This document shows, in pieces, positions 1 through 64,000 of a stretch of 64,000 nucleotides of DNA (its first letter is position 1; the number at the start of each line of letters is the position of its first letter). The stretch is from Candidatus Micrarchaeota archaeon. Its GTDB lineage: Archaea > Micrarchaeota > Micrarchaeia > Anstonellales > Bilamarchaeaceae. Below the pieces are notes generated by a model, which searched no databases, had not been told where the DNA came from, and was given only the letters and a program-made list of their open reading frames with translations. The position numbers were made by a program, and so were the translations under genes. The stretch lies in the NCBI GenBank assembly GCA_018304385.1, contig JAGVWJ010000014.1, forward strand, positions 13,621 through 77,620, read 5' to 3'.

Positions 1-1
1 A

Positions 2-823
2 ACTACAATTAAATTTCTTGAAGGAATTTCAAACAGCGCTGAAGGAACTCTGCCTGCCCCAACTGGCGCGCTCAAAGAAGCATTTGCTGAAGGAAGGCAA
101 GTTTCTGAACCTGAGATTTCAGATAAGGCTAACCTAGCTAATGCTGCAAAAAATGAATTGGAAGTACTTACTAAGCGATACGAAAATATTATAAAAAATT
201 TAATTGAGATTATAAAAAAGAATGGTATTAACGGAAAAATTAAGCAATATATACTCGAGGCTCTTTGTAATCATTTCATGGATAAAGGTAAATTTAAAGA
301 CTTGGGATTTTTGCTTGACCATAATGACCCTTTCATAAGAGTTAAGACAGCGCATTATTTAGTAGGCGTTGCTACCCTAGATGCTCCAGTAACAAAACTA
401 ATACACATCCCACCAGAGTTAAGAGAAAAGTTTAAGGTTGATTTTAATAAATTAATAAAGGTTTTCTTTGAGGTGCTATCTCCTGCTGCCAGTGCAATTG
501 ATGATCCCACAAGAATAGACATCAGATATACCGCGATCTATGGATTGAAGGTACTTGCAGGTAGAATAAAACCTGAAACGCTTAAAGAGAATATCTCTAA
601 CATTTTAGATATACTTAAAGAGGAAAAACTTGAATATGATGTTTATTGGCTTCTTAGAGATCTCATAGTAGATAAGAAGAAGAAAGAGGAGAAAGAAAAA
701 AATGCAAAAATAATTCTTAATGAGATAGAAAAACTTGATGAGAAAAGAAGGGAGATTCTCTCTAAATATGAAAACAAATATTGGTCTTTTTTAGAACTCA
801 AAGAAGGAAAAGGAGTGAGTTGA
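2..823 (+). CDS. hypothetical helical-repeat protein, 5' end outside window
   Basis: The frame of the 158..823 ORF stays open back to base 2, so the gene enters from upstream. It has HEAT-like helical segments (DPFIRVKTAHYLVG) and a K/E-rich tail, with no catalytic motif seen. Confidence 0.45.
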   Translation, partial: TTIKFLEGISNSAEGTLPAPTGALKEAFAEGRQVSEPEISDKANLANAAKNELEVLTKRYENIIKNLIEIIKKNGINGKIKQYILEALCNHFMDKGKFKDLGFLLDHNDPFIRVKTAHYLVGVATLDAPVTKLIHIPPELREKFKVDFNKLIKVFFEVLSPAASAIDDPTRIDIRYTAIYGLKVLAGRIKPETLKENISNILDILKEEKLEYDVYWLLRDLIVDKKKKEEKEKNAKIILNEIEKLDEKRREILSKYENKYWSFLELKEGKGVS

Positions 824-826
824 ATT

Positions 827-2149
827 TTACCCCACCATCATATTGCTAACGCGAATATGCGGGCCACCATCGCTAACTGGCGCTTCCTGATTAAACTTTC
901 CGCAAATACCTGGACTTGTATCGAAATCTTTGCCTACTAGTTCTACATGATTTAATGTTTCTAGAATATTCCCGCTAAGCGTAACATCGCGCAATAGCTT
1001 GCCGAGCTCTCCATTTTTTATTTCATATGCCTCTTCTGCCTTAAACATAAACCCTCCGCTAAAAATATCTACGCTTCCGCCTTTCATTCCTTTAAGATAT
1101 ATCCCATGTTTGATATCAAAAACATCTTCTCTGCTTGCCTTGCCTTGCATGAAATAGGTATTGCTCATGCGCACTATTGGTACTGCGTCAAAGCTATCTG
1201 CACGCGCGTGACCATTTGGCATAATGTTTAATCGCTCAGAAGTCTCGCGAGAATTTAGATAACCTTTAAGAATTCCATTCCTAACTAGCTCTGTTTTTTC
1301 TGCCTTAACACCTTCATCATCATAAGTGTAATTACCAAAATCTTCAGCTGTTGGGTCATCAATAATATTCACTAGCTCATTACCGATTTTTTTATTTAGT
1401 TTTCCTGCAAGAATTGATTCACGGTCTATAATGCTATCTGCCTCAGTTGCGTGGCCCAATGCCTCATGACTAAATACGCCAGTCATTTCTGGATCAAGAA
1501 CAACTGTGAATCTACCTTTTGGCGGTGCAACCGCATATAGCAATCGCTCTGCTTTTTCATCTGCTATTTTCGCAATCTTATAAAGATCTATTTTATCAAA
1601 TCCTTTAATTGATGCTGCATTTTCATAACCGCGTTGAACAAGCTCTCCGCTCTTTGTAATCGCAGTATAAGAAAGATAGGTGTAATCCTGTTCTTGAACG
1701 ATTTCACTGCCAGTGGGATTGTGAAATTCTTTATTTAGATTAAAACTACTGCAAGAAATAATAGTACTTATAACGTGCTTGCCAGAGATTTCTTTTTTGG
1801 CATCAAGTAAAGAATTCAGTTTCTCTTCTATTGGTGTTTCCTTTGTTTTATTTTTAATTGTTTTTATCTCGCTTTTTGTTTCTTTTAATTTTATATTTCC
1901 TTTTTCCAATCTTGCTAGCTTGGTGGCTCTTTCTAAGAGCACAGCAACATCACAATTAATATTATTACTAGAAGCAAACCCCCAAGAATTACTTTCAAGC
2001 ACGCGCGCAGATATTCCATAAAATGTTCCAGAAGAGGATTTTATTTCGTCATTAGTTATTCTTATTGCAGATTCACTGCCGTGGTGTATGCGTAGTTCTG
2101 CGTATTGATATTTAGAAAGTAAATTAGAGTAATCAGAACCCATAACCAA
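827..2149 (-). CDS. tldD: TldD/PmbA-family metalloprotease
   Basis: 440 aa with an HEALGH metal-binding motif, a GHARADSF segment and a C-terminal GICGK...GGPHIRV typical of TldD/PmbA. Confidence 0.85.
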   Translation of the reverse strand: MVMGSDYSNLLSKYQYAELRIHHGSESAIRITNDEIKSSSGTFYGISARVLESNSWGFASSNNINCDVAVLLERATKLARLEKGNIKLKETKSEIKTIKNKTKETPIEEKLNSLLDAKKEISGKHVISTIISCSSFNLNKEFHNPTGSEIVQEQDYTYLSYTAITKSGELVQRGYENAASIKGFDKIDLYKIAKIADEKAERLLYAVAPPKGRFTVVLDPEMTGVFSHEALGHATEADSIIDRESILAGKLNKKIGNELVNIIDDPTAEDFGNYTYDDEGVKAEKTELVRNGILKGYLNSRETSERLNIMPNGHARADSFDAVPIVRMSNTYFMQGKASREDVFDIKHGIYLKGMKGGSVDIFSGGFMFKAEEAYEIKNGELGKLLRDVTLSGNILETLNHVELVGKDFDTSPGICGKFNQEAPVSDGGPHIRVSNMMVG

Positions 2150-2166
2150 AAACTCCTAACCAAAAA

Positions 2167-2496
2167 CTAAACTATTTGTTTCAACTTATCTGCATATTCC
2201 TTTAACATTTTTTTCTGGTCTCTGCTTTTTACAACCCCACATAATAAGTAGCTTCCTACTGGTAATAGCACAAGAAATAGCCCTCCTGCGGATATTTCTA
2301 TTTCTCGTTGTGTATCTTTTAATGTTTTAAGCAAGGCATCACATACATTTGAAAGCGAGGCAAATGTACTCGCACCGCTTTCGCTAAGCGAGATAGTAGA
2401 ACTAATAAGAATACCGTCGTTTCGAACAACCGCACCAGTTATTCCATTATTGCGCATCTCTGCAAGCAAATCGTCAACACTTTTAGTTTCTGCCAT
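2167..2496 (-). CDS. Roadblock/LC7 (MglB-like) domain protein
   Basis: 109 aa. The GITGAVVRNDGILISS...LFLVLLPVG pattern is typical of the Roadblock/LC7 fold. It is preceded by a copy of the leader repeat. Confidence 0.55.
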   Translation of the reverse strand: MAETKSVDDLLAEMRNNGITGAVVRNDGILISSTISLSESGASTFASLSNVCDALLKTLKDTQREIEISAGGLFLVLLPVGSYLLCGVVKSRDQKKMLKEYADKLKQIV

Positions 2497-2620
2497 CTAT
2501 GTTCTCCCCCTATTTTCTCCTTATTACGAAGCCGTCATTTTACTTATATTTTCTATAGTGACGCAGTCTTTTATAATCCTATGCTGCGTCGGCCGTCTTC
2601 ATGTTTTATATGTAAATAAA
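2497..2620 (-). repeat. promoter-leader repeat, copy 1 (upstream of Roadblock gene)
   Basis: Read on the minus strand: tttttatttacata..gacggccGACGCAG-cataggattataaaaga-CTGCGTCactatagaaaatataagtaaaatgacgg...aaggag..acatagATG. The hairpin arms are 2560-66 and 2584-90. Confidence 0.75.
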
Positions 2621-2623
2621 AAC

Positions 2624-2651
2624 TAATGGCTCATTGCTGAATGCTCATTGC
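2624..2651 (-). repeat. heptamer array, GC type, 4 units
   Basis: Minus strand: gcaatga gcattca gcaatga gccatta, followed directly by the tttttatttacata of leader copy 1. Confidence 0.75.
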
Positions 2652-2656
2652 AGCAG

Positions 2657-3373
2657 TTATAATACCATTAGTCCACTTGGTCCAAGCTTAATTGGTAAGA
2701 ATAAACTTTGCCCTGGAATATCCAACTCAAAGGATCCTCCTTTATCGACTATTATGTATTTTTCATCGATCATATGTTCAACCATGCCTAGTAATTGCTT
2801 ATCGTGCACCCCTTCTTCAACTAAGAATAAAACAGTTGCTCCAGCATTGCGCAGCCTACCGCTTACTACTTGTAAAAATTTAAGCATGGAATCTTTTGGA
2901 TTATAAAGTAATAATGTCGAGAGCGAGCTGAATATAACGCGTAGTTTTTTTCCTGCAGTTTTATTTATGATATCTCCTATGTTAAATGACATGTCCTCAA
3001 GTGCTTGCGGTCCAGAAACACTAGTAACGTTTGGCTCTTTGGAAGGACTACCTATTGTTTGTGAATAACAATCAACGAAACTTATTTCTCCATTTAGATC
3101 AAGATCTATTGAAGATGCTTTTTCTTTAATGGCGGATGGAGTCAAATCTGAAGTTATAAATAGGATGTGCTCGTTCTTTGATTTTAGACCTGCTGCTGCA
3201 AAATGGTAAGCTAATGCTGTTTTCTCTGTACAACTGGGGCCTAAAACCAAAACATTACCTGGATTAAGATAACCGCCTTCTAGGATTATATCTAAATCCT
3301 TAATGCCAGTAGATAGCCTATTTTTCTTTATTATTGGTAGATTTTCGTCTACACCTAATGGGGGTAATTCCAT
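2657..3373 (-). CDS. KaiC/RecA-superfamily ATPase-like protein (deviant Walker motifs)
   Basis: Start trimmed to MELPPLGV (ATG at 3373), because the longer ORF runs through the divergent promoter and leader repeat. It has the GIKDLDIILEGG + LGPSCTEKT layout of KaiC-like proteins. Walker A carries E where G is expected, and the Walker B strand reads RVIFSSLS, lacking Asp. Confidence 0.6.
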   Translation of the reverse strand: MELPPLGVDENLPIIKKNRLSTGIKDLDIILEGGYLNPGNVLVLGPSCTEKTALAYHFAAAGLKSKNEHILFITSDLTPSAIKEKASSIDLDLNGEISFVDCYSQTIGSPSKEPNVTSVSGPQALEDMSFNIGDIINKTAGKKLRVIFSSLSTLLLYNPKDSMLKFLQVVSGRLRNAGATVLFLVEEGVHDKQLLGMVEHMIDEKYIIVDKGGSFELDIPGQSLFLPIKLGPSGLMVL

Positions 3374-3427
3374 AAAAGTGATATACAGCAATCGCTTAAA
3401 AATCTTTCCACAGAAAGTCATTAAATT

Positions 3428-3524
3428 GCCGACGCAGTATACGAAACCATAAGACTGCGTCACCATAGAAAACATAAGTAGAACGACTGCTTTATAAAAA
3501 TGAGAAACAAGGAGGAGGACATAG
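3428..3524 (+). repeat. promoter-leader repeat, copy 2 (upstream of FNR-like gene; 5' part divergent)
   Basis: gccGACGCAG-tatacgaaaccataaga-CTGCGTCaccatagaaaacataagtagaacgac...aaaatgagaaacaaggaggaggacatagATG. The arms are 3431-37 and 3455-61. Confidence 0.75.
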
Positions 3525-4229
3525 ATGGAGATAAAAAAATATAAGATTTCTAGTGTTAGAAATGATGGTACAAATGTAAAGATATTTACTTTAGAGAGTA
3601 CCAATGGCCATAACGTACAGTTTAAACCCGGACAGTTTGTAAACCTTTACTTACTTGAAAATGGAAACTTTTCTATTTTTAGGCAGTTTTCTATTGCATC
3701 CGGCCCAAGCAGTGCTCAGTTGGAATTCTGTATAAAGATATTACAAGATGGAAAATTTACTAGCGCACTTGATAAACTATCTATTGGTGCTGAGATCGGA
3801 TTGGCTGGGCCATTTGGCCATTTCGTATACCAAGGGCAAAAAGAATGCGTGTTTATTGCTGCTGGCACAGGAATTGCACCTATGATGAGCATGCTCCGCT
3901 ACATTAATGAGAATAAAATAGATGGCGAATTTATAGTATTATATACTAACAAAACAGAAGACTCTATAATATATTATAATGAATTAAAGAAACTTCAGGC
4001 AGAGAATAAAAATATTAAAGTAGTGTTTACGCTTACCCAAGAGACGCCTGCACATTGGCAAGGAGAACTTGGAAGAATAAGCAGTGAGATGGTTGAAAAA
4101 TACGTAACTAAGTCTAATGAAAGGATGTGGTTTTTCTGCGGGCCAGTGGAATTTGTTAAAACTATTAAAGAGCACGCATTAGGCAAGGGCGCTCAGCCTG
4201 ATAAGATGAAAATAGAGGGATGGGGATAA
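3525..4229 (+). CDS. ferredoxin-NADP reductase-like FAD/NAD(P)-binding oxidoreductase
   Basis: RQFSIAS (RxYS-type FAD motif), GTGIAPMMSM NAD(P)-binding motif and a C-terminal FFCGPVEF. There is a GGAGG 8 nt upstream of the ATG. Confidence 0.8.
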   Translation: MEIKKYKISSVRNDGTNVKIFTLESTNGHNVQFKPGQFVNLYLLENGNFSIFRQFSIASGPSSAQLEFCIKILQDGKFTSALDKLSIGAEIGLAGPFGHFVYQGQKECVFIAAGTGIAPMMSMLRYINENKIDGEFIVLYTNKTEDSIIYYNELKKLQAENKNIKVVFTLTQETPAHWQGELGRISSEMVEKYVTKSNERMWFFCGPVEFVKTIKEHALGKGAQPDKMKIEGWG

Positions 4230-4251
4230 AACATAAGCTTTTAAACTCTTT

Positions 4252-4261
4252 TTACCACAAT
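4252..4261 (+). promoter_or_regulatory. fourth TTACCACAAT occurrence, fused to a TATA-like box
   Basis: ctctttttaccacaatatatac, 107 nt upstream of the ATG of the Arg-rich membrane protein gene. Confidence 0.35.
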
Positions 4262-4367
4262 ATATACTATACTGAACCTCCAAAAAAAGTCGGATCAGTC
4301 TATTCATAACCAAAGAGATGACTTCCTCGGTTGTGAATTGACCAGAAAAAGGTAGTAGGTTGTGAAT

Positions 4368-5714
4368 ATGATTAGAATTAATCTTAGCCCTCCGCAACAG
4401 CAAACACGACACCGTAGAGCTGGTGCTGTCCTGGCATTCGGTGCAGCTGCATTATTAGCTAGTGCCATAGGAATAGGAACTGCTCATTATTTCAAATCTA
4501 GGGCACCTGCACAAGAACTTATACAACTAATAGATTTAGGAGAACCAATAGCTGAAGACCCAAATAAACCAAGATGCGAAGGCGAAGCAAAGAAAATAGT
4601 TGATATTTATGCAGATGGTATTGCAAGTTCAAGCAAACATAGAGTAAATAGGGCATTAGAGCAGATTGAAAAAAAGAGTAATGACCCTAATGCTAAACAA
4701 TTCCTTCATGAACTAGGATTATGTCTAAAAGAAAATGAGTATGTAGGCCCAATTGTAAATGCGTACTCATTTTCACGTGGCACGCCTGCAGGCGCTACCA
4801 ATCTTGAACGGATAGCAGATGCAACCCTAGAAGTAAGAACTAATCCTGATGCAGAAAGAAGATATGGGAAAAAATTCTTTGAAGCAACTACAAAACCAAA
4901 AAAGGCAGAGAAAAAAGATGAAAATGGGCTAAGTTGGTACCATTTACTATTTGTTGGCATTATTGCTGCAGGATACGCAGTAATACGCATGATTACAAAC
5001 ATAAAACCTGAAGAAAAGAAAACAAAGGAACCTGATGTAGGCCACGAGGATATAGATACAGAACAACCACTTGATAGAACTAGGGCAACAAGAAAGTTAG
5101 GAGGAAGTGAAACAGAAGCAGATCGATTATTACATGAAATATTTGATGATTTGGCGCCTCAAGAAAGACAGGAATTATTACAAATCCAATACATGCTTTC
5201 ATATCAAAGAACATTAGAGGAGTATCTATCAATGGAAGGGGTAATAGAACGGGGAGTTGCTGAAGTAACACTAAGAAGGGCAAAATATTTTGTAAAACTA
5301 TCAGAAGATGCAAAGAGAGAGGTAATAGTGCTTACTGAGCAATTAGCAGACAGATTGCTAAGTTGGGCTAGAAGCGAATCAATAGATAGGTCTTTTAATT
5401 ATCAAAGAGAAAAATACATATCTGCAATGCTCTGGGACATATTAAAATACGATGCGCACGTTGATGGCGCTGTTACAATTAAAAACCAAAGAAAGCCAGT
5501 ATTTAATAATATCTCGGACTTGCAAGAAGCTTCTTTTATTAGAGATGCTGGAATAGATTTAAGTGTGCCAGAGCGATTAACCGAAAGCGAGTTACAAACA
5601 ATCATTGATAACTGCTATTTCGATGTCTCTCCAATCGGCCGTGGGCCAGATGTAAGGCTAAGGCAAGAGCTAACAATTCAGAGAATGAAGCAATGGTTTA
5701 AAAATGAGCAATAA
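4368..5714 (+). CDS. hypothetical membrane-anchored protein, Arg/Ala-rich
   Basis: ATG at 4368, two codons inside the GTG-started ORF. It has an N-terminal TM (AVLAFGAAALLASAIGIG) and a second TM near residue 190. Composition is unlike its neighbours, and I recognised no family. Confidence 0.45.
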   Translation: MIRINLSPPQQQTRHRRAGAVLAFGAAALLASAIGIGTAHYFKSRAPAQELIQLIDLGEPIAEDPNKPRCEGEAKKIVDIYADGIASSSKHRVNRALEQIEKKSNDPNAKQFLHELGLCLKENEYVGPIVNAYSFSRGTPAGATNLERIADATLEVRTNPDAERRYGKKFFEATTKPKKAEKKDENGLSWYHLLFVGIIAAGYAVIRMITNIKPEEKKTKEPDVGHEDIDTEQPLDRTRATRKLGGSETEADRLLHEIFDDLAPQERQELLQIQYMLSYQRTLEEYLSMEGVIERGVAEVTLRRAKYFVKLSEDAKREVIVLTEQLADRLLSWARSESIDRSFNYQREKYISAMLWDILKYDAHVDGAVTIKNQRKPVFNNISDLQEASFIRDAGIDLSVPERLTESELQTIIDNCYFDVSPIGRGPDVRLRQELTIQRMKQWFKNEQ

Positions 5715-5774
5715 TTAACTTTAAAAATCGAATATAATATACTAGTATCAACTAATTATTTAACAGGTGAATTT

Positions 5775-6245
5775 ATGGATAAAACTATTGATGCAATTGT
5801 AGATGGCGGTAAAGCAACATCTGGCCCACCTTTAGGACCGGCACTTGGACCATTAGGTGTAAATGCGGGTCAGGTAGTTGCGAAAATAAACGAGGCAACA
5901 AGCTCATTCTCTGGTATGAAAGTACCAGTAAAAGTAATAGTAAATACCAAAACAAAGGAATTCAAAATTGAAATTGGCACTCCACCAACAGCTGAGATAA
6001 TCAAAAAAGAAGCTGGGATAGCAAAGGGAGCAGCTAGTAAAGATGCAAAGGCAGGGAATATTGAATTAGAAAAAATTATAAAAATCGCAAAACAAAAGAG
6101 CAACTCGCTAGGCAAAGACACAAAATCAGTTGTTAATGAAATACTGGGTACTTGCGTAAGCATGGGCGTTACTGTTAACGGAAAAGATGCCAAGTTGGTT
6201 ATAAAAGAAATGAAAGAAGGAAAACATGAACCTTTACTGCCATGA
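5775..6245 (+). CDS. rpl11: 50S ribosomal protein L11 (uL11)
   Basis: GGKATSGPPLGPALGPLGVN signature, 156 aa. Confidence 0.95.
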   Translation: MDKTIDAIVDGGKATSGPPLGPALGPLGVNAGQVVAKINEATSSFSGMKVPVKVIVNTKTKEFKIEIGTPPTAEIIKKEAGIAKGAASKDAKAGNIELEKIIKIAKQKSNSLGKDTKSVVNEILGTCVSMGVTVNGKDAKLVIKEMKEGKHEPLLP

Positions 6246-6287
6246 GCTGTGAGCAGTCAGCAATGGGCCCATGGCTCAGGGCAACAA
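6239..6287 (+). repeat. heptamer array, GC type, 7 units
   Basis: gccatga gctgtga gcagtca gcaatgg gcccatg gctcagg gcaacaa. It starts on the L11 stop codon and ends at the tatttaaatatta box 16 nt before the propeller-protein ATG. Confidence 0.85.
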
Positions 6288-6316
6288 TATTTAAATATTA
6301 TTTACTAGTTAATCTC

Positions 6317-7957
6317 ATGCAAAAAACAATACTCACAGCTTTTATCCTAATTTTATTTATATCCGCAGCCTTTGCAGAGGTTGAATGGGAGTATCATGCA
6401 GACGCAGGGATTTCATTAAAACCAATAGTATCAGGTAATAAAATATTTATTGCATCACAAGATGGCATTCTACATGCAGTATCATTGAATACAGGAAAAA
6501 TGCTATGGAAGCGGGCAATTGGAAAATTTGTATTACAACCTATTCTGTTTCAAAGTAATATAATTGTTGCAAATAACAACGGTACAATAGCAAAAATAAA
6601 GCAGGACGGCACAGTTGAATCACAATTAAACATACCCTCGATTAATTCAAAAGTAACTACAATATACGGAATTGATAGTGCCACAAACAAGATATATCTA
6701 ACAACAGATGGAGGAGTTTTTACATTAGAAGAGAATAATGTTTCTTCATTTTTTAACGCAACATCTTCAAAGACGTACACAAGTCCAACTGTAAGCGGTT
6801 CTAAGATAGTTTTCGGTGCAGGTGATGAACTTATCGTCTTAAATACAAATAAACAAGTAGCCTGGCGAAAAAAGGTTGCTGAATTTTGGACTTCTAAACC
6901 AATAGTAGAGGGTTCTGTGATATATATAGGGGCACTGGATAATGCTATATACGCATTTGATTTAGATGACGGGAATTTACTTTGGAGGTATGAAACCGAT
7001 GGATGGGTTGCAAGCACACCATATATAGAAGGAAGCACCGTATACGTAGGAAGCAATGATGGATATGTTTACGCAATATCAAATGGATATTTACAATGGA
7101 AGGCAAAAACAGATCAGGCTGTTCAAACCATGCCAATAAGCGGGAGTTTTGCTGGTAGAGATGCTTTATTTGTTGGTAGTAGTGATGGAAAGCTTTATGC
7201 CGTAGAAAAAAATACAGGGAAAATATTATGGAGATTCTTAGCAGGAGACTGGGTTGCAAGCCCCGCAATTAGCGTGGATAAAATAATTGTAGGATCAAGA
7301 AATGGAATTGTATACAGTATAAAAACTGAAAGAGGTTGTACGATAAACGAGCCAGAAGAAAAATCAACAGTTGGTCAAAAAGAGGTAAGGTTAAAGGGCA
7401 TTGCATTATCTAATAGCGGCTCTCCAAGTGTTAGTGTACGCATTGGCAATGATGGACCATGGAAATCAGCAAGCGTAAGCGGGGATGAATGGAAACTTAA
7501 GTTAGATCCTTCTGAAATGCGTGCTGGGCCAAATCGCATATTTTGCAAAGTAAGCGATGCTGGTGGCGAGGAAAGCGAGCCTTATTACTCTACAATATTA
7601 CTAAAAAATCCTAGTATACCAAAATCAAAACTCATTGTAACTGCGCCAAAAAGTGTTAATGCAAATAAATTATTTGTAATATCTGTAAATGATGGTGATG
7701 ATAATTCCCCAGTAGAAGAGTTTAAGATTATATACGAGGGTAAGGAAGAGATTGCCACTGGGAATATAACATTAAATATTACAAAGGAAGGAAAATTCTC
7801 TGGGAATATAACTAAGACTGGATTTGAGGATACAAGTGTGCAATTAGATATTAAGGTGCCGAATCCATTGGTTGATATGGCTGTGCCTGCGATTGGCGGG
7901 TTATTATTACTAGCGATATTATACTTCTTTGTAGTTAGGAGATTATTTAGAAGATGA
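6317..7957 (+). CDS. secreted PQQ-like beta-propeller repeat protein with C-terminal membrane anchor
   Basis: Start moved to MQKTILTAFILILFISAAFA (signal peptide), because the upstream part of the ORF is a heptamer array plus a TATA-like box. It has repeated G..YA.D..tG..lW motifs, Ig-like middle domains and a C-terminal TM followed by RRLFRR. Confidence 0.75.
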   Translation: MQKTILTAFILILFISAAFAEVEWEYHADAGISLKPIVSGNKIFIASQDGILHAVSLNTGKMLWKRAIGKFVLQPILFQSNIIVANNNGTIAKIKQDGTVESQLNIPSINSKVTTIYGIDSATNKIYLTTDGGVFTLEENNVSSFFNATSSKTYTSPTVSGSKIVFGAGDELIVLNTNKQVAWRKKVAEFWTSKPIVEGSVIYIGALDNAIYAFDLDDGNLLWRYETDGWVASTPYIEGSTVYVGSNDGYVYAISNGYLQWKAKTDQAVQTMPISGSFAGRDALFVGSSDGKLYAVEKNTGKILWRFLAGDWVASPAISVDKIIVGSRNGIVYSIKTERGCTINEPEEKSTVGQKEVRLKGIALSNSGSPSVSVRIGNDGPWKSASVSGDEWKLKLDPSEMRAGPNRIFCKVSDAGGEESEPYYSTILLKNPSIPKSKLIVTAPKSVNANKLFVISVNDGDDNSPVEEFKIIYEGKEEIATGNITLNITKEGKFSGNITKTGFEDTSVQLDIKVPNPLVDMAVPAIGGLLLLAILYFFVVRRLFRR

Positions 7958-8401
7958 TTATTGGCTGGAGCGATCTTCTTTTAAGACCGATAAAATTCGC
8001 AAAAATTCGGTTGGAGAAATAATTTTTATTCCTTCAAATTCCCTTAGCTTCAGCAGGTGCGCGGCATCGTACGTAATAATATAATCAGCTTTCGCTTCTA
8101 TCGCGCACTCCAAAACTTTGTTATCATCTGGATCATCCTTAACAAAATCAATTTTCCGTTTTGGATCAACTATTTCACAGCTTTCTAATAATTTGATAAT
8201 TACTGATTTTATTGCCAAATGCTTTTCTTCTATTTTTTCAATAATCTCTTCGCTATGCATAACTTTGTTGTATTCTTCCAAAATATCCTTAGAGAGAAAG
8301 CATCCTATCCTCTTCTGCTCGATTAATTGCATGATCTGATAGGCTTCACCTTCCCAAAACGTTCCGGATATGAGAACGTTGGTGTCCAAAACAACGTTCA
8401 T
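7958..8401 (-). CDS. vapC: PIN-domain toxin (VapC-like)
   Basis: VVLDTNVLIS N-terminal acidic motif, 147 aa. It overlaps the upstream antitoxin gene by 4 nt. Confidence 0.8.
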   Translation of the reverse strand: MNVVLDTNVLISGTFWEGEAYQIMQLIEQKRIGCFLSKDILEEYNKVMHSEEIIEKIEEKHLAIKSVIIKLLESCEIVDPKRKIDFVKDDPDDNKVLECAIEAKADYIITYDAAHLLKLREFEGIKIISPTEFLRILSVLKEDRSSQ

Positions 8402-8646
8402 TTCTTTCGCATCTCGTGGATTAGTTTATCTACCTCTGTTTCGTTAATCTTCTTTTTAGCTTCTCGTAATGGTTGGGTAACCTGCTTCCATGTCTGTACA
8501 CTTACTTTTTTGATAAGCAGTGTATCCTCTTCTAAAAAGAAAAACACTCTGGCTCCTTCCTCCAAACCCATTTCCTTGCGGATATCTACAGGTATGGCTA
8601 TCTGCCCTCTTGCACTTACTGTTCCCATCTCAAGCATCTCGCTCAT
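8398..8646 (-). CDS. vapB: AbrB/SpoVT-family antitoxin
   Basis: GQIAIPVDIRKEMGLEEG swapped-hairpin motif, 82 aa, translationally coupled to the PIN gene. Confidence 0.8.
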   Translation of the reverse strand: MSEMLEMGTVSARGQIAIPVDIRKEMGLEEGARVFFFLEEDTLLIKKVSVQTWKQVTQPLREAKKKINETEVDKLIHEMRKK

Positions 8647-8713
8647 ATAATCACCAAATCTTATTAGTAAGACAGGTCTTATAAATCTTACTACGGGCTT
8701 CTTAGTACCTCTT

Positions 8714-8727
8714 GTTTTGAGTAGGGT
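8714..8727 (+). repeat. short heptamer pair, GT type, abutting a TATA-like box
   Basis: gttttga gtagggt, then ataaaaatta. Only 2 units, so this is weak. Confidence 0.3.
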
Positions 8728-8848
8728 ATAAAAATTAGGTCAAGTGGATTTATTCTTTTATGCAAGATCTTCAAATTCTAGGAATTTGGAGAGATCGAGA
8801 ACGAAGTTCTCGGGATGGTTTATGTGTAGTAAACCAGAACAAGAAAAT

Positions 8849-9298
8849 TTATGCATATGCACAAGCTGCTGCAGGTGTTGGTTCCGTTACATCATTTGTA
8901 CCTTGGATTGGTTCAAGTTTCCGAACGTAAAGTCCCTCACGTCTTAAAACACGAGCTAAATTTTTAGCAAGTTGCAATTCTAATTCGCTATCGTACCGTA
9001 TTATCGGCCGCGAATCTTTCCAAACCCGTACCTGTAAAACAGTTTTTCCAGCTTCATTTTTTATATTAAGATCCGCACCAACAATTTCGTCATGTGGTTT
9101 TGAAGCCCAGTGACTAGAAGGACGACTTCTGTAATATAAGTCATGAGATATTAAAGTCGGCCCAAAACCATAACGGGCTATTGCAACTGCAATTGGTTCT
9201 ACCATTACCTTAAAACCAGAAGGTAATGCTTTTCTTACAATGGCTTCAGCACTTTCTTGTCTTCTTGTTAAATTCCATGAACGTAAACCAAGCATCAT
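8849..9298 (-). CDS. hypothetical protein (Arg-rich, atypical composition)
   Basis: 149-aa ORF without a recognisable motif. Supported only by its length and the lack of a competing gene. Confidence 0.35.
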   Translation of the reverse strand: MMLGLRSWNLTRRQESAEAIVRKALPSGFKVMVEPIAVAIARYGFGPTLISHDLYYRSRPSSHWASKPHDEIVGADLNIKNEAGKTVLQVRVWKDSRPIIRYDSELELQLAKNLARVLRREGLYVRKLEPIQGTNDVTEPTPAAACAYA

Positions 9299-9365
9299 CT
9301 ATACCACATATATATTTCAGGTAACCTCAATTTTAAATTCTTTCATTTTACCATTTTATTCGACT

Positions 9366-11135
9366 TTACTTAACAGTCACGGATTTCGCCAAATTTCTTG
9401 GTTTATCTACATCTCTTCCGAGCGCAAGCGCAGTATAATAAGCAATAAGTTGTAATGGAATGGTTTCAAGCAATGGATAAAGAATCTCGTCTTCTTTGCT
9501 AAGCTCCGGAAGCTGAATCCACATGTTAAACGAAGGATGTGGCTTATCGCTTATACCAATTAGATACGCTCCGCGAGCCTTTGTTTCCAATCCATTGCTT
9601 ATGCTATCATGGTAGGTATAATCTGTTGGGCAAATTAAAATAACTGGTACCCCGTGTTCTATTAATGCAAGCGTACCATGTTTAAGCTCGCCTGATGGCA
9701 TGCCTTCTGCATGAATATAACTGATCTCTTTAAGTTTAAGCGCACCTTCTAATGCAATAGGAAAGTTTACTCCTTTACCAAGAATATAAACATGAACTTT
9801 ATTCTTTAGATATTCTGCAATTTCTCGTGCTTTTAGATCAAAATAGGATATATTTTTATCGAGCATACCAATAACTGATTCTATTTTTTGTTTTTTAATT
9901 TCGCCAGAGAGTGCAAACGCAATTAAATAAAATGCCAAGATCTGATTGCTAAATGCTTTAGTAGATGCAACCGCTATTTCAGGTCCACAGTTTGTATAGA
10001 ATACCTTATTACTGTCTCTTGCTAAAGAAGAGGAAGGTACATTCACTATACTTATTATTTTCAATCCGCGCTTCTTTGCCTTGCGAACGCACTCCATGAC
10101 ATCTGCAGTTTCACCGCTTTGAGAAACTGCCAATATTACAGTATCTTTGTCAATCTCATCAACAAAATAAGAAAACTCATGCGCCATCATAACTTCGAGC
10201 GGGAATTTAGCGATCTTATTTAGAATATGTTTACCAATAACTGCAGAATGTCTCGCTGTTCCACAACCTATCGCAATTACTTTCTTATTATGCATCTCAT
10301 TTGCCAAATCCTGTGCTGAGTCTAGATTCATTCCTTGACGCATTACTACAGGTTGCTCAACTATCTCTTTTAGCATATAATGTTTATATTCTCCAAGCTC
10401 GATCTTCTGGTTTTTCCAATCTAATTTAGTTGATTGCTTGGTAACAGAATTATTAGTAAGGTAGTTAAAAAATTCAAACGTTATTTTATTACCAGATTTT
10501 TTTGCTAAAGCAATATCCCCTTCTGTCAAAAATATTGCATCATCTGTTTGATCAATAAATGCAAGAGGATCGCTTGCAAATATAGCTTCTTTTTCTGCAA
10601 TGCCAATGGCTAACGGGCTCTCGTTCTTAATTGCCACAAGCTGATCGCTATATCTTGCATCCATGATAACAAGAGAAAAGGAACCTCTTAACATTGGCGC
10701 GATTTGTTTTGCACGTTCGAATAGATCGCCTTGTAATTTTTCGAAAAGATGTGTAACAACCTCACTGTCAGTTTGTGATTTGAAAGTGTGGCCTTCCTTA
10801 ATGAGCTGCTCACGAAGTTCTAAGTAGTTTTCAATTATCCCATTGTGTACTATAGCGATCTGATTATTGCAATCAAGATGCGGGTGGGCGTTTGCCTCGG
10901 TTACATTTCCATGAGTTGCCCATCTTGTATGCCCTATAATAATACTAGCAGGATGATTAAATGTTGCTTTAGTTATCCTGCCTATTTTCTTTTCCATTAC
11001 TATCCCTGAGCTATTGATTGATGCATAACCCCAGCTATCATACCCGCGATATTCTAGCCTCTTTAGGCCTTCCACAATATCGTGTATACCTGAATCGCTT
11101 TCATTTAATTTTAGTAAACCTATAATTCCACACAT
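9366..11135 (-). CDS. glmS: glutamine--fructose-6-phosphate aminotransferase
   Basis: N-terminal MCGIIG nucleophile, two SIS domains and a C-terminal LAKSVTVK. 589 aa. Confidence 0.95.
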   Translation of the reverse strand: MCGIIGLLKLNESDSGIHDIVEGLKRLEYRGYDSWGYASINSSGIVMEKKIGRITKATFNHPASIIIGHTRWATHGNVTEANAHPHLDCNNQIAIVHNGIIENYLELREQLIKEGHTFKSQTDSEVVTHLFEKLQGDLFERAKQIAPMLRGSFSLVIMDARYSDQLVAIKNESPLAIGIAEKEAIFASDPLAFIDQTDDAIFLTEGDIALAKKSGNKITFEFFNYLTNNSVTKQSTKLDWKNQKIELGEYKHYMLKEIVEQPVVMRQGMNLDSAQDLANEMHNKKVIAIGCGTARHSAVIGKHILNKIAKFPLEVMMAHEFSYFVDEIDKDTVILAVSQSGETADVMECVRKAKKRGLKIISIVNVPSSSLARDSNKVFYTNCGPEIAVASTKAFSNQILAFYLIAFALSGEIKKQKIESVIGMLDKNISYFDLKAREIAEYLKNKVHVYILGKGVNFPIALEGALKLKEISYIHAEGMPSGELKHGTLALIEHGVPVILICPTDYTYHDSISNGLETKARGAYLIGISDKPHPSFNMWIQLPELSKEDEILYPLLETIPLQLIAYYTALALGRDVDKPRNLAKSVTVK

Positions 11136-11270
11136 GCTATGTTCTACCCCTGTTTTCTCATTCTTATATAGACGTCGTACTACTTATGTTCTCTATAGGG
11201 ACGTGGTCTTATATATTCTGCATGCCACGTCGGCCGTTCTATGTCCTCCTCATGGAAGATAAAAACTTAG
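11136..11270 (-). repeat. promoter-leader repeat, copy 3 (upstream of glmS)
   Basis: Minus strand: gtttttatcttcc..catagaacggccGACGTGG-catgcagaatatataaga-CCACGTCcctatagagaacataagtagtacgacg..aagaatgagaaaaca..catagcATG. The arms are 11200-06 and 11225-31. Confidence 0.8.
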
Positions 11271-11340
11271 AAACAAAACCTTTATAAAACCTATGTAAAA
11301 AAATTTTTATAACTACTAAAAAAATATTTTAGGTGGTAAC

Positions 11341-12234
11341 ATGAGACTAGTAAATGAAAATGGGGAAGCCCTTAGCTGTATGGAAATAGATAACCAAAAG
11401 ATTGCTGCATTATCCGAAGAAAGATTACAGATACTAAGGATGTTAACAAAGCAGCCCATGTACGCAGCAGAGATTGCGCGAGCACTTGGTATGGAGGAAC
11501 AGGCGCTCTATTACCATATAAAGCTGCTACAAAAGGCAAGGTTAGTGAAGTTCACTGATTATGAAGAGAAAAAAGGAGGGGTGGCAAAAAAATTTATTGC
11601 TAGCTCTGAGAGTATTGCATTAGTGATAAGTAATAATTGGAAGCACTATACACATTCACAAATCTCAGTCCCAAAAATATTCACTCAATTTATTGATGAT
11701 GGAGCATTCAATGGAAAATTTATTGTTGGTTCTCCTGACCCACATGGAAAATATCGCGCACGTGCAAGCGAATTTCCAATTTTAGAGTTGGCAATGCTAC
11801 TGGGAAGCTATGCAACATTTTCTTTTCCACTTTATGTACTTGACACACAACTAAGTGAAGCTGATAAAAAACAGAATCTGATAATAGCTGGTGGACCAAA
11901 GGTAAACATGCTAACTGCGGAAATAAATGATACATTGCCATTGCGCTTTGATAAAGCAACATTTGAAATTTATAGTAAATTTTCCAAGAAAAGATATAGT
12001 GGGAACATTGGTGTTATAGAGCTATTGCCAAATCCATTTGCAAAAAATAAGCGAATAATGGTTGTTGGTGGATTGAATCATCATGGCACGCGTGCTGCAA
12101 TATTTGCGATAATTAAAAAGATGAAGGAAGTAGAATCAGGAAACATGCATAATCCCAAGGCAATCGCAAAAGTCGTCGAAGGTTTTGATGAGAATGGAGA
12201 TGGAATAGTTGATGCTGTTGAGGTATTGGAATAG
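11341..12234 (+). CDS. ArsR-type winged-HTH regulator with uncharacterised C-terminal domain
   Basis: RLQILRMLTKQPMYAAEIARALGMEEQALYYHIKLL is a classic ArsR/SmtB HTH. The C-terminal 200 aa could not be assigned. Confidence 0.65.
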   Translation: MRLVNENGEALSCMEIDNQKIAALSEERLQILRMLTKQPMYAAEIARALGMEEQALYYHIKLLQKARLVKFTDYEEKKGGVAKKFIASSESIALVISNNWKHYTHSQISVPKIFTQFIDDGAFNGKFIVGSPDPHGKYRARASEFPILELAMLLGSYATFSFPLYVLDTQLSEADKKQNLIIAGGPKVNMLTAEINDTLPLRFDKATFEIYSKFSKKRYSGNIGVIELLPNPFAKNKRIMVVGGLNHHGTRAAIFAIIKKMKEVESGNMHNPKAIAKVVEGFDENGDGIVDAVEVLE

Positions 12235-12239
12235 TTACT

Positions 12240-12267
12240 GCCATGAGCTTTGGGCATTGAGCCAATG
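12240..12267 (+). repeat. heptamer array, GC type, 4 units
   Basis: gccatga gctttgg gcattga gccaatg, followed directly by the paralog-1 promoter motif. Confidence 0.8.
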
Positions 12268-12268
12268 C

Positions 12269-12297
12269 CTACCTTCTTAATCCCTTGTTACCACAAC
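12269..12297 (+). promoter_or_regulatory. conserved promoter motif of the repeat-protein family (paralog 1)
   Basis: ctaccttcttaatcccttgttaccacaac, ending 6 nt before the ATG. Confidence 0.6.
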
Positions 12298-12303
12298 TTC
12301 ATC

Positions 12304-13254
12304 ATGCATAAAGCTTCAGTAACAGTAGTATTTGGTAGAGAACACGAAACAAGACGTATTAGAGCCCCACATTTAAGACTAATTCAGGGTGGTTTAGCCA
12401 ATCATAAACCAGAACCAGAAGAAAGGTCAATTAACTCTTCAAGAACCGTAGAAACAGAATTCAAACGTTGGCTAGCCTTGTTTTTTATTAAGCGAGGATA
12501 TTTTTGTATTACCAAGAAAGGTTGTGATGAGCTAGCGGAAATTATAAGAAATCGATATATGGAGAATGCAAGAGAATATTTAGGTATAAACCCTACTGAT
12601 TCGTATAGGGATAATTATGTAATTACGGTAGTGGGAGTTTTAACAGATAGCAAGATTAAGGAAAGAATAAAAAGGCACATTAAAAAAATGCTAGAAGAAG
12701 GAAAAGCTGAAGAATTATATGATAAAGGGTACATTGATCGTGCTAATGAAGTAGATTGGGAAAAAAAAGAGGTACGTATTGTTGTAATAAGAAAACTCCT
12801 AGAGATAACTAGCATTGAACCTAAGGATAGTAGTTATGACCTTTTTAATAATAGTGGTTTAGTTAGAGTACTTAAAAAATATCATAAAGATTCTCACTAT
12901 AATGCTCTGGTAGAAGCAGGTTACGCATATTCTGAAGATGAGATTAAAGAACATGCAAGAACTATGCAATTTGGAACTGAAAGAATATATAAATGGGAGA
13001 TGAAAAGCGTTGGAAATTACTTTTGGGAAAGTATAGACATGAGAACTGCCGCAACTAGATGGGTCATATGGAAATTAAATAAAAATTCAAGAGAGATAAT
13101 ATTGGGTGATTTTAAAAATAATGGATTAGGCGGATTGTTAACTCATCATTACAAAGATTCTCCTTATGAAGCGCTTCTAGAAGCAGGTCTTGTCACTCCA
13201 GCAGATGAAGCACATATGCGCCGCTATGGCCAAGCAAGATTCAAAGAGGTCTAA
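12304..13254 (+). CDS. 87-aa-repeat family protein, paralog 1 (1.5 repeat units)
   Basis: Shares the EFKRWLALFFI..G...IT.KG..ELA N-domain and the DF.NNGL.GLL..Y..SPY.AL.EAGYAYSE.EI.EHA...F.T..IY.WE repeat with 18933..20459 and 23200..24474. Start chosen 7 nt after the conserved promoter motif. Confidence 0.6.
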   Translation: MHKASVTVVFGREHETRRIRAPHLRLIQGGLANHKPEPEERSINSSRTVETEFKRWLALFFIKRGYFCITKKGCDELAEIIRNRYMENAREYLGINPTDSYRDNYVITVVGVLTDSKIKERIKRHIKKMLEEGKAEELYDKGYIDRANEVDWEKKEVRIVVIRKLLEITSIEPKDSSYDLFNNSGLVRVLKKYHKDSHYNALVEAGYAYSEDEIKEHARTMQFGTERIYKWEMKSVGNYFWESIDMRTAATRWVIWKLNKNSREIILGDFKNNGLGGLLTHHYKDSPYEALLEAGLVTPADEAHMRRYGQARFKEV

Positions 13255-13307
13255 TTAACCTATAACATTTATAAATAAACAAAGGAATAAGATAACTAGG
13301 TGGAATT

Positions 13308-13526
13308 ATGGAATACGTTCAAATTTCTAAAGAAGAATATGAAAAATTGCTAAAATACCGAGACATTGTAAACAACATTGAAGAGGATATTCATGAAGAG
13401 CTAAATGTAAAACCTATAACTGATAAGCGAGCAATAGAGAAACTAAAGCGATTGGATAAGGAGGTAAAGGAAGGCAAAAGAAAAACTTTTTCTAAGGAAG
13501 AATTCCTAGCTGAATTCGGTAAATGA
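13308..13526 (+). CDS. putative antitoxin
   Basis: 72-aa charged helical protein, 9 nt upstream of a RelE/ParE-like gene. Confidence 0.45.
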   Translation: MEYVQISKEEYEKLLKYRDIVNNIEEDIHEELNVKPITDKRAIEKLKRLDKEVKEGKRKTFSKEEFLAEFGK

Positions 13527-13535
13527 GTAGGTCTA

Positions 13536-13805
13536 ATGTATAACTTGGAATTCGAAAATGACTGGAGATCATATTTCAGAAATGTTCCCCTAGATATTCA
13601 AAATCGATTTAAGAAAAGACTAGACAAATATGAAACTTTTCCTAGCTTTGCTTTCAGACATGAAAAGCATGGTTTGGATTTCTTTGTAGATGAAATAAAT
13701 CAGTATCGAGTTTTATTTACATCAGACGAAAAGTCAAAAATTAGAAGATTCTATTTTATTGGGGATCATAAAGAATATGAGAAATTTCTAGGGACTAGAA
13801 AATAG
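13536..13805 (+). CDS. RelE/ParE-family toxin
   Basis: 89 aa. The YRVLFTSDEKSKIRRFYFIGDHKEYEKFL C-terminal pattern is typical of RelE/ParE. Confidence 0.6.
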   Translation: MYNLEFENDWRSYFRNVPLDIQNRFKKRLDKYETFPSFAFRHEKHGLDFFVDEINQYRVLFTSDEKSKIRRFYFIGDHKEYEKFLGTRK

Positions 13806-13813
13806 TTGATCTT

Positions 13814-15016
13814 ATGGCCGAAAGTCAGCAACTCTACGAATTCAAGAAAGCACTTAAACGCTTGGGTGAATTTCGAGGAAGCGGAACAGAATTAATATCT
13901 GCATACATAAACTCAGGCTCACCCTTGCATGATATGTCGAACCGCTTAAGAGAAGAAATGAATCAGGCAAGCAATATAAAATCCAAAAGCACTAGGACAA
14001 ATGTTATTGGCGCGCTAGAGCGCATCCTACAGCATTTCAAAATATACAAACAAACACCGCCAAATGGCTTAGCTGTTTTCTGCGGCAATATAAGCGATAA
14101 TCCTTCAAAAACAGATATAGACATATTCGCAATAGAACCGCCATTCAAATTAGGTATTGGAACATACCGCTGCGATAGCAAATTCTTTTTAGAACCATTG
14201 CAAAAAATGATTGAAAATACTGATACATACGGTATAGTAGTATTAGATGGAAGAGAGGCAACGCTTGCAATTCTTAGAGGCACACAGGTTGATATACTTA
14301 AAAAAGTTACTTCAATGGCGCATGCAAAAATTAAGGTGGGTGGACAATCAGCTAGGAGATACCAACGCCTCATAGAAGAAAGCATAGAATATTATTATAA
14401 AAAAGTTGGAGAAAATATGGATGAATTTTTTGTTGGAAAAACAAAAGGCGTTATCGTTGGTGGACCAGGGCCTACCAAGGAATTTTTTATGAAAATGAAG
14501 CCTTTCAATTATCAAATAAAAGTTTTAGGGGTGGTTGATACTGGGTACACTGACGAATATGGTGTAAGCGAGGTCCTCACAAAAAGCACAGATATACTCG
14601 CAGAACAAGAGACAATAAAAGAGAAAAAACTTATTGAAAACTTTATTAGGGAAATAGTAAATGATAGGCTAGCAACATATGGAGAAAAACAAGTTAGAGA
14701 TGCAATAGAAAATAATCAAGCAGACAAGGTATTGATATCTGAGGGATTAGAATACAAAAAAGCTACATACTCATGCAACGCTTGCGGTGCAAAACAGGAT
14801 AAATTAACAAAAGAAAAAGCACAAGACAGGATTTCATGCAAATGCGGAAGTGAAATGAAACTAGAAAAAGAAACAGAACTATTGGAAGAAATTGTAGAAT
14901 TAGCTAGAGCACACAATATTGAGGTTGAAATTATATCAACAAATACTAGTGAAGGGTTGCAACTACTAAATGGATTTGGAGGGATTGGTGCATTTTTAAG
15001 ATACCGAACCAAGTGA
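13814..15016 (+). CDS. prf1: peptide chain release factor aRF1
   Basis: NIKS motif (ASNIKSKS) and GGQ motif (KVGGQSARRYQR). The C-domain carries a CxxC...CxC ribbon. 400 aa. Confidence 0.95.
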   Translation: MAESQQLYEFKKALKRLGEFRGSGTELISAYINSGSPLHDMSNRLREEMNQASNIKSKSTRTNVIGALERILQHFKIYKQTPPNGLAVFCGNISDNPSKTDIDIFAIEPPFKLGIGTYRCDSKFFLEPLQKMIENTDTYGIVVLDGREATLAILRGTQVDILKKVTSMAHAKIKVGGQSARRYQRLIEESIEYYYKKVGENMDEFFVGKTKGVIVGGPGPTKEFFMKMKPFNYQIKVLGVVDTGYTDEYGVSEVLTKSTDILAEQETIKEKKLIENFIREIVNDRLATYGEKQVRDAIENNQADKVLISEGLEYKKATYSCNACGAKQDKLTKEKAQDRISCKCGSEMKLEKETELLEEIVELARAHNIEVEIISTNTSEGLQLLNGFGGIGAFLRYRTK

Positions 15017-15020
15017 GGTT

Positions 15021-15056
15021 CTTAAAAAGCTTGTGATGCATCACAGGATTTTTAAG
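15021..15056. terminator. palindromic hairpin between convergent genes
   Basis: cttaaaaa (15021-15028) pairs with tttttaag (15049-15056), enclosing the perfect palindrome tgtgatgcatcaca (15032-15045). It lies between the aRF1 stop and the stop of 15069..15641. Confidence 0.6.
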
Positions 15057-15068
15057 ATATAAGAAGAA

Positions 15069-15641
15069 CTAAGATGAATTTGTTTGATTATTTGGCTGAG
15101 AAGTGGGCACAGGTTCTGGCTGTGGGGTAGGCTCAGGTAATTTTATATTTATATTACACGAATTAGGCGCATACCCCTCGCTAATGCCAACCTCTAGTTT
15201 GGTTTTATAGAATTTACTTTGGTTTCCTTGTTTTATATTGATAATTGGGTTTGTTGCAGCATTTATTTTATTTAGACAGCTATTAAGATCAACAACACCA
15301 TCTAATGTTGTGCATTCACTACCTTCTAAAGCAAAAATGGTTATGTTCTTTCCTACCAAACCTGTACTACCCGCAAAATCAATGCCGCATTGCTGAATAT
15401 TTTTTCTAATTACATCACTATTAACATCCCGAAGATCTTGAATTATAAAAACATCACTAGATGCTAATAGCCCTTCAGCGAATACATCTGGTTCTACTGA
15501 ACCATCACTGTTATCAGTTTTATTAATAGTATCATTAATTTTATTGTCATCAGCTTGTATGGATTTTGAGGGGTTTGCAAGAATCAGATAAGCAGCCACT
15601 AATGCCAGTACTACTAGTAAAATAGTTACAGTATTTTTCAT
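15069..15641 (-). CDS. secreted 4-Cys domain protein
   Basis: N-terminal signal/anchor (TILLVVLALVAAYLILA) and a P/Q-rich C-terminus. Its Cys-spaced domain resembles the C-terminal domain of the upstream 705-aa protein. Confidence 0.5.
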   Translation of the reverse strand: MKNTVTILLVVLALVAAYLILANPSKSIQADDNKINDTINKTDNSDGSVEPDVFAEGLLASSDVFIIQDLRDVNSDVIRKNIQQCGIDFAGSTGLVGKNITIFALEGSECTTLDGVVDLNSCLNKINAATNPIINIKQGNQSKFYKTKLEVGISEGYAPNSCNINIKLPEPTPQPEPVPTSQPNNQTNSS

Positions 15642-15650
15642 ATGTCTCCC

Positions 15651-17768
15651 TTATTTAAACAATGTTGATATGGTGCAGGATTTATAATAAGCACTGTCAC
15701 CATGCAAAAATGCTTTAGTATCATATATAGTTGAAAGAGCAGGTTTTTCTGGAACTGCAGAATAAGCAAGCACAAACGAGGTAGTATTCTTAAGCTCAAT
15801 CTTGCAATCTGATTTATCTTTTACTATGTCAGCAGAGGAAGACTTAACAGTACACGTATCACCAAGCTCATAGATAAGCACAGACTTATTATTAGCACGT
15901 AAACTATCTGCAATCATGTTGGCGCAGGATTTCATATTGTTGGCAGCATCATAATTAACACCCTGCAATTCTAGAGCAATTGCAGAGGACTTTTTAGTAT
16001 TAATATCATATATAAACTCTTCAATATCAGCTGCTGATGCAGTTTTAGTTAAGAATACATATAAAAAGACAGAGAATATTAAAAGGCCAATAATAAATAT
16101 TCCATATCCGCCTAATAATACAAATTTTACTAAACCAGTTGCTAGTCTGAATTTTGCAAAGATACCAAAGAAAACAAATAAAGATAGGGCTGCTAGAGAT
16201 AAGAATGTAATAGCTGCTACGCCTCCAAAAGAAAATAGCTTGTTAGATGCGAAATCACTTAGTGAAGTCAATTTAGTCAGAGATACAAGGCTTGCTAAAC
16301 CGCTATTTATGCGTCTTGCGAATGACCTGAATTTAGAGCTTGCTAATTGGAATAAACCCTCTTTTTGTATCTTTAACAATTCACTTGCCTGCTGTGAAAC
16401 ATTTGAATATGAAGCTGAAAGCTGCTGCAGCTCATTATCTGTTAGCCCTTTTGAAAAACTTGCATCTAAATTATTACTAACATTTTTCAATTCATCTAGT
16501 CTTTTTCTATCTTTGCTACTCAAATCTTTTGTATCTAGAAGGAAGATTATTGCATTGGCAGTACTCTTTGTACTTAAAGATTGGTTGTACAGTTGTAATA
16601 CCTTTGGAATTAAAAGTTTGGTTTCAGAAATAGCCTCTTCATAGTCTGCAAGATCCTGCTCGATTGTTGAAAAATTGCGAAGTTCAATACTATTGTTTAT
16701 TTTATTTGTAAGGTCATTTATTTTATTTAGGTTTATTCTTAAGGATTCATTGGAAACACTGTTTAATGCAGCAGATGTATCTGCAGAAACTTCACCTGCA
16801 CTTACTGATAATGGATCAAATAATGAAGAAAACTGGATTGCCTTTGTTTCAGAGGTCCTAAACAAGAATCTGGAAACTGTGTGGTTGTACACCTCAAAAC
16901 TTATAGATTTGTGATTTACATAAGGTGCAGATTTGCTTAAAATTGAATTCGCATTGTTTTCTAAAAGATTAAGTTGACTACCATTAAAAGATATGTCTGG
17001 GCACATCGCAAAACACTTTTCATCAATACATCTCTGAACTTCTGCAGGGTCAGTAGTTGGTGTTCTGACTCTTGTATTTTCTAAGGTAGATTTATGCGTT
17101 CTTAATTGAGGGACAATTGATTTTAGTTCGGTTAATGAGGATGCCAAGTTTTCATCGTTTATGTTTTCCATTAAAGATAACGCATTTCTAACTAGTTTAT
17201 CTGTTTCATCGCTTGCCTTTCCATATTCTTTTATTAAAGCAATCGTATCTTCAAAGCTTATTGTTTTTTTAATGCCTTTTGCATAACTCGCTGAATATAA
17301 GACTAGCGCTACTTTATAACAACCTTCATCACTATCACAATATATATACCCTGAACCATATTTGATCCCATTTAAAAGTAAAATTTGTCTACAAGCATAT
17401 TCTTCTTTGCCAAGAAATCTTCCACCATCATTTCTACTAAGATTATAATCTAAAATTGCCTGTTTTAAAGATGCCAACTCCTCTGTTGAAGGATATGTTG
17501 TTTGCTTATAATACGCACCAAGAACACTTTTTATGTCGTTTTCAGTCTGCAATGGCTCTCCATTTTTTAGAAGGAAGAGGGGTTTTCCATCTAATTGGAC
17601 TATAGAATAATTAATATTATCCAAGGTAAAGCTGCTTGCATTTAGTCTAGTTGCATTTTCTTTGTCATACAAAAAGTTTTTAGCATCAAAAGCAGCAAAA
17701 CTAAAATAGGATAAAAGTAAAAGATAAAATATACACCTTGCCGCCTTGAACATACACATATTCCCCAC
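15651..17768 (-). CDS. large membrane protein (extracellular domain + 4 TM + C-terminal 4-Cys domain)
   Basis: 705 aa with an N-terminal signal, a hydrophobic block around residues 500-590, and Cys-containing N- and C-terminal ectodomains. No family recognised. Confidence 0.55.
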   Translation of the reverse strand: MGNMCMFKAARCIFYLLLLSYFSFAAFDAKNFLYDKENATRLNASSFTLDNINYSIVQLDGKPLFLLKNGEPLQTENDIKSVLGAYYKQTTYPSTEELASLKQAILDYNLSRNDGGRFLGKEEYACRQILLLNGIKYGSGYIYCDSDEGCYKVALVLYSASYAKGIKKTISFEDTIALIKEYGKASDETDKLVRNALSLMENINDENLASSLTELKSIVPQLRTHKSTLENTRVRTPTTDPAEVQRCIDEKCFAMCPDISFNGSQLNLLENNANSILSKSAPYVNHKSISFEVYNHTVSRFLFRTSETKAIQFSSLFDPLSVSAGEVSADTSAALNSVSNESLRINLNKINDLTNKINNSIELRNFSTIEQDLADYEEAISETKLLIPKVLQLYNQSLSTKSTANAIIFLLDTKDLSSKDRKRLDELKNVSNNLDASFSKGLTDNELQQLSASYSNVSQQASELLKIQKEGLFQLASSKFRSFARRINSGLASLVSLTKLTSLSDFASNKLFSFGGVAAITFLSLAALSLFVFFGIFAKFRLATGLVKFVLLGGYGIFIIGLLIFSVFLYVFLTKTASAADIEEFIYDINTKKSSAIALELQGVNYDAANNMKSCANMIADSLRANNKSVLIYELGDTCTVKSSSADIVKDKSDCKIELKNTTSFVLAYSAVPEKPALSTIYDTKAFLHGDSAYYKSCTISTLFK

Positions 17769-17784
17769 ACAATATTTAAATTAC

Positions 17785-18771
17785 TTATCCTTCGCGATTA
17801 ATTACATATTCTGCAAGTTGGTTTAATGCTTTTTTTGCTTCAGAATCTTTTAAACCTTCTAATATCTTAAATGCCTTTGATTTAAATTCCTCTGCTTTTT
17901 TATTTGCATAATCAATCGCACCAATACTTTTGAGTATTGATATGACCTTTTTTAAATCATCTTGATTTTTAGAATGAGAGGATAGAATTTTCTTTATAAA
18001 CTGTTTTTCTTGTTCATTTGCATTTTTTAATGCATATATTATCATAAGTGTTCGCTTGCCTTCTGAGATGTCGCCTCCAATCTCTTTTTTATACTTTTCA
18101 AAATCCCCAATAAGATTCAAAACATCATCTTTGATTTGAAAAGAAAACCCAAGATATTCACCGGCAGATTTTAGATTATTTATATCACTCTTATTTGCGC
18201 CGCCTAAGTAAGCACCGATTTCGCACGCTAAGCCAAGTAGCGCTGCTGTTTTTCCACTAATCATATTGATATAATCGCTTTCTGAGATATCAAAGTTATT
18301 TTTTGTATGCCAATTAAGCTCTATCCCTTGACCTTCGACTACGCGTCTAAAAGCGGTTCCATATAACTGAGCTATATGTAATTTTTCCTTTTCTTTTAAT
18401 TCTAAATTAATTATTTCCTGCCAAATAGATGTATAAAATGCATCGCCTGAGTTAAGCGCAACTGGTATACCATAAATCTTATGAAGCGTCGGTTCGCCTC
18501 TTCGCATGTCAGAATTATCTTCTATATCGTCATGAATTAATGTAAAATTATGAAACAATTCGATAATGGCTGCTGGCTTGATTATTTTTTTACTATCGCT
18601 GCCAAATGCTTCGCAGCATAGAAAAGTTAGAATAGGGCGAATGCGCTTTCCACCCCTCTTTATGTAAGGTAAGAGCATATTATAGACTTCTTTAGGCTCT
18701 GCTGGAACCATTCTTTCAATTTCTTTCTCTAGTAATTCTAGCTCTTCTTTTACTAAATCATAAAATTGCAT
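17785..18771 (-). CDS. idsA: geranylgeranyl diphosphate synthase (polyprenyl synthetase)
   Basis: First Asp-rich motif LIHDDIEDNSDMRRG and second motif KDDVLN. Confidence 0.9.
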   Translation of the reverse strand: MQFYDLVKEELELLEKEIERMVPAEPKEVYNMLLPYIKRGGKRIRPILTFLCCEAFGSDSKKIIKPAAIIELFHNFTLIHDDIEDNSDMRRGEPTLHKIYGIPVALNSGDAFYTSIWQEIINLELKEKEKLHIAQLYGTAFRRVVEGQGIELNWHTKNNFDISESDYINMISGKTAALLGLACEIGAYLGGANKSDINNLKSAGEYLGFSFQIKDDVLNLIGDFEKYKKEIGGDISEGKRTLMIIYALKNANEQEKQFIKKILSSHSKNQDDLKKVISILKSIGAIDYANKKAEEFKSKAFKILEGLKDSEAKKALNQLAEYVINREG

Positions 18772-18811
18772 GAGAAAAATAAGCGAAGAGGGGTTTATAA
18801 TTATTGCTTTG

Positions 18812-18865
18812 CAACAAGGTTTAGCCCCTAGGAAAGTTATTTTGATTATGAGCTAAACCTCGTTG
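18812..18865. promoter_or_regulatory. 14-bp-stem inverted repeat in divergent promoter region
   Basis: caacaaggtttagc (18812-18825) matches the reverse complement of gctaaacctcgttg (18852-18865) at 13 of 14 positions, with a 26-nt spacer. It lies between the idsA start and paralog 2. Confidence 0.55.
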
Positions 18866-18896
18866 TGAGCACTGAGCCATGAGCAGTGGGCAAAGA
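18862..18896 (+). repeat. heptamer array, 5 units
   Basis: gttgtga gcactga gccatga gcagtgg gcaaaga, followed directly by the paralog-2 promoter motif. Confidence 0.8.
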
Positions 18897-18925
18897 CTAC
18901 CTTTTTAATCCCTTGTTACCACAAT
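18897..18925 (+). promoter_or_regulatory. conserved promoter motif of the repeat-protein family (paralog 2)
   Basis: ctacctttttaatcccttgttaccacaat, ending 7 nt before the ATG. Confidence 0.6.
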
Positions 18926-18932
18926 TAATGAT

Positions 18933-20459
18933 ATGAGAAGACAGGCAATTGGCAGTGGGCAATGTGCAGTGAGCCAAAGGCCAATAGCTAAGAGCCAAGT
19001 GCCACTAACTGACAAAATAGATAAATCAACTGAATTCAAACGTTGGTTAGCTTTATTCTTTATTGAAAGAGGGAGATATAAAATTACTGGTAAAGGTTAT
19101 ACTGAACTAGCGCCACAAGTTATTAGACAAAACCTAGAATTTGGAGAACCAGTCAGCGATAGAAAAAGAGAACCTAGGTTAGAAAGCACAAGACCATTAA
19201 CTCCAAAAGAGATTAAGGAAACAGTAGCAGCCAGAGTAGAAGGAATGATTAGAGAGGGAAAGACTGAAGAATTACTTGATGAAGGACATCTAGCTTATAA
19301 ATCAAATTGGAAAAATAAACAAACTAGAATAACAGTAATAAAAAAACTATTAGAATTTTTAGGCGCTAGTCCTGCTAGACTGGATAAATTAAGAGAAGAA
19401 TTAGGTGAACTTATTCTAAAATCTGCAAGAGAAGAACCAACAGACACAAAAAGAATGCAAGAAGTTTTAGAAGAGATAAAAAGTAATTTAGAAAGAATTA
19501 GAAAACTAAGTTTCAACAATTTTAGATTTTATGGAATTTCTGGTATGACTGGTAAATACCATAGGAACTCTCCTTATTTAGTTTTAGTAGAAATAGGTTA
19601 CGCTTATTCTGAGGAAGAAATTAGAGAACATGCTAGAACTGGAAAGTTTGGAACTGATAAAATATATCCTTGGGAAATGCAAAAAGTCGGAAGTGAAGTT
19701 TATAAAAATAATTCAATTAGGGTAGCTGCAATAAAATGGGTAGTTTGGAAATTGAAAAAGAAACCATCAGATATAAATACAATTGATTTTCAAAGTAATT
19801 TAGGTGGATTATTAAGGTACTATAATGATTCTGTTTATTCTGCACTAGTCGACGCAGAATATGCACATACCACTGAAGAAATATTAACCCAATCTAAAAT
19901 TGGTATATTTAATGATAACAAAGCATACCCATGGGAACTAGAGAGAATGCCTTTTGGTCTATGGCCGAATAAAGAAATTAGAATAGCTGCTACTAAATGG
20001 TTAGTTTGGAAAACTAAAAAAGATCCAAGGGAGATAACTCATAAGGATTTTAACAATAATAGATTAAACGGATTATTAAATCATTGCGAAGAATATGCTT
20101 ATAGGGCATTAGTAGAAGCGGGTTATGTTTATTCTGAAGATAAAATTAAAGAGCATGCAGGAACTGGAGAATTTAAAACTGAAAAAATTTATCCCTGGGA
20201 GATGGACCCTGCTCCACATGGATTTTACGAAGAAAAAGAAAATAGAATAGCTGTAATAAAGTGGCTATTCTGGAAAACTAGAAAACAAGCAAAGGATATA
20301 ATTCAACAGGATTTTATCAATAATGGGATTGCTACTATACTAAAATATTATAATGGCTCCCCCTATGAAGCACTTTTAGAAGCAGATCTAATAAGACCAG
20401 AAAATGAATCATACATGCGAAAGCGTGGATATCTAAATCTACAAAAAAGACACAGTTAA
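18933..20459 (+). CDS. 87-aa-repeat family protein, paralog 2 (3.5 repeat units)
   Basis: Same family as 12304..13254 and 23200..24474. The N-terminal roughly 200 codons are near-identical at DNA level to paralog 3. Codons 5-25 are encoded by a 9-unit heptamer array. Confidence 0.6.
   Translation: MRRQAIGSGQCAVSQRPIAKSQVPLTDKIDKSTEFKRWLALFFIERGRYKITGKGYTELAPQVIRQNLEFGEPVSDRKREPRLESTRPLTPKEIKETVAARVEGMIREGKTEELLDEGHLAYKSNWKNKQTRITVIKKLLEFLGASPARLDKLREELGELILKSAREEPTDTKRMQEVLEEIKSNLERIRKLSFNNFRFYGISGMTGKYHRNSPYLVLVEIGYAYSEEEIREHARTGKFGTDKIYPWEMQKVGSEVYKNNSIRVAAIKWVVWKLKKKPSDINTIDFQSNLGGLLRYYNDSVYSALVDAEYAHTTEEILTQSKIGIFNDNKAYPWELERMPFGLWPNKEIRIAATKWLVWKTKKDPREITHKDFNNNRLNGLLNHCEEYAYRALVEAGYVYSEDKIKEHAGTGEFKTEKIYPWEMDPAPHGFYEEKENRIAVIKWLFWKTRKQAKDIIQQDFINNGIATILKYYNGSPYEALLEADLIRPENESYMRKRGYLNLQKRHS
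18945..19007 (+). repeat. heptamer array, GC type, 9 units, inside the 5' coding region of paralog 2
   Basis: gcaattg gcagtgg gcaatgt gcagtga gccaaag gccaata gctaaga gccaagt gccacta. Every unit starts with GC at an exact 7-nt spacing. Confidence 0.85.
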
Positions 20460-20758
20460 ATTCTCCTCTTATTTCCGCATTTTCCACACTTTAAGTAAAA
20501 TGAATTATGCTTTGCATCAAAAATAGCTTTGGCATTGCCATTAACTATCAAAAATGATAAACATTTCCTACAGAATTTTTTCTTCTGATCCTTGGTTAAT
20601 CTAATTTTATATTTCTTTACCAATGCCCAGAGCATTTCTATGTAGCGCTTTGTACGATCAGGGTGCGAAGCTGTATTTTCTTCTGCTTGCGCTAGCAAAA
20701 TTGCAATTGCATCTTTAGTTGTATTTTTTATCAGGCGTTTCTTAGCTTGAATGTTCAT
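20456..20758 (-). CDS. rnp4: RNase P protein component 4 (Rpr2/RPP21)
   Basis: 100 aa, basic, with a zinc ribbon FCRKC...CGKCG. Confidence 0.8.
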   Translation of the reverse strand: MNIQAKKRLIKNTTKDAIAILLAQAEENTASHPDRTKRYIEMLWALVKKYKIRLTKDQKKKFCRKCLSFLIVNGNAKAIFDAKHNSFYLKCGKCGNKRRI

Positions 20759-20793
20759 TGCTTTCGAAATATTGGTCTAATATTATAAATCTT

Positions 20794-21669
20794 ATGATTG
20801 ATCATTATGATATGACTGGACCCGTAGGCAACACTGGGAATTTTATAGAGGATTATTTCATTCACCCATTAGTTTCACAAACTGGGTATAATCCAGTAAA
20901 TACTGCAGTATATGCGATAATTGCAATAATTGCCCTTTATTTTATTTGGGATATCTTTAAACGCAAAAAAATAGTTATTGACAAAAAATTTGTTTATGCT
21001 GTTTTACCTTTTATTTTATTAGGATCGACAATGCGTGTTGTAACTGATTCAATAGATAATAATAAATTCAAGGCAATAACACCTATCCATGAGGCAATAA
21101 TAAATTCTCACATTTATGACTATGGTTACCTTACTGTTACCCCGGGAGTATATTTAGTTACTGCAGCGATATTATTTATATCAATGGGAGTTCTGCACTT
21201 AATTAAAAAATCGCAATATCTTGGACATGTTGGATTAATTCTGTGGCTATTCCATTTTCTTTTATTAGTACCGTTTATGCAGTATATTATGGATGCAATC
21301 CCAATATTGATTCTAGCTCTAATTCCAACAATAATCGCTTGGAAATATTTAAAGAATGAGATTTACGCATTAATTGTTGCTGGACACGCACTTGACGGCG
21401 CTGCAACTTTTTATGTTATTGATGTTTTTGGACCAAAGATTGGCAAGCTGTATTTTGAACAACACGTTGTTGGTGGATTTATTGGTGCAGTATTTGGAAC
21501 ATTTTTTGCATTTTATTTAGTAAAGTTAGCAATAAGCTTTGGAGTTGCGCATCTGCTTAAGAAAGAAAAGGAAGACGAAAATTTCAAGAACTTTATCGCA
21601 TTAGCAATTATGATAATGGGTTTTGCACCAGGCATAAGAGATGTGCTTAGAATGGTTGTTGGTGCGTAA
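20794..21669 (+). CDS. DUF63-like archaeal membrane protein
   Basis: Multi-TM protein with GHALDGAATFYVID, which I recall as the DUF63 signature. The ATG at 20794 is preferred over the TTG at 20758. Confidence 0.55.
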   Translation: MIDHYDMTGPVGNTGNFIEDYFIHPLVSQTGYNPVNTAVYAIIAIIALYFIWDIFKRKKIVIDKKFVYAVLPFILLGSTMRVVTDSIDNNKFKAITPIHEAIINSHIYDYGYLTVTPGVYLVTAAILFISMGVLHLIKKSQYLGHVGLILWLFHFLLLVPFMQYIMDAIPILILALIPTIIAWKYLKNEIYALIVAGHALDGAATFYVIDVFGPKIGKLYFEQHVVGGFIGAVFGTFFAFYLVKLAISFGVAHLLKKEKEDENFKNFIALAIMIMGFAPGIRDVLRMVVGA

Positions 21670-21672
21670 TTA

Positions 21673-22410
21673 ATGCAAATAAATAACGAACGCTTTCTAG
21701 AAATAGACTTTCTACGCGGCATCGGAATAGTAATGGTTGTAATTTTTCATTTATTTTTTGATTTTGATTATTTTGGAATTTTGCAAAATGAGATGTACGA
21801 AGGATCTTGGTTAATCTTCCAAAGAAGTACCGCTAGCTTACTAATTTTGGTATTCGGTATTTCACTGGTATTGAGTTATGATAGGGTAAAAGATAAAATA
21901 GAGAACCCATTCCTAAAATTTGGGAAACGCGCATTATTTCTTGCTGGAATAGCATCGTTAATCACATTAATAACTTGGATTTATCCGCATAAAGGGTTTA
22001 TAGTATTTGGAATAATTCATTTCTTAGCAATATCAGTTATTCTTGGGTATTTTTTCCTTAGATACTATTATATTAATTTATTGCTGGGCATTGCAACAGT
22101 TATTATTGGCCTGCAATTTAGTGAGTTAACAGTAGATACTAATTTATTATTTTGGCTTGGTCTGTCTTTCAAAGGATTTTATACATTAGACTACTTTCCT
22201 ATTTTTCCATGGTTTGGGATTGTTTTAATTGGAATGTTCTTTGGTAAGCGCTTTTATATTGGTGCTAAGAAAAACTTGGATTCTGGTATTGGGCAATCTT
22301 GGATCACAGATATGCTATCTTACTTAGGAAGAAAATCACTTCTAATTTATTTAATCCATCAGCCAATAATAATTGGGCTTTTACAGGTTTATTTGATAGC
22401 GAGCGGTTAG
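21673..22410 (+). CDS. DUF1624 / heparan-alpha-glucosaminide N-acetyltransferase-like membrane protein
   Basis: N-terminal RFLEIDFLRGIGIVMVVIFH motif and about 8 TM segments. Confidence 0.6.
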   Translation: MQINNERFLEIDFLRGIGIVMVVIFHLFFDFDYFGILQNEMYEGSWLIFQRSTASLLILVFGISLVLSYDRVKDKIENPFLKFGKRALFLAGIASLITLITWIYPHKGFIVFGIIHFLAISVILGYFFLRYYYINLLLGIATVIIGLQFSELTVDTNLLFWLGLSFKGFYTLDYFPIFPWFGIVLIGMFFGKRFYIGAKKNLDSGIGQSWITDMLSYLGRKSLLIYLIHQPIIIGLLQVYLIASG

Positions 22411-22448
22411 CCAGAGAGGATTAAAAATATTGTGCTGGAATTGGTATA

Positions 22449-23147
22449 ATGCGACTTGAAATTTTAGAAATTTCAAGGCTATTGGCCCGCAGGCCAATCA
22501 GCCCTGATAAAAACAATTTAGTCCCTAATATTTTAGCGATAGGTGGTCTGCTTCTTATATTTCTAGTGCCTTATTTTTACGCACAAGATACCGCTAACAA
22601 GCTACCTGAGATTCTACTTCTATTATACTTCGTACCTACATTTTTCGTATATTCAAACATGGATGAACGTAAATTTATCCTTGCAGTAATATTTATCGCT
22701 GGGATGGCAGAATCAATGAACGTTGGTTTTGGAGATTATAAATATCTAGATGCAATAAAGGTTCCGAATTGGGTATTCATAGGATGGGCGGATACTGCCT
22801 GGGCATTGATAACATTAAATAAAATGCTAAAACCAAATACAAACCGAAATTTAACGTTAGGAGCAATAGTTACTATTTTTGCTATTTACGCGATATTTGC
22901 TTCGCATTCTATTGAAGGATTTTTTATAAATTGCTTTATAATGTCAGCTATATTCTTTGCGATCAAGCCAAAATCATATAATATATTCCTAATCGCTGTT
23001 GTATTTGGAATGGTTATAGAATACTCTGGTGTCTTCCTTTTTGGAGCATGGAGTTATGCAATTAGCCCACCAGATCTAAGCAGGCTTGGTGCAATGTATT
23101 CTTTTATTTATTTCTTAGCTGCTATGATTTCGAGATATGAATTATAG
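22449..23147 (+). CDS. hypothetical polytopic membrane protein
   Basis: 232 aa with 6-7 hydrophobic segments. No motif recognised. Confidence 0.45.
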   Translation: MRLEILEISRLLARRPISPDKNNLVPNILAIGGLLLIFLVPYFYAQDTANKLPEILLLLYFVPTFFVYSNMDERKFILAVIFIAGMAESMNVGFGDYKYLDAIKVPNWVFIGWADTAWALITLNKMLKPNTNRNLTLGAIVTIFAIYAIFASHSIEGFFINCFIMSAIFFAIKPKSYNIFLIAVVFGMVIEYSGVFLFGAWSYAISPPDLSRLGAMYSFIYFLAAMISRYEL

Positions 23148-23163
23148 AAGCATTGAGTATATA

Positions 23164-23191
23164 CTACCTTTTATTCCTTTGTTACCACAAT
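23164..23191 (+). promoter_or_regulatory. conserved promoter motif of the repeat-protein family (paralog 3)
   Basis: ctaccttttattcctttgttaccacaat, ending 8 nt before the ATG. Confidence 0.6.
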
Positions 23192-23199
23192 TTATAGGT

Positions 23200-24474
23200 A
23201 TGACAAGACGTACTGCAATGAGCCATGAGCCTTGGGCAGTGGGCAAAACACGAAACGCTGGACGTGAGACTACAATAAGCCAACAGCCACTAACTGATCA
23301 AATAGAAAAATCAGCAGAATTTAAGCGACGGTTAGCTTTATTCTTTATTGAAATAGGGAGATACAAGATTACTGATAAAGGATATGAAGAACTAGCACCT
23401 GTAGTATTTAGGCAAAATCTAGAATTTGGAGAACCTGTTAGTGATAGAGTTAGAGAACCAAGGTTAGAAAGTAAAAGACCATTAACTCCAAAAGAGATTA
23501 AGGAAACAGTAGCAGCGAAAGTAGAAGGAATGATTAGAGAGGGAAAGACTGAAGAATTACTTGATGAGGGGCATATAATATATAAAGCAGATTGGAAAGA
23601 AAAAAGAACTAGAATTAAAGTAATAAAAAAACTATTAGAATTTTTAGGAGCTAGTCCTGTTAGATTGGATGGATTAAGAGAAGAATTAAGCGAACTTATT
23701 CTAAAATCTGCCAGAGAAGAAAAGACAGATACAAAAAGAATGCAAGAGGTTTTAGAAGAGATTCAAAGAAATTTGGAGAGAGTTAGAAAAATAACCAAAG
23801 ATGATTTTATTAACAATGGATTAGGTGGGTTGTTAATAAGTCATTACAAAAACTCTCCGCATTCTGCGTTAGTAGAAGCTGGATATGCTTACTCTGAAAA
23901 TGAAATAAAGGAGCATGCTAGAACTGGAGAATTTGGAACTGATAAGATATATCCTTGGGAACATAACCAAACCGTACATAAGTTTTATAAAAAATCTGAA
24001 ATTAGGGTGGCAGCTATTGAATGGCTTATTTGGAGACTAAAGAAAGATCCAAAGGAAATAAATACTGACGATTTCAGGAACAATGGGTTAAGTGGATTGC
24101 TAAATCACTATAATGGTTCTCCCTATGCTGCACTACTAGAAGCTGGTTATGCTTATTCTGAAGATGAAATCTTAGAACATGCTAAAAAAATGGAGTTCAG
24201 AACTGATAGGATTTATCCTTGGGAACTAACAAAAATGCCTGTTGAACTATGGCCTAATAAAGAAATCAGAATAGCAGCAACCAAATGGTTGCTTTGGAAG
24301 TTAAAAAAAGAAGAACCAAGAGAAATAACCAGAAGGGATTTTATTAAAAACGGGCTCCAAGGCTTATTAGATAGATACGATGGCTCTCCCTATGAAGCAC
24401 TTCTAGAAGCCAGCCTAGTAGCGCCCACAGATGAATCTTACATGCGAGAACGAGGATACAGAAACTTAATATAG
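23200..24474 (+). CDS. 87-aa-repeat family protein, paralog 3 (2.5 repeat units)
   Basis: Start moved to MTRRTAMSHEP (ATG 23200), 9 nt after the conserved promoter motif, which removes the overlap with 22449..23147. Codons 6-17 are encoded by a 5-unit heptamer array. Confidence 0.6.
   Translation: MTRRTAMSHEPWAVGKTRNAGRETTISQQPLTDQIEKSAEFKRRLALFFIEIGRYKITDKGYEELAPVVFRQNLEFGEPVSDRVREPRLESKRPLTPKEIKETVAAKVEGMIREGKTEELLDEGHIIYKADWKEKRTRIKVIKKLLEFLGASPVRLDGLREELSELILKSAREEKTDTKRMQEVLEEIQRNLERVRKITKDDFINNGLGGLLISHYKNSPHSALVEAGYAYSENEIKEHARTGEFGTDKIYPWEHNQTVHKFYKKSEIRVAAIEWLIWRLKKDPKEINTDDFRNNGLSGLLNHYNGSPYAALLEAGYAYSEDEILEHAKKMEFRTDRIYPWELTKMPVELWPNKEIRIAATKWLLWKLKKEEPREITRRDFIKNGLQGLLDRYDGSPYEALLEASLVAPTDESYMRERGYRNLI
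23215..23249 (+). repeat. heptamer array, GC type, 5 units, inside the 5' coding region of paralog 3
   Basis: gcaatga gccatga gccttgg gcagtgg gcaaaac. Confidence 0.8.
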
Positions 24475-24482
24475 CCAGAATA

Positions 24483-24857
24483 CTACTTAGAAATCGATTT
24501 TTTCAAAACCTCTAAGCTAAGCAATGCACACTTAAGTCGCGAAGGATTTTTACTAAGATCAACCTTTATCATTTGTAAAATATCCTCTTTTTGCATTTTT
24601 GCAAGCTCATCTAATGTTTTTCCTTTTATTTCTTCTGTGAGCAGGCTTGCAGATGCTTGACTAATCGCACACCCACTACCAATGAACTTTACTTCTGATA
24701 CTTTTTTCTCACCATTGAGTTTAACAAAAATTTCTACCTTGTCACCGCATAGTGGATTAAAGCTTTCAGCATGCAGATCTGCATTTTCCATTTTCCCAAA
24801 ATTAATTGGGTTCTTGTATAATTCTAAAATGAATTCTTGATATATCTCAGAAGACAT
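24483..24857 (-). CDS. sufU: SUF-type Fe-S scaffold, SufU/IscU (NifU N-terminal) family
   Basis: NPLCGD, GSGCAISQASAS and RLKCALL motifs. 124 aa, abutting sufS. Confidence 0.85.
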   Translation of the reverse strand: MSSEIYQEFILELYKNPINFGKMENADLHAESFNPLCGDKVEIFVKLNGEKKVSEVKFIGSGCAISQASASLLTEEIKGKTLDELAKMQKEDILQMIKVDLSKNPSRLKCALLSLEVLKKSISK

Positions 24858-26078
24858 TTAATCAACTTTAAATATTTTTTTCGCTTCTTTAATCCCATCA
24901 CAAAGCTTATCCACATCTTTTTTATCATTATAAATATAGAAACTAGCTCTACTGCTAGCTGGCAATGCTAAACGCTCGTGCAATGGCATAGCACAATGAT
25001 GACCACTTCTAATAGCTACATTATATTCATCTAAGATGGAGGCAAGATCATGCGGATGAACACCATTAACAGTAAATGCAATAACACCTGCACGCTTTTC
25101 TGGATTTTTAGGACCAAAAATATTAACCCCGTTTATTTCTGTCATTTTTTGCAGTGCGTATTGAGTAATAATCTGTTCATGTTTTCTTATATTTTCCATT
25201 CCAAGTTTTCCAAGATAATCTATTGCAGCTCCTAAGCCAATCACACTGGAAGCTGGAGGCGTGCCTGACTCAAACTTAAACGGTAATTCGTTCCATTTTG
25301 ACTCTTCCACATGTACTTCAGAAATCATGTCCCCACCATACAAAAACGGATCCGTCTCTTCCAGCACTTGCTCTTTGCCGTATAATATACCTACACCAGT
25401 TGGACCAAGCATTTTATGACCTGAAAAAGCAAAAAAATCGCAATCAATTGCGCTAGCGTCTATTTGCATATGAGGGATACTTTGTGCGCCATCAACTAAT
25501 ACTTTTGCGCCCGCATCATGAGCAAGCTTACACAGTTTATTTACATTATTTAGAGTTCCAAGAACATTAGACACATGTGTGATCGCTAGTAATTTTGCAC
25601 CTTTTATTTTTTCAAAATCAGATTCTTTTAGTTCGCCTTCTTCATTTATGTCAATTATCTCAAGTTTTGCGCCTTTTTGTTTTGCTAATTGCTGCCATGG
25701 CACGAAATTACTATGATGCTCCATTATTGAAATAACTATTTTATCTCCTTTTTTGATATTTTTTTCTCCCCAACCGCGCATAACTAGATTTATGGATTCA
25801 GTAGTATTTTTCGTGAAAATAATCTCTTGCTCGCTTTTGGCAGATATAAAATCACGAACCTTGGTTCTTACATTCTCAAATTTCTCGCTAGCTTCTTCAC
25901 TTATTTTGTATATCCCGCGGTGTACATTTGCATTATAATTAGTATAAAATTCATTTACTGCATCTATTACTTGTTGCGGTCGCTGAGAGGTGGCTGCAGA
26001 ATCCAGATAAACAAGTGTGGGATTATTTTTAAAAATAGGAAAATCTTCTTTTATTTTATCGATGTTCATATTGCTCAT
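24858..26078 (-). CDS. sufS: cysteine desulfurase SufS
   Basis: PLP-lysine motif FSGHKMLGPTG and active-site RSGHHCAMP. 406 aa. Confidence 0.95.
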   Translation of the reverse strand: MSNMNIDKIKEDFPIFKNNPTLVYLDSAATSQRPQQVIDAVNEFYTNYNANVHRGIYKISEEASEKFENVRTKVRDFISAKSEQEIIFTKNTTESINLVMRGWGEKNIKKGDKIVISIMEHHSNFVPWQQLAKQKGAKLEIIDINEEGELKESDFEKIKGAKLLAITHVSNVLGTLNNVNKLCKLAHDAGAKVLVDGAQSIPHMQIDASAIDCDFFAFSGHKMLGPTGVGILYGKEQVLEETDPFLYGGDMISEVHVEESKWNELPFKFESGTPPASSVIGLGAAIDYLGKLGMENIRKHEQIITQYALQKMTEINGVNIFGPKNPEKRAGVIAFTVNGVHPHDLASILDEYNVAIRSGHHCAMPLHERLALPASSRASFYIYNDKKDVDKLCDGIKEAKKIFKVD

Positions 26079-26102
26079 TGCTCAAAGCCCATTGCTCACG
26101 GC
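26068..26102 (-). repeat. heptamer array, GC type, 5 units, spanning the sufC stop and sufS start
   Basis: Minus strand: gccgtga gcaatgg gctttga gcaatga gcaatat. It encodes the last residues of SufC (TAVSNGL-stop) and the first codons of SufS (MSN). Confidence 0.8.
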
Positions 26103-26834
26103 AGTTAAACCTTTGTATCCTTTCTCTTCTAGTTCGTGTGCTAATTTCGCATCTCCAGATTTTACTATCTTTCCATCGACCATAATATGTACAAAATCTG
26201 GTATGATATATTCTAATATTCTTTTATAATGTGTTATTAATAAAAAGCAACGGTCTATAGAACGCATTTCATTGATTGTTTTTGCAACATGCTTTAATGC
26301 ATCTATATCTAAGCCAGAATCAATTTCATCAAGTATAATCACTTTTGGTTTTAAAACTGCCATTTGTAGTATTTCATTACGTTTTTTCTCCCCGCCAGAA
26401 AAACCAACATTTAAATCACGCTTTGCAAAATCTTTTGATATCCCAATGTTATGCGTTGCTTCATCAATTTCTTTTTGTATCTTCAGCATCTCATCTAAAA
26501 CTTTTCTTTTGTCCTTTTCTTCTCCAAGCTTTGCTTTTCTTAACAAATTAGCAACTGTCACGCCTTCTATCTCTTGAGGATTTTGAAATGCTAGGAACAT
26601 GCCTTTTCTTGCACGCTCATCTGTTCGCAAATGAGAAACATTTTCACCATTAAGCAATATTTCACCGCTAATATCAAATGTAGGATTACCAAGTAATGAA
26701 GACGCTAACGTACTTTTGCCTGCGCCATTCGGCCCCATGATTGCATGGAGCTCTCCATTTTTTATTTTTAGATTTAAGTCCTTGATAATCTGCTTATCCC
26801 CAATGCTAACAGTAAAGTTTTTGATTTCAAACAT
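26082..26834 (-). CDS. sufC: Fe-S cluster assembly ATPase SufC
   Basis: Walker A GPNGAGKST, ABC signature FSGGEKKR and Walker B ILDEIDSGLD. Confidence 0.95.
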   Translation of the reverse strand: MFEIKNFTVSIGDKQIIKDLNLKIKNGELHAIMGPNGAGKSTLASSLLGNPTFDISGEILLNGENVSHLRTDERARKGMFLAFQNPQEIEGVTVANLLRKAKLGEEKDKRKVLDEMLKIQKEIDEATHNIGISKDFAKRDLNVGFSGGEKKRNEILQMAVLKPKVIILDEIDSGLDIDALKHVAKTINEMRSIDRCFLLITHYKRILEYIIPDFVHIMVDGKIVKSGDAKLAHELEEKGYKGLTAVSNGL

Positions 26835-26950
26835 CGTCTTATGCCCTCCTTATGCTCAAGCACTAGAGTATCTCTTAGGTTAGCCGCAGGACCCACCGCA
26901 AAGCGGTTCCCCCGCGGCGGCCTTCTTATGTATTCATTATGTAAATAAAA
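26835..26950 (-). repeat. promoter-leader repeat, copy 4 (divergent variant upstream of sufC)
   Basis: It shares the 5' ttttatttacataatgaatacataagaaggccg and the 3' aaggagggcata..ATG. The central hairpin is replaced by a GC-rich structure (accgc-ttt-gcggt nested in gccgc...gcggc). Confidence 0.5.
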
Positions 26951-26985
26951 CCTTGGCCCAAAGCTCATGGCTCATTGCTCATGGC
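26951..26985 (-). repeat. heptamer array, GC type, 5 units, centre of the sufC/sufB divergent region
   Basis: Minus strand: gccatga gcaatga gccatga gctttgg gccaagg, followed directly by the ttttatttacata of leader copy 4. Confidence 0.85.
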
Positions 26986-27047
26986 AGTATAATTTAGGTA
27001 TGCCTAAATTTTTAAACTTAAGCATAGATATTCATATAGTTGATTTT

Positions 27048-28439
27048 ATGGCACTGGAAGAACTGCAGGATTATAAGTATGGTTTTAGTGATGACCACAA
27101 ATATACTTACAAAACTGAGAAGGGATTAAACGAGGAAATAGTAAAACAAATTTCAAAAATAAAGGGTGAACCAGAGTGGATGCTAGAAAAGCGCTTACTA
27201 GCTTATAAAATATTTAGGAGCAAACCAATGCCAACGTGGGGTGCTGACTTAAGTCCAATTAACTTTGATGATATTACCTATTATGCTAGACCAACTGATA
27301 AGAACGTTGATGCATGGGAAATGGTTCCAGATGATATAAAGAAAACATTTGATAAGATTGGAATTCCAGAAGCAGAAAAAAAATTTTTAGGCGGTGCGAG
27401 CGCACAATATGATAGCGAAGTTGTGTACCATAACTTAAAGAAAGAATGGGAAGAACAAGGAGTTATATTCACGGATATGGACTCTGGATTAAGAGAATAC
27501 CCTGAAATAGTAAAAAAATATTTTGGAACAGTTATACCGATTACAGATAATAAATTCGCTGCGCTTAATACCTCCGTATGGAGTGGTGGCAGTTTTGTTT
27601 ATGTCCCAGAAGGCGTACATGTTGAAATTCCATTGCAGGCATATTTTAGAATAAATGCAGAGAAAGTCGGGCAGTTTGAAAGAACTTTGATTATTGCTGA
27701 GAAAGGAAGTAAAGTACATTACGTGGAGGGGTGTACCGCGCCAATCTATTCCGCTTCTTCTTTGCATAGTGCAGTAGTTGAATTACTCGCAATGGAAAAT
27801 TCGCATATACGATATACTACCATTCAAAACTGGAGCAATAATGTTTTCAATCTAGTTACGAAACGCGCAGTTGCTTATAAGAATGCATTTGTTGAATGGC
27901 TCGATGGGAATATAGGTTCTCAAATCACAATGAAATTTCCATGTGTTATGCTTAAGGGTGAAGGAGCACGCGGTGATGTAGTCAGCGTTGCATATGCTGG
28001 CAAAGGACAATGCCAAGACGCTGGCGGGAAAATGATTCATCTTGCACCAAATACTACTTCTAGAATTATTTCGAAAAGTATTTCGCAGGGTGGTGGACGC
28101 ACTAGCTATCGCGGTCTTGTTAAAATTGTTAAAGGTGCAAAGAACTGCAAAAACTTTGTACAATGCGATGCATACATGCTTGATGAAAAATCAAGAAGCG
28201 ATACCTATCCAACCGTGCAGGTAGATGAGGATACTGCAACTATTGGCCATGAAGCAAAAGTAGGCAAAATTGGCAATGATAAACTATTCTACTTAATGTC
28301 TCGCGGAATTCCAGAACAAGAGGCACTCGCAATGATTGTACAGGGATTCTTAGAACCATTCACAAAGGAATTGCCAATGGAATATGCTGTTGAATTGAAT
28401 AGATTAATTCAAATACAATTAGAAAATGCTGTTGGATAG
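27048..28439 (+). CDS. sufB: Fe-S cluster assembly protein SufB
   Basis: Start trimmed to [13 protein letters not shown], because the upstream ORF part is a heptamer array plus a TATA-like box. SufB motifs run throughout ([17 protein letters not shown]). Confidence 0.93.
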
Positions 28440-28448
28440 GCAAGTTTT

Positions 28449-29198
28449 ATGGATATTGAAAATAATTCTAATATAACTATTAGCATAAATGATGTCAAAG
28501 ATGGACAAATAGCTATAGGTACTAATGCAAAAGTAAATCTAATTGGCGAGCTCGATAACGATCGTAAAATTGAAATTATTGTTGGCGAGAACAGCGAATT
28601 AAAAAGCTACATAATCCAAAAAAATGGATCGCTCGAGCAACGCAACATTGCGAAACAATATGCGCGCATCTATACAAATATTATTTATTTTGGAGGAGGA
28701 AACGCGAAAATTGTTAATACACTTGAAGGCGACAGCAGTGAAGCTTACGATTTGCAAGTATTTGCAATTGATGATGGAAAAAGATTAGTTATTGACACTA
28801 CACTACTACATATTGGAAAGAATACTAGCGGGAATATTCTAGTAAAAGGAACTGCAAAGGATACTGCAATTGCAAAAATAGATGGAATGATAAAAATTGA
28901 AAAACATGCAAGCGGTTCAAACTCATTTTTAGATGAACATGTTATGCTGCTTAATCCTGGCGCAAGAGCAGATACTAACCCGCAATTAGAAATAGAAAAC
29001 AATGATGTAAGCTCCAGGCATGCGGCTTCAGTTAGCCAGATAGATGAGAACAAAATATTCTATATGATGGCACGTGGATTAAAGCGTGAGGATGCGAGAA
29101 AACTAATCGTTGAAGGGTTTTTAGGTTCTGCTGTTGAAAAAATTGATAATAAAGAAATTAAAGAAAAGGTTAGCGAACTGATTGCAGAGAGTTTTTAA
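28449..29198 (+). CDS. sufD: SufD-like Fe-S assembly protein (short form)
   Basis: SufB/D beta-helix C-terminal pattern (SRHAASVSQIDENKIFYMMARGL) directly after sufB. Confidence 0.75.
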   Translation: MDIENNSNITISINDVKDGQIAIGTNAKVNLIGELDNDRKIEIIVGENSELKSYIIQKNGSLEQRNIAKQYARIYTNIIYFGGGNAKIVNTLEGDSSEAYDLQVFAIDDGKRLVIDTTLLHIGKNTSGNILVKGTAKDTAIAKIDGMIKIEKHASGSNSFLDEHVMLLNPGARADTNPQLEIENNDVSSRHAASVSQIDENKIFYMMARGLKREDARKLIVEGFLGSAVEKIDNKEIKEKVSELIAESF

Positions 29199-29276
29199 AT
29201 CTATCCAATCAAATTAATCTTACTTATTTCTAGTCACATTTTTGTGGCGAGCCTTATTGGCGAAAGAGTGATAACA

Positions 29277-29642
29277 ATGTCCAAAAATAAAATTCGATTC
29301 ATTAGAAAGGATAACTCACAGCTAGTATCTCTAATCCAAAAACTGCGCATTGCGAATAAGCTTATTTGGAAAAAAGTAGCTTATGAACTTGCTAAGCCAA
29401 GGCGCATGCGCATTGAGGTTAATCTAAACAAACTCGATGAATATGCCAAAAACGGTGAAACAGTTTTAGTACCTGGAAAGGTATTGGGCTCTGGCCAGAT
29501 ATCTAAAAAAGCAACTGTAGCTGCATTTGCTTTCAGCGAAAGCGCGAAACAGCTTATTGCGCAAGCAGGTGGAAAAACCATTTCGGTTGAAGAACTCTTT
29601 GCATCAAATCCAGAAGGAAAAAATGTATTAATATTAACGTGA
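29277..29642 (+). CDS. rpl18e: 50S ribosomal protein L18e (eL18)
   Basis: VLVPGKVLGSG and the NPEGKNVLIL C-terminus. Its position ahead of L13-S9-RpoN matches the conserved archaeal order. The ATG at 29277 is preferred to the GTG at 29244. Confidence 0.85.
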   Translation: MSKNKIRFIRKDNSQLVSLIQKLRIANKLIWKKVAYELAKPRRMRIEVNLNKLDEYAKNGETVLVPGKVLGSGQISKKATVAAFAFSESAKQLIAQAGGKTISVEELFASNPEGKNVLILT

Positions 29643-29647
29643 TAAAC

Positions 29648-30058
29648 ATGCTCGCTATAGATGGAACAAATCTTGTACTCGGACGCGCTGCCTCGCAGAT
29701 TGCAAAAAAACTATTGCAAGGCGAGCAAGTGCATTTAGTAAACGCTGAGAGTATGATTATACATGGGAATCCAAAACAAATTATAGAGAAATATACACAA
29801 CGAAGACGCATTCAGCATAAAGGAACTCCAGAAAAATCGCCATCCTGGCCAAAGATACCAAATTTGCTCGTTAGAAGAATAATCAGAGGTATGCTACCTT
29901 GGAAAAGATCAAGAGGGAAAGATGCTTATAAGAAATTATTTGTTTATGTTGGCAATCCGAAAAAATTAGAAGCAAAAAAATTAGATAATGCGGAATTTAA
30001 ATCTGCAAACCGCCATATAACGATTTTGGAGCTTTGTAAGAATTTTGGTTATGCATAA
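29648..30058 (+). CDS. rpl13: 50S ribosomal protein L13 (uL13)
   Basis: IDGTNLVLGRAASQIAKKLLQGE N-terminus, typical of uL13. Confidence 0.9.
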   Translation: MLAIDGTNLVLGRAASQIAKKLLQGEQVHLVNAESMIIHGNPKQIIEKYTQRRRIQHKGTPEKSPSWPKIPNLLVRRIIRGMLPWKRSRGKDAYKKLFVYVGNPKKLEAKKLDNAEFKSANRHITILELCKNFGYA

Positions 30059-30068
30059 AGTGATTTTT

Positions 30069-30632
30069 ATGGAAGAAACAAAAAAAGAGGAGATAAAGGA
30101 AGAAGCAGTAGCACCAACAACAGCTAAAAAAGAGCGAAAGCCAAGAAAAAAGAAAGAAGAAACAGTAAAAAGCGAGGCTGGAGCAGAAGAACCTAAAAAA
30201 GAGGAAACGAAATCAAAGAAAAAAAAGAAAAAACAGGCTTTGGTTCTACGTGGCAAAAGAAAAGAGAGCATTGCACGAGCAACAATACGTGCAGGAAAAG
30301 GAAATGTTCGCATAAATCATATGAAATTAGAAGCTTATTATTCTAACAAATATATTAGAGATATAGTAAGACAACCATTAAGCTATCTTGGCCCAGAGAC
30401 ACTTAGCATTGATATCAGTATAGATGTAATTGGTGGCGGTATGATGGGCCAAGCACAGGCAGCAAGAACTGCTATTGCAAATGCGCTAGTTGAATATTTC
30501 CCAGATCAAAATCTAAAAGAAAAATTCTTAAGTATAGATAGGTCACTATTAATAGAAGATGTTAGACGCGTTGAACCAAAGAAATTCAAAGGGCCAAAGG
30601 CTCGAGCAAGATTCCAGAAGTCGTACAGGTGA
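30069..30632 (+). CDS. rps9: 30S ribosomal protein S9 (uS9) with K/E-rich N-terminal extension
   Basis: GKRKESIARATIR core and a C-terminal ARARFQKSYR. About 60 extra low-complexity K/E residues sit at the N-terminus. Confidence 0.9.
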   Translation: MEETKKEEIKEEAVAPTTAKKERKPRKKKEETVKSEAGAEEPKKEETKSKKKKKKQALVLRGKRKESIARATIRAGKGNVRINHMKLEAYYSNKYIRDIVRQPLSYLGPETLSIDISIDVIGGGMMGQAQAARTAIANALVEYFPDQNLKEKFLSIDRSLLIEDVRRVEPKKFKGPKARARFQKSYR

Positions 30633-30634
30633 CT

Positions 30635-30655
30635 GCCTTGGGCAGTGAGCCATTG
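30635..30655 (+). repeat. heptamer array, GC type, 3 units
   Basis: gccttgg gcagtga gccattg, then ggttttatattacata (leader copy 5). It begins 3 nt after the S9 stop. Confidence 0.7.
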
Positions 30656-30787
30656 GGTTTTATATTACATAAGGTTTCATAGAACGGCCGACGCGACCAT
30701 AAAGAAAATACGTGTGTCGCGTCCCTAAAGGTTTCATAGGTAAAACGACGGCTTTGTTAGAATGGGAGAACAGAAGGAGGTCATAGC
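30656..30787 (+). repeat. promoter-leader repeat, copy 5 (upstream of rpoN)
   Basis: ttttatattacataaggtttcatagaacggccGACGCGAC-cataaagaaaatacgtgt-GTCGCGTCcctaaaggtttcataggtaaaacgacgg..agaatgggagaacagaaggaggtcatagcATG. The arms are 30690-97 and 30716-23. Confidence 0.8.
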
Positions 30788-30982
30788 ATGGAATTCCCAA
30801 TAAGATGTTTTAGTTGTGGCGGAGTTATCGGAGATTTATACGAACAATACAAATCATTATCAAAAGATAAAGGTCCTGAAGCAGCACTTAACGATCTTGG
30901 ATTAGATAGATATTGTTGTAGAAGAATGTTTGTTTCACATATCGAAATTACAGATAAGATATCGAAGTATCCAAGAATTTAG
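30788..30982 (+). CDS. rpoN: DNA-directed RNA polymerase subunit N (Rpo10)
   Basis: PIRCFSCG...RYCCRRM zinc motif, 64 aa. Confidence 0.95.
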   Translation: MEFPIRCFSCGGVIGDLYEQYKSLSKDKGPEAALNDLGLDRYCCRRMFVSHIEITDKISKYPRI

Positions 30983-31016
30983 CAGTGAGCTTTGGGCAGT
31001 GGGCCTTGAGCCACTG
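30982..31016 (+). repeat. heptamer array, GC type, 5 units
   Basis: gcagtga gctttgg gcagtgg gccttga gccactg, then ggttttattaacata (leader copy 6). It begins on the last base of the rpoN stop. Confidence 0.85.
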
Positions 31017-31146
31017 GGTTTTATTAACATAAGTAATACCTAGGACGACCGACGTGGCATTAAGAAAATATAAGACCACGTCCCTATAGAGAATATAAGT
31101 AGAACGACGAATATGTAAGAATGAGAAAACAAAAGTATAATACAGC
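31017..31146 (+). repeat. promoter-leader repeat, copy 6 (immediately upstream of tRNA-Pro)
   Basis: ttttattaacataag..gaccGACGTGG-cattaagaaaatataaga-CCACGTCcctatagagaatataagtagaacgacg..aagaatgagaaaacaaaag, then tRNA +1 at 31147. The arms are 31051-57 and 31076-82. It lacks the GGAGG..catagATG tail of the protein-gene copies. Confidence 0.8.
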
Positions 31147-31278
31147 GGGATCGTGAGGTAACCTGGCATCCTGCGAGCTTGGGGTGTTCGTTATCTGAGT
31201 GCGCTTTTTAGGTAAAAAGTGCCCAAAAACTGGGACGCTAACTAAAAAGTCCCAGAAATTCAAATCTCAGCGGTCCCA
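31147..31278 (+). tRNA. tRNA-Pro(GGG) with a 59-nt non-canonical intron in the T-arm/T-loop
   Basis: Hand fold. Acceptor GGGATCG (31147-53) pairs with CGGTCCC (31271-77), followed by discriminator A. The D-arm is AGG..GG..CCT. The anticodon arm is CGAGC-TTGGGGT-GTTCG (anticodon GGG at 31181-83, G37). The variable loop is TTAT. T-stem CTGAG (31195-99) pairs with CTCAG (31266-70), with T-loop TTCAAAT (31259-65). The 59 nt at 31200-31258 interrupt position 53/54 (or 54/55). The mature length is 73 nt. Confidence 0.8.
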
Positions 31279-31371
31279 TTTATTTTAATAAACTCACTAC
31301 AAAGACAAGGTAAATGACCTTAGTAAAGGATCGCAGTATACTAAATTTGGAGTTTAATAGAGGTGCATAAA

Positions 31372-31998
31372 ATGGTAGAGAAAACAGGATTGTTAGTAAA
31401 GCAGGAAAATTATTTGGAAGCAGGAATACATATAGGAACGAAAATACGAACGTATGATATGCGCAGATTCGTATTTAAACGCAGGGATGATGGCTTATTT
31501 ATCTTGGATTTACGTAAAGCTGATCAAAAACTTTTGCACGCTGCAAAGCTTCTTGCAAGATATAAACCAGAGGAAGTTTTAATAGTTGCGTCACGCGCAT
31601 ATTCTGGAAACCCAGCTGCAAAATTTTCTAAATTAACTGGAATCAGTACATGTAAAGGAAGATATACTCCAGGAACTATGACAAATCTTTCATATAAACA
31701 ATTTGCAGAGCCAAAAATATTATTTGTATGCGATCCAAAAGGTGAGAGGCAAGCTATTGCTGAAGCAGCGGCAAATGGAGTGCCAGTTATTGCGCTCTGT
31801 GATACAGATAATGAAACAAAGTTTATTGATTTAATAGTTCCGGTAAATAATAAAGGAAAACGCTCGCTAGCGCTTATCTTTTACATATTAACTAGAGAGA
31901 TAATGCTTGCACAAGGAAAAATTAATTCTTATGAAGAATTTACTCATGATATGAGCTATTTCGAGCAGGCAGAAGAAGCAGCGAAGAAAGCAGAATAG
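31372..31998 (+). CDS. rps2: 30S ribosomal protein S2 (uS2)
   Basis: YLEAGIHIGTK, VPVIALCDTDN and a GAGGTG 6 nt upstream of ATG 31372. Confidence 0.93.
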   Translation: MVEKTGLLVKQENYLEAGIHIGTKIRTYDMRRFVFKRRDDGLFILDLRKADQKLLHAAKLLARYKPEEVLIVASRAYSGNPAAKFSKLTGISTCKGRYTPGTMTNLSYKQFAEPKILFVCDPKGERQAIAEAAANGVPVIALCDTDNETKFIDLIVPVNNKGKRSLALIFYILTREIMLAQGKINSYEEFTHDMSYFEQAEEAAKKAE

Positions 31999-31999
31999 A

Positions 32000-33262
32000 T
32001 TATTTATAATTAGTCCTGCAGAAGTTTACATCAACTTGGTTATCTTGTAGATCGCAAACAGTTACATTCTGCTCTAATTTTGCAGCATTTGTATAACATC
32101 TAACATCCCATTCATCGCTAGAAAGATTTGCACAGTTTTCATGCCTTAATTTTAGATTATCTTGAATTGATGCTCGATAGCAGACATCCCTGGAACCTGG
32201 GTCAAAATTTAAATATTCGCATGCCTGCGGATTTCCGTATTCCTTTCCAACATCAATAAAACAATGCTCCTTTGCGATAGGCGCATATCTAGTAATCTGA
32301 ATACATCCTTGTAAATCGCTAGTCTCAATTGCATATTTTTTGTAGCAATCCCATCGCTTTAGAAGTTCTACTCCGTCACAAACAGCAGGATTCTTATCTC
32401 TTTTTGCAAAATGCGCGTAACAATTAACTGCATAAATCGTATCTTTTTTAGTTAGATCGTCACATGCACCGGGTCTATCTGTTTTTACTGCGTAAAGCGC
32501 TCGGCATGCATCAATTTCATCATCCTTTGGTAACCCATTACATTCATCCTTTTTTAAGGCAATACTAACACAAGCGTTCTGCTTGAAACGAATACCTAAA
32601 TCAGCACAAGCTTCAGCATTCACTGTTTGCTGCGCATATGCAAAGATGCATTCTTCATTTTTTTCACAGAAACTATAATTGTTATTTGCAAGTGCCTTGC
32701 ATAATGGTTTCTCATCAAGTTTTTTATAGAAACAAGAATCCACCTTTTCTATACACGGTCTTCTATCGTCCATTTCTAGATTACTACACAAATCAAGATT
32801 ATCCAATTTTACAGCGTGGGACCCAACACAAGTTTTCTTCTGGCTATAATCTGCTAGTTTCAGGCACGCCTCAACTGAATCTGTTGCTAATGCAACGAAG
32901 CAGTCTTGCTTCTTAGTTTCATTGGATATACTATCACAGGTTGTTGCGACTTTGGTTGATAACGCATTTTGCAATTGACAATCATCATCACAAACAGTGC
33001 TAACTGAAACATTTGGTTTTGTTACATTAGGGATAGCAATATTAGTACTTCCATTATCTGCTGGTTTTTTTCCAAAAAATAAGAAAAATATTGCGATTGT
33101 AATTATTAGAATAACTACAACAGTACCTAAATTAGTATATACTTTTCTTTTTTGTTTTTCTACTGGTTTCATATACTTGTATTTTTTTCCTTTGCTTGTT
33201 GGGATAATGGGAGAGATACTAAGTATGTCATCTTCTACCTTAGGGATCTGGTCTTTTGGCAT
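32000..33262 (-). CDS. cysteine-rich repeat surface protein (N-terminal membrane anchor)
   Basis: Start trimmed to MPKDQIPK, because the upstream ORF part is an inverted heptamer array. It has one TM (TVVVILIITIAIFFLFF) followed by more than 30 Cys in a roughly 20-25 aa periodic pattern (C...A/Y...C). Confidence 0.55.
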   Translation of the reverse strand: MPKDQIPKVEDDILSISPIIPTSKGKKYKYMKPVEKQKRKVYTNLGTVVVILIITIAIFFLFFGKKPADNGSTNIAIPNVTKPNVSVSTVCDDDCQLQNALSTKVATTCDSISNETKKQDCFVALATDSVEACLKLADYSQKKTCVGSHAVKLDNLDLCSNLEMDDRRPCIEKVDSCFYKKLDEKPLCKALANNNYSFCEKNEECIFAYAQQTVNAEACADLGIRFKQNACVSIALKKDECNGLPKDDEIDACRALYAVKTDRPGACDDLTKKDTIYAVNCYAHFAKRDKNPAVCDGVELLKRWDCYKKYAIETSDLQGCIQITRYAPIAKEHCFIDVGKEYGNPQACEYLNFDPGSRDVCYRASIQDNLKLRHENCANLSSDEWDVRCYTNAAKLEQNVTVCDLQDNQVDVNFCRTNYK

Positions 33263-33292
33263 GTTTAATACTAAAAAGTAAATATTTAATAA

Positions 33293-33366
33293 GCCATGAG
33301 CAGTGGGCAGTGAGCCGTGGGCCAACTCGTTTGGTGGCTCACTGCTCATGGCCCAATGCCCAAGGC
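33293..33366. repeat. inverted pair of GC-type heptamer arrays (5 + 5 units)
   Basis: Forward: gccatga gcagtgg gcagtga gccgtgg gccaact (33293-327). Reverse-oriented: tggtggc tcactgc tcatggc ccaatgc ccaaggc (33332-366). Confidence 0.85.
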
Positions 33367-33485
33367 AGAAATTATAATTTATGTTCTTTTGTTATTTTAA
33401 ATCTACGAATAAAAAGGGGAACTATATAAATATTTTCTTGAAAGAAATGATGCTCAAAAGATTTAGAGAGAATTTAAAGTGGGAG

Positions 33486-33515
33486 GTGAGGTGGAGCTTC
33501 GGCAAACCACCTCGC
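33486..33515 (-). terminator. hairpin immediately 3' of the 33517..33843 gene
   Basis: gtgaggtgg (33486-94) pairs with ccacctcgc (33507-15), with an inner gc-ttcg-gc tetraloop-like apex. It begins 2 nt after the stop codon on the minus strand. Confidence 0.5.
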
Positions 33516-33516
33516 T

Positions 33517-33843
33517 TCAAAAAACTGAAAAAAAGTAAAGAATTAGAATAAAAAGGGACAAAAACAACTTTACCAACCAAAAATCAAATCTGTGTTTATT
33601 TTTCATATCGCAAAATTTTGGTGACCAAACTAAAAACGCTATACCTGCCAAAAGGATGCGGCTTATTAATTTGAAATTGAACCCAAATACAAAAACTTCA
33701 AAAATAGACTCTATTACTAAAAAAAACAAAATTAATTGTATAAATAACGGAAGACGATTAGCTGAATGATAAAGCACATCATTCGTATTATAAAACCAGG
33801 GCTTGCCTTTATCCCAATAGTCAAACATAATATTTGATCTCAA
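33517..33843 (-). CDS. hypothetical small membrane protein
   Basis: 108 aa with 3 hydrophobic segments. No motif recognised. Confidence 0.4.
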   Translation of the reverse strand: MRSNIMFDYWDKGKPWFYNTNDVLYHSANRLPLFIQLILFFLVIESIFEVFVFGFNFKLISRILLAGIAFLVWSPKFCDMKNKHRFDFWLVKLFLSLFILILYFFSVF

Positions 33844-33958
33844 AGGTTAGATTTAAAAACATCTCGTTACTATATTCTGTTATCTATTTTTAGGTCGATA
33901 AGCATATATCACCTAGAAAATATTACTATTTAGAATATTTAATGGAGGAAAGATTAAT

Positions 33959-35236
33959 ATGGCAAAGAAAGAACACCTAAACATAGTATTTATCGGACAT
34001 GTTGACTCAGGTAAATCAACAACAGTTGGAAGAGTGCTATATGAAACTGGAGCTATTAGCGAGCAGGTTTTGAACAAATTAAAGGATGAAGCAGCCAAAG
34101 TAGGTAAGGCAACATTTGAATTCGCGTTCGTTATGGATGAGCTAAAAGAAGAACGTGAACGCGGCGTTACCATTGACATTTCGCACAGAGAATTCGAAAC
34201 TGCTAAATATTATTTCACAATTATAGATGCACCTGGTCACAGAGACTTTGTTAAAAACATGATTACTGGTACATCACAGGCAGATGCTGCAGTACTTGTA
34301 GTTTCTGTTAAAGATGGCATCCAACCACAAACAAGAGAACACGCATTCTTAGCAAAGGTTCTTGGTCTTAATCAACTAATTGTAAACTTAAACAAAATGG
34401 ATGCAGTTGGGTATAAACAAGAAGAATATAACAAAGTAAAAGGAGAGGTTGAGAAACTCCTAACTGGCATTGGATACAAAACTGCAGGAGTGCACTTTGT
34501 ACCTTGTTCAGGATATGTAGGTGACAACGTAACAAAGAAATCTCCAAATATGGCGTGGTATACTGGCCCTTCATTAATAGAAGTTTTAGATTCATTAATT
34601 GCTCCACCAAAACCAACTGATAAACCATTGAGGCTTCCAATTCAGGATGTTTTAACAGTAACTGGACATGGTACTGTCCCAGTAGGTAGAATAGAAACAG
34701 GTAAATTAAAACCAGGTGATCAATTAGTGTTTATGCCATCTGGTGCAAAAGGAGAAGTAAAGAAAATTGAAATGCATCACAAGGAATTACCTGAAGGATT
34801 ACCTGGCGACAATGTTGGATTTAACGTTAAGGGTGTTGAAAAGAAAGACATTAAAAGAGGAGATGTTGCAGGCCCAGTTAGCGCACCACCAACAGTTGCT
34901 GCAGAGTTTACTGCGCAGATAGTAGTTCTAAACCATCCAACAGCAATTGCAGCTGGCTACACACCTGTGTTTCACATTTGTACAGCGCAGTTCGCTGGGC
35001 AAATTGTCGAGATTGTTGAAAAGAAAGACCCAAAAACTGGCCAAACACTACAACAAAAACCAGACTTTATTAAAACAGGTGATGTTGCGATAGTAAAAAT
35101 AAAACCAATGAAGCCTGTTGTTGTGGAAAAATTCCAAGAATACGCACCATTAGGCAGATTGGCTATCCGTGATATGGGTCAGACCGTTGCAGCAGGCGTA
35201 GTACTAAGCATAGTACCAAAAGCTGCAGAGAAATAA
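33959..35236 (+). CDS. tuf: translation elongation factor EF-1alpha
   Basis: [17 protein letters not shown] and NKMD GTPase motifs. 425 aa. Confidence 0.97.
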
Positions 35237-35304
35237 TCTTCTAATTTTTAAATTTTCTTTTTCTCTTTTATTTATTTTCTTTAATTAGCTAATAGTGTAG
35301 TTTT

Positions 35305-36615
35305 TTATTCCCCATCAGTTCCTGTTGGTCGGGAATCAATAAAATCAGCTCTAAGAGATTCAGCTGCTGGATCAATAATTTGTGCTCGTCTTTTTGCAGC
35401 TAGTTCTTCTTGCAATTTTCTTAATCTATCTAAAAACTTATCTATTCTCCTTCTTGTTTGCCTACGAGTATCTCCTGACAACCCAGTAACTGCATATATT
35501 GAATCTTTGGCATCAAGATCAAAATAACCTCTGAACAAACTTCTTCCGCTCCTAAACTCTAAATTAAGATCCGCACAAAGTGCCCTCAGTCTTTCCAAAT
35601 TATGCCCATTTCCTATCCTAGGTAAACCTATTTCTAAAAGATCATGCGCATAGACTCTGGCTAAATCTATATAAACAGTTATTACTGCATTGGTTGGATG
35701 TTGAATAGGGATTTCTTCACTTACCATTTTAAAATCTAATTGATCGCGTGGTCTACATACTACGACCTTTTTTTCTTGTTGTGCTGCAATCTCATCCCTA
35801 AGGTCTGGAACAGTCATACCATGCATAGCTAAGAAATGGGCCATTAGCTCATAGAGGTCCCAGTCTATTCTTGCTGCTATTTTTATTAGTTCTATGTCTT
35901 CTGCTAATTTTCTTGCCCTGCTAGCAGGTGATAAATGCTCAATATCAGATAGATTATCAATAGCATCAGCTAATTTTATTGGAAATGTAGAAATACCATC
36001 TGCACTTAAAAGACCGTCAAAATAGACTCTTCGCATTTCTCTGTAAACCTCAGGAGGATAAGATTCATCTTTGCTTCTATAAAAATCAGGAGCAAAATTA
36101 AATACGCTATGCGTAGCAGGTATCCAAATATGCGTGGTTTCTCCTTCTGTTGGATTAGGCCTTGGTCTAACGCACCTCGGCGTTGTTAGAAGTGCGACAC
36201 CTCTTGATATCTGCTCTCCAAATTCTAATCTAAGTGAAGCATAATTTACAGCTAGTCTCCTCTTTGGACCATCTTCAATTACATCATGCATTAGCGCTCG
36301 TGCACCAGAGATATAAGAACCGTTTAAAATCACCAAAACGTAAAATGCTACGCCTAACGGATGAAAAATAACATCTCGGTCCCCACCTTTTCTTTTTTGA
36401 CCATCAAAAATCTGCGAGGCTGTATCAAAAGCCTTTCTTAATGATGCTTCGCCTCCATTCCCGTTACGAACATTTGGTGCTTGTGCTAAAATCATTTCAA
36501 AAGTAGCGCGCGGATCATGAAGAGGCTCGAATAATTTGAAAGTACTATGTCTGGATGAGGTCCCGTTACCTCCTGCTGTTCTAACTGTGGCCCTAGCCAA
36601 GTGTCCTTCAACCAT
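35305..36615 (-). CDS. RelA/SpoT-type HD hydrolase domain protein with unknown C-terminal half
   Basis: FHPLGVAFYVL...ARALMHDVIEDG and KLADAIDNLSDI match the HD_4 (SpoT/Mesh1 hydrolase) pattern HP..VA...LHD..ED...KlADRl.N. Its Arg-rich composition is unlike its neighbours. Confidence 0.6.
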   Translation of the reverse strand: MVEGHLARATVRTAGGNGTSSRHSTFKLFEPLHDPRATFEMILAQAPNVRNGNGGEASLRKAFDTASQIFDGQKRKGGDRDVIFHPLGVAFYVLVILNGSYISGARALMHDVIEDGPKRRLAVNYASLRLEFGEQISRGVALLTTPRCVRPRPNPTEGETTHIWIPATHSVFNFAPDFYRSKDESYPPEVYREMRRVYFDGLLSADGISTFPIKLADAIDNLSDIEHLSPASRARKLAEDIELIKIAARIDWDLYELMAHFLAMHGMTVPDLRDEIAAQQEKKVVVCRPRDQLDFKMVSEEIPIQHPTNAVITVYIDLARVYAHDLLEIGLPRIGNGHNLERLRALCADLNLEFRSGRSLFRGYFDLDAKDSIYAVTGLSGDTRRQTRRRIDKFLDRLRKLQEELAAKRRAQIIDPAAESLRADFIDSRPTGTDGE

Positions 36616-36886
36616 AACCCCACCATAAAGCGCATAAATTCTTAAAAATTAGGGTTATATGCGCCTAATAAATTTTAAATAACGTTTTTTAAACCTAATG
36701 GTTTTAAACTTCGGCATTTGTCAAACGTCGAAAAATTTAACATATTAACACTTATCAACTGGCGCTAATGCCCTTTCTTAATTTTTAATTAATAACATAT
36801 ACACTAATAATCCTTTTAAATACTCGCTTTTACGCTTTTTTTAACACAAAATAACAAATATAATTATTACCAACCCATTATAGATC

Positions 36887-38194
36887 ATGGAAATTATTAA
36901 CATCTCAGATATACTTTTGGAAAAACTAGAAGGTAAACAAATAACCATACGTGGATGGGTTTATCGCCATCGTCTTGGTGGTGGAGGTAGCATGGTATTT
37001 GCTGTTTTGCGCGATGCAACAGGCATAATGCAAGCTACAGTTAAGAAAGAAAAAACAGATGAACAAAGTTTTAAGCACGCGAGCGATGCTTATGTTGAAA
37101 GCTCGGTAATTGCTAGCGGAACAGTTAAAAAAGATGATCGAGCGCCTGGCGGCTATGAGATTGCTGTTGAAAAATTTGAAACAGTGCACAGAGGCGAACC
37201 GTTTCCAGTTGCAAAAGATTTAAGCGAAGAATTCTTGCTTGATATTAGGCATCTTTGGATTCGCTCGCAAAAGCTAACAAGAATAATGAAAATAAGAAGC
37301 ACGCTTATACAAGCGATTCATGAATTTTTTCAAAAAAGAGGATATACACTATTCGATCCACCTCTATTAACACCCAATGCGTGTGAAGGTAAAATGACTT
37401 TATTCGAAGTGAAATATTTTGATAGTAAAATGTATCTAAGCCAGAGCTGGCAACTGTATGCAGAAGCAGCAATATTTGCACTAGGAAAAATTTATGATGT
37501 TGCACCAACTTTCAGGGCAGAGAAAAGTAAAACTGCAAAACATTTGGCAGAATTTTGGATGGCAGAAATGGAAGCTGCTTGGATGGAGCTTGATGAACTA
37601 GTGCAGATTGCAAAGGATGAAACAAAATTTCTTGTTGAACGAGTATTGGAAAAACATGAGGAAGATCTAAAGTTTCTTGGAAGGGACGTAGCGAAATTAA
37701 ATAGCCAAATTTCAAAGCCGTTTCCAACGATCACTTATACTGAAGCACTTAAAATGTTAAAAGAAAAAGAAGGAATGGATGTAAAATGGGGAGAAGATTT
37801 ACACGCAACTGAAGAGGAAAAACTAATGAAACATTTTGATACTCCGATAGTAATAACGAATTATCCAATAGAGATTATGGCATTCTATAAACCTCACGAT
37901 CCAAAAGATCCAAAAACTGCATTATGCTTTGATATGCTTGCACCAGAAGGATATGGTGAGATAGTTGGTGGGTCACAACGCAGCTTAGATGTTGAAGACA
38001 TTGTAAAAAGAATAGAAAAAGAGGGCGGGAGTATAAAAGATTATGCCTGGTATCTTGATCTAAGAAAATATGGAAGCGTTCCACACAGCGGGTATGGTGT
38101 TGGTGTTGAACGCGTGCTGCGCTGGATATGCGGATTAGATAATATAAAGGATACCATCGCTTTTCCTAGGACTATGAGCAGGAGTTATCCTTAG
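36887..38194 (+). CDS. asnS: asparagine--tRNA ligase (class IIb)
   Basis: N-terminal OB (IRGWVYRHR..FAVLRDATG), motif 2 PTFRAEKSKTAKHLAEFWMAEME, GGSQR, motif 3 GYGVGVERV and C-terminal AFPRTMSRSYP. At 435 aa it fits AsnRS better than AspRS. Confidence 0.78.
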   Translation: MEIINISDILLEKLEGKQITIRGWVYRHRLGGGGSMVFAVLRDATGIMQATVKKEKTDEQSFKHASDAYVESSVIASGTVKKDDRAPGGYEIAVEKFETVHRGEPFPVAKDLSEEFLLDIRHLWIRSQKLTRIMKIRSTLIQAIHEFFQKRGYTLFDPPLLTPNACEGKMTLFEVKYFDSKMYLSQSWQLYAEAAIFALGKIYDVAPTFRAEKSKTAKHLAEFWMAEMEAAWMELDELVQIAKDETKFLVERVLEKHEEDLKFLGRDVAKLNSQISKPFPTITYTEALKMLKEKEGMDVKWGEDLHATEEEKLMKHFDTPIVITNYPIEIMAFYKPHDPKDPKTALCFDMLAPEGYGEIVGGSQRSLDVEDIVKRIEKEGGSIKDYAWYLDLRKYGSVPHSGYGVGVERVLRWICGLDNIKDTIAFPRTMSRSYP

Positions 38195-38196
38195 TT

Positions 38197-39117
38197 TTAA
38201 TTACCATAAAAATCAATCAGATTCTGGATTCCCTCTTCTAGACTAATTTTTGACCTAAACCCCAATTCCTTTTCTGCCTTTTTTGTGTCCGCCATAGTTC
38301 TTGCAACATAATTAGTTACTTTGTTTTCTATATATTTTGGTTTTATTGCCTTTGCGAGCTTTTTATTAATAATTCCAATCATGTCATTAATACTTGTTTC
38401 CTTACCATTACCTACATTATAAATACCGAATTTTATGTTCGCTCTTGCTGCGAGTATATTCGCCTCGACAACATCAGTTACATAAGTAAAATCTCTTGTT
38501 TGTTTGCCATCACCATATATAACTGGTTGCTCATTATTTTTCATGGCTAATAAAAATTGAGTTACTAGGTTAGCATACTGCTTCTTTGATAATTCATTCG
38601 GACCATAAACACTGAAATACCTAAGGGCTATTATCGATAGCCCATATAGTTTATTATAGAGTTCGGCCATCCTCTCCATAGCATACCTTGCTTCCGTATA
38701 GTGGTCTGTTACTTTTACTTGCATTGACTCCTTATGGGGTGGATCATGACCATTGTATAGGGATGAAGTAGATGCCCATACAATTTTTATATCGTACCGC
38801 CTTGCGAATTCCAGCAATTTTAGAAAATCTTCGATACACCTTGCAGTAAGCAACGGATTTTCCTTGTACATTGGAGAAGACGAATATATCCCTTGATGAA
38901 ATAGAATGTCATAACTTTTTTCGAATTTTTCGCAATCTCCGCTTGAACACTTTATGATTTTTATACTATTTTTAAATTTTCTAAGATTGTCCTCGCTCCC
39001 AGTATGAAAATTATCAACAACAGTAATGTTATTTTTTTCTCTTGAAAGCCTTTCGACTAAGCTTGATCCAATAAAACCTGCGCCACCAGTTATCAATATA
39101 TCCACAAAAATCACCAA
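38197..39117 (-). CDS. NAD-dependent sugar-nucleotide epimerase/dehydratase
   Basis: ITGGAGFIGS Rossmann motif and YxxxK (YTEARYAMER region). 306 aa. Confidence 0.85.
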   Translation of the reverse strand: MVIFVDILITGGAGFIGSSLVERLSREKNNITVVDNFHTGSEDNLRKFKNSIKIIKCSSGDCEKFEKSYDILFHQGIYSSSPMYKENPLLTARCIEDFLKLLEFARRYDIKIVWASTSSLYNGHDPPHKESMQVKVTDHYTEARYAMERMAELYNKLYGLSIIALRYFSVYGPNELSKKQYANLVTQFLLAMKNNEQPVIYGDGKQTRDFTYVTDVVEANILAARANIKFGIYNVGNGKETSINDMIGIINKKLAKAIKPKYIENKVTNYVARTMADTKKAEKELGFRSKISLEEGIQNLIDFYGN

Positions 39118-39190
39118 TAATCAGATTATAATTAATGCATTAATATCTTCTATAGAGATAATTTTAAAAGGAACATTATTAAATCTTAAT

Positions 39191-39751
39191 ATGACCAAAA
39201 TTCGTGCTATTAGAAAAACAGATTCTGCAAAAGCATTGAAATCTATCAGATTTCAAAATTTGACGCGATTTTCTCGCCCTCGCGTCAAAGCTTTTCTGGA
39301 CTTTATCTGCGAGCTTATTGATGAAAACGTCTACATACAAATAAACAAAAAACCTACATTGAAATGGGAGAAAGCATGGCTAAAAGATTTGAAGAAAAAA
39401 ATAAAAGATGGAGAAGCTGTCTGGTTAGGCGCTTGGGAAGGAAAAAAACTGATTGCAAGCACACAAGCTCGTAGAGGACTTTGGAATGAAAGAGATAATG
39501 CAAGTATAGGTCTTTCAGTGCTGAAAAGTTATCGTCGCAAAGGTCTGGGAGAAAAACTAATGAGAATGATAATAAGGATAGCAAAGAAGAGATTAAACCC
39601 AAAAAACATCTATTTAAGTGTTGCAACTCCAAATCTACCAGCGCTTTCACTATATAGAAAAGTCGGATTCAAGAAATTTGCAAGATTTCCTAACTGGGCT
39701 AAGAAGAACAATAAATATTTTGATGTTTTGTATATGCTATTAAAGAAGTGA
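39191..39751 (+). CDS. GNAT-family N-acetyltransferase
   Basis: Start trimmed to MTKIRAIRK. It has the acetyl-CoA motif YRRKGLGEKLM and a C-terminal LYRKVGFK. Confidence 0.75.
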   Translation: MTKIRAIRKTDSAKALKSIRFQNLTRFSRPRVKAFLDFICELIDENVYIQINKKPTLKWEKAWLKDLKKKIKDGEAVWLGAWEGKKLIASTQARRGLWNERDNASIGLSVLKSYRRKGLGEKLMRMIIRIAKKRLNPKNIYLSVATPNLPALSLYRKVGFKKFARFPNWAKKNNKYFDVLYMLLKK

Positions 39752-39755
39752 AAAA

Positions 39756-40289
39756 ATGAAAGAAACAATCAAAAAACTTTATCTAATGCAAGTTCGCGAA
39801 AACGGTATTAGCAGCGAAAGCTATGAAAAGTTAAATGAAGATGAAAAAGCGCTTTTGGAAAAAGAGGCCAACGGCTACCAGCTAACAGCCAAAGGTAGAC
39901 AACAAATAAAAGTAGTAATGACAGGTGGGGCATTTGATATTCTGCATATGGGGCATGTTTACACGCTTAATGAAGCAAAAAAGCACGGTGATATTTTAGT
40001 TGTAAGTGTTGCTACGGATGAATTAATAAAAAAGAAAAAGGGCAAACTCGTGCACGCACAAGAGTATAGAGCAAAAATGGTCGAATTCTTAAAACCAGTT
40101 GATCTTGCTTTGCTTGGAATAGAATCACCAGAAAAAACATTAGAACGAGTGAAACCAGATGTAATTGTTTATGGTTATGACCAGAAATCATTTTTACAGC
40201 CAGAAGGTGTAAAGATTGTGCAATTAAAAGAAAATCTGGACGAGCATCAGCTTAAAACTAGTAAAATAATAAGGGAACTAGGATTATAA
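39756..40289 (+). CDS. ribL: cytidylyltransferase-fold protein, archaeal FAD synthase (RibL)-like
   Basis: MTGGAFDILHMGHVYTLNEAKKHGDILVVSVATDE (HxGH nucleotidyltransferase motif), plus a roughly 45-aa N-terminal extension. Confidence 0.7.
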   Translation: MKETIKKLYLMQVRENGISSESYEKLNEDEKALLEKEANGYQLTAKGRQQIKVVMTGGAFDILHMGHVYTLNEAKKHGDILVVSVATDELIKKKKGKLVHAQEYRAKMVEFLKPVDLALLGIESPEKTLERVKPDVIVYGYDQKSFLQPEGVKIVQLKENLDEHQLKTSKIIRELGL

Positions 40290-40691
40290 ATTGCTCTTTA
40301 TTCTCTCTGCAGTCATCTTAAAATCAGTCTCTTTATATTTTTCATGCGGGAACATCCTTACGCCATCATTTTCGTATCTTGGAATAATGTGCATATGATA
40401 ATGAAAAACCTCTTGCCCTGCTGCCTTTTTGTTTGAATTTAACAAGTTCACGCCGCTTGCATTTAAACCATGAAAAACAGCACTAGCAACTTTTTTTGCA
40501 GTTGCCATAACTGCCTTGGCATCTTCTTCTTTCATATCAAAAATATCAGTACAATGCTGCTTTGGAATAACCAACGTATGCCCTTTTGTTACTGGGTTTA
40601 TATCTAAAAAAGCAAGCGTATGCTCGTCTTCATAAACTTTAGACGAAGGAATCTCGCTTTTTATGATTTTACAAAAAATGCAGTCTGTCAT
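40284..40691 (-). CDS. HIT-family nucleotide hydrolase/transferase
   Basis: CIFCKI N-terminus and histidine triad HYHMHIIP. Confidence 0.9.
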   Translation of the reverse strand: MTDCIFCKIIKSEIPSSKVYEDEHTLAFLDINPVTKGHTLVIPKQHCTDIFDMKEEDAKAVMATAKKVASAVFHGLNASGVNLLNSNKKAAGQEVFHYHMHIIPRYENDGVRMFPHEKYKETDFKMTAERIKSNL

Positions 40692-40750
40692 AGCTTTTTT
40701 CTAAGGAGAAAGGCTTTTAAATGCTAAATTAATATTAATTTCGTGATCCC

Positions 40751-41092
40751 ATGGTACTCGCTTGGTTTTTAGGTTTGATGAAATTTAAAGAAAAGGATGA
40801 AGAAGAAAAAGAAGAAGTTAAAGTTACTCAGGAAAAATCAGAATCCTTTGATAAGTTTGTAAAAACTACGGAATCGAAAAAATTTGTTTCAGAATGGCAG
40901 GAAAAAAAGAAATTTACCAGAAGAGGCATTGAAAAATTACTTAAAGTACTATTTCTCCAGCATGATTCTAATAAAAAAGTACTAAAGGCTGCTAGTGATA
41001 TTTTATCATCATTAACAGGAGAAGATGGCTTGTTAAAAGTACTAACTGGATTCAAACTTGTGCCAGAGGGATTGAGAAAACTGCTTGGTTAG
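40751..41092 (+). CDS. hypothetical K/E-rich protein
   Basis: 113-aa ORF supported only by length and gene spacing. Confidence 0.35.
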   Translation: MVLAWFLGLMKFKEKDEEEKEEVKVTQEKSESFDKFVKTTESKKFVSEWQEKKKFTRRGIEKLLKVLFLQHDSNKKVLKAASDILSSLTGEDGLLKVLTGFKLVPEGLRKLLG

Positions 41093-41491
41093 ATGAAACA
41101 CATTTTATTTGTGTGCACTGAGAACTCCGCAAGAAGTCAGATGGCAGAAGGCTTCTTTAACTTTTATAATAAGAATCCAGAATACCTCGCAATTAGCGCT
41201 GGGATTAAACCTACTATTTCTGTAAAGTCCTCTGCTATAGAAGTTATGAAAGAAAAAGGAATTGATTTATCGAAACAAAGACCAAAAATGCTTACTCTAG
41301 AGATGGCTAAAAAAGCGCATAAGATTTACACTATGGGTTGTATTGAAAGCTGCCCACTAACCCCACCTGAAAAAACAGAAGATTGGAAACTAGAGAATCC
41401 TGCTGGCGGATCAATTGGTAAATTCAGAGAAGTAAGAGACGAAATAGAAAGAAGAATAAAAAAATTAATTTCTGAACTTAGACTTAGATAA
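41093..41491 (+). CDS. low-molecular-weight phosphatase / ArsC-type arsenate reductase family
   Basis: CTENSARSQMAEG (CX5R-S P-loop), 132 aa. Confidence 0.85.
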   Translation: MKHILFVCTENSARSQMAEGFFNFYNKNPEYLAISAGIKPTISVKSSAIEVMKEKGIDLSKQRPKMLTLEMAKKAHKIYTMGCIESCPLTPPEKTEDWKLENPAGGSIGKFREVRDEIERRIKKLISELRLR

Positions 41492-41635
41492 AATTATATG
41501 CTTTTTTATTTTTTCAAATCTGTTTCTGGAATCTCTACTATTATTGCATGGTCTGAGATAAACAAAAGGTAACGTAGTTTTCTATTTCGATAAGGTTTAA
41601 AAACAAGACAAAGCATAATAAAATTAGGTGAAACT

Positions 41636-41833
41636 ATGGGCGAATACGAAACTGTAACTCTAAATGATATCTATAAAGAATTAAAGTACATTCATAAAAA
41701 GGTAGACGAACTAGAGCATATAATGATTCCAATAGAAAAAATGACTGAAGAAGACAAAAATGATCTTGATGAAGCCGTTAAAGAATACAAGGCAGGGAAA
41801 ACAGTTAAATTTAGAGATATAAAGAAGGATTAA
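41636..41833 (+). CDS. putative antitoxin
   Basis: 65-aa acidic helical protein ending 1 nt before a RelE-like gene. Confidence 0.45.
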   Translation: MGEYETVTLNDIYKELKYIHKKVDELEHIMIPIEKMTEEDKNDLDEAVKEYKAGKTVKFRDIKKD

Positions 41834-41834
41834 A

Positions 41835-42101
41835 ATGTACGTCGTAAGATTAACCCGAAAAGCTCAGAAAGGTTATGATTCTCTTTTTCCTGTTGATTAC
41901 AGAAAAAAAGTTAATGAATTGCTAATTGTTCTTGAAACTAATATTCGACCGGCAAAACTTTATGACATGATCCAATTAGCCGGGAATACATACAGGGTAA
42001 GATTAGGTAGAATTAGGGTGCAATATAATATTTTCGAAGAAGATAAGGTGGTTTTAGTATACAAAATAGGTTTGCGTGATGATTCTACCTATAAACCATG
42101 A
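41835..42101 (+). CDS. RelE/ParE-like toxin
   Basis: 88 aa with a YRVRLGRIRVQYNIFEEDKVVLVYKIGLRDD pattern. Confidence 0.55.
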   Translation: MYVVRLTRKAQKGYDSLFPVDYRKKVNELLIVLETNIRPAKLYDMIQLAGNTYRVRLGRIRVQYNIFEEDKVVLVYKIGLRDDSTYKP

Positions 42102-42928
42102 TTGCTGATTCTATGAATGACACAAAATGGAGAATAATCCCACTAGAAGAGCACGACGCATTTACAAACATGGCTTTAGACGAAGCAGCTAGCGAAGCAT
42201 TGTCGCGAGGGCAAAAAAATCGCGACAATATTCGTCATGATGAACATGACGAAGCTATTGCCTCTGACAGCGAAGCACCAACGATCAGATTCTATAAATG
42301 GAAACCAAGCGCAGTTAGCATTGGCTGCTTTCAAAGCATGGAAGATGAGATAGACCTAGATGTTTGTAAAAAACTTAATGTTGATACTGTGCGACGCAGA
42401 ACTGGCGGCGGAGCAGTTTACCACGATAATTTTGGCGAGATCACGTATAGCGTTATTGCTCCAGAAAGTATGTTTCCAAAAAATATTATTGAAAGCTATA
42501 AGATTATTTGTGGTTGGATAATTGATAGCTTAGCACTCATTGGGTTACAAGCTAGCTTTATTCCAATAAATGATATCATTGTCAATAACAAAAAAATATC
42601 TGGAAATGCACAAACTAGACGAAATCGTATTTTACTTCAGCACGGTACAATCCTTTATGATGTAGATGTTAAGAAGATGTTCTCTTTGCTACGAGTGCCG
42701 GATGAAAAAATAAGGGACAAGATGATTGCTACAGTTGAAGAACGAGTAACTAGCATAACTAAACAGAATAATGCAATTACTAAGGACCATTTGTACGAAG
42801 CATTAGTGAAAGGATTTACAAATAACAAACAATGGCAATTCGGAAAATGGAGCGATAGCGAAATGCAACGGGCGCAAGAACTTGCTAAAATAAGATACTC
42901 AACTAAGGATTGGAACTTTAGTAGATGA
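42098..42928 (+). CDS. lplA: lipoate-protein ligase A
   Basis: RRRTGGGAVYHD and KISGNAQ motifs. A roughly 20-aa acidic/His insert (NIRHDEHDEAIASDSE) sits near the N-terminus. Confidence 0.85.
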   Translation: MIADSMNDTKWRIIPLEEHDAFTNMALDEAASEALSRGQKNRDNIRHDEHDEAIASDSEAPTIRFYKWKPSAVSIGCFQSMEDEIDLDVCKKLNVDTVRRRTGGGAVYHDNFGEITYSVIAPESMFPKNIIESYKIICGWIIDSLALIGLQASFIPINDIIVNNKKISGNAQTRRNRILLQHGTILYDVDVKKMFSLLRVPDEKIRDKMIATVEERVTSITKQNNAITKDHLYEALVKGFTNNKQWQFGKWSDSEMQRAQELAKIRYSTKDWNFSR

Positions 42929-42930
42929 AA

Positions 42931-44025
42931 CTAAGGAAGTACCAATACCCCACCAAAGTTCCTTGAAATTTCTTTTGCATGGCTATCTGGTGACTCATCA
43001 GAAGATAAATCTAATTTTAACCTGTTTTCCCTTCTAACAAATCTAGTAAACATAGGCTCAGTCATAGCCAAATCTAGTAAATCGTCTAATGTTATCATTC
43101 TTTCACGATTTAGTACTACTCGAGTCCTTACTCGCTCAACTAACTCCTTAGCGTTCTCTAAACTTATATTATAAATTCCTTTAAGTAAATATGGAAAAAG
43201 TAAAGGATCAACTTCTGTGCCAACAACTGTTAATGCAAATGCAATAGATTTTTCTAAGGTATCAACACTATCCGCTTCGTCATTAGGAACACGATAATAC
43301 CTTTTTAATCTAGCACTAAGTAAATCGCAAAGTTTTAGAATTCGTTGATGAAGCTGCAGTTCACTTCCTATTATCAGCTTTCCATCCATGCCGGGTAATT
43401 CGCCGTAACTTGGGCTTCTTGGATGATTAAGGCCACTGAAATTTATATGGTGGCACCCTACATTATCAGTAATAAGCCTACTTACAGAATCCCCATTGTC
43501 CTCTATTTGCAGTTCTTCTAATAACGCAACTCCGGCCTGTAGATGCCCGTATCTAATAAAATCTCTTTCAGAATCAGTTAACCTGCCCCAAAGCTCTTTT
43601 CCTAATAGACCACGAGGTATGAAACTCTTGCCAATATCATGAACATAGCCAGATAACTGCATAAGTGCAGCAATGTCTTCAGGTAAGTAATTAAGCAAAC
43701 CTGCTTGTTGAAGCTCTCTTGCTAAGATATATGCAAGATCACCAACTTCTCTGCAATGCATATATGTATAGGGAAGAAATGGAGACCGATCATTTGGGCC
43801 AACTAGCTCTCTTCTTGTAAAGGTTGAAAATGAGGATGTTGTAAAATGCTTATGGCCATCATCGAGTTGTTCTAGTCTGTCGAATACTCTTTTAAAAATA
43901 CCACGAAGAATCTTTTTTCTATATTCATCTGAAGAACTGGTTCTTTGTAATGTTGCTATATATAACCTTTCAGTAATTCTGGGCCTTCTGCCTTGCCACA
44001 CCCCCCTATGGTCAAGAAATTGCAT
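42931..44025 (-). CDS. HD-GYP-superfamily phosphohydrolase-like protein with degenerate GYP motif
   Basis: MHCREVG...GYVHDIGK...LTDSERDFIRYGHLQAG...CHHINFSGLNHPRSPSYG...LCDLLSARLKRYYR follows the HD-GYP layout. The HHExxDGxGYP block is replaced. The protein is Arg-rich. Confidence 0.55.
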   Translation of the reverse strand: MQFLDHRGVWQGRRPRITERLYIATLQRTSSSDEYRKKILRGIFKRVFDRLEQLDDGHKHFTTSSFSTFTRRELVGPNDRSPFLPYTYMHCREVGDLAYILARELQQAGLLNYLPEDIAALMQLSGYVHDIGKSFIPRGLLGKELWGRLTDSERDFIRYGHLQAGVALLEELQIEDNGDSVSRLITDNVGCHHINFSGLNHPRSPSYGELPGMDGKLIIGSELQLHQRILKLCDLLSARLKRYYRVPNDEADSVDTLEKSIAFALTVVGTEVDPLLFPYLLKGIYNISLENAKELVERVRTRVVLNRERMITLDDLLDLAMTEPMFTRFVRRENRLKLDLSSDESPDSHAKEISRNFGGVLVLP

Positions 44026-44081
44026 ATGGGTAGTATGTTACGTAAAAAATATAAAGATGTAGTCACTTTATTAGTTGTTAA

Positions 44082-44558
44082 TTATTTGAGATATCGAGAA
44101 CCTATAAATTTCGTTATCCAAAGATACGGGATATGAAGAAGGATAATCATTATAAGAACACCTATAAATTGTAGGGGAGAAGCACACATCGATAGAGAAT
44201 AAAGTGCTCTTCCTATACTACCTTCTGGATAATCCTCTTGCTTTGGACAACCGGAAGTATCAATATTAAGTGTTTTTACTATTACTGGCGCGAATAAATA
44301 AAACACAATTAATAATATTACAAAAATTCCCCAAAACTTTATTAATGAAGAGATAATAGATTTAGTTTCATCACTGGTATTAAAATGTCTGATAATCTTC
44401 CAGAATAAAAATGGACTGGTGATAAGTAAAATTAAAAAAAGCGAGTTAAGAGCTGTAAGAAAAATCATAAAAAAGAATAATATAATAAGTGGTAGACCAA
44501 TAACTGCAATCTTTATTTTCGAAATTTTTATTTTTTCTTTCTTTATTTCTTTTGCCAT
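44082..44558 (-). CDS. hypothetical membrane protein
   Basis: 158 aa with 4 hydrophobic segments. It overlaps the lpdA 3' end by 16 nt. Confidence 0.45.
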   Translation of the reverse strand: MAKEIKKEKIKISKIKIAVIGLPLIILFFFMIFLTALNSLFLILLITSPFLFWKIIRHFNTSDETKSIISSLIKFWGIFVILLIVFYLFAPVIVKTLNIDTSGCPKQEDYPEGSIGRALYSLSMCASPLQFIGVLIMIILLHIPYLWITKFIGSRYLK

Positions 44559-45967
44559 ACATGTATCGCCCTTCCTAATGTTGCTTCTGCAGCCTCCATT
44601 AATGCTTCTGGGAATGTTGGATGCGGATGGATTGTCAATGCTAAATCCTCTAATGTGAATCCCATTTCAATACCTAATGAAGCTGCACTTATCATATCCC
44701 CAGCATGCGGACCAACTATTTGTATTCCCAATATAAGCTGTGACTCATCTGCGATTATTTTTACAAATCCTTCGCTTTTTCCAACGCTTACTGCACGACC
44801 AAGAGCAGAGAATGGAAATCTGCCTACTTTAATCTTAATTCCTTGTTCTTGGGCTGCTCTTTCAGTTAAACCAACCTCTGCAATTTCCGGGTCAGAGAAT
44901 ATAACAGCAGGTACGCTTGCTGGATTATATGCAGAAGGCAAACCTGCAATGCATTCCGCAGCAATCTTACCTTCTAAAAACGCCTTATGCGCAAGCATTG
45001 GTCCAGGTGTTATGTCTCCTATTGCATAAATGAACGGGTCAGTTGTACGACGCTTTTCATCTACTTTCACAAATCCTTTTTCATCTAATTGAACTTTTGT
45101 TTTTTCCAACCCGATATTCTGCGTGTTTGGTTTGCGACCTATTGATAGCATAACGAGCTCTGCATCTACTGCGAATGAGCCTTTTTCTTTTGAATTAATA
45201 AAAATAGTTACTTTATCCTGATCTTTTACCATACGTTCTGGTGTTGCGTATTCGTAAATATCGACTCCAAGTTCTTTACACCGATCGTAAACTGGTTTTA
45301 CTAGATCGCGATCAAGATGTGATGCAAGCACACTACGCGCAAGAAATGTTACTTTCGTACCTAACTTTGCATACATAAGCCCCAATTCTAATGCAATATA
45401 TCCTGCACCAAGAACAATCATGCTTTTTGGTATATAATCAAGCTTAAGCGCCTCTGTTGATGTAATTATTTGTTTATTATCTACTTCAAATCCTGGAAGC
45501 GTTTGCGTTGAAGAACCTGTTGCAATTATTACCTTTTCATATTCAACATAAGTTGGGCCATGCGGAGTATTAACATGCAAACGCTTTGAGTTTTCGAAAA
45601 ATGCCTCACCTTGTATTACATTTATTCCATATTTTTTCATAAGCATTGCTATGCCGTTTGTTAATTTGTTTATGCTATCCTCTTTCCAAGCCTGGAGTTT
45701 TTTTAAATCAAAGTTTATTTTCTCGAATGTTAATCCGAATTGCGGGAAATCCTTTTGTGCTGAATGGTATTGATCTATTGCATAAATTAGTGCTTTGCTT
45801 GGGATACAACCATGATGCAAACATATTCCGCCTAAGCCATTCGCTTCTTTTTCGATTAGAATAACATCTTTGCCAAGCTGCGCTGCGCGTATTGCTGCTA
45901 CGTAGCCGCCTGGTCCGCCTCCAATAATTGCAACTTGACATCCGTTTGCTATGTCGCCTACTACCAT
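44543..45967 (-). CDS. lpdA: dihydrolipoyl dehydrogenase (E3)
   Basis: GGGPGGYVAA FAD motif, redox disulfide GGICLHHGCIPSK and a C-terminal HPHPTFPE. Confidence 0.95.
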   Translation of the reverse strand: MVVGDIANGCQVAIIGGGPGGYVAAIRAAQLGKDVILIEKEANGLGGICLHHGCIPSKALIYAIDQYHSAQKDFPQFGLTFEKINFDLKKLQAWKEDSINKLTNGIAMLMKKYGINVIQGEAFFENSKRLHVNTPHGPTYVEYEKVIIATGSSTQTLPGFEVDNKQIITSTEALKLDYIPKSMIVLGAGYIALELGLMYAKLGTKVTFLARSVLASHLDRDLVKPVYDRCKELGVDIYEYATPERMVKDQDKVTIFINSKEKGSFAVDAELVMLSIGRKPNTQNIGLEKTKVQLDEKGFVKVDEKRRTTDPFIYAIGDITPGPMLAHKAFLEGKIAAECIAGLPSAYNPASVPAVIFSDPEIAEVGLTERAAQEQGIKIKVGRFPFSALGRAVSVGKSEGFVKIIADESQLILGIQIVGPHAGDMISAASLGIEMGFTLEDLALTIHPHPTFPEALMEAAEATLGRAIHVWQKK

Positions 45968-45984
45968 ATGATGATCACCTAATC

Positions 45985-46019
45985 GTTTCCAGTTTTCAGT
46001 TTCGAGTCTTGAGTCCCCA
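45985..46019 (+). repeat. heptamer array, GT type, 5 units
   Basis: gtttcca gttttca gtttcga gtcttga gtcccca, lying 18 nt upstream (on the minus strand) of the lpdA start. Confidence 0.75.
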
Positions 46020-46043
46020 TGTATTACCTGTTTTGGGGTTGCG

Positions 46044-46088
46044 CTAGCCCTTTTTCCCTGATTTTTCTTGAGATTCTAAAAGGGCTGG
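46044..46088 (-). terminator. hairpin 3' of the TrmB-like gene
   Basis: ctagccctttt (46044-54) pairs with aaaagggctgg (46078-88), giving an 11-bp stem. It is followed on the minus strand by the GT-type heptamer array and the lpdA start. Confidence 0.5.
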
Positions 46089-46117
46089 CATTTGAGATTT
46101 ATTCGGAAATAAGGTAT

Positions 46118-46879
46118 TTAAGGTTTGGGTTCTTTCCCTAATCCCCATAAAAGATTAAAATAATGTAGATAACTATCAGCAATTTCCTTATTCTTTATTA
46201 GTATACAGAGTTTTTGTTTCTCAGTTACAACCATTACCCCAACATATTCTTTAAAGATATGGATAAATGCGGGTGTTCTTATGCCTTCAGGCAAATATCT
46301 TTGTTCTGCGTGTGACCTCGCCTCTCTTTTTTTCCAGAACCACGTATCATAATCATATAAAATTTTAGCACGTATACCTTTCTTTGCAATTTTTTTGTGA
46401 TAATCCTTAAAATAAGCATTTAATAGTTGGCTGGCTAATATAGGGTACCCCATGGTATACATTTCATCGCCTTTATGGGCAATATCTAGAGAAATATCAT
46501 AAACTGTTTTGATTCCTCTAAGCCCTTCCAGTAGCTCCACAGAATATTCTTTCTTCTCAGCAAGAAATTCTTGTTCTAGTGATGGCAAAATACTTTCTAA
46601 TTCCTGTTTCAACTTTTCAGTTTCTTGCTCACGGATGTCCAACAAATGCCTTAAAATAGCGGGTCTATTCGCCCTAAAGAGCTTGACCTTGCCCTCAATG
46701 ATATAACTAACAATACCTTTGCTTATCAACGAGTCTAACACATGATATATCTTGGATGATGGAATTGTGGATTTCTTAACTAAAGGTCCCGTAGTTGTTT
46801 GACCTAGCTCTAAAAGTGACAGGTAAATGCGAATTTCGTTACCGTCCAACCCTAATTTTCTTAATATTTCCGTGTTCAT
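46118..46879 (-). CDS. TrmB-family transcriptional regulator
   Basis: N-terminal LGLDGNEIRIYLSLLELGQTTTGPLVKKSTIPSSKIYHVLDSLISKGIVSY winged HTH typical of TrmB. Confidence 0.75.
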   Translation of the reverse strand: MNTEILRKLGLDGNEIRIYLSLLELGQTTTGPLVKKSTIPSSKIYHVLDSLISKGIVSYIIEGKVKLFRANRPAILRHLLDIREQETEKLKQELESILPSLEQEFLAEKKEYSVELLEGLRGIKTVYDISLDIAHKGDEMYTMGYPILASQLLNAYFKDYHKKIAKKGIRAKILYDYDTWFWKKREARSHAEQRYLPEGIRTPAFIHIFKEYVGVMVVTEKQKLCILIKNKEIADSYLHYFNLLWGLGKEPKP

Positions 46880-46936
46880 ACTACTACCTTATAGTAGTAG
46901 TAAACAAATATATTTTAAAGCGTACCCAACCTTATT

Positions 46937-47563
46937 ATGTCCTACACATACAATCCGATCTATACACATTTCAAAGGAGATAAAATTTCTCGCTGTGAAT
47001 TAATTGAGCGGAAAGTAATAGAGATAATTTTGAAAAGTAAAATGCAGGATGAAAAGCGCGCGTGGAGCAAAACTTTTGAACTGAAACATAGTTCAGCAGT
47101 AACGCAGATTGGACGGATTCTGGCACAAAAACGTGGACTAGACTCTGAACTCGGCGCTATTATTTGCACTATGCACGACATTTATGTCTTCACTACTGGC
47201 CGTGTTACTGACCATGCACATAAAGGCGCACCTATTGCTGAAAGAATATTACAGCAAACCAAAAAATTCACACCTAAAGAGATAAAACTCATTACTACGG
47301 CGATTTACAATCACAGTGATAAACACGTGGTTTCCAAAAATCCCTATGTTGAATTAGTTAAGGACGCTGATGTGCTGGACTGCGGCCTGTACGATGGGGT
47401 GCATGACGCATATGTATACGAAAAATCCCAAGAGAACTGCAAACGCTATTTTGCGCGTATTAAGAACGTTCGCAAAGAACTCGGTTTGCCTAGAGATCCA
47501 AAATGGGACAGTACTGACTACGTAGAGCAAGGAAAGACATATTATGAAAAGAATAAGAAATGA
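46937..47563 (+). CDS. HD-domain phosphohydrolase
   Basis: KHSSAVTQIGRILA...ICTMHDI (H...HD) and a later NHSDKH. Confidence 0.65.
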   Translation: MSYTYNPIYTHFKGDKISRCELIERKVIEIILKSKMQDEKRAWSKTFELKHSSAVTQIGRILAQKRGLDSELGAIICTMHDIYVFTTGRVTDHAHKGAPIAERILQQTKKFTPKEIKLITTAIYNHSDKHVVSKNPYVELVKDADVLDCGLYDGVHDAYVYEKSQENCKRYFARIKNVRKELGLPRDPKWDSTDYVEQGKTYYEKNKK

Positions 47564-47566
47564 TAT

Positions 47567-48967
47567 ATGAAAGATGTGATAGTTATGACTGAAAACATTT
47601 GGTTCCATTGGGAAAGAAATGCAACGTTCACGCCAATTTTTATGTGCATGGAGGCATGGGGCCAGCCTACCGCAAAATATTGGGGAGTTTCATGGCCAAC
47701 AACAATTTGCGTGTGGAAAAACGATATTATTTCCTGGAATAATAAAAACCAGGACTTCTATGAAATGGGAAAAATATTAGTTGAGAATTTTCTAAAGAAC
47801 GGTTGGGGTAAATTTGAAGATGAGATAAACGAAACAGCTATAAAAATAACTAAGTTTATGAGAGAATGTAATCCGATTGCTGACATGAGCGAACATGAAT
47901 TAGTAAGGAAATTTAAGGAATTGCACAACTTATGGATACACTGGTTTGTGCTAGGAGTTACAGAACCTCCAGGTGTTTACGGAGAAAAAATACTTGAAGA
48001 ATTATCAAAGGATAAAAAGAATTTTTCATTATTAACATCACCTATTAGAAAATCATTTTCAAGGAGAGAATTTGAAGATCTTTTACAAGTTAAAAATGAT
48101 AAAGAACTGGAGAATCATGCAAAAAAGTATTTTTGGCTTCATAATAATTATTTCACTACAGAAACCATTAGTAAGGAATTTTTCCAAGATGAATTGAAAA
48201 AACTAAGAGAGAAATATTCTGATTCAGCTAACTATCTAAATGAAGTAGAGAGAAATGATAAAGAGCTGTTAGTAGAAAAAGAAAAAATAATGAATCAGTT
48301 AAACTTTAGCGAACGAGAAAAGAAACTGGTGACCTTGATGGAATTCTTTGCATGGTTTCAGGATTATAGAAAAGAATACACAATGCAAATGCTTCACTAT
48401 CTAGATAAAATACTCGAGGCAATTGGCAAGATCCACGGACTTAGCCTAAAAGAGATGAAACATGTACTGCCAGAAGAAATATTGAATAACAAGATAGATA
48501 GAAATTTAATAAGAGAAAGAATGGAACATTTCATGGTTATATGGGACAGTGATCGCGCTAAGTTTGAATTAATCTTAGATACAGATGAAATTGAACAAAA
48601 GAAAAAACAAATTTTTGGAGAGAAGCAGCAAACTAAAGAGATAATAGAAATAGAAGGTCAGATAGCAAGCAAGGGCCGCTTAAAAGGAAGAGCTTTTGTA
48701 ACTATGAGTGCGCACGATGCTAAAAACATTAAACCAGGTGAGATACTCGTAACTTCAATGACATCACCTGATTTTATAGTTGCAATAAAAAGAGCAGCTG
48801 CAATAGTGACAAACGAAGGCGGGATACTCTGCCATGCAGCTATTGTTTCCAGAGAGTTTGGAATTCCATGCATTGTGGGAACACAAAATGCAACTCGATT
48901 AATTAAAAATGGGGATTTAATAGAAGTAGATGGGAATCATGGATTTGTGAGAATACTGAAAAATTAA
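47567..48967 (+). CDS. PEP-utilising-enzyme mobile (swivel phosphohistidine) domain protein with unknown N-terminal 350 aa
   Basis: C-terminal GEILVTSMTSPDFIVAIKRAAAIVTNEGGILCHAAIVSREFGIPCIVG matches the PEP-utiliser swivel domain, including the phospho-His. It starts 4 nt after the HD gene. Confidence 0.7.
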   Translation: MKDVIVMTENIWFHWERNATFTPIFMCMEAWGQPTAKYWGVSWPTTICVWKNDIISWNNKNQDFYEMGKILVENFLKNGWGKFEDEINETAIKITKFMRECNPIADMSEHELVRKFKELHNLWIHWFVLGVTEPPGVYGEKILEELSKDKKNFSLLTSPIRKSFSRREFEDLLQVKNDKELENHAKKYFWLHNNYFTTETISKEFFQDELKKLREKYSDSANYLNEVERNDKELLVEKEKIMNQLNFSEREKKLVTLMEFFAWFQDYRKEYTMQMLHYLDKILEAIGKIHGLSLKEMKHVLPEEILNNKIDRNLIRERMEHFMVIWDSDRAKFELILDTDEIEQKKKQIFGEKQQTKEIIEIEGQIASKGRLKGRAFVTMSAHDAKNIKPGEILVTSMTSPDFIVAIKRAAAIVTNEGGILCHAAIVSREFGIPCIVGTQNATRLIKNGDLIEVDGNHGFVRILKN

Positions 48968-49362
48968 TATCTAAAAACAGTTTTATTATCCTTAAAGGTT
49001 ATTTCAAAATTATCAAAAACGTCTTTTCTTCCCAGAACCAAAGGAACTTCCTCAATAAGACACCATGCAATATCTGCTTCGATTTTTTTATTACCAATCT
49101 GAAGATTTATTTTTTTAAGAACAATTTGAACATTCTGTTCACCAACACCTTTGACTTCTTTTATCGAATCATTATCAATCTTAAAACCAAGATAATCACC
49201 AACTGATTTTGGAATCAAAGTAAGATCAGCACCAGAGTCTACAATCATGTGATATAATAATTCCTTGCCCTCATTTTGCAGTATTACATCAGCGAACGGT
49301 CTTAAGATTTTTCCAAAAATTCGTGAATGGCCTTCTCTAAATTTGAATTCTATTTCTTGCAT
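48964..49362 (-). CDS. retropepsin-like aspartic protease
   Basis: VDSGADLTLIP (D-S-G-A) active-site loop, 132 aa. Confidence 0.7.
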   Translation of the reverse strand: MQEIEFKFREGHSRIFGKILRPFADVILQNEGKELLYHMIVDSGADLTLIPKSVGDYLGFKIDNDSIKEVKGVGEQNVQIVLKKINLQIGNKKIEADIAWCLIEEVPLVLGRKDVFDNFEITFKDNKTVFRY

Positions 49363-49565
49363 TTTATCGCCATAAAAATAAAGGTATCTTCAGTTGGAAC
49401 CTTAGCCAGCGTAGGTTTTTTACCAGTCTTTCTTTCTGCTTCTTCTATTACTTGCTTAGCATTATCTCCACTAGCAACTATACTCTCATCAACAATAGCG
49501 ATATATTTACCTTCGTATTTATGGAGATCAGCTTTTAAAAAAAATTCATATTCTTTGCTTGCCAT
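49350..49565 (-). CDS. small DUF5678-like protein paired with the retropepsin-like gene
   Basis: 71 aa. KYEGKYIAIVDESIVASGDNAKQVIEEAERK...LAKVP resembles the family I recall as DUF5678. It overlaps the protease gene by 13 nt. Confidence 0.45.
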   Translation of the reverse strand: MASKEYEFFLKADLHKYEGKYIAIVDESIVASGDNAKQVIEEAERKTGKKPTLAKVPTEDTFIFMAIKCKK

Positions 49566-49660
49566 AATATCTATATTAACTAATTAGACTTAAAACTTTA
49601 TCTTTTACTCATCCATCCGCCCATAGACAACTGAAGGTGGATTTCTGGGTGGGGTTTTGG

Positions 49661-51193
49661 TTAACCGTCATCGCCTTTTTTACGTGGTATCCATTTTAGA
49701 TATTCTGTACTCATAACCGTGTATTCCACACTTAAAATTTTTCCATCTTCCTGTAGTATGTATCTTTTTACGGCTGCTTCAATTTCGGGTGCAAAAAGAT
49801 GGGCATTCCATACGTCTGACATCATCTCGCCCATGGAATCACCTTTTGCCCCTGTAAAGCATGACTCCAATATCATTGTTGGATCATCCACAAAATATTT
49901 TCTTAGTTTGCTTAATTCTTGTTTATCCGTAAGGTCCAAGTTGCCCTTCTCACCATGTCTGCCATCCAATAATATGCTATCTATAGCACCATGGCCTCCT
50001 ATGATCATAGTATCTATCTGCCCATAATCTCTGGCAACTCCAGCTACAGAATCATAAAATGCATCTTCTGTACTTACCTCAACTACAACTATTCTATAAT
50101 ATTTTGTCAGCGTCTCAAGCTTTTCACTATCATGATAAAAAGCCCCGTTCTTATCGTCCTTATTATGTGCTACAAGCAAAACTGGTTTTTCTGAAGTTTG
50201 TTTGTCTTCGATTCTGTTATACATCTCGTCAAGCAACTTGTCACTATATCTGATAAAATATCCAATTCCAAAATTCTTGTAAAGTTCTGTAACCTTTTTT
50301 TTGCCCAGTTTCATTATTCCATATGTAAAATTGATGACTTCATCTCCTGTTGGGGTTGCTATTTTCAATTCTTTCATTAGTTTTCGGGTTTCTTCAAAAT
50401 TCGCACCACTAAGAAACGTTTCTCTATCTCTATCTGGAATTGCTGATAAAGCATGTTCGATTTTCTTATAATCGCCACCCATGTTGGCAGTTTGGATAAA
50501 TTTTTCATTATATTTGGCAAACAATTCCGAACTCCACACAACTAGTTGTTCACCTAAAAATCTAAATTTGGCCTTTGTTTTTACTTCACTCAGCATCTTC
50601 ATTAAAATATCATGGTGGTCCACAAAGAAATTCCCTACGTGTATAATAAGACTTCTAGTCATTTCAATTCCAAACGCATTGAAGCTTCCCACCAATGCCT
50701 CTGTCGCCTTTTTGCTTTCCTTATCAAAATATTCTGCAAAACGAATGTTTAAAAAAACCTCAAAAGCAGATCTAGTATAAGATGTTGCTACATTAGCAAT
50801 CTCTACGAATTCCTTAGCATGCCCATCAAACAATCTCATGACTGTCTTATCAGAAAGCGTTTCAAAAGCATCCTGAGTTCCGCCTCCTGCTGCTTTGGAA
50901 ATTTCTGCTAACTCCCCGGGGTGTCTAACAAACAATTTGGCATAATCATCTCTCGCCAACCATTCTAGAACACGTTCCGAGCCAGATTTTTTAGCTCTCC
51001 ATGATATCCATGAACCCCGCGATTCTAAGTTACTCGCCTTTACGATTTGTTCCAATGCTTTTTTGACAGCATTTATCTTTTCCTGCGGATTTTTGCTTTC
51101 TAATATTGCTTTTGCAACTGCATCAGGGCAATGACTGTTTACTAGCTCTTTGACCTTGTCAACCGTTATTGATGCGAGTTGGAATACAAACAT
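49661..51193 (-). CDS. hypothetical protein: helical N-terminal region + C-terminal caspase/CHAT-like His-Cys module
   Basis: The C-terminal strands are VLLVAHN, RIVVVEV, TMIIGGHG (His-Gly) and TMILESCFTGA (Cys). This is the order expected of a caspase-hemoglobinase fold dyad, and the assignment rests on pattern only. Confidence 0.45.
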   Translation of the reverse strand: MFVFQLASITVDKVKELVNSHCPDAVAKAILESKNPQEKINAVKKALEQIVKASNLESRGSWISWRAKKSGSERVLEWLARDDYAKLFVRHPGELAEISKAAGGGTQDAFETLSDKTVMRLFDGHAKEFVEIANVATSYTRSAFEVFLNIRFAEYFDKESKKATEALVGSFNAFGIEMTRSLIIHVGNFFVDHHDILMKMLSEVKTKAKFRFLGEQLVVWSSELFAKYNEKFIQTANMGGDYKKIEHALSAIPDRDRETFLSGANFEETRKLMKELKIATPTGDEVINFTYGIMKLGKKKVTELYKNFGIGYFIRYSDKLLDEMYNRIEDKQTSEKPVLLVAHNKDDKNGAFYHDSEKLETLTKYYRIVVVEVSTEDAFYDSVAGVARDYGQIDTMIIGGHGAIDSILLDGRHGEKGNLDLTDKQELSKLRKYFVDDPTMILESCFTGAKGDSMGEMMSDVWNAHLFAPEIEAAVKRYILQEDGKILSVEYTVMSTEYLKWIPRKKGDDG

Positions 51194-51274
51194 AATCAGT
51201 ATTTGCAGGGATACTTTAATTAAAGTGATTTGGCAAGAAACGGAGCAATTTAAGCCTTTTTCTGCAAATTAAAA

Positions 51275-52579
51275 TTATTCATCCACCAAAAGTAATCCCG
51301 GATCCTCTAAATGTTTCTTAACTGTAGATGCAAATTTGGCAGCAGTTGCACCATCAATTACACGATGATCGAATGTAATTGATATATTCATTATTCTTTT
51401 TATTTCAATCTTATCGCTTACTGCTACGGGCTTATCCTGCATTCTATAAATTCCAAGTATCGCTACTTCTGGATAATTAATTATAGGTGTTGCAAATATG
51501 CCGCCAAGGCTACCGATATTTGTAACAGTAAACGAACCGCCTCGTAATTGATCAAGCGTTAGCGTTCGAGATCTTGCTTTAGTTGCTAATTCAAAAATTT
51601 CTTTTCCCAAATCAATTATTGTTTTTTTATCTGCATTTTTAAGAACTGGAACAATCAATCCATCTTCTGTGTCTACTGCAATGCCAATGTTATAATATTT
51701 TTTAAGTACCATTTCGCTTTTCTCTTCATCCAAACTGGAATTAAAAACTGGAAATTCACGCAAGGCAGCAATTAGTGCCTTAATTATAAATGGTAAAAAT
51801 GTTAGCTTAACCCCTTTTTGCTCTGCATATGCTTTCTCTTGCTCGCGGATACGCACTAAATCGCTAACATCTACTTCATCAACATGCGTAACATGCATTG
51901 CTGTTTGCATGCTTGTAACCATATGCTCTGCAACTGTTCTTCTTACTCCTCTAAATGGTAAACGTTCAACTTCACCTTCGATTATTATGGGGATTTTTTG
52001 AATTGCTTTTGGAGGTTGGCTTATTGCCTCTTGCTTACTACTTACTGTGGGGGTTGTTGCTATCGGAACTCCGCCTGCTGCCGCAGCCTTAATATCCTGC
52101 TCTGTCACGCGCCCATGCTCTCCAGTTCCTTTTATTTTTTCAATGTCAACTCCAAGCTCGCGCGCTAGCTTACGCACAAATGGAGTTGCAATAGCACGGC
52201 CAGAATGTGTTTCTTGGGGAATGAGTATCTCTACCTTGGGTTGCGAGTCTTGTGTCTCGGAACTCGGAGCTGGAAACTGGGCACTGGAAACTGACTTGCT
52301 TATAGCAGATGGCGCAGGGCCTTTCATTTCATAAACTTCTCCTTCCTGCCCAATTACAATAAGTATCTGCCCAACTTTTATTTTATCTCCTTCTTTTCCA
52401 AAAATTTTAAGAACAACTCCAGTTTTCGGGCAGGGCATTTCAACTACTGCCTTATCCGTCTCAAGTTCAGCAATAGGTTGGTCTGATTTTACTTTATCGC
52501 CTTCTTTTACGAGCCATTTCTTAATCTCGCCTTCGTGAATACCTTCGCCTAAGTCTGGAAGTTTAAATTCGTAAACCAT
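51275..52579 (-). CDS. dihydrolipoamide acyltransferase (E2)
   Basis: Lipoyl domain [12 protein letters not shown], a peripheral-subunit-binding domain ([12 protein letters not shown]) and a catalytic FDHRVIDGA. Confidence 0.93.
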
Positions 52580-52588
52580 TTTATCACT

Positions 52589-52663
52589 GTTGTGAGTTTG
52601 GAGTTATGAGTTTTGAGTAATTGTCAGTGCACAACTCACAACCCACAACTCATTACTCATAAC
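52589..52663. repeat. inverted pair of GT-type heptamer arrays (5 + 5 units) upstream of E2
   Basis: Forward: gttgtga gtttgga gttatga gttttga gtaattg (52589-623). Reverse-oriented: gcacaac tcacaac ccacaac tcattac tcataac (52629-663). Confidence 0.85.
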
Positions 52664-52693
52664 TATAATATTAATTTATATTAAGCTTTCTAT

Positions 52694-53500
52694 TCAGTGG
52701 CCTGATGACTCACCTTCACTCCCTTGAGGCTGCTCAGAATGATCATCTCTATTATATTTAACTGGTAGGGTTTTTCTATCCAATTTTAAATCAATATTTT
52801 TGCTCTTATCATTTATCTTATATGTTATTTTAATTTTAACTGATTGTTTTGGGTTACTTGTAATATCCTGGCTAAATTGGTAGTGATAATGGATCTTTCC
52901 TTTTTGCCCAGGTTTTAAGATAAGCGGTGGCTCACCTGAATAGTAATTTGGATGAATATTTATATATTCTATTCTGTCCCAACTACTTCGTGATGGAAAT
53001 TTTTCCCATGTTCCACTATACTGATCGTAAGTATTACTATTAATAATAAATCTCATATCTGTAGAAGTTATTTGAACAGGTAAATTAGCATTATTATATA
53101 CTAATATCTCGGATTCGTCATCTTTCATATTTGGGGCATATTCATCTAAAGGCCAATAATGCTCAAATACTAAATTATCTTGTTCCAGAAACACTACTGG
53201 GTTTGTGTTGCTGCTTTTAACAATATCGTGTTCAATACTTTTGTTAATGGTTTGGGCGATAGTGGTATTTTCAATTGATTGATTTTTATTTATGTTAGGT
53301 GCTGGTTCTGAGGGAGGTGGTGGCTGTGGTGTGGGTGACTGTTGAGCAGGTATCTGTAAAGGAACTGGTTGTTGATTAGGTTGAGGGGTTGTATCCGGGA
53401 TAGGTTCATTCTGCTCTGGCATAGAAGTCTGTTTTTCTTTTGTCGAACAACCCAATAATAAAAAAGAAAGAAATATAAGAATGACTAAGATATTTTTCAT
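52694..53500 (-). CDS. putative lipoprotein with P/Q-rich linker
   Basis: Signal plus a lipobox-like LLLGCS, and a Pro/Gln-rich stretch. No family recognised. Confidence 0.5.
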   Translation of the reverse strand: MKNILVILIFLSFLLLGCSTKEKQTSMPEQNEPIPDTTPQPNQQPVPLQIPAQQSPTPQPPPPSEPAPNINKNQSIENTTIAQTINKSIEHDIVKSSNTNPVVFLEQDNLVFEHYWPLDEYAPNMKDDESEILVYNNANLPVQITSTDMRFIINSNTYDQYSGTWEKFPSRSSWDRIEYINIHPNYYSGEPPLILKPGQKGKIHYHYQFSQDITSNPKQSVKIKITYKINDKSKNIDLKLDRKTLPVKYNRDDHSEQPQGSEGESSGH

Positions 53501-53595
53501 AAGAATAGAACTATGATGAAATATAATAAATTATCTTTTTTAAGTCTCAGATTAGTACTTCCGAAGGTAATTAAATCTTAATGCTTTTTTTCATG

Positions 53596-53623
53596 GTCGC
53601 GAGTCTCGCGTTCTAGGTCTTGC
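53596..53623 (+). repeat. heptamer array, GT type, 4 units, inside the IS element
   Basis: gtcgcga gtctcgc gttctag gtcttgc. Confidence 0.6.
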
Positions 53624-53691
53624 CTGATATATAGGATCAAATAAGGAAAAACACAACCTAGTTTTCACTGTTAAAAAATTTTCTGAGCTAA

Positions 53692-54846
53692 CTACATTGC
53701 AATTTTAAGGGGTAAAACAACAAGATTATTTCTGAAGAAGTCTATTAGCTCATCTTTTATCTCATCAACTGTTATTTTTATCTCAAAATTTTCTATGTTA
53801 AAATCATTCATCAATAAATTTATATAAACCCAGAAATTGTAAAGAAGCATAGAAATTACAAAGAAAAAATACCTGACATTTCCTTCTTTGCATGAAGTTT
53901 TTATTCTAAACTGATCATGAACTCTATGAGCTGTTTCAATCCCCCAACGTTGTTTGTACAAATCACTTAAGAGTAAAACCTCATTCCTATATTCTGAAAC
54001 AGGAATATTTGTAACGTATCCATAAATTTTCTTTTCTTCATGCTCATTATCTTCGATAATTACAAGATCAATCCATTCAGATTCTTTGTCTGAATTACTT
54101 ATTTCATAGGCCTGAAAGACAGCAGGCAACCCTTTACATTCCTTTAGTACTCTTTCAAAATGAGAATCCTGTTTTGCTGGCATTAGAAAGTTAATTCTTT
54201 TTTCCCTAAACAGTGCAAAAACATCAGTTTCATAGAATTCCCTGTCAAGAAGAACCAAATCAGGCTTTATCCAATATGCATTAAGAAATTCCAGTGCTTT
54301 GTTTATTAGTGCAATTTTGTCATCTCCTCTGTAAACAGGATAAGCAAATAGAAGAAACCTTATTCCATTTACTACTAATGCAACTGTAAAAAACTTGAAA
54401 CAGTAGTAAGTGCCATCCTTTGGCTCATAGCCAGTTACATATTCACAGTTTTTATCTCCATAAAATGCTTCTGGGGTAAAATCAAACGCAATTACTACTT
54501 TTATGCTTGGGAATCTTCTCTGAATAAGCTTGATTGTTCTCCTACTTACAAATGTTCTCATCATTCTTTCTATGTTTTCTATTGTTGTTTTGTCTTTTAT
54601 ATGCAATAAAGCATCATCAGCAGAAGGATAATTACCTGTTTTTGATCTGTTTTCTGTTGATTTATTGCTTATAGCTGCATCAACAAACAGTTTCATTATC
54701 TGGGCTGAGTTATATCTTGCATTGGCTCTAAACTGGAAAAGATTGTAATTCAGCAGCTCACGGCTGAGCTTTTCCAGTATATTCTTCTCTTTTTCCTGTG
54801 AGCTAAAGGGTTTTAAGTTTTCTGGGAGGAAAACCATAGTAGCCAC
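53692..54846 (-). CDS. DDE transposase (IS4 superfamily, ISH3-like)
   Basis: C-terminal YKQRWGIETAHR (the Y-R-E-K region of IS4-type transposases) plus DREF and LLDREFY acidic motifs. The start is GTG at 54846 or ATG at 54837. Confidence 0.8.
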   Translation of the reverse strand: MATMVFLPENLKPFSSQEKEKNILEKLSRELLNYNLFQFRANARYNSAQIMKLFVDAAISNKSTENRSKTGNYPSADDALLHIKDKTTIENIERMMRTFVSRRTIKLIQRRFPSIKVVIAFDFTPEAFYGDKNCEYVTGYEPKDGTYYCFKFFTVALVVNGIRFLLFAYPVYRGDDKIALINKALEFLNAYWIKPDLVLLDREFYETDVFALFREKRINFLMPAKQDSHFERVLKECKGLPAVFQAYEISNSDKESEWIDLVIIEDNEHEEKKIYGYVTNIPVSEYRNEVLLLSDLYKQRWGIETAHRVHDQFRIKTSCKEGNVRYFFFVISMLLYNFWVYINLLMNDFNIENFEIKITVDEIKDELIDFFRNNLVVLPLKIAM

Positions 54847-54886
54847 CTGTTTATTTTGGTCGTTCTAATCAGAATAAACAGTGGCT
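54841..54886 (-). promoter_or_regulatory. hairpin covering the transposase start region
   Basis: agccac(c)tgtttatt (54841-55) pairs with aataaacagtggct (54873-86), leaving one bulged base. It overlaps the GTG start. Confidence 0.5.
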
Positions 54887-54970
54887 ATATTTTAATGTGT
54901 TAAAAGAAGTTCGGAACTACTGCAGATGCTGCTAGAATACTTTTTAAATATTAAAGGTAATGATAAAATA

Positions 54971-56059
54971 ATGATAAAAAATAAATTCATGTTTGTTATA
55001 TGCCTTCTCTTAATCAGCACACTTTTTGCTCCAGAGGGGGGTGGTGATGGTGGTGGATCAGTAAACCTCCCAACCGGATGCGGAGTGCAAAAATGCGAGA
55101 TGCTATCATTAGATTCAGTTTCTGTTATGTGCCCAGAAGGATTGAAGGCTGTTGTCAAAGATTCTAGAGGCATGCCAGTGGAGGGCGCATCTGTTTTTAT
55201 TGGTGGAAGATTTTTAGGATTGCCATCACGAACTACTGATGCCAAAGGAGAGGCTGTATTTGAAAAGGGATTTGTAGCACATCAAAGATATACCATATCT
55301 GCTTCAAAATCAGGAAAACCAGGTTATGATGATCTTTACGGATATCAGGCTGCGCAATCAAAAGATTTTGTTTTTGGTGAAGGAGAGTTCTCATGCGAAA
55401 GTGGCCCCAGCACAGATGGTAAAACTGGGGGTACTGATGGTGGCGGAGGCAGTGACAGTGGCGGAACAGTTAATCCACCTGCCCATTCTGAAGGATATTG
55501 CGAATCAGATAACGCATGTAAAGAAAACGAATTCTGCAAAGATAATCAATGTACAAAAATAAAGGATACGTATGGAGATAGCTGCTCACGCATAGAAAAT
55601 CATAAATTAATCAGAGATGCATGTTGCGATAGTTATGATATAAAAGTAACTGAAAGTGGAAAGGTTGGCGATTTTGTGCCTGTAATAGTAGAGCAGTGCA
55701 GTAAAGTAATACCCGCAAAAGATTTAACAATAACTGATCCAGATGGCTCATTAGCAACTGTAGTGACAAATGAAAATGGTACTGGAATTGTATTAAAAAA
55801 ACCTGGGGAGTATAGTGTTGCTTATAAACAGGCAGAGAGAAAAATAAAAGTAAAGGAAGAAGAGGTAAAGGAAAAACCATTACTTGCTTTCCTTGATGAT
55901 CCACTAATAAAAAATGTACTTATAGTAATTGTAGTTGTGATTATACTGGCTCTTCTCTATCTCAAAATGAGGGGCAAAAAAGAAGAAGTTAAACCTGTTA
56001 AAGAAGAATTGCAACCTGCGCCCTCAAGCTCGCAGTTTTCAACTCTACCGACACAATAA
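54971..56059 (+). CDS. secreted protein with carboxypeptidase-regulatory-like beta-sandwich domains and C-terminal anchor
   Basis: Start at MIKNKFMFVICLLLISTLFA (signal). It has two segments of the VKDSRGMPVEGASVFIGG / ITDPDGSLATVVTNENG type, a Gly-rich linker, and a C-terminal TM followed by a K-rich tail. Confidence 0.55.
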   Translation: MIKNKFMFVICLLLISTLFAPEGGGDGGGSVNLPTGCGVQKCEMLSLDSVSVMCPEGLKAVVKDSRGMPVEGASVFIGGRFLGLPSRTTDAKGEAVFEKGFVAHQRYTISASKSGKPGYDDLYGYQAAQSKDFVFGEGEFSCESGPSTDGKTGGTDGGGGSDSGGTVNPPAHSEGYCESDNACKENEFCKDNQCTKIKDTYGDSCSRIENHKLIRDACCDSYDIKVTESGKVGDFVPVIVEQCSKVIPAKDLTITDPDGSLATVVTNENGTGIVLKKPGEYSVAYKQAERKIKVKEEEVKEKPLLAFLDDPLIKNVLIVIVVVIILALLYLKMRGKKEEVKPVKEELQPAPSSSQFSTLPTQ

Positions 56060-56311
56060 CTATTTTTTCTTAGATTTAAAAATTAGAAAAATATTAATTA
56101 GAGGAATTATCGTAGCGCCAGCGTTTAATATCATAAAAACTAAATCGTTTAGGATCCAGCTATGGATAAAAAGCAAGAGACTCCCTGCTCCATATAATAA
56201 CGAAAATCCTAAAGGAATATGTGGTTTGCCTGCTTTTATTGCCCGTACTAGTTCGTAAATCCAGCCAATTAAAATCAATATTAAACCTGCAAGACCGTAT
56301 ATATCGCTCAT
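56060..56311 (-). CDS. small 3-TM membrane protein, paralog A
   Basis: 83 aa, similar in layout and sequence to 56314..56571 (GL..L.LI.WI.E....I......P..F..L.G.GSL.L). Confidence 0.5.
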   Translation of the reverse strand: MSDIYGLAGLILILIGWIYELVRAIKAGKPHIPLGFSLLYGAGSLLLFIHSWILNDLVFMILNAGATIIPLINIFLIFKSKKK

Positions 56312-56313
56312 AT

Positions 56314-56571
56314 CTATCTCTTTTTTCCTTTTTGCATTAAAAATAATAATTGGACAATAACTAATAAGGTAATAGAACTCATTAATAGAGTATAAGTGTT
56401 ATCCCCTAGTGACATAAGATTTTCAATAGCAAGAAATAGGCTACCTAACCCAGATAGAATAATAAAATAAATAGGTAATCTGCTCTGCCTTGTTCTAATA
56501 CTTTCTATAGTTTCAATTATCCAAGCAATAAGCAAAACTAACAAACCAAATAAACCAATCTGATTAAGCAT
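56314..56571 (-). CDS. small 3-TM membrane protein, paralog B
   Basis: 85 aa, in tandem with paralog A, 4 nt downstream of E1beta. Confidence 0.5.
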   Translation of the reverse strand: MLNQIGLFGLLVLLIAWIIETIESIRTRQSRLPIYFIILSGLGSLFLAIENLMSLGDNTYTLLMSSITLLVIVQLLFLMQKGKKR

Positions 56572-56575
56572 AGCC

Positions 56576-57553
56576 TCAGAAGCCCATAACGTAATTTACT
56601 GCATTAATTATTTTTTCTGCATTTGGGAAATGAAAATCTTCTAGCTTTGGCAATGGAGTAACCACATCATATGCAGTAACACGCTTAACTGGCGCCTTGA
56701 GGTCAAGCAATGCTTTTTCATTTATTCTTGCGCTGATTTCTGCGCCAATGCCCAAATTGCGTGGCGCTTCATGCACTACTACGCAACGACCTGTTTTTCT
56801 AACTGAAGAAATTATTGTTTCTGTATCTATTGGCGAAACTGTTCGCAGATCTACTATTTCGCAAGAGATATTTTTCTCTTTTAAAAGCTCTGCTGCTTCC
56901 ATGCTTACGCGAACCATTGCACCATACGTTATAATAGTTACATCATGACCTTCTTGCACTATTTTTGCCTGGCCAAATGGAATAGTATATCTTTCTTCTG
57001 GGACTTCTTCTTTGAATGCGCGATAAATACGCTTTGGCTCGAAGAATATTACTGGGTCTTCTGCTTGCAATGCATTTGATAATAATCCCTTAGCATCGTA
57101 TGGGCTAGAAGGAATAACAACTGTTAAGCCAGGTACATGCGCATAAAGCGTTTCTGGTGCCTCGCTATGGTGCTCTAAAGCACGTACACCTCCACCATAA
57201 GGTGATCTTAAAACTATTGGGCATTTGTATGAACCGTGCGATCGCGTGCGAATGCGTGCAATATGAGAAACAATCTGTTCATATGCTGGAAATATGAATC
57301 CTTCAAATTGAATCTCTGTAACTGGTTTTAATCCGTAAATAGCCATACCAATTGCTGCTCCAATAATTCCGCTTTCTGCTAAAGGAGTGTCAATAACGCG
57401 CTGCTCACCGAATTTTTTGATTAAACCTTCGGTAACGCGGAACACTCCGCCATCTACGCCTACGTCCTCGCCCATTACTACTATTTTATCGTTTAGTTCC
57501 ATTTCCTGGAAGAGCGTTGCATTAATTGCTTCAACTAAATTCATTTTTGGCAT
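56576..57553 (-). CDS. 2-oxoacid dehydrogenase E1 component beta subunit
   Basis: Transketolase-like pyrimidine-binding and C-terminal domains (VMGEDVGVDGGVFRVT, DTPLAESGI). 325 aa. Confidence 0.95.
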   Translation of the reverse strand: MPKMNLVEAINATLFQEMELNDKIVVMGEDVGVDGGVFRVTEGLIKKFGEQRVIDTPLAESGIIGAAIGMAIYGLKPVTEIQFEGFIFPAYEQIVSHIARIRTRSHGSYKCPIVLRSPYGGGVRALEHHSEAPETLYAHVPGLTVVIPSSPYDAKGLLSNALQAEDPVIFFEPKRIYRAFKEEVPEERYTIPFGQAKIVQEGHDVTIITYGAMVRVSMEAAELLKEKNISCEIVDLRTVSPIDTETIISSVRKTGRCVVVHEAPRNLGIGAEISARINEKALLDLKAPVKRVTAYDVVTPLPKLEDFHFPNAEKIINAVNYVMGF

Positions 57554-57588
57554 AAAATCAACCTATTATTTGACTCAAAACTTAGGGT

Positions 57589-57609
57589 CCATTGCCCACT
57601 GCTCATGAC
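57589..57609 (-). repeat. heptamer array, 3 units, spanning the E1alpha stop, between E1alpha and E1beta
   Basis: Minus strand: gtcatga gcagtgg gcaatgg. The TGA of the first unit is the E1alpha stop codon. Confidence 0.65.
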
Positions 57610-58682
57610 TTATTTTTCAAATATTCCATCAATTCATTCATCTGCTCAACCAGATGCGGTGGCATTTTCGAATAGGTATACATAAAAACATCTTCAGGAT
57701 TATCTAATTTCATTGACTCTGCCTCTTCTATTGCTTTTTCTATTTCGCTAGTCGCACGTTCAACAGTTTTCTTTTCTAAATCCTCATTCCAATAACCATT
57801 GCGCTCTAGATAAATCCTAAATCGTTTTACTGGATCGCGTTCCTTCCATTGCTCAACCTCGGCAGAATCTCTATATTTTGTCCAATCATCTGCCGTAGTA
57901 TGATGACTCATTCTATAAGTTAATGCCTCTATTAGTGTTGGGCCTTCACCTCGATGCGCTTTATCAATTGCTTCTTTTGTTGCCCTATACACCGCAAGAA
58001 CATCATTACCATCAACCTGCACACCTTCAAAGCCATATGCGAGCGCTTTTTGCGCAATTGTTTTGGCAGCAGTTTGTTTTTTACGCGGAACGCTTATCGC
58101 CCATTGATTATTCTGATTAAGAAAAACAGTTGGAGTTTTAAAAACGCCAGCAAAATTCATTGCCTCGTGAAAATCTCCTTCGCTTGTTGCTCCATCTCCA
58201 AAGTAAACCATGGTTGCAACTTTATGATTAAGAATTTTTGCAGCCCATGCTGCACCAACTGCATGCAATGTTTGTGTTGCAATAGGAATTGAAACTAAAA
58301 AATTATGCTTGCCTTCTGGTATCTTCATGCCAAGTTCGCTGCCCATTAAATATACAAACATCCATTTCATTTCTGTGCCACGCCATAAATAACCGCCATG
58401 CTCCCTATAGCTTGGGAAAAACCAGTCTTCTTCGTTTAGTGCTGCTATGCTGCCTATTTGCGCTGCTTCCTGACCAAGGCATGGTGGATAAGTATAAATC
58501 CTTCCTTGCCTTTGTAATTTAAGTGCCTTATCATCAAACATGCGCGTAACAACCATTGTTATATACATTCTCAGAAGTAGATCCTTTGGTAGTTTTGGGT
58601 CTAGCTTTTCATCAGCATTTCCATCTTTATCTATTACTTGTATATATTTTACTTTACCTTCAAAGACTGTTTCAATTGGCAT
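57603..58682 (-). CDS. 2-oxoacid dehydrogenase E1 component alpha subunit
   Basis: TPP motif YFGDGATSEGDFHEAMNFA. ATG at 58682 (MPIETVFEG), with GAAGGTG 8 nt upstream, is preferred over the TTG at 58697. Confidence 0.92.
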   Translation of the reverse strand: MPIETVFEGKVKYIQVIDKDGNADEKLDPKLPKDLLLRMYITMVVTRMFDDKALKLQRQGRIYTYPPCLGQEAAQIGSIAALNEEDWFFPSYREHGGYLWRGTEMKWMFVYLMGSELGMKIPEGKHNFLVSIPIATQTLHAVGAAWAAKILNHKVATMVYFGDGATSEGDFHEAMNFAGVFKTPTVFLNQNNQWAISVPRKKQTAAKTIAQKALAYGFEGVQVDGNDVLAVYRATKEAIDKAHRGEGPTLIEALTYRMSHHTTADDWTKYRDSAEVEQWKERDPVKRFRIYLERNGYWNEDLEKKTVERATSEIEKAIEEAESMKLDNPEDVFMYTYSKMPPHLVEQMNELMEYLKNKS

Positions 58683-58769
58683 GAGGAACACCTTCAACTG
58701 GAAATAAACTCACCATATATCAAAGAAAAATATTTAAATAGTTTCGTAATGCGGTTCGCGGATTGACGA

Positions 58770-59513
58770 TTACTCCAAATAAACCACAACCCATAAAATA
58801 AACATTATACCTATGACCATAGATATAAGTTGGATTACTGATTTTTTAATGTTTAATTCTTTCTGCAACTCAGGCATTAAGTCTGCAGCTGCAATGTATA
58901 TGAACATGCCTGCCGTAAATGCTAGGCCTAATGCTTCTAGATTTTCAATAAATGAAGATGAATAAAAGAAAATAAGCGCTCCTAAAACAGCAAGTAACGC
59001 ACTTGCTAAATTAAAAAGTAATGCCTTCTTCTTTGTGAATCCACTATAGATAAGAAGGCTAAAATCTCCGATTTCTTGTGGAATCTCGTGAGCAATTATT
59101 GCTATTGTAGTCGTCACACCTAACCCAGGATTAGCCATAAAACTAGCTGCAATCGCTGCACCGTCAAAGAAATTATGTATCCCGTCTCCGATAAGATTTA
59201 GGTATGCAAATGGTTTTTCTTTTTCTTCATGCGAGCTATGGTGATGATGATGCCAATATATAAATTTCTCAACAATGAAAAAAATAATTAGACCAAAAAG
59301 CACTGTAAATAAAGCATTATGCGCATCAGTTTTCTCAAGTGCCTCTGGGATTAGATCCAGAAACGCGCTGCCAAAAAGCGTTCCTGTTGCAAAGCTCATT
59401 AAAACAAACAGAAACGCATGCATTGTTCTATGTTTTAGAGATAGTACAAACACACCTACTAATGAGACCAAGCTAACTAATAACGTTGAGAGTATTATTT
59501 GTTCTAAGACCAT
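58770..59513 (-). CDS. ZIP-family divalent metal transporter
   Basis: HEIPQEIGDF motif, a His-rich loop (HHHHHSSHEE) and 8 TM segments. Confidence 0.9.
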   Translation of the reverse strand: MVLEQIILSTLLVSLVSLVGVFVLSLKHRTMHAFLFVLMSFATGTLFGSAFLDLIPEALEKTDAHNALFTVLFGLIIFFIVEKFIYWHHHHHSSHEEKEKPFAYLNLIGDGIHNFFDGAAIAASFMANPGLGVTTTIAIIAHEIPQEIGDFSLLIYSGFTKKKALLFNLASALLAVLGALIFFYSSSFIENLEALGLAFTAGMFIYIAAADLMPELQKELNIKKSVIQLISMVIGIMFILWVVVYLE

Positions 59514-59553
59514 ATCATTCTATGGTATGTATGTGGGATTATTTTTAAATTTA

Positions 59554-59589
59554 GTCATGAGCTCATACCCAAGGCTTATAGCCCAAGGT
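59554..59589. repeat. mixed-orientation heptamer units between the ZIP and patatin genes
   Basis: gtcatga gctcata, then the reverse-type units ccaaggc ttatagc ccaaggt. Confidence 0.5.
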
Positions 59590-59649
59590 CAACCACATGT
59601 ATCCCTTTATGGCATCATATTTAAAACATTTTTATACATAAATTATAGC

Positions 59650-61266
59650 ATGCCGCCTATAGAAGCAAGCGCTCCTAGGAGAAGAATGCCTGTGATTGAC
59701 CCAGAGAAAAGAGCACGAATCTTCCAAAGGATGCATGAGATAAGAGCAGACATAATAGAAAAATACCATAAAGACGTTATAATATTTGATTTAGCCAGAG
59801 AAATAGCAAGCGGGGATAGAACGGACATATTGAGAATATTAAGAAATGATATATTTGTAAAAAATGAACTTTACAATGATGACGGAAGATTAAGTAAGCA
59901 CTCTACTCTTTTACTCAAACATCTAAGAGAGCTTTATGTTGATGGTATATCACAAATAAGAAAAGCAGGTTTTGCAGAAATTGATAAGTATACTAAAAAG
60001 AGGAGAGAGTTAGAAGATTATTTAGAAACAATCAAAGATAGTTGTCCGCATACTTACAAATTAGTAAATGCTGCCTTAAACGTCTTACGAGAGGTTATGA
60101 CTGGGAAAACAAGAACACATGCATATGCATCCAATGTTGCATGGATTGGTGAGCAGATTGAGGAAGAACAAAAACCTGCAAAGATAGTACTTGCGCTATC
60201 AGGTGGGGCTGCAAAAGGAGTATTTTATGTTGGTTTCTTGAGAGCATTACAAGAAGCTGAAATATGGCCAGATTTTGTTGTTGGTACTTCAGCTGGTGCA
60301 TTGGCTGCTGCTGCACTTGCAACAGGAAACGGATATGAAAAAATAACAGAAGCATTCTCGCGAAATAAACTTAAAAAGATCTTTGGTTTTCTTTCAGTCC
60401 CATTTACCTTTATCTCCACTCTAGGTGGTGCGGTAATTGGGAAAAACTTTGGAAAACATCTAAAGAAAGTACTAGGCAACATAAGATTTTCAGATATAGC
60501 CGATGTATTTGTTATAGCTTCTGTCCAGCAACCAGTTAGCTTTGGAAAGACAGTTATTGGCAGGGCAAGTGAATTAAATAGAGGTTTGGAGTTAAGTAGT
60601 AATTTAGAGGTCTGGAAGGCAGTATGGGGATCCTGTGCAATGCAAGGCATTATCCCGCATCCAATCACTGGCCCATTCAGGGCAGAGCGATTAGCTGAGG
60701 GGGAATTTGATGTTGAACGGTATAGTATGTCACTCCCTTATGCAACGCTTGACGATGGCGGCGTTGTGGAAAACCTGCCACTATCAACTGCAGAACTAAT
60801 TTTAAGAGAGATTAAAGAACATGGATTAATAATATCTGTAAATCTCGCAGATCTAAATCCAACTGGAAAAACAGTTTCAGAATACTTAACAGTAAGACAA
60901 GCCATTATGGCTGAGGTAAAAAAACTCGAGGATAATGCAAAATGGTACAAAAGGCCAATTGCATTTTTCAAGGGTTTTTGGGCGTACATTAAAGAAGACT
61001 TAAAGAGATTTTATTATACAAGGGCGCCGTTAAGAGTATATATGGGATATGACGCAACTTTGTATCAAAGTGTTATCCATACAATGAGTTCAGCAAGAGG
61101 CACAGGTTTGAAAATTCTCCTTAACCCGAATGCAGATGGAAGTCTAAGTGATGGTGGGGTATTATCTTTTTCTGGAACTAATGAAATAATAAGAAGAGGA
61201 TATCAAGCTGGAAAAGAACTAGTAGATATATTAGTAAGAGATCAGTCTATTACTAAGATAGATTGA
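59650..61266 (+). CDS. patatin-like phospholipase with N-terminal helical extension
   Basis: The long ORF is antisense to the ZIP gene upstream of 59513, so the start was trimmed to ATG 59650 (59686 is also possible). It has the oxyanion LSGGAAKGVFYVG, the nucleophile GTSAGA (GxSxG) and the catalytic Asp in LDDGGVVENLP. Confidence 0.78.
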   Translation: MPPIEASAPRRRMPVIDPEKRARIFQRMHEIRADIIEKYHKDVIIFDLAREIASGDRTDILRILRNDIFVKNELYNDDGRLSKHSTLLLKHLRELYVDGISQIRKAGFAEIDKYTKKRRELEDYLETIKDSCPHTYKLVNAALNVLREVMTGKTRTHAYASNVAWIGEQIEEEQKPAKIVLALSGGAAKGVFYVGFLRALQEAEIWPDFVVGTSAGALAAAALATGNGYEKITEAFSRNKLKKIFGFLSVPFTFISTLGGAVIGKNFGKHLKKVLGNIRFSDIADVFVIASVQQPVSFGKTVIGRASELNRGLELSSNLEVWKAVWGSCAMQGIIPHPITGPFRAERLAEGEFDVERYSMSLPYATLDDGGVVENLPLSTAELILREIKEHGLIISVNLADLNPTGKTVSEYLTVRQAIMAEVKKLEDNAKWYKRPIAFFKGFWAYIKEDLKRFYYTRAPLRVYMGYDATLYQSVIHTMSSARGTGLKILLNPNADGSLSDGGVLSFSGTNEIIRRGYQAGKELVDILVRDQSITKID

Positions 61267-61680
61267 ATAAGCAAGCAAGGCAATTGCTACTATGCGAATT
61301 ATGCTAAAATATGGATACAGCGAAGCTAGGCTAACTGTTGCACCAAATATTGCGAATGGCAATAGCGGGCAGAATGGACAAACAATTGTCAGTACACCTA
61401 AGAACGTACCGCCATAAGAACACTTGAATACATTGCCCTCTTTTTTCTTATCATCAGCATATCGCGCGAGTGTTAATGCTATTGCTGCAAGCAGGGATAA
61501 TGAAATCGCAAATGCAATATCTATAATAGTAACCTGCTCCATTCTAACAGAATATATATTAAGTATCGGCAATGGATAAAGTCCTAAGGAAAAACCTGAT
61601 AGAAATAAAAATAGAGCGCCAATAAGAATGGCATTGTATAAATATTTTTTATAAGTAAAAACTTGGATTAGTTTATTCAT
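61231..61680 (-). CDS. hypothetical membrane protein with CPFCP motif
   Basis: 149 aa with 4 TM segments and VCPFCPLLPF in a TM. Its 3' end overlaps the patatin gene by 36 nt. Confidence 0.45.
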   Translation of the reverse strand: MNKLIQVFTYKKYLYNAILIGALFLFLSGFSLGLYPLPILNIYSVRMEQVTIIDIAFAISLSLLAAIALTLARYADDKKKEGNVFKCSYGGTFLGVLTIVCPFCPLLPFAIFGATVSLASLYPYFSIIRIVAIALLAYSIYLSNRLISY

Positions 61681-61710
61681 AAAAATTAAACGATGGTAAA
61701 ACTTTAATTA

Positions 61711-62859
61711 CTATTCCAAACCCTTATTAAGAATAGACCATGCAAGCAATGCATATACCGCAAATGAAGCAACAAGTGCTAAAAATACACTATGAAAACC
61801 AAAACTTGTTATTGCAAAACCAACTGCTGCGAGCGTTGCGAATTCTACTAGTCTATAAGGAATAATCAAAATAGATATATCAATTGAAGGCGTAACACTG
61901 CTTTTAACGATCCTTGCCATAATTGTTTCCATAATATTAACCAAACCTAATCCGCCTCCTATGCCGGATAAAAACAGGAACAATAAAAAAACATGCTCAA
62001 CATTCTGAATAAATAAAATAGGCAAAACACCGAAAAATATTGCACCAAGAACAATATTTTTTATATGCATACTGTGTTTCGCAGCAATATAGCTGGAAAG
62101 TGAAAAGGATAAAGAATAAAGTGCAAGTCCGAAGCCTATTATCGCAGGCGATGATTTCAAAACTTCTGCCATGTATAGTGGGATAACAATTGCAAGAAGC
62201 GGGGCTTCATAAATCGCAGCGATACTTAGAACTAGAGCTGCGGCCCAAAATTCCTTACTGTGCTTTTTCTTTAACTCTATCATAAATGCAGATAATTTTA
62301 ATTTCTTTTGTTCCTTTCCGTTTCTTACATTTAGAGAAAAATAAAATAATAAGGAACTAACTAAAACCAGCAGAAGAAAACTACTTTGAATCGATATAAA
62401 AATTAAGGCAATTGCTATAGCTACCCTTCCAAAAACTGTACTAAACGCTCTGGCAGCTCCCATTATTGATGCATTTTTCGCTGCCTGCTTCTCTTCTATA
62501 TGATATATCTCTGTTCTGTTTACTGACCAAAATGCTGCGGCGCGAAATCCTTCAACAACTTTACCAAATGCAAAGTGCAAAGGTGTTGATGATAAAGTAT
62601 AAACAACCAGAGTTAAAACATGCGCAATCGCGTTCCCAACAAAAATTAATCGCGTTCCAAGATAATCTGCGATAACTGCAAATATAAACCTAAAAATTAG
62701 CATTATTATTGAGAGAACGGAAAAAATTAATCCTATGCTTTCAATAGATACATTTTTCTCTAGTAAGTATAGTGGCAAAAGCACTGCAACAGCTGAAGCT
62801 ATGAAATTATGGATAAAGTTTATTGCTAAGGTTCTGAAAAACCCATTTTCCAGTGACAT
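61711..62859 (-). CDS. MFS-type transporter
   Basis: About 12 TM segments and an MFS-like loop (ADYLGTRL). ATG 62859 is preferred over the TTG at 62883. Confidence 0.72.
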   Translation of the reverse strand: MSLENGFFRTLAINFIHNFIASAVAVLLPLYLLEKNVSIESIGLIFSVLSIIMLIFRFIFAVIADYLGTRLIFVGNAIAHVLTLVVYTLSSTPLHFAFGKVVEGFRAAAFWSVNRTEIYHIEEKQAAKNASIMGAARAFSTVFGRVAIAIALIFISIQSSFLLLVLVSSLLFYFSLNVRNGKEQKKLKLSAFMIELKKKHSKEFWAAALVLSIAAIYEAPLLAIVIPLYMAEVLKSSPAIIGFGLALYSLSFSLSSYIAAKHSMHIKNIVLGAIFFGVLPILFIQNVEHVFLLFLFLSGIGGGLGLVNIMETIMARIVKSSVTPSIDISILIIPYRLVEFATLAAVGFAITSFGFHSVFLALVASFAVYALLAWSILNKGLE

Positions 62860-62899
62860 ATGAATATTTAAAATAGGTAACAATAAAAAATATAAATAG

Positions 62900-63079
62900 G
62901 CTCCTGTAATCTAGCCCGGTCAAAAGAGTTTACAGTCTCGAGTCTCGAGTCTTGAACTATTTACTGATAGGATGTCAGACTCTCACTCTGAATACCCGAG
63001 TTCAAATTCAAACTTTTAGGTAAAAGTTTGATCAAAACTGCTTCGTTAATAGAAGCTTATGGAAATCTCGGCAGGAGCG
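62900..63079 (+). tRNA. tRNA-Glu(CUC) with two non-canonical introns (D-loop about 46 nt, T-loop about 59 nt)
   Basis: Hand fold. Acceptor GCTCCTG (62900-06) is perfectly complementary to CAGGAGC (63072-78), followed by discriminator G. D-stem ATCT (62909-12) pairs with GGAT (62970-73). The D-loop AGCCCGGTCAA differs by 1 nt from the canonical archaeal tRNA-Glu D-loop as I recall it. The anticodon arm is TCAGA-CTCTCAC-TCTGA (CTC at 62982-84). T-stem CCGAG (62996-63000) pairs with CTCGG (63067-71), with TTCAAAT at 63001-07. The exons sum to 75 nt. Intervening blocks are about 62924-62969 and about 63008-63066, and the exact junctions are ambiguous by a few nt. Confidence 0.65.
62928..62955 (+). 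repeat. heptamer array, GT type, 4 units, inside tRNA-Glu intron 1
   Basis: gtttaca gtctcga gtctcga gtcttga. Confidence 0.75.
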
Positions 63080-63169
63080 CTTTCTTCTATTCCAGTAACT
63101 GGAATGAAATTGACTAAAATCATTCCACCAACTGGAACGTTTAAAAATCCTTCTATTCTATAACTACTT

Positions 63170-64000
63170 ATGAATGACGAGGAATTGCTGAACGAGCTTA
63201 TATCCCAAAACCCTTGGTGGAAAGCAGGAAAAATCGAACTACCAAAATACATAATAGAGCGTAACCTGTTTCCTTTGCTTAAAAAAGAATTAAGAGAAAA
63301 AGAGGTTATTGGGTTAGTTGGGTTAAGATCAGTTGGTAAGACTACACTCATGAAACAACTTATCAACCAGCTTCTATTAAATGAAATAGATTCAAAGAAC
63401 ATTATTTATTTCTCATTTGACGGATTCAAAAAAGAAGAAAAAATGATTAGAAGACTTCTTACACTATATTCTCATAACATACTAAAAAAAACCTTTGAAG
63501 AGCTTGACCAAAAAGTTTACTTATTCTTCGATGAAGTTCAGAAGATATCTGAATGGGGAGAAGAAATCAAAAGTTATTATGACAAGGGCCTAAAATTGAA
63601 GTTTGTTATTTCTGGTTCCTCTAGTATGAATATTCTTAAGGGAAGTGGGGAAAGTTTAGTCGGCAGGATCTTAATCCACAAAATTTATCCATTCGTATTT
63701 AGGGAATTCCTTAGGTACAAGGGTTTAGAACTTGAAAAAATTGATCTTTGGAATCCTGTTTACCCGGTGGAAGGGGAAAAATTGAGCATTTTGTTTGAAC
63801 AATATGCCGAATTAGGTGGGTTTCCTATTTTATATGATACAAGTGAAGAAAGAAAGAAACCATTATTAAAAAGCATGATTGATCTGACTTTTTATCGAGA
63901 CATAGTTAATATATTTGATATCAAAAGAACCGATATCCTAGAAGGCCTTTTCTATATTTTTACAAAAGAATCAGGAAATGTAATCAGTTACGCAAATCTT
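63170..64000 (+). CDS. AAA+ ATPase (archaeal ATPase / DUF4143-type), 3' end outside window
   Basis: Not in the ORF track because no stop is reached. The frame is open from ATG 63170 to the window end. It has NPWW, Walker A GLRSVGKTT and Walker B YLFFDEVQ. Confidence 0.8.
   Translation, partial: MNDEELLNELISQNPWWKAGKIELPKYIIERNLFPLLKKELREKEVIGLVGLRSVGKTTLMKQLINQLLLNEIDSKNIIYFSFDGFKKEEKMIRRLLTLYSHNILKKTFEELDQKVYLFFDEVQKISEWGEEIKSYYDKGLKLKFVISGSSSMNILKGSGESLVGRILIHKIYPFVFREFLRYKGLELEKIDLWNPVYPVEGEKLSILFEQYAELGGFPILYDTSEERKKPLLKSMIDLTFYRDIVNIFDIKRTDILEGLFYIFTKESGNVISYANL

Follow-up and report, generated by a model that had tools for sequence, protein, structure and literature searches.

The window, i.e., the whole stretch of 64,000 nucleotides that was analysed, contains a conserved rpl18e-rpl13-rps9-rpoN-tRNA-rps2 cluster, tightly packed in relatives, in which the spacers on both sides of rpoN are filled by copies of a dispersed intergenic repeat, termed here R1. 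Further copies precede a gene for a 109-aa protein, a FAD/NAD-binding oxidoreductase gene and glmS. Two covariance models, the first built from 5 copies and the second from 14 copies, were used to search the 64 kb, also with filters off, and both gave exactly five strong matches (84-116 bits) at 2509-2608(-), 3413-3512(+), 11149-11249(-), 30672-30774(+) and 31033-31133(+); the next-best match of the window scan (21.5 bits) falls inside the ORF of a DDE transposase. A repeat finder paired 2493-2593, 3428-3528, 11136-11254 and 31028-31146 at 78-82% identity, and a 23-nt core pattern has 4 matches in the window as compared to 0.02 expected. The original prediction had listed six copies, the sixth before sufC; five are recovered by the two models, whereas the sufC leader is missed by both models and, having another hairpin and another middle part, belongs to a sister family, termed here F-type. 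The copies, the sufC leader and the tRNA gene are listed below in window coordinates.

2497..2649, minus strand: copy A, long form, before the gene for a 109-aa hypothetical protein (ATG at 2496); model score 98-107 bits; heptads 2623-2649, TATA box 2609-2622, 5' box 2591-2603, hairpin 2560-2590 (GACGCAG/CTGCGTC), conserved block 2533-2559, AAGGAGAAAATA at 2511-2525, Shine-Dalgarno (SD) sequence 2504-2510, ACATAG 2497-2503
3431..3524, plus strand: copy B, short form without a promoter module of its own, before the FAD/NAD oxidoreductase gene (ATG 3525); hairpin 3431-3461; native TATA box CTTAAAAATC at 3395-3404, common to relatives, 27 nt upstream of the stem
11136..11244, minus strand: copy C, short form, before glmS (ATG at 11135); hairpin 11200-11231 (GACGTGG/CCACGTC); native TATA box 11258-11265, 26 nt upstream of the stem
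26835..26983, minus strand: F-type leader before sufC; heptads 26951-26983, TATA box 26938-26950, 5' box ACATAAGAAGGCC at 26919-26931, a different, GC-rich hairpin at 26883-26918; the leader ends in GTGCTTGAGCATAAGGAGGGCATAAGACG-ATG
30633..30787, plus strand: copy D, long form, between rps9 (stop 30632) and rpoN (ATG 30788); heptads 30633-30657, TATA box 30658-30671, hairpin 30690-30723 (GACGCGAC/GTCGCGTC), SD 30773-30780
30983..31146, plus strand: copy E, long form, the entire spacer from the rpoN stop (30982) to the tRNA-Pro gene; heptads 30983-31018, TATA box 31019-31031, hairpin 31051-31082, SD position degenerate (AAAGTATAATACAGC)
31147..31278, plus strand: tRNA-Pro(GGG), downstream of copy E, with a 59-nt insertion after position 53

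Rfam gave no match in the window at gathering score, only chance matches (E >= 2.8) in 30500-31400 and no match at E<=0.01 in six related loci, in agreement with the earlier statement that the element could not be matched to any riboswitch or known leader; searches of the literature on leaders and repeats of DPANN or Micrarchaeota did not turn up a description of it either. R1 is a real, undescribed family, and its kind is that of dispersed intergenic repeats carrying expression signals.

Build of the unit and the genes behind it

The core unit extends over about 95-105 nt from CATAGAACGGCC to ACATAG, and the order of its motifs is the one originally proposed. Optional heptads, (NNTGRGC)n, in arrays of 3-5 units, and a TATA box, TTTTAT(T)TACATA, are followed by the 5' box CATAGAACGGCC and a 7-8 bp hairpin, whose stem consists of GACG and 3-4 variable pairs and whose A-rich loop of 17-18 nt leads into the 3' arm; then come a purine-rich block, a short variable stretch, AATGAGAAAACA, GGAGG, ACATAG, 0-1 nt and the ATG. 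The loop had been described as conserved, yet in an alignment of 12 copies it is only moderately so, and conservation is highest in the block 3' of the hairpin, CTATAGAgAAyATAAGTAgaaCGACG (also written C.CTATAGA.AA.ATAAGTA...CGACG). The leader 3' of the hairpin is 61-73% purine, with structure no greater than that of shuffled sequences. Nearly all copies have ACATAG at either edge of the unit, in the same form everywhere, and the empty sites of the related loci L020, L030 and L031 lack it. Elsewhere in the window, genes have short leaders of the usual kind in which ACATAG is missing, which implies that the SD-proximal part belongs to the repeat.

The unit occurs in two forms. The long form (A, D and E), with heptads and a TATA box of its own, occupies spacers behind a co-directional upstream gene (from the KaiC-like gene to the 109-aa gene in A, from rps9 to rpoN in D and from rpoN to the tRNA in E). 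The short form (B and C), without the heptad/TATA module, lies between divergent genes, 26-27 nt downstream of a native TATA box that is alignable with relatives. Tandem partial units are seen upstream of copy C and of the L023 copy, and the called start codons of the KaiC-like and SufB genes are extended into the repeat by an effect of the gene caller.

In each of the 11 copies for which a downstream gene could be identified, repeat and gene have the same orientation, as had been proposed, and 10 of these copies end 0-2 nt before the ATG or the tRNA 5' end, the eleventh (L026) being extended by extra hairpins. As to the identity of the downstream genes, Pfam confirms glmS, rpoN, the FAD/NAD-binding oxidoreductase and sufC in the window, while the "Roadblock" label given to the 109-aa gene by the original prediction is unsupported: the protein has no Pfam match and only 8 homologues, and the sources call it hypothetical. 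The tRNA claimed downstream of copy E is real; tRNA-Pro(GGG) was missed by ARAGORN and Rfam on the raw sequence and is found by ARAGORN after removal of the 59-nt insertion. In relatives the element precedes a KH-domain gene, a PIN gene (toxin), another ORF, an intron-bearing tRNA and a structured non-coding stretch. Since it stands before two different tRNAs in two organisms, a purely translational role, doubted from the start, is excluded. A GGAGG-like SD sequence is present in 7/7 mRNA-linked copies and is degenerate in 4/4 copies before a tRNA or other non-coding sequence; that it is kept only before protein genes suggests that the leader, at least in its SD part, is transcribed and selected and stays in the mature mRNA.

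Conserved sequence in 5' leaders that matches no known family could also belong to a riboswitch-like, ligand- or protein-sensing leader that co-regulates a regulon. The unit has one simple hairpin, however, and its other ~60 nt are purine-rich with no structure beyond that of shuffles; the genes behind it (glmS, rpoN, the oxidoreductase, the KH protein, the PIN toxin, tRNAs) are unrelated. A single hairpin and an unstructured leader before such genes fit a riboswitch poorly, occupancy is not conserved at orthologous genes, and we regard this explanation as very improbable.

Hairpin covariation and the probable start of transcription

The sole consensus structure is the hairpin of 7 pairs, 3 of which have changed on both sides. 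Across 14 copies 94.8% of cells are paired, the observed covariation was reached in 0/500 shuffles and no slid register comes close, which supports that the hairpin is kept by compensatory change, as first noted. The stem base GACG/CGTC is nearly invariant and the inner pairs vary between two main stem alleles, CAG/CTG and TGG/CCA, each in two organisms, with CGAC/GTCG in copy D in addition. The covariation of R1 thus reduces to few events, i.e., two or three stem alleles shared by subfamilies, and could also reflect two classes of operator. Folding energies of the hairpins are -10 to -16 kcal/mol, the z-scores of the whole leaders are -1.9 to +0.6, and the R1 hairpins themselves have no sense-strand stability bias.

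The sister family is informative about the strand. The sufC leader shares with R1 only the heptads, TATA box and 5' box together with a related SD-proximal box, its hairpin and middle part being unrelated. F-type leaders are also present in L029, ahead of glmS, and in the rps9-rpoN spacer of L026, and each of them has a different hairpin of its own in the same place after the 5' box, so that the hairpin is a replaceable module. Taken together, the three F-type hairpins have 7 G.U pairs on the sense strand versus 0 on the antisense strand and are 3.8-6.7 kcal/mol more stable in sense; nothing else in the data speaks as strongly for a hairpin position that is transcribed and under selection as RNA. 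The choice between an RNA and a DNA hairpin, left open by the original prediction, would therefore fall in favour of sense RNA. A further arrangement of TAGAACG and a hairpin is found at a promoter near 53615, and 7/11 TAG[AG]ACG sites in the window are intergenic. The heptad arrays are a wider feature of the window: a 3-unit pattern with one mismatch allowed matches at 22 overlapping places, forming ~12 arrays, against 0.03 expected, and the arrays often begin at or just after the upstream stop codon.

The position of the TATA boxes points to where transcripts may start. From the 3' end of the TATA box (TTTTATTT) to the first stem base there are 23-24 nt in A, D, E, the F-type sufC leader and the related copy L005b; the native boxes of B and C lie 26-27 nt from it, and several relatives have 19-21 nt. 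In four apparently leaderless genes (36887, 42931 and 40284 in the window and glmS of L030) the ATG follows the 3' end of the TATA box at a distance of ~23 nt (23-24). With an archaeal TATA box defined as an A+T-only 8-mer ~23 nt upstream of the start, the spacing being calibrated on such leaderless-looking genes, boxes of proper sequence and position are found in A, D, E, the sufC leader and L005b, and as native boxes in B and C. Since the 23-24 nt from TATA box to stem recur between TATA box and ATG in the apparently leaderless genes, transcripts probably begin with the hairpin, the start point being placed by this spacing. Two observations count against a start at the stem: the related copies L005a, L006 and L023 lack a TATA box where the spacing would place it, and the 5' box makes the -6..-1 region G+C-rich, which is unusual for an archaeal promoter.

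The original prediction had considered that the loop might contain the real promoter, but its TATA-like run is not conserved and reads, e.g., CATAAGAGAAACAATGGA in L005b and TATACGAAACCATAAGA in copy B. An internal promoter could instead lie in the block 3' of the hairpin, with AGAGAAyATAAGTA as BRE/TATA, a start at AATGAGAAA, a leader of ~20 nt, the palindrome as an operator for a dimeric factor and the upstream T-run as the terminator of the preceding gene. This would account for the block being the most conserved part in all copies, including those without an upstream TATA box; the conserved AATGAGAAA lies ~23 nt downstream of the block and is preceded by an A+T-rich stretch, a 20-nt leader with SD is typical of other genes of the window, and just two or three stem alleles would fit operator classes. 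On the other hand, half of the copies have a C inside the supposed TATA box (ACATAAGT), copy D has TTCATAGGTA, which does not qualify as a TATA box, in L026 four hairpins are inserted into the block and divide it, and the half-sites would be 25-28 bp apart centre to centre. Moreover, a protein operator does not account for the unrelated hairpins of the sister family with their sense-only G.U pairs. We consider the internal promoter unlikely as the explanation of the element, though it and a start at the hairpin foot are not exclusive and tandem promoters are possible.

A processing signal was also weighed, whereby the stem base or ACATAG would be cleaved by an endonuclease specific for the hairpin, which would split polycistrons and set the 5' ends of mRNAs and pre-tRNAs. 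Two copies do lie within the tightly packed ribosomal-protein cluster, the stem base is nearly invariant while the inner pairs vary, ACATAG marks both edges of the unit, and stable RNA genes are preceded by the element too. Yet the long-form copies carry a TATA box of their own at the right spacing, so that their 5' end needs no processing, B and C, flanked by divergent genes, have no co-directional transcript upstream, and no candidate nuclease was identified; the proposal is improbable.

Several other readings were dropped on reading the alignment, i.e., K-turn, C/D box, bulge-helix-bulge, leader peptide and anti-SD. In the 12 copies AAUGAGA is all that resembles the RUGAUGA of a C/D box and no CUGA is conserved. 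An L7Ae-type K-turn would have a 3-nt bulge and then tandem G.A pairs beside the stem; a GA closes the loop on its 3' side, but at positions 4-5 of the 5' side GA is found in none of the copies. As for a leader peptide, the ATG in AATGAG is missing from copy A and from L002 and the frame is not conserved. A pairing of CGTC with a downstream GACG would have 4 bp only and was set aside. Blocks of the unit also resemble CACTATAG, which we take to be the T7/SP6 core, and ATATAAGTA, presumably that of yeast mitochondrial promoters; no single-subunit RNA polymerase was found among the ORFs scanned directly with Pfam or in the gene tables for 1-40 kb, and the likeness is regarded as a coincidence with archaeal TATA-like sequence.

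Occupancy of orthologous sites among relatives

The counts given here refer to the 64 kb window and related contigs. A metagenome scan with the core pattern revealed six more copies, on contigs Ga0209343 and Ga0105164, and the covariance-model search that had been suggested as a check brought the number in related metagenomic Micrarchaeota (DPANN) contigs to about nine, in addition to the five strong copies of the window. The same pattern gave one chance match only (in an alphaproteobacterium) in a species-representative genome collection that is without this organism, and none in viral contigs. Homologues of S2 and GlmS carry the name Candidatus Micrarchaeota. The exact window proteins recur in other Rifle aquifer samples, representing the same genome, and among these samples the copies are identical, with no within-population polymorphism. 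Orthologous loci, obtained through S2, GlmS and the 109-aa protein, compare as follows.

tRNA-Pro site: R1 in the window (E), in L023 (with the other stem allele) and in L026; without R1 in L020, L021 and L022, with spacers after rpoN of 2, 17 and 8 nt
rps9-rpoN spacer: 155 nt with R1 in the window (D); 107 nt with an F-type leader in L026; 62 nt without hairpin in L023; 9 nt in L021
glmS site: R1 in the window (C); F-type in L029; without either in L030 and L020
oxidoreductase and 109-aa gene sites: R1 in the window (B and A); both empty in L031 and L020
oxidoreductase and 109-aa gene sites in an 85% relative: spacers of 53 and 158 nt, given as lengths alone

Occupancy of orthologous sites thus differs among relatives, which supports the mobility that the original prediction had proposed to check, and this patchiness implies that the repeat is duplicative. 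In a tree of S2, a single protein giving weak support, the window groups with L023 and L026 as sister to L020. In L026 about six additional hairpins enlarge the copy at the tRNA-Pro site, and one of them covaries with L003. Copy E shares 88% identity with its paralogue C and 71% with the copy at the orthologous L023 site. The empty-site relatives, with glmS at 65-79% identity, are too diverged for base-exact junctions. Copies are 65-88% identical within and between genomes, most pairs at 65-80%, with blocks and pairing kept; such values within one genome speak against a recent burst, and together with the kept blocks and pairing they argue for constraint on each copy rather than for recent selfish spread. 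The family is thus old and turns over between sites, exchanging modules, with each copy keeping its blocks and pairing.

Variable occupancy is also what a non-autonomous mobile element (MITE-like or REP/PATE-like) would produce, its hairpin being the DNA signal for a transposase and its place at gene starts reflecting tolerated insertions. That copy E is nearer to its paralogue than to the orthologous-site copy, that tandem partial units are present and that the window has a DDE transposase gene (53692-54837) would suit this view, and the intergenic spacers of relatives are just 2-60 nt, so that few viable insertion points exist. However, the unit has no terminal inverted repeats, its only hairpin, in consensus and single-copy folds, is internal and its ends (heptads/5' box versus ACATAG) are not complementary; nor was a variable target-site duplication seen in comparison with these diverged relatives, as ACATAG does not differ between copies and the empty sites lack it. 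IS200/IS605 derivatives have two subterminal hairpins versus one per unit in R1, and Pfam scans of cassette-adjacent genes and ~20 further ORFs, as well as the gene tables for 1-40 kb, gave no HUH/Y1 transposase. Nor would tolerated insertions be expected to follow the gene in 11/11 cases with both DNA strands used within 30 kb, to keep pairing and blocks in copies that are old (65-80% identity), or to retain the SD sequence only before protein genes. We regard a mobile element of this kind as rather unlikely. The DDE transposase itself was rejected as a source, with no R1-flank similarity, no convincing terminal inverted repeats and a marginal match of 21.5 bits in its ORF.

A candidate leader cassette and its parallels

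Co-orientation, abutment to the gene, the SD sequence that depends on gene type, promoter spacing and a hairpin that is both maintained and replaceable speak for a functional cassette and against a neutral selfish repeat. We therefore favour, with modest confidence, a lineage-specific, modular promoter/5'-leader cassette of a Micrarchaeota clade, copied 5' of unrelated genes. Operon-internal junctions would receive the long form with its own heptads and TATA box, and sites that already have a promoter would receive the unit ~25 nt downstream of the native TATA box. Transcription would start at or next to the first stem base, giving an RNA with a 5'-terminal stem-loop. For protein genes the leader would then supply the Shine-Dalgarno sequence, and for tRNAs it would form a long 5' extension of the precursor, which RNase P presumably removes. 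In this way short-leader, leaderless and operon-internal genes would be turned into independently transcribed, leadered genes, the cassette spreading perhaps by duplication or recombination, with modules exchanged between leaders. The hairpin would most likely protect or mark the 5' end. A role as 5'-end stabiliser leaves the invariant block 3' of the hairpin unexplained; most likely that block is a site for a sequence-specific protein.

A bolder, joint reading can be formulated, which we offer as speculation with a low probability. R1 would be a self-propagating archaeal leader cassette, copied specifically into the interval between TATA box and start of leaderless genes and tRNAs or into gaps between a stop codon and the next gene, thereby rewiring a reduced DPANN genome, with operons broken and leaderless genes made SD-led. 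The 5' hairpin and the CTATAGAGAA..ATAAGTAGAACGACG block would be the putative site of a dedicated factor, and the (NNTGRGC)n arrays a second punctuation signal, be it a terminator, an insulator or a recombination pad.

DPANN archaea have tiny, tightly packed genomes, and to our knowledge the build and change of their transcription units are almost uncharted. A repeat that brings promoter, 5' stem-loop and ribosome-binding site to one set of genes in one species and to another set in its sister species would allow expression to be rewired directly and rapidly; in the window R1 splits rpoN and tRNA-Pro from the conserved ribosomal-protein cluster. R1 also offers a defined sequence for studies of archaeal 5'-end biology, i.e., of the stability and processing conferred by a 5'-terminal hairpin, and for the search for a sequence-specific factor. 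Even as a merely tolerated selfish repeat, it would add a new family to the repeats of archaea, and one by which gene callers are misled.

From its known parallels R1 differs in host, in build and in the combination of promoter, hairpin leader and SD sequence. The bacterial Correia/CREE, BOX, ERIC and BIME/REP repeats are short, dispersed and modular, form stem-loops in transcripts, sometimes carry promoters and vary in occupancy between strains; they usually have terminal inverted repeats or are whole palindromes, and they occur in both orientations, often 3' of genes. R1 is likewise a short, dispersed, modular non-coding element with a stem-loop and an occupancy that differs between relatives, but it is an archaeal element that strictly follows the orientation of its gene, directly adjoins the start codon or the 5' end of the tRNA and has a TATA box and an SD sequence. 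The leaders of ompA, aprE and ermC are bacterial mRNA stabilisers with a stem-loop at or near the 5' end, followed by an unstructured leader with the SD sequence. These are single-gene features that act within other decay machinery, whereas R1 is a dispersed repeat whose 5'-end position is inferred from TATA spacing.

The heptads, and only they, can be compared with the TAACTGA heptamer direct repeats upstream of genes in Beggiatoaceae and cyanobacteria (MacGregor, 2015; PMC4679880). Both are short intergenic tandem heptamers (2-6 units) beside unrelated genes, including ribosomal protein operons; the window heptads, NNTGRGC with two free positions, are archaeal and lie at or after the upstream stop codon, upstream of the TATA box, whereas TAACTGA is placed next to the start codon. 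Finally, the halovirus HF2 has intergenic repeats with A+T-rich promoter motifs, and 9/9 tested repeats drove a reporter (Russ, Pfeiffer, and Dyall-Smith, 2021; PMC8707807). Like R1, they are repeated intergenic sequences with a promoter motif of archaeal type, upstream of genes and oriented with them. The HF2 repeats are 29 or 58 bp long, viral and conserved in position within the virus genus, while R1 is cellular and extends over 95-165 nt; beyond what is described there for HF2, R1 has a covarying hairpin, a long leader and an SD sequence, is found at tRNAs as well and stands before varying genes among related species. The HF2 repeats are the closest described parallel of R1, the comparison being one of build and placement and making no claim on sequence.

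Heptad arrays at gene junctions and the motif that follows them

The heptads, tandem (NNTGRGC)n arrays that form part of the long-form copies of the R1 element, occur in the window with n = 3-5 and are located at gene junctions. The 3-unit pattern gives 22 overlapping matches vs 0.03 expected over the window.

Heptad arrays in the window
2623-2649 (-), heptad array
6241-6268 (+), heptad array
12242-12262 (+), heptad array
18864-18891 (+), heptad array
18956-19000, heptad array
23217-23244 (+), heptad array
26073-26100 (-), heptad array
26951-26983 (-), heptad array
30633-30657 (+), heptad array
30977-31018 (+), heptad array
33290-33322 (+) with 33337-33364 (-), paired heptad arrays
57587-57605 (-), heptad array

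In several arrays, e.g., those at sufC, rpoN and L11, the upstream stop codon lies inside or immediately before the first unit, and runs of TGAGC units can provide TGA in all three frames. Some arrays form inverted pairs (33290-33364). Heptads are also present in the related Ga0209343 loci L003 and L005, and are absent from the other relatives examined (L020-L023, L026, L029-L031).

A second upstream motif, CTACCTTYTTAATCCCTTGTTACCACAA, is common to several sites and stands immediately 3′ of a heptad array.

Motif CTACCTTYTTAATCCCTTGTTACCACAA in the window
12263-12296, motif
18891-18924, motif
4227-4260, weaker match

It precedes two genes of a paralogous family (12265-13254 and 18933-20459), of which 23137-24474 is a further member. 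The family has no Pfam match, and its members have 60-86% DNA repeats in common across 12.4-24.5 kb.

Two ORFs were over-extended upstream by gene callers and ORF lists: the KaiC-like ORF into the R1 copy before the FAD/NAD oxidoreductase gene (3389-3475) and the SufB ORF into a heptad array (26967-27047). When aligned with relatives, the two genes appear to begin close to 3389 and 27048, respectively. Ribosomal protein S9 (30045-30632) carries a Lys/Glu-rich N-terminal extension of ~70 residues before its Pfam domain.

The 5′ box and hairpins outside R1

The 5′-box-plus-hairpin design extends beyond the R1 family: in the promoter region at 53590-53640(-), TATATATC-N17-CCTAGAACG precedes a short hairpin, CGCGAGACTCGCG, and the gene downstream encodes 268 aa with no Pfam match. 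The 5′-box motif of R1, TAGAACGACC, also sits in the hairpin loop at the following locus.

Transposase locus
53692-54837 (-), DDE transposase gene (PF01609)
54840-54885, hairpin with 13-bp stem, directly upstream of the transposase gene

Within the transposase ORF there is a marginal covariance-model match (21.5 bits, 54531-54636), and no convincing terminal repeats were found at this gene.

tRNA genes and a possible stable RNA downstream of the element

Non-canonical insertions, differing in sequence from relative to relative, interrupt tRNA genes in the window (31147-31278; 59 nt, after position 53), L023 (3444-3590), L026 (1441-1567) and L005 (5252-5385), with an additional insertion in the D-loop region of the L023 and L026 genes; all four went undetected by ARAGORN and Rfam. 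The tRNA-Pro leader of L026 (1220-1440) is enlarged by ~6 unrelated hairpins with stems of 7-11 bp and loops of GAA or 4-5 nt, one of which, compared with L003 1790-1860, shows two compensatory changes between the two organisms (GAAGAAC/GTTCTTC vs GGAAAAC/GTTTTCC). Beyond the L002 element copy, ~190 nt (1085-1260(-)) with long helices (GGGAAGAGCGAA...TTCGCTCTTCCC), no ORF and no Rfam match may represent an intron-bearing tRNA or other stable RNA.

Resemblance of the invariant block to known promoters

The invariant block 3′ of the R1 hairpin contains CACTATAGA and ATATAAGTA (2541-2559, 11181-11199, 31083-31101, homologous positions), which are similar to the core of the T7/SP6 promoter and to the nonamer of the yeast mitochondrial promoter, respectively or in part. 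No single-subunit RNA polymerase was present among the Pfam-scanned ORFs or among the genes tabulated beforehand for 1-40 kb, and the likeness of the block to the T7/SP6 and yeast mitochondrial promoters is probably a coincidence.

Follow-up and report, generated by a model that had tools for sequence, protein, structure and literature searches.

The tRNAs of ARMAN-2, a member of the Micrarchaeota, are highly disrupted (Fujishima et al. 2011, Nucleic Acids Res 39:9695, PMC3239211). Its pre-tRNA-Pro(GGG), which belongs to a near-complete tRNA set (PMC3239211), carries T-loop introns at positions 53/54 and 59/60 (Fujishima et al. 2011, Fig. 1C, PMC3239211). In vitro, the ARMAN-2 epsilon2 splicing endonuclease (EndA) cleaves a strict motif, in tRNA-Ile at 37/38, as well as a relaxed hBH one, in tRNA-Cys at 59/60; tRNA-Ile and tRNA-Cys were the substrates of those assays, and the Pro precursor was not among them (PMC3239211). 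The enzyme acts on relaxed BHB substrates (PMC3239211; PMC5829648), and later epsilon2 studies dealt with its specificity loop and its complex with RNA (PMC12397907; PMC5829648). Known epsilon2 enzymes are limited to ARMAN-1, ARMAN-2 and Mancarchaeum (PMC12397907; PMC5829648). Reviews give a maximum of three introns per tRNA gene and document intron transposition in the Thermoproteales (PMC4033280). Non-canonical and multiple tRNA introns of that order, and their transposition between tRNA genes, are reported by Sugahara et al. 2008 and Fujishima et al. 2010, as these are cited in PMC4033280.

We analysed an interrupted tRNA-Pro(GGG) gene in a 64-kb stretch of DNA, hereafter the window, with a G+C content of 35.8%. 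Pfam assignments place the gene in the order L18e, L13, S9, rpoN, tRNA-Pro, rps2, EF-1alpha (Table 1). The S2 protein has homologues named Candidatus Micrarchaeota, which together with the related loci described below identifies the host as a DPANN archaeon from the phylum of ARMAN-1 and ARMAN-2. The locus very probably represents a functional tRNA-Pro(GGG) gene with a 59-nt, protein-spliced intron of the BHB type at 53/54, orthologous to the ARMAN-2 gene, a reading that draws on sequence, folding and comparison with relatives.

Table 1 Features of the interrupted tRNA genes in the window and of their surroundings.
Feature	Position	Strand	Basis or detail
rpoN (RNA polymerase subunit N), upstream neighbour	30788..30982	+	Pfam PF01194 (RNA_pol_N), E = 1.4e-24
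tRNA-Pro(GGG) 5' exon, tRNA positions 1-53	31147..31199	+	ARAGORN on joined exons; acceptor 5' strand, D-arm, anticodon arm, 4-nt variable region, T-stem 5' strand CTGAG
Anticodon GGG	31181-31183		Within 5' exon
BHB central helix, exon strand UCUG	31194..31197	+	Partner 31253-31256
5' bulge A-G|U	31198..31200	+	Putative 5' splice site between 31199/31200, from 3-4-3 BHB geometry
Intron, 59 nt, tRNA position 53/54	31200..31258	+	Sequence, folding, homologous introns at the same site; order U, hairpin 1, linker CCAAAAA, hairpin 2, AAA
Intron-side outer helix h', 5' strand GCGCUUUUU	31201..31209	+	8/9 pairs in the window
Hairpin 1, 9 bp, loop AGGU	31201-31222		
Linker CCAAAAA	31223-31229		
Hairpin 2, 7 bp	31230-31255		
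Intron-side outer helix h', 3' strand AAAAAGUCC	31244..31252	+	
BHB central helix, intron strand CAGA	31253..31256	+	Overlaps hairpin 2 3' strand
3' bulge A-A|U	31257..31259	+	Putative 3' splice site between 31258/31259, from 3-4-3 BHB geometry
tRNA-Pro(GGG) 3' exon, tRNA positions 54-73	31259..31278	+	Sequence, ARAGORN, orthologue comparison; T-loop UUCAAAU, T-stem 3' strand CUCAG, acceptor 3' strand CGGUCCC, discriminator A; CCA not encoded
T-rich stretch TTTATTTT, directly 3' of discriminator	31279..31286	+	Sequence only
rps2 (ribosomal protein S2), downstream neighbour	31372..31998	+	Pfam PF00318
tRNA-Glu(CUC)	62900-63079		Exons 62900-62922, 62969-63006, 63066-63079
tRNA-Glu D-loop intron, 46 nt	62923-62968		Central helix CGGU/ACUG
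tRNA-Glu T-loop intron, 59 nt, 59/60	63007-63065		Central helix UUCA/UGGA, T-stem as outer helix

When the 53-nt and 20-nt exons are joined, ARAGORN calls the resulting 73-nt molecule as tRNA-Pro(ggg) with all four arms, as the initial annotation had worked out by removing 31200-31258. The acceptor stem has 7 bp, the D-stem 3 bp and one mismatch, and the anticodon and T-stems 5 bp each; read from the sequence, U8, A14, G18G19, A21, U33, G37, U54U55C56, A58 and C61 are all present. On the unspliced region ARAGORN makes no call with or without its intron option, so that the check with this program proposed earlier succeeds on the joined exons and fails on the gene as it stands. Rfam likewise has no match anywhere in the 64-kb window, either at the gathering score or at E<=1. 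Both tools are blind to T-loop introns, and their negatives on the raw window are therefore uninformative. Searching the window by BLAST with the intron and with the precursor, for further copies or a second tRNA-Pro, returned chance 9-12-mers only. Directly downstream of the gene, the TTTATTTT stretch is likely an archaeal termination signal, judging from its composition, and relatives carry T5-T6 at the equivalent position.

We then compared the gene with 80 related loci from species-representative genomes, fetched via rps2; all are Micrarchaeota MAGs except one evidently mislabelled record. In 22 of them ARAGORN calls an uninterrupted tRNA-Pro(GGG), located 50-165 nt upstream of rps2, in agreement with the earlier proposal that this gene, here between rpoN and rps2, sits at a conserved rpoN-adjacent position. 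The spliced tRNA of the window is identical to these uninterrupted orthologues at 60-69 of 73 positions, and across its exon junction, ATCTGAG|TTCAAATCTCAG, it matches their unbroken sequence exactly. The 59-nt insert described in the T-arm/T-loop of 31147-31278 is thus confirmed both by the sequence itself and by the orthologous junction. Most of the closer relatives show the same arrangement, with positions 1-53 intact and 18-182 additional bases before a 3' acceptor strand that matches.

Insertions at this site fall into recurrent classes. An insertion at 53/54, here termed intron A, is found in 39/80 loci and measures 19-144 nt; in 37 of these 39 there is a second one as well, termed intron B, which follows a micro-exon of 5 nt (UUCAA). 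A B-type insertion without A occurs in a further 15/80. Apart from the 22 uninterrupted genes, the remaining loci have a D-loop insertion alone (n=1), no tRNA at the site (n=1) or are uninformative (n=2). Additional insertions lie near 37/38 (L003, L008, L010, L031, L067) or in the D-loop (L001, L009, L020, L077). The state of the window, A alone, recurs in L001 and L055, the former being its closest relative (Rps2 89% identical) and having the D-loop insertion as well. The 3' end of intron A and the adjoining exon, CAGR-AR|UUCAA, are kept in almost all loci. At 19-20 nt, the shortest examples of intron A (L077, L003) are a plain BHB hairpin, and longer copies resemble this hairpin with extra sequence inside the loop.

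These comparisons bear on the possibility that the locus is a pseudogene, a tRNA-Pro inactivated by an inserted intergenic hairpin element and yielding no functional tRNA. Such a reading would account for the failure of standard finders to detect the gene and for the likeness of the insert to terminator-like hairpin modules in the tRNA-Pro 3' spacers of relatives. Oligo-T is a termination signal in archaea, which makes the T5 run inside the insert (31205-09) an oddity for an intron and a point for the pseudogene; this run is kept in most related loci. Against it, both exons and all stems are intact with every conserved tRNA residue kept, and the same-site insertion is maintained in 39 genomes over deep divergence (Rps2 59-89% identical to that of the window among intron-bearing loci). 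Compensatory changes preserve the T-stem and the BHB helices, and the ARMAN-2 orthologue sits in a near-complete tRNA set (PMC3239211). Inactivation of the gene is, on this evidence, highly unlikely.

Two further kinds of insert were considered and rejected. A self-splicing group I or group II intron, whose ribozyme core runs to hundreds of nucleotides, does not agree with an insert of 59 nt and with the lack of any Rfam intron match in the window at E<=1. An intron-encoded C/D box sRNA of the tRNA-Trp type was dismissed on the absence of both boxes: reading of the sequence finds neither a C box (RUGAUGA) nor a D box (CUGA) within 31200-31258, and Rfam gives no snoRNA or sRNA match.

The initial annotation had asked for a BHB or relaxed motif at the junctions, and a relaxed one is present. 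In BHB motifs the exon base five before the splice site pairs with the intron -3 base, as in the 32:i(-3) pair of 37/38 introns. We set the register in the window by the canonical 3-4-3 geometry, which for splicing at 53/54 gives the central helix UCUG/CAGA with 4/4 pairs, flanked by the 3-nt bulges AG|U and AA|U. When the intron of the window is shuffled, 4/4 central pairs together with at least 8/9 intron-side pairs arise at this fixed register in ~1e-5 of trials (about 1 in 100,000). The exon-side outer helix h consists of the invariant A46-U55 only, the next position being unpaired in 35 of 36 distinct rows of the alignment described below. Since A46-U55 stands alone on that side, the motif is of the relaxed HBh' type and not the strict hBHBh' type, which has both outer helices; in the window h' is present and h is reduced to one pair.

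Earlier reading of the gene had left open whether the intron lies at 53/54 or at 54/55. Splicing at 54/55 would give the same mature tRNA, and as U stands at both 31200 and 31259, sequence alone cannot separate the two registers. The BHB geometry does discriminate between them: at 54/55 the central helix would be CUGA against AGAA with 1/4 pairs, compared with 4/4 pairs and 3-nt bulges at 53/54. Sliding the partner strand by one column across the 39-row alignment reduces pairing from 86% to 52-62%. We therefore retain 53/54 and regard the 54/55 register as very unlikely.

To examine the helices across relatives, we built fixed-offset junction constructs for the window and 38 loci, with junctions set by sequence landmarks only and not by structure; the 39 rows reduce to 36 when identical ones are counted once. 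The central helix is fully paired in 36/39 rows. Among the 36 distinct rows, 97.9% of its cells are paired and compensatory double changes occur at 2/4 pairs, in L001 and L078. The intron-side helix has 87% of cells paired, with double changes at 9/9 pairs and as many as five pair types in a column. In 500 column shuffles, none of the five observed measures is ever reached, and sliding the partner strand by 1-3 columns lowers pairing from 85.9% to 31-62%.

The change in L001 is the more instructive, as it can be followed in two structures. Its T-stem is CCCAG/CTGGG where the window has CTGAG/CTCAG, and its intron ends in GGGAaa where that of the window ends in CAGAaa, so that intron GGGA lies opposite exon UCCC in the central helix. 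The same two exon positions are thus compensated both in the partner of the mature T-stem and in the partner within the intron. In L078 the central helix is UCCG/CGGG. Covariation accordingly shows the pairing of both the central and the intron-side helix of the BHB.

Folding of the precursor places this motif in competition with another structure. The strand GCGCUUUUU (31201-31209) has two mutually exclusive partners, 31244-31252 in the BHB conformer and 31214-31222 in hairpin 1, and formation of the central helix requires partial opening of hairpin 2. When folding is constrained to keep the cloverleaf body, the BHB conformer comes out at -39.2 to -40.3 kcal/mol, within ~3 kcal/mol of the competing conformer, which has the mature T-stem, holds hairpins 1 and 2 in its loop and reaches -42.9 kcal/mol; the unconstrained global MFE is -49.4. 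In these models the splicing-competent fold is accessible, not dominant.

The energies would favour an insert that is never removed, with the tRNA working in spite of a 66-nt expanded T-loop that carries two hairpins, because, of the cloverleaf-type folds, the conformer with the T-stem and hairpins 1/2 has the lower energy (-42.9 kcal/mol). The interaction of the T-loop with the D-loop is universally required in tRNA, and a retained insert would destroy this tertiary contact. It would also leave unexplained why the 3' end of the intron covaries with the 5' strand of the T-stem at exactly the BHB register, and why relatives have from 0 to 3 insertions of very different lengths at BHB-compatible sites. 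We consider retention exceedingly improbable, and continue with removal of the intron by splicing.

For the second insertion of the relatives, the BHB geometry points to a different register from the one reported for ARMAN-2. At 58/59, intron B fits a canonical 3-4-3 BHB in 34/37 loci. The 59/60 register was rejected for these introns, as it gives a fully paired central helix in 0/37 loci versus 34/37 at 58/59.

A neighbour-joining tree of Rps2, whose resolution is low because it rests on one 205-aa protein, gives a large A+B clade within which A-less loci (L025, L024, L067, L010, L048) are nested. The window and L001, with A and without B, form a sister pair, and the deeper branches hold mostly uninterrupted genes. 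This distribution suggests that intron A was acquired long ago and then underwent repeated precise losses.

We propose the following route to the mature tRNA, based on the established archaeal pathway and on the ARMAN-2 in vitro assays. A precursor of ~132 nt plus leader and trailer would be transcribed, in which the 5' strand of the T-stem leaves its mature partner, so that exon UCUG (31194-97) and intron CAGA (31253-56) could form the 4-bp central helix while intron 31201-09 and 31244-52 form the intron-side helix. The splice sites would then be exposed in the 3-nt bulges AG|U and AA|U. By analogy with that pathway, EndA would cut after 31199 and after 31258, and an RtcB-type ligase would join G53 to U54, giving the predicted spliced RNA ...AUCUGAG joined to UUCAAAUCUCAG. 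The T-stem and T-loop would form after ligation. CCA would be added subsequently, since none is encoded.

The relaxed HBh' motif would require a splicing endonuclease of broad specificity, either epsilon2 or (alpha-beta)2 in type or one that carries a specificity loop. Within the 64-kb window no splicing endonuclease was found by Pfam on 20 ORFs, and tblastn with EndA queries from PDB 1a79, 4fz2, 2cv8 and 1r0v reached a best E of 0.8. Database matches to the ARMAN-2 catalytic unit, of which 58 are listed, are mainly single-domain proteins of 165-218 aa; among these 58, a few are named Micrarchaeota or Micrarchaeia, and none is a three-unit protein of ~390 aa.

By phylum, isoacceptor and reported intron position, the gene in the window is the orthologue of ARMAN-2 pre-tRNA-Pro(GGG). 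Both have a T-arm intron at 53/54, presumably removed via a BHB, in hosts with highly disrupted tRNA genes. They differ in that ARMAN-2 carries another intron next to the first, with a reported position of 59/60, whereas the T-loop UUCAAAU of the window is continuous from 31259; that second T-loop intron, absent here, is present in the 37 relatives, in the 58/59 register by BHB geometry. The ARMAN-2 Pro motif is moreover described as strict hBHBh', while the exon-side helix in the window is a single pair.

The ARMAN-2 tRNA-Cys intron offers a second point of comparison, being a relaxed T-loop BHB from a Micrarchaeota tRNA and one at which the enzyme of the phylum cuts a motif without one outer helix. 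It belongs to another tRNA and another position, and it lacks the intron-side helix (hBH), unlike the Pro motif of the window, in which the exon-side helix is the one reduced (HBh'). A closer match to tRNA-Cys is the T-loop intron of the tRNA-Glu in the window (63007-63065), described below.

Introns of the Thermoproteales resemble those described here in their many positions other than 37/38, including the T-arm, in numbers of up to three per gene, in the occurrence of similar introns in different tRNA genes and in their association with broad-specificity endonucleases. That order belongs to the TACK superphylum, however, and its enzyme is a heterotetrameric (alpha-beta)2 protein with a Crenarchaea-specific loop. 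Unlike the Thermoproteales introns, the Micrarchaeota Pro 53/54 intron seems to have been passed on mostly by vertical descent within a wide clade.

The 53/54 intron of tRNA-Pro(GGG) is not novel, as the ARMAN-2 case was published in 2011 (PMC3239211), and the gene in the window is a further well-supported example of a phenomenon known since then. As one more genome it carries little weight in itself. The related loci indicate more broadly that this intron is not an ARMAN-2 curiosity, since it is found in about half of the 77 informative Micrarchaeota loci with clean covariation, and the set forms a natural alignment for the study of how relaxed BHB motifs are recognised.

A second tRNA gene in the window was found through the intron itself. 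A profile built from the 5' module of this intron (intron A) matched window positions 63014-63040, revealing a tRNA-Glu(CUC) with introns in the D-loop and the T-loop (Table 1), which ARAGORN calls only after removal of both. A first, T-arm-based scan of the window for other tRNAs had come back empty because both tRNA genes have split T-loops. A general split-tRNA scan of the window gave no further plausible tRNA; this generalised scan works on the AT-rich window and is too noisy on GC-richer loci for wholesale use. That standard finders and Rfam miss both tRNA genes of the 64-kb window implies that DPANN tRNA sets are systematically under-called where split-aware tools are not used.

The T-loop introns of the two genes, both 59 nt long, share 40/63 aligned columns and have in common an AGGU loop and a CAAAAC-UG linker; their alignment score is reached by 0/2000 shuffles. 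One reading, compatible with splicing, is that the inner part of the intron, which comprises a T/A-run hairpin, the CAAAAAC linker and another hairpin, is one copy of a repeat that is mobile, or becomes duplicated, among the T-loop introns of different tRNA genes and the 3' flanks of tRNAs. Besides the Pro/Glu likeness, it draws on further matches of the profile to tRNA-Pro 3' spacers and to L029, and on the spacers of L025/L027/L004, which resemble intron A of L013/L014/L017 no less than they resemble one another (z = 16-20 overall, 19-20 against intron A). On the other side, the likeness is partly of low complexity (T and A runs), inside the window the module is confined to the two introns, and the distribution of the Pro intron is mostly explained by vertical inheritance. 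We hold such copying to be a realistic possibility but the less probable side of the question. A simple downstream relocation of intron A in L025 was rejected, as the spacer of L025 has orthologues in those of L027 and L004.

More tentatively still, and with some doubt, we suggest that the inner part of the intron is more than filler and may be a conserved RNA module, composed of a T/A-run hairpin with an AGGU-like loop, a conserved single-stranded CAAAAAC linker and a second hairpin, that has spread among the Pro 53/54 and Glu 59/60 introns of the window and the 3' flanks of tRNA-Pro in relatives. If so, Micrarchaeota would acquire or reshape their tRNA introns when a terminator-like module is copied into the loop of a BHB, and transposition of tRNA introns would for the first time be indicated outside the Thermoproteales. 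The module common to the Pro and Glu introns and to tRNA 3' flanks is in any case a testable lead on intron origin. It might also have a function of its own, as its linker is constant while the stems covary.

The window holds a second hidden tRNA gene, a tRNA-Glu(CUC) split into three exons by one insertion in the D-loop and another in the T-loop. In its interrupted form (window 62900-63079) the gene is called by neither ARAGORN nor Rfam, and ARAGORN calls it only with both inserts taken out. Its T-loop intron (63007-63065) and that of tRNA-Pro(GGG) (31200-31258) are of equal length, 59 nt each, and follow a common order, in which a T/A-run hairpin with an AGGU loop leads through a CAAAAC-UG linker into a second hairpin. 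When aligned, the two introns are identical in 40 of 63 columns, a score reached by none of 2000 shuffles, and they look like paralogues placed at different T-loop positions.

Within the Pro intron, a T5 run (window 31205-31209) and the single-stranded CAAAAAC linker (window 31224-31230) are both kept across about 30 genomes while the adjoining stems covary; oligo-T within an essential archaeal tRNA gene is unexpected. Intron A, the tRNA-Pro insertion at 53/54, contains a hairpin-CCAAAAAC module that also occurs outside the intron, in the spacer just 3′ of tRNA-Pro in several genomes. The spacer of one related rps2 locus, L025, is orthologous to those of L027 and L004, yet the copies of intron A at L013, L014, and L017 match it equally well (z ~19–20). 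At L029 the module lies at an unrelated spot and carries three CAAAAAC repeats.

At five related loci (L015, L018, L034, L020, and L056) the 3′ end of tRNA-Pro is itself found in a second copy, CACGACGRCCCCA followed by a T run, 50–100 nt 3′ of the gene. Since a GGGG stretch and a hairpin precede this copy, an acceptor/T-arm-like minihelix is a possible fold for it; the copy may be what is left of a duplication or, alternatively, an attachment site.

Feature coordinates in the window and in related Micrarchaeota rps2 loci (L handles; positions are those of each locus)
Feature	Location	Strand	Basis or remark
tRNA-Glu(CUC), second hidden tRNA gene	window 62900-63079	+	ARAGORN after removal of both inserts
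tRNA-Glu(CUC) exons	window 62900-62922, 62969-63006, 63066-63079	+	
tRNA-Glu(CUC) D-loop intron	window 62923-62968	+	46 nt
tRNA-Glu(CUC) T-loop intron	window 63007-63065	+	at 59/60, 59 nt
ORF with DDE transposase domain	window 53692-54846	-	Pfam PF01609, E = 1.4e-11
449-aa cysteine-rich ORF, N-terminal hydrophobic stretch	window 32000-33349	-	directly 3′ of rps2, convergent with it
Hairpin-CCAAAAAC module	L025 2881-2940; L027 ~2880-2990; L004 ~590-650; L013 2841-2985; L014 2835-2990; L029 2328-2420		
Second tRNA-Pro 3′-end copy	L015 2925-2952; L018 1990-2010; L034 2900-2920; L020 2920-2938; L056 2950-2964		
Intron B (example)	L007 374-416		
Extra tRNA-Pro insertions, D-loop	L001 2772-2786; L009 ~2831-2862; L020 ~2735-2768; L077 ~2755-2790		
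Extra tRNA-Pro insertions near position 37/38	L003, L008, L010, L031, L067		

Most relatives (37 loci among L004–L078) carry a further T-loop insertion in tRNA-Pro, intron B, which follows a 5-nt micro-exon UUCAA and comprises ~37 nt with an 8–9-bp hairpin. In 34 of these 37 loci it matches a canonical bulge-helix-bulge splicing motif when read in the 58/59 register, and its loop, UACAAAYACCUGCG, is strikingly conserved. Some relatives bear extra insertions in the D-loop or beside the anticodon of tRNA-Pro(GGG), which brings the count to as many as three introns in a single gene (L003, L008, L031, and L077). In L055, a tRNA-Pro with intron A only (2040-2176) lies ~850 nt upstream of rps2, and an orphan hairpin adjoining rps2 (~2925-2975), without tRNA exons, matches intron B of the sister locus L040. 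A split-tRNA scan of L078 found another interrupted tRNA (1140-1263, + strand), with a class II long variable arm and a T-loop insert of ~36 nt.

For the ARMAN-2 epsilon2 splicing endonuclease, the database homologues nearest to its catalytic unit (proteins P0121–P0167, among 58 candidates) are single-domain proteins (PF01974) of 165–218 aa, a few of them from Micrarchaeota metagenome-assembled genomes. Judged from these 58 candidates, an enzyme built of three units may therefore not be the rule across the phylum.

Elsewhere in the window, the ORF with a DDE transposase domain is probably an insertion sequence, and a Pfam search with the 449-aa ORF returned no match. Among the related loci, L035 (JBAZJG010000025.1) is titled Candidatus Omnitrophota bacterium in its public record, probably through a binning or labelling error; it encodes an archaeal rps2 and a tRNA-Pro with introns A and B, almost identical to L036.

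What the first reader, a model, noticed from the sequence alone, without database searches (positions are those of the whole stretch)
62900..63079. tRNA-Glu(CUC) with two non-canonical introns (D-loop and T-loop)
A perfect 7-bp acceptor stem joins sequences 172 nt apart. It is supported by a D-loop almost identical to the canonical archaeal tRNA-Glu D-loop as I recall it, a clean anticodon arm (CTC) and a TTCAAAT T-loop whose 3' stem strand lies 59 nt downstream. Removing about 62924-62969 and about 63008-63066 gives a 75-nt cloverleaf. Multi-intron tRNAs are rare. Standard gene finders would probably miss this one, and the ORF track instead shows a spurious minus-strand ORF across it.
Basis: partly seen in the sequence, partly recalled or inferred. 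Interest (0 to 1): 0.75.

Follow-up and report, generated by a model that had tools for sequence, protein, structure and literature searches.

The report
Two-intron tRNA-Glu gene in Micrarchaeota
This is a real glutamate tRNA gene of a tiny uncultured archaeon, split by two short introns at unusual places (D-loop and T-loop); that gene layout is already known for this group, but it escapes ordinary tRNA finders.

Summary
Window 62900-63079 (+) encodes tRNA-Glu(CUC) in three exons: 62900-62922, 62969-63006 and 63066-63079. Two introns interrupt it. One is 46 nt in the D-loop (62923-62968). The other is 59 nt at T-loop position 59/60 (63007-63065).

- ARAGORN and Rfam find no tRNA in the window. 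The spliced 75-mer is called tRNA-Glu(ctc).
- Both junctions fold into 3-4-3 bulge-helix-bulge motifs.
- A blind BHB-plus-ARAGORN scan of the whole window returns only this gene. A two-intron hit also turned up in 3 of 40 shuffles, so the scan alone is not decisive.
- The decisive evidence is comparative. Orthologues with identical exons carry each junction uninterrupted: L105 lacks the D-loop intron and L132 lacks the T-loop intron.
- The 5' exon matches 119 other tRNA-Glu loci of DPANN archaea. Their introns cluster at the D-loop, 37/38 and 59/60.

The organism is a Micrarchaeota archaeon. In that phylum's ARMAN-2, 56% of tRNA genes are disrupted, and its endonuclease cleaves both strict and relaxed BHB motifs in vitro. 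This is therefore a new member of a known kind.

One extra result: the T-loop intron is homologous to introns at 37/38 and 53/54 in orthologues, but not to their 59/60 intron. That pattern suggests intron relocation.

The parts
62867..62875 (+). TATA-like box TTTAAAATA, starting 33 nt upstream of tRNA position 1 (putative archaeal promoter).
   Evidence: Read from the sequence. In 121 tRNA-Glu loci the upstream A+T peak is at -38 to -27, and the best TATA-like 8-mer most often starts at -35 to -31. Function is inferred, not shown.
62900..62922 (+). Exon 1 (23 nt): acceptor 5' strand, U8, D-stem 5' strand and D-loop up to GGTCA.
   Evidence: ARAGORN on the spliced sequence and the blind BHB scan. 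The pattern GCTCNNNTRRTCTAGCCCGGTCAA hits 119 tRNA-Glu loci.
62923..62968 (+). Intron 1 (46 nt) in the D-loop, between the two A residues before the 3' strand of the D stem (about Sprinzl 20b/21).
   Evidence: BHB: H = CGGU (62917-62920) pairs with ACUG (62963-62966), with one G-U. Bulges are 62921-62923 and 62967-62969. h' is 3 bp (62924-62926 with 62960-62962). h is 2 bp (62915-62916 with 62970-62971) and competes with the D stem. L105, L107 and L127 have the contiguous junction GGTCAAGGATG. L106, L132 and L133 have 12-15-nt introns at the same site ending ACCGAT, GCCGTA and ACCGAG.
62934..62952 (+). Tandem 7-mer AGTCTCG x 2.7 inside intron 1; it accounts for part of the extra length compared with the 12-15-nt orthologous introns.
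   Evidence: Tandem Repeats Finder. The exact repeat is found only in contigs of the same locus.
62969..63006 (+). Exon 2 (38 nt): A21, D-stem 3' strand, anticodon arm (anticodon CTC at 62982-62984), variable loop, T-stem 5' strand and T-loop U54-A59.
   Evidence: Rfam's tRNA model gives only a sub-threshold local hit here (14.6 bits).
63007..63065 (+). Intron 2 (59 nt) at T-loop position 59/60.
   Evidence: BHB: h is the T stem (62996-63000 with 63067-63071). H = UUCA (63001-63004) pairs with UGGA (63060-63063), with one G-U. Bulges are AA|U (63005-63007) and AA|U (63064-63066). L132 has the contiguous junction GAGTTCAAATCTCGG. 59/60 is a known intron site in ARMAN-2.
63008..63038 (+). Conserved intron module: a 10-bp hairpin UCAAACUUUU-AGGU-AAAAGUUUGA followed by UCAAAAC. 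It starts directly after the 5' splice-site bulge, so it is placed to act as helix h'.
   Evidence: Covariance model R1 scores 40.5 bits, E = 1.6e-6. The same module occurs in introns at 37/38, 53/54 and the D-loop of related tRNA-Glu genes and in other tRNAs.
63040..63056 (+). Second intron hairpin, GCUUC-GUUAAUA-GAAGC.
   Evidence: Present in the unconstrained MFE fold and in the constrained fold.
63066..63079 (+). Exon 3 (14 nt): U60, T-stem 3' strand, acceptor 3' strand and discriminator G73. No CCA is encoded.
63080..63090 (+). Pyrimidine/T-rich trailer CTTTCTTCTAT (weak oligo-T; possible terminator).
   Evidence: Read from the sequence. Orthologues have T4-T6 runs at the same place. Function is inferred.

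Best explanation
The locus is a functional tRNA-Glu(CUC) gene of a Micrarchaeota (DPANN) archaeon, transcribed as a precursor of about 180 nt.

The precursor can fold so that each intron-exon boundary lies in a 3-nt bulge on either side of a 4-bp helix (bulge-helix-bulge). For intron 1 the 4-bp helix is D-loop CGGU paired with intron ACUG. For intron 2 it is T-loop UUCA paired with intron UGGA. The T stem is the outer helix of intron 2, and an intron hairpin lies just inside the 5' bulge.

The archaeal splicing endonuclease (EndA) would cut between the second and third nucleotide of each bulge. That releases introns of 46 and 59 nt. An RNA ligase then joins exons of 23, 38 and 14 nt into a 75-nt tRNA, and CCA is added afterwards.

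Shown here: the exons, the junctions, the BHB-capable fold, and conservation across relatives. Inferred: transcription, cleavage by EndA and ligation.
For: - The spliced 75-mer is called tRNA-Glu(ctc) by ARAGORN.
- Read directly from the sequence, it has U8, A14, G15/C48, G18G19, U33, A37, G53-C61, U54U55C56 and A58.
- It aligns without gaps to intron-less tRNA-Glu genes of other Micrarchaeota (best 66/75). The differences include compensatory changes, and A10-U25 replaces G10-C25.
- RNAalifold gives the acceptor, anticodon and T helices (not the D stem), with 10 of 19 pairs showing compensatory changes. The window sequence keeps every pair.
- A blind scan for strict 3-4-3 BHB pairs followed by ARAGORN finds only this gene, with junctions at 62922/62968 and 63006/63065.
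- The fold forced to cloverleaf plus both BHBs is -50.4 kcal/mol, against an MFE of -52.9.
- L105, L106, L132 and L133 have exons identical to the three predicted exons (only the discriminator base differs, G or A) but different intron sets. L105 has no D-loop intron and L132 has no T-loop intron, so both predicted junctions exist as contiguous DNA.
- In 64 intron-bearing tRNA-Glu loci of relatives, introns cluster at the D-loop (12), 37/38 (54) and the T-loop (23). 56 of the 64 give tRNA-Glu after splicing. Six loci combine D-loop and T-loop introns.
- A TATA-like box lies at the position typical of the family.
- The organism is Micrarchaeota: its SufB is 100% identical to an NCBI Micrarchaeota protein.
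- In ARMAN-2 of the same phylum, 56% of tRNA genes are disrupted, including introns at 59/60 and multiple introns. Its epsilon2 EndA cleaves strict and relaxed BHB motifs in vitro (PMC3239211).
Against: - No expression or splicing data exist for this gene.
- The endonuclease of this particular organism was not found in the window, so its type is unknown.
- The outer helix of the intron-1 BHB has only 2 bp and competes with the D stem.
- The inner helix of the intron-2 BHB is a local hairpin at a three-way junction, not the textbook closing helix.
- The scan that recovered the gene also gives a two-intron hit in 3 of 40 shuffled windows.
- Whether another, uninterrupted tRNA-Glu(CUC) exists in the same genome could not be checked.
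Confidence: 0.93

Rival explanations
1. It is a decaying or non-functional tRNA-Glu gene that was broken by two insertions and is no longer processed into a tRNA.
For: Standard finders reject the genomic sequence. The T-loop insert looks like a repeated element found in many places. A strain variant carries a further 55-nt insertion inside it.
Against: The exons are identical in five independent contigs whose introns and flanks all differ. A dead gene would not conserve its exons like that. Both inserts keep splice-competent BHB geometry. The promoter-like box is kept. The 55-nt variant insertion lies wholly inside the intron and leaves the BHB untouched.
Confidence: 0.04
2. It is a chance resemblance: with free choice of two deletions, an AT-rich 180-nt stretch can be made to look like a tRNA.
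For: 3 of 40 shuffled windows yield some two-intron ARAGORN hit under the same scan.
Against: The shuffle hits have no homologues. Here the 24-nt 5' exon matches 119 tRNA-Glu loci. The spliced product is 66/75 identical to real tRNA-Glu genes without gaps. Orthologues show the same exons with other intron sets.
Confidence: 0.01
3. The pieces are not joined by cis-splicing of one transcript. Instead they are expressed as separate fragments, as in split tRNA genes, because the T4 run inside intron 2 would terminate archaeal transcription.
For: Intron 2 contains CTTTT, and its relatives contain T5-T6 runs. Split tRNAs exist in some DPANN and Crenarchaeota (PMC4033280).
Against: All three exons are colinear within 180 nt. 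No TATA-like box precedes exons 2 or 3. T4 is short for an archaeal terminator. The BHB motifs are formed within one continuous RNA. Orthologues vary intron number freely, as expected for cis introns.
Confidence: 0.02

Closest known systems
Disrupted tRNA genes of ARMAN-2 (Candidatus Micrarchaeum acidiphilum), e.g. pre-tRNA-Cys(GCA) with a 59/60 intron and pre-tRNA-Pro(GGG) with 53/54 and 59/60 introns (Fujishima et al. 2011, PMC3239211)
   Same: Same phylum. Introns lie at non-canonical sites including 59/60, with more than one intron per gene. BHB or relaxed BHB motifs mark the junctions, and standard finders miss the genes.
   Different: A different tRNA (Glu) and a different site combination (D-loop plus 59/60). 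The introns are much longer (46 and 59 nt, against 13 nt for the ARMAN-2 tRNA-Cys intron). The host is a neutral-groundwater lineage, not an acid-mine one. The endonuclease of this organism was not identified.
Multi-intron tRNAs and intron transposition in Thermoproteales (Sugahara et al. 2008; Fujishima et al. 2010, as summarised in PMC4033280)
   Same: Up to three BHB introns per tRNA gene. Similar intron sequences occur at different sites and in different tRNAs, which is read as transposition. Here the 59/60 intron is homologous to 37/38 and 53/54 introns of orthologues and to a tRNA-Pro intron in the same window.
   Different: A different superphylum (DPANN, not TACK) and, going by ARMAN-2, probably a different endonuclease type. 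The shared hairpin-CAAAAC module is not described in the papers I could read.
Canonical archaeal 37/38 tRNA introns with strict hBHBh' motifs (Marck and Grosjean 2003, as described in PMC4090602)
   Same: A 4-bp helix flanked by two 3-nt bulges, with the cut after the second bulge nucleotide.
   Different: The introns sit in the D-loop and T-loop, so the 4-bp helix uses D-loop or T-loop bases instead of anticodon-loop bases. The mature tRNA fold and the BHB fold compete.
Box C/D sRNA-bearing intron of archaeal tRNA-Trp
   Same: A long, structured tRNA intron with conserved internal sequence.
   Different: No C (RUGAUGA) or D (CUGA) boxes in either intron, and no Rfam hit.

Membership tests
tRNA (tRNA-Glu isoacceptor CUC) | The cloverleaf: 7-bp acceptor stem, D arm, 5-bp anticodon stem with 7-nt loop, 5-bp T stem with 7-nt loop. 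| tested here: met
   ARAGORN on the spliced 75-mer. RNAalifold with 20 relatives gives the acceptor, anticodon and T helices, and the window sequence keeps all 19 pairs. RNAalifold did not return the D stem (A10-U25, U11-A24, C12-G23, U13-G22); ARAGORN draws it with three full pairs plus one flagged weak pair.
tRNA (tRNA-Glu isoacceptor CUC) | Invariant and semi-invariant nucleotides: U8, A14, G18G19, U33, purine 37, G53-C61, U54U55C56, A58. | tested here: met
   Read from the spliced sequence. All are present, as is the G15/C48 pair.
tRNA (tRNA-Glu isoacceptor CUC) | Sequence similarity to the same isotype in related organisms. | tested here: met
   The 5' exon pattern hits 119 loci, of which 55 are intron-less tRNA-Glu. 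The gap-free alignment reaches 66/75 identity.
tRNA (tRNA-Glu isoacceptor CUC) | Reaches the Rfam RF00005 gathering score. | tested here: not met
   The genomic (unspliced) sequence gives only 14.6 bits against 29. This is expected for a gene with two introns outside the anticodon loop. The tool cannot score the spliced sequence.
tRNA (tRNA-Glu isoacceptor CUC) | Expressed, spliced and aminoacylated with glutamate. | not testable with these tools
   No RNA data are available.
Archaeal BHB (EndA-spliced) tRNA intron | A 4-bp helix flanked by two 3-nt bulges on opposite strands, with the splice sites inside the bulges. | tested here: met
   Intron 1: CGGU:ACUG. Intron 2: UUCA:UGGA. Each has one G-U and 3-nt bulges. 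The definition comes from PMC4090602.
Archaeal BHB (EndA-spliced) tRNA intron | Outer (h) and inner (h') helices of at least 2 bp (the strict hBHBh' form). | tested here: inconclusive
   Intron 1 has h of 2 bp, which competes with the D stem, and h' of 3 bp. Intron 2 has h of 5 bp (the T stem), but h' is a local 10-bp hairpin at a three-way junction, not a closing helix. Both fit the relaxed forms accepted by broad-specificity enzymes.
Archaeal BHB (EndA-spliced) tRNA intron | The host encodes a splicing endonuclease able to cut non-canonical sites. | not testable with these tools
   No EndA was found among the window ORFs scanned. The inference rests on phylum-level literature (PMC3239211, PMC5829648).
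Archaeal BHB (EndA-spliced) tRNA intron | The intron site is shared with homologous genes, and intron-less alleles show the exact junction. | tested here: met
   Relatives have 12 D-loop introns and 23 T-loop introns. Contiguous junctions occur in L105/L107/L127 (D-loop site) and in L132 (T-loop site).
Split or permuted tRNA gene | Exons at separate loci or in permuted order. | tested here: not met
   The three exons are colinear within 180 nt.
Box C/D sRNA intron; group I or group II intron | C and D boxes, or a ribozyme core. | tested here: not met
   No Rfam match at E up to 10 apart from the weak tRNA hit. The introns are only 46 and 59 nt, and no RUGAUGA or CUGA pair is present.

The most novel reading that the evidence does not exclude
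Intron 2 belongs to a portable BHB-intron cassette that is still moving. Its hairpin-plus-CAAAAC module supplies its own bulge-flanking helix, so the cassette can work wherever an exon helix ends.

Within a narrow Micrarchaeota clade whose tRNA-Glu(CUC) exons are identical, homologous copies sit at 59/60 (window), 37/38 (L105, L106) and 53/54 (L133). The intron occupying 59/60 in L105 and L106 is unrelated. The module alone also occurs in a tRNA-Pro intron of the same window, in D-loop introns of Woesearchaeota tRNA-Glu, in introns of tRNA-Trp and tRNA-Gly, and in the leader or trailer of other tRNAs of other DPANN phyla. This would extend the intron transposition described for Thermoproteales to DPANN and give unusually close before-and-after snapshots.

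Not excluded: recombination or gene conversion between introns, convergence imposed by the endonuclease, or a DNA-level MITE-like element.
Probability: 0.45. Interest if true: 0.6.

Novelty: new member of a known kind. Interest (0 to 1): 0.4.

Why it matters
For annotation, both tRNA genes in this 64-kb window (Glu and Pro) are invisible to ARAGORN and Rfam. Genomes of these archaea may therefore look as if they lack tRNAs that they in fact have, a problem already suspected for DPANN (PMC5829648).

For evolution, this one gene shows five different intron configurations among close relatives with identical exons. Homologous introns sit at different sites and non-homologous introns at the same site. 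These are the 'snapshots of intron insertion' that reviews of the field ask for (PMC4033280). The conserved hairpin module gives a handle for finding more disrupted tRNA genes and for testing what makes an intron portable.

Tried and rejected
- ARAGORN with and without anticodon-loop introns, and Rfam at gathering and at E up to 10, on the genomic sequence. No tRNA was called; there was only a 14.6-bit local hit.
- The MFS ORF with its TTG start was not on record. The ATG start 24 nt downstream was.
- I tested whether the 55-nt insertion in strain variant L009 is a nested BHB intron. Its boundaries are unique and the required 4-bp helix (CAAA with AGCU) does not form, so I treat it as an indel inside the intron (by hand).
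- I looked for C/D boxes, and for the module acting as a promoter or terminator. There are no boxes. The module's role in leaders and trailers remains unexplained.
- The 16-nt module tail pattern with 3 mismatches is not enriched in the window (2 hits against 2.6 expected). The covariance model was needed to show specificity.
- The covariation count for the module hairpin is partly circular, because my regex demanded pairing at three of the nine pairs. Only the outermost pair (14/15 paired, 4 pair types) is unbiased.
- The Marck and Grosjean 2003 and Sugahara 2007 papers are not held. The BHB definition was taken from PMC4090602.
- No EndA gene was found in the window ORFs scanned with Pfam.

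Full report
**What is there.** Window 62900-63079 reads GCTCCTGTAATCTAGCCCGGTCA / 46 nt / AGGATGTCAGACTCTCACTCTGAATACCCGAGTTCAAA / 59 nt / TCTCGGCAGGAGCG. ARAGORN finds no tRNA anywhere in the 64-kb window, with or without anticodon-loop introns. Rfam finds none at gathering score or at E up to 10. A local search gives only a 14.6-bit sub-threshold tRNA hit on the middle exon. Read directly from the sequence, it has a 7-bp Watson-Crick acceptor stem, U8, A14, G15/C48, G18G19, U33, A37, G53-C61, U54U55C56 and A58.

**Splice sites.** I used the published definition of the archaeal motif: a 4-bp helix with a 3-nt bulge on each side, where for a 37/38 intron the helix includes the first two anticodon bases (PMC4090602). 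Both junctions can slide without changing the product, so I placed them by this geometry.
- *Intron 1* is 62923-62968. D-loop CGGU (62917-62920) pairs with intron ACUG (62963-62966). The bulges are CA|A and AU|A. The inner helix has 3 bp. The outer helix has 2 bp and competes with the D stem.
- *Intron 2* is 63007-63065, which is position 59/60. T-loop UUCA (63001-63004) pairs with intron UGGA (63060-63063). Both bulges are AA|U. The T stem is the outer helix. A 10-bp intron hairpin starts directly after the 5' bulge.
- A fold forced to contain the cloverleaf stems and both motifs costs -50.4 kcal/mol, against -52.9 for the unconstrained optimum.

**Is it more than chance?** I scanned both strands of the window for strict 3-4-3 motifs, about 10,000 candidates. 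I spliced all single candidates and about 46,000 neighbouring pairs and ran ARAGORN on the products. Exactly one tRNA came out: this one, at the junctions given above. The same pipeline on 40 dinucleotide shuffles gave a two-intron hit in 3 and a one-intron hit in 1. The scan alone is therefore worth only about p = 0.08. Chance is excluded by homology, described next.

**Organism.** The window carries ordinary archaeal chromosomal genes: aRF1, EF-1 alpha, ribosomal proteins L11, S9 and S2, AspRS and the SUF system. Its SufB is 100% identical to a protein NCBI names as from a Candidatus Micrarchaeota archaeon, and many of the named hits that follow are Micrarchaeota. The same contig occurs in several groundwater-type metagenome assemblies. 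In them the 310-nt gap between the MFS and AAA_14 genes that holds the tRNA has no called gene, and the tRNA sequence is identical.

**Comparative evidence.** Most are labelled Micrarchaeota, Woesearchaeota or Aenigmatarchaeota.
- In 55 loci ARAGORN finds an intron-less tRNA-Glu (CUC or UUC) starting at the match.
- The window's spliced product aligns to these without gaps, best 66/75. The differences include paired changes in the stems, and A10-U25 stands where most others have G10-C25.
- RNAalifold on the window product plus 20 of them recovers the acceptor, anticodon and T helices (not the D stem). 10 of 19 pairs show compensatory changes, and the window sequence breaks none.
- A spliced alignment of the remaining loci places their introns at three sites: D-loop (12), 37/38 (54) and T-loop (23). 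56 of 64 give tRNA-Glu after splicing. Ten of the 12 D-loop introns and 8 of the 23 T-loop introns have a full 4-bp central helix. Six loci combine D-loop and T-loop introns, two of them with a third intron at 37/38.

**Orthologues with identical exons.** This is the strongest evidence. A metagenome scan with the exact 5' exon added three more loci, L132-L134; L132 and L133 have the window's exons, L134 is more divergent. Each gene below has the window's three exons; only the discriminator base differs (G or A).

| Locus | D-loop intron | 37/38 intron | T-arm intron |
|---|---|---|---|
| Window | 46 nt | none | 59 nt at 59/60 |
| L132 | 15 nt | none | none (T-loop contiguous: GAGTTCAAATCTCGG) |
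| L133 | 12 nt | none | 57 nt at 53/54 |
| L105 | none (junction contiguous: GGTCAAGGATG) | 50 nt | 57 nt at 59/60 |
| L106 | 12 nt | 60 nt | 57 nt at 59/60 |

The short D-loop introns end in ACCGAT, GCCGTA or ACCGAG. That is the same helix-forming position as the window's ACTGAT. The window's version is lengthened by a hairpin that includes a 7-mer tandem repeat.

**Expression signals.** A TATA-like TTTAAAATA starts at -33. Across 121 tRNA-Glu loci the upstream A+T peak lies at -38 to -27, and the best TATA-like 8-mer most often starts at -35 to -31. The trailer is T-rich, as in the orthologues. These signals are suggestive only.

**The minus-strand ORF.** ORF 63046-63402 overlaps only the last 34 nt of the gene. 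It has no Pfam match and lies antisense to the real AAA_14 ATPase gene.

**Known context.** In ARMAN-2 (Candidatus Micrarchaeum acidiphilum) 56% of tRNA genes are disrupted. Introns occur at 59/60 and 53/54, and some genes have two. Its three-unit epsilon2 endonuclease cleaves a strict 37/38 motif and a relaxed 59/60 motif in vitro (PMC3239211). Later work links endonuclease loop insertions in several DPANN lineages to more tRNA disruption, and notes that incomplete tRNA sets there point to undetected disrupted genes (PMC5829648). Genes with up to three introns, and similar introns at different sites, are described for Thermoproteales (PMC4033280). tRNAscan-SE 2.0 searches for such introns by default in archaeal mode, with models trained on Crenarchaeota, Euryarchaeota and Thaumarchaeota (PMC8450103). 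The finding is therefore correct but is a new member of a known kind.

**Beyond the finding: a shared intron module.** Intron 2 opens with a hairpin, UCAAACUUUU-AGGU-AAAAGUUUGA, followed by UCAAAAC.
- The same module (variable outer stem, invariant CUUUU...AAAAG, then CAAAA) recurs in introns of related tRNA-Glu genes at 37/38, 53/54 and the D-loop. It also occurs inverted at the 3' end of some introns.
- A covariance model built from 15 copies hits the window twice only. One hit is intron 2 (40.5 bits). The other is weaker (15.2 bits, E = 0.5) at 31199-31232.
- That second hit lies in a 59-nt intron at 53/54 of a tRNA-Pro(GGG) gene at 31147-31278. This gene is also missed by the standard tools and is recognised by ARAGORN after splicing. 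Its central helix is UCUG:CAGA.
- In 0.82 Mb of DPANN loci the model gives about 35 hits at E below 0.01. They lie in introns of tRNA-Glu, tRNA-Trp and tRNA-Gly, in the 5' leader of a tRNA-Gln and just 3' of a tRNA-Val.

**Beyond the finding: signs of relocation.** Full-length alignments were each compared with 300 shuffles.

| Window 59/60 intron compared with | Alignment score | Highest shuffle score |
|---|---|---|
| 37/38 intron of L106 | 41 (46/65 identical) | 16 |
| 37/38 intron of L105 | 45 | 15 |
| 53/54 intron of L133 | 44 | 17 |
| tRNA-Pro intron in the same window | 24 | 13 |
| 59/60 intron of L105 | -9 | 21 |

A local alignment also shows that the first 34 nt of intron 2 are 32/34 identical to the start of L105's 37/38 intron. 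Homologous introns at different sites, and unrelated introns at the same site, are what relocation predicts. I cannot tell transposition from recombination between introns or from a DNA-level element. The hairpin's position right after the 5' bulge suggests that it serves as the inner helix of the motif, which would make the intron portable. That is inference.

**Verdict.** Confidence in a functional two-intron tRNA-Glu(CUC) gene is 0.93. It is of moderate interest as an annotation case, and it gives a clean example of intron turnover in Micrarchaeota.

Noticed in passing
window 31147-31278 (+); intron 31200-31258: A second disrupted tRNA gene: tRNA-Pro(GGG) with a 59-nt intron at 53/54 (central helix UCUG:CAGA, bulges AG|U and AA|U). 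ARAGORN and Rfam miss it, and ARAGORN calls it after splicing. Its intron carries the same hairpin-CAAAAC module and the same unusual AGGU loop as tRNA-Glu intron 2. Both tRNA genes recognised in the window are therefore interrupted.
   Followed up: partly
L009 about 16550-16610 (the site corresponds to window 63014/63015); L004 has an N-gap at the same site: One metagenome contig of the same locus carries a 55-nt insertion (CCCGATTGTTGCAATGCAACAATGGGCATCTTTTTCCAAATATGGAAAAAGCTTG) inside the first hairpin of intron 2. Another assembly has a scaffold gap exactly there. The insert has two hairpins of its own, one of CUUUUU...AAAAAG type, but no BHB at its ends. This is a strain-level length polymorphism confined to the intron.
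   Followed up: partly
L093 5021-5051, L094 1311-1343, L027 3736-3768: The hairpin-CAAAA module also sits outside introns. It lies 3-10 nt upstream of position 1 of a tRNA-Glu and of a tRNA-Gln, and directly after the 3' end of a tRNA-Val, all in Nanoarchaeota-, Woesearchaeota- or Aenigmatarchaeota-labelled MAGs. No explanation yet; leader or trailer processing, a terminator, or a remnant of a mobile element are all possible.
   Followed up: partly
L105 305-337 (-), L106 7034-7066 (+), L090, L107, L025: Some introns carry the module twice in inverted orientation: hairpin-CAAAAAC ... GUUUUUG-hairpin. The whole intron is then dyad-symmetric, and the two A-rich and U-rich tails can pair. L105 and L106 differ by a compensatory C-G to U-A change in that hairpin.
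   Followed up: partly
window 62934-62952; L130 and L038 introns: Intron 1 contains 2.7 tandem copies of AGTCTCG. Introns of two other Micrarchaeota tRNA-Glu genes (L130 at 37/38, L038 in the T-loop) contain similar GTCTYGR heptad runs. The best local alignment of intron 1 is to L130 (score 30, shuffle maximum 27), so the link is weak.
   Followed up: partly
window 53692-54846 (-): A DDE_Tnp_1 transposase gene is present in the window and in contigs L006 and L008. It is absent from the otherwise identical contigs L001/L007 and L009, so this is an insertion-sequence polymorphism in the population.
   Followed up: partly
window 48945-49041 (+): A sub-threshold Rfam hit to a box C/D snoRNA family (sn2524; 27.5 bits against a gathering score of 44; E = 3.8). 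It could be an archaeal C/D sRNA or noise.
   Followed up: no
homologues of window 26967-28439 (P0005, P0006, P0009, P0055): Several close SufB homologues are 650-851 aa long and carry extra domains (PF14528, PF14890, PF13403) that are probably intein or homing-endonuclease insertions. The window's SufB is 463-490 aa and has no such insertion.
   Followed up: no
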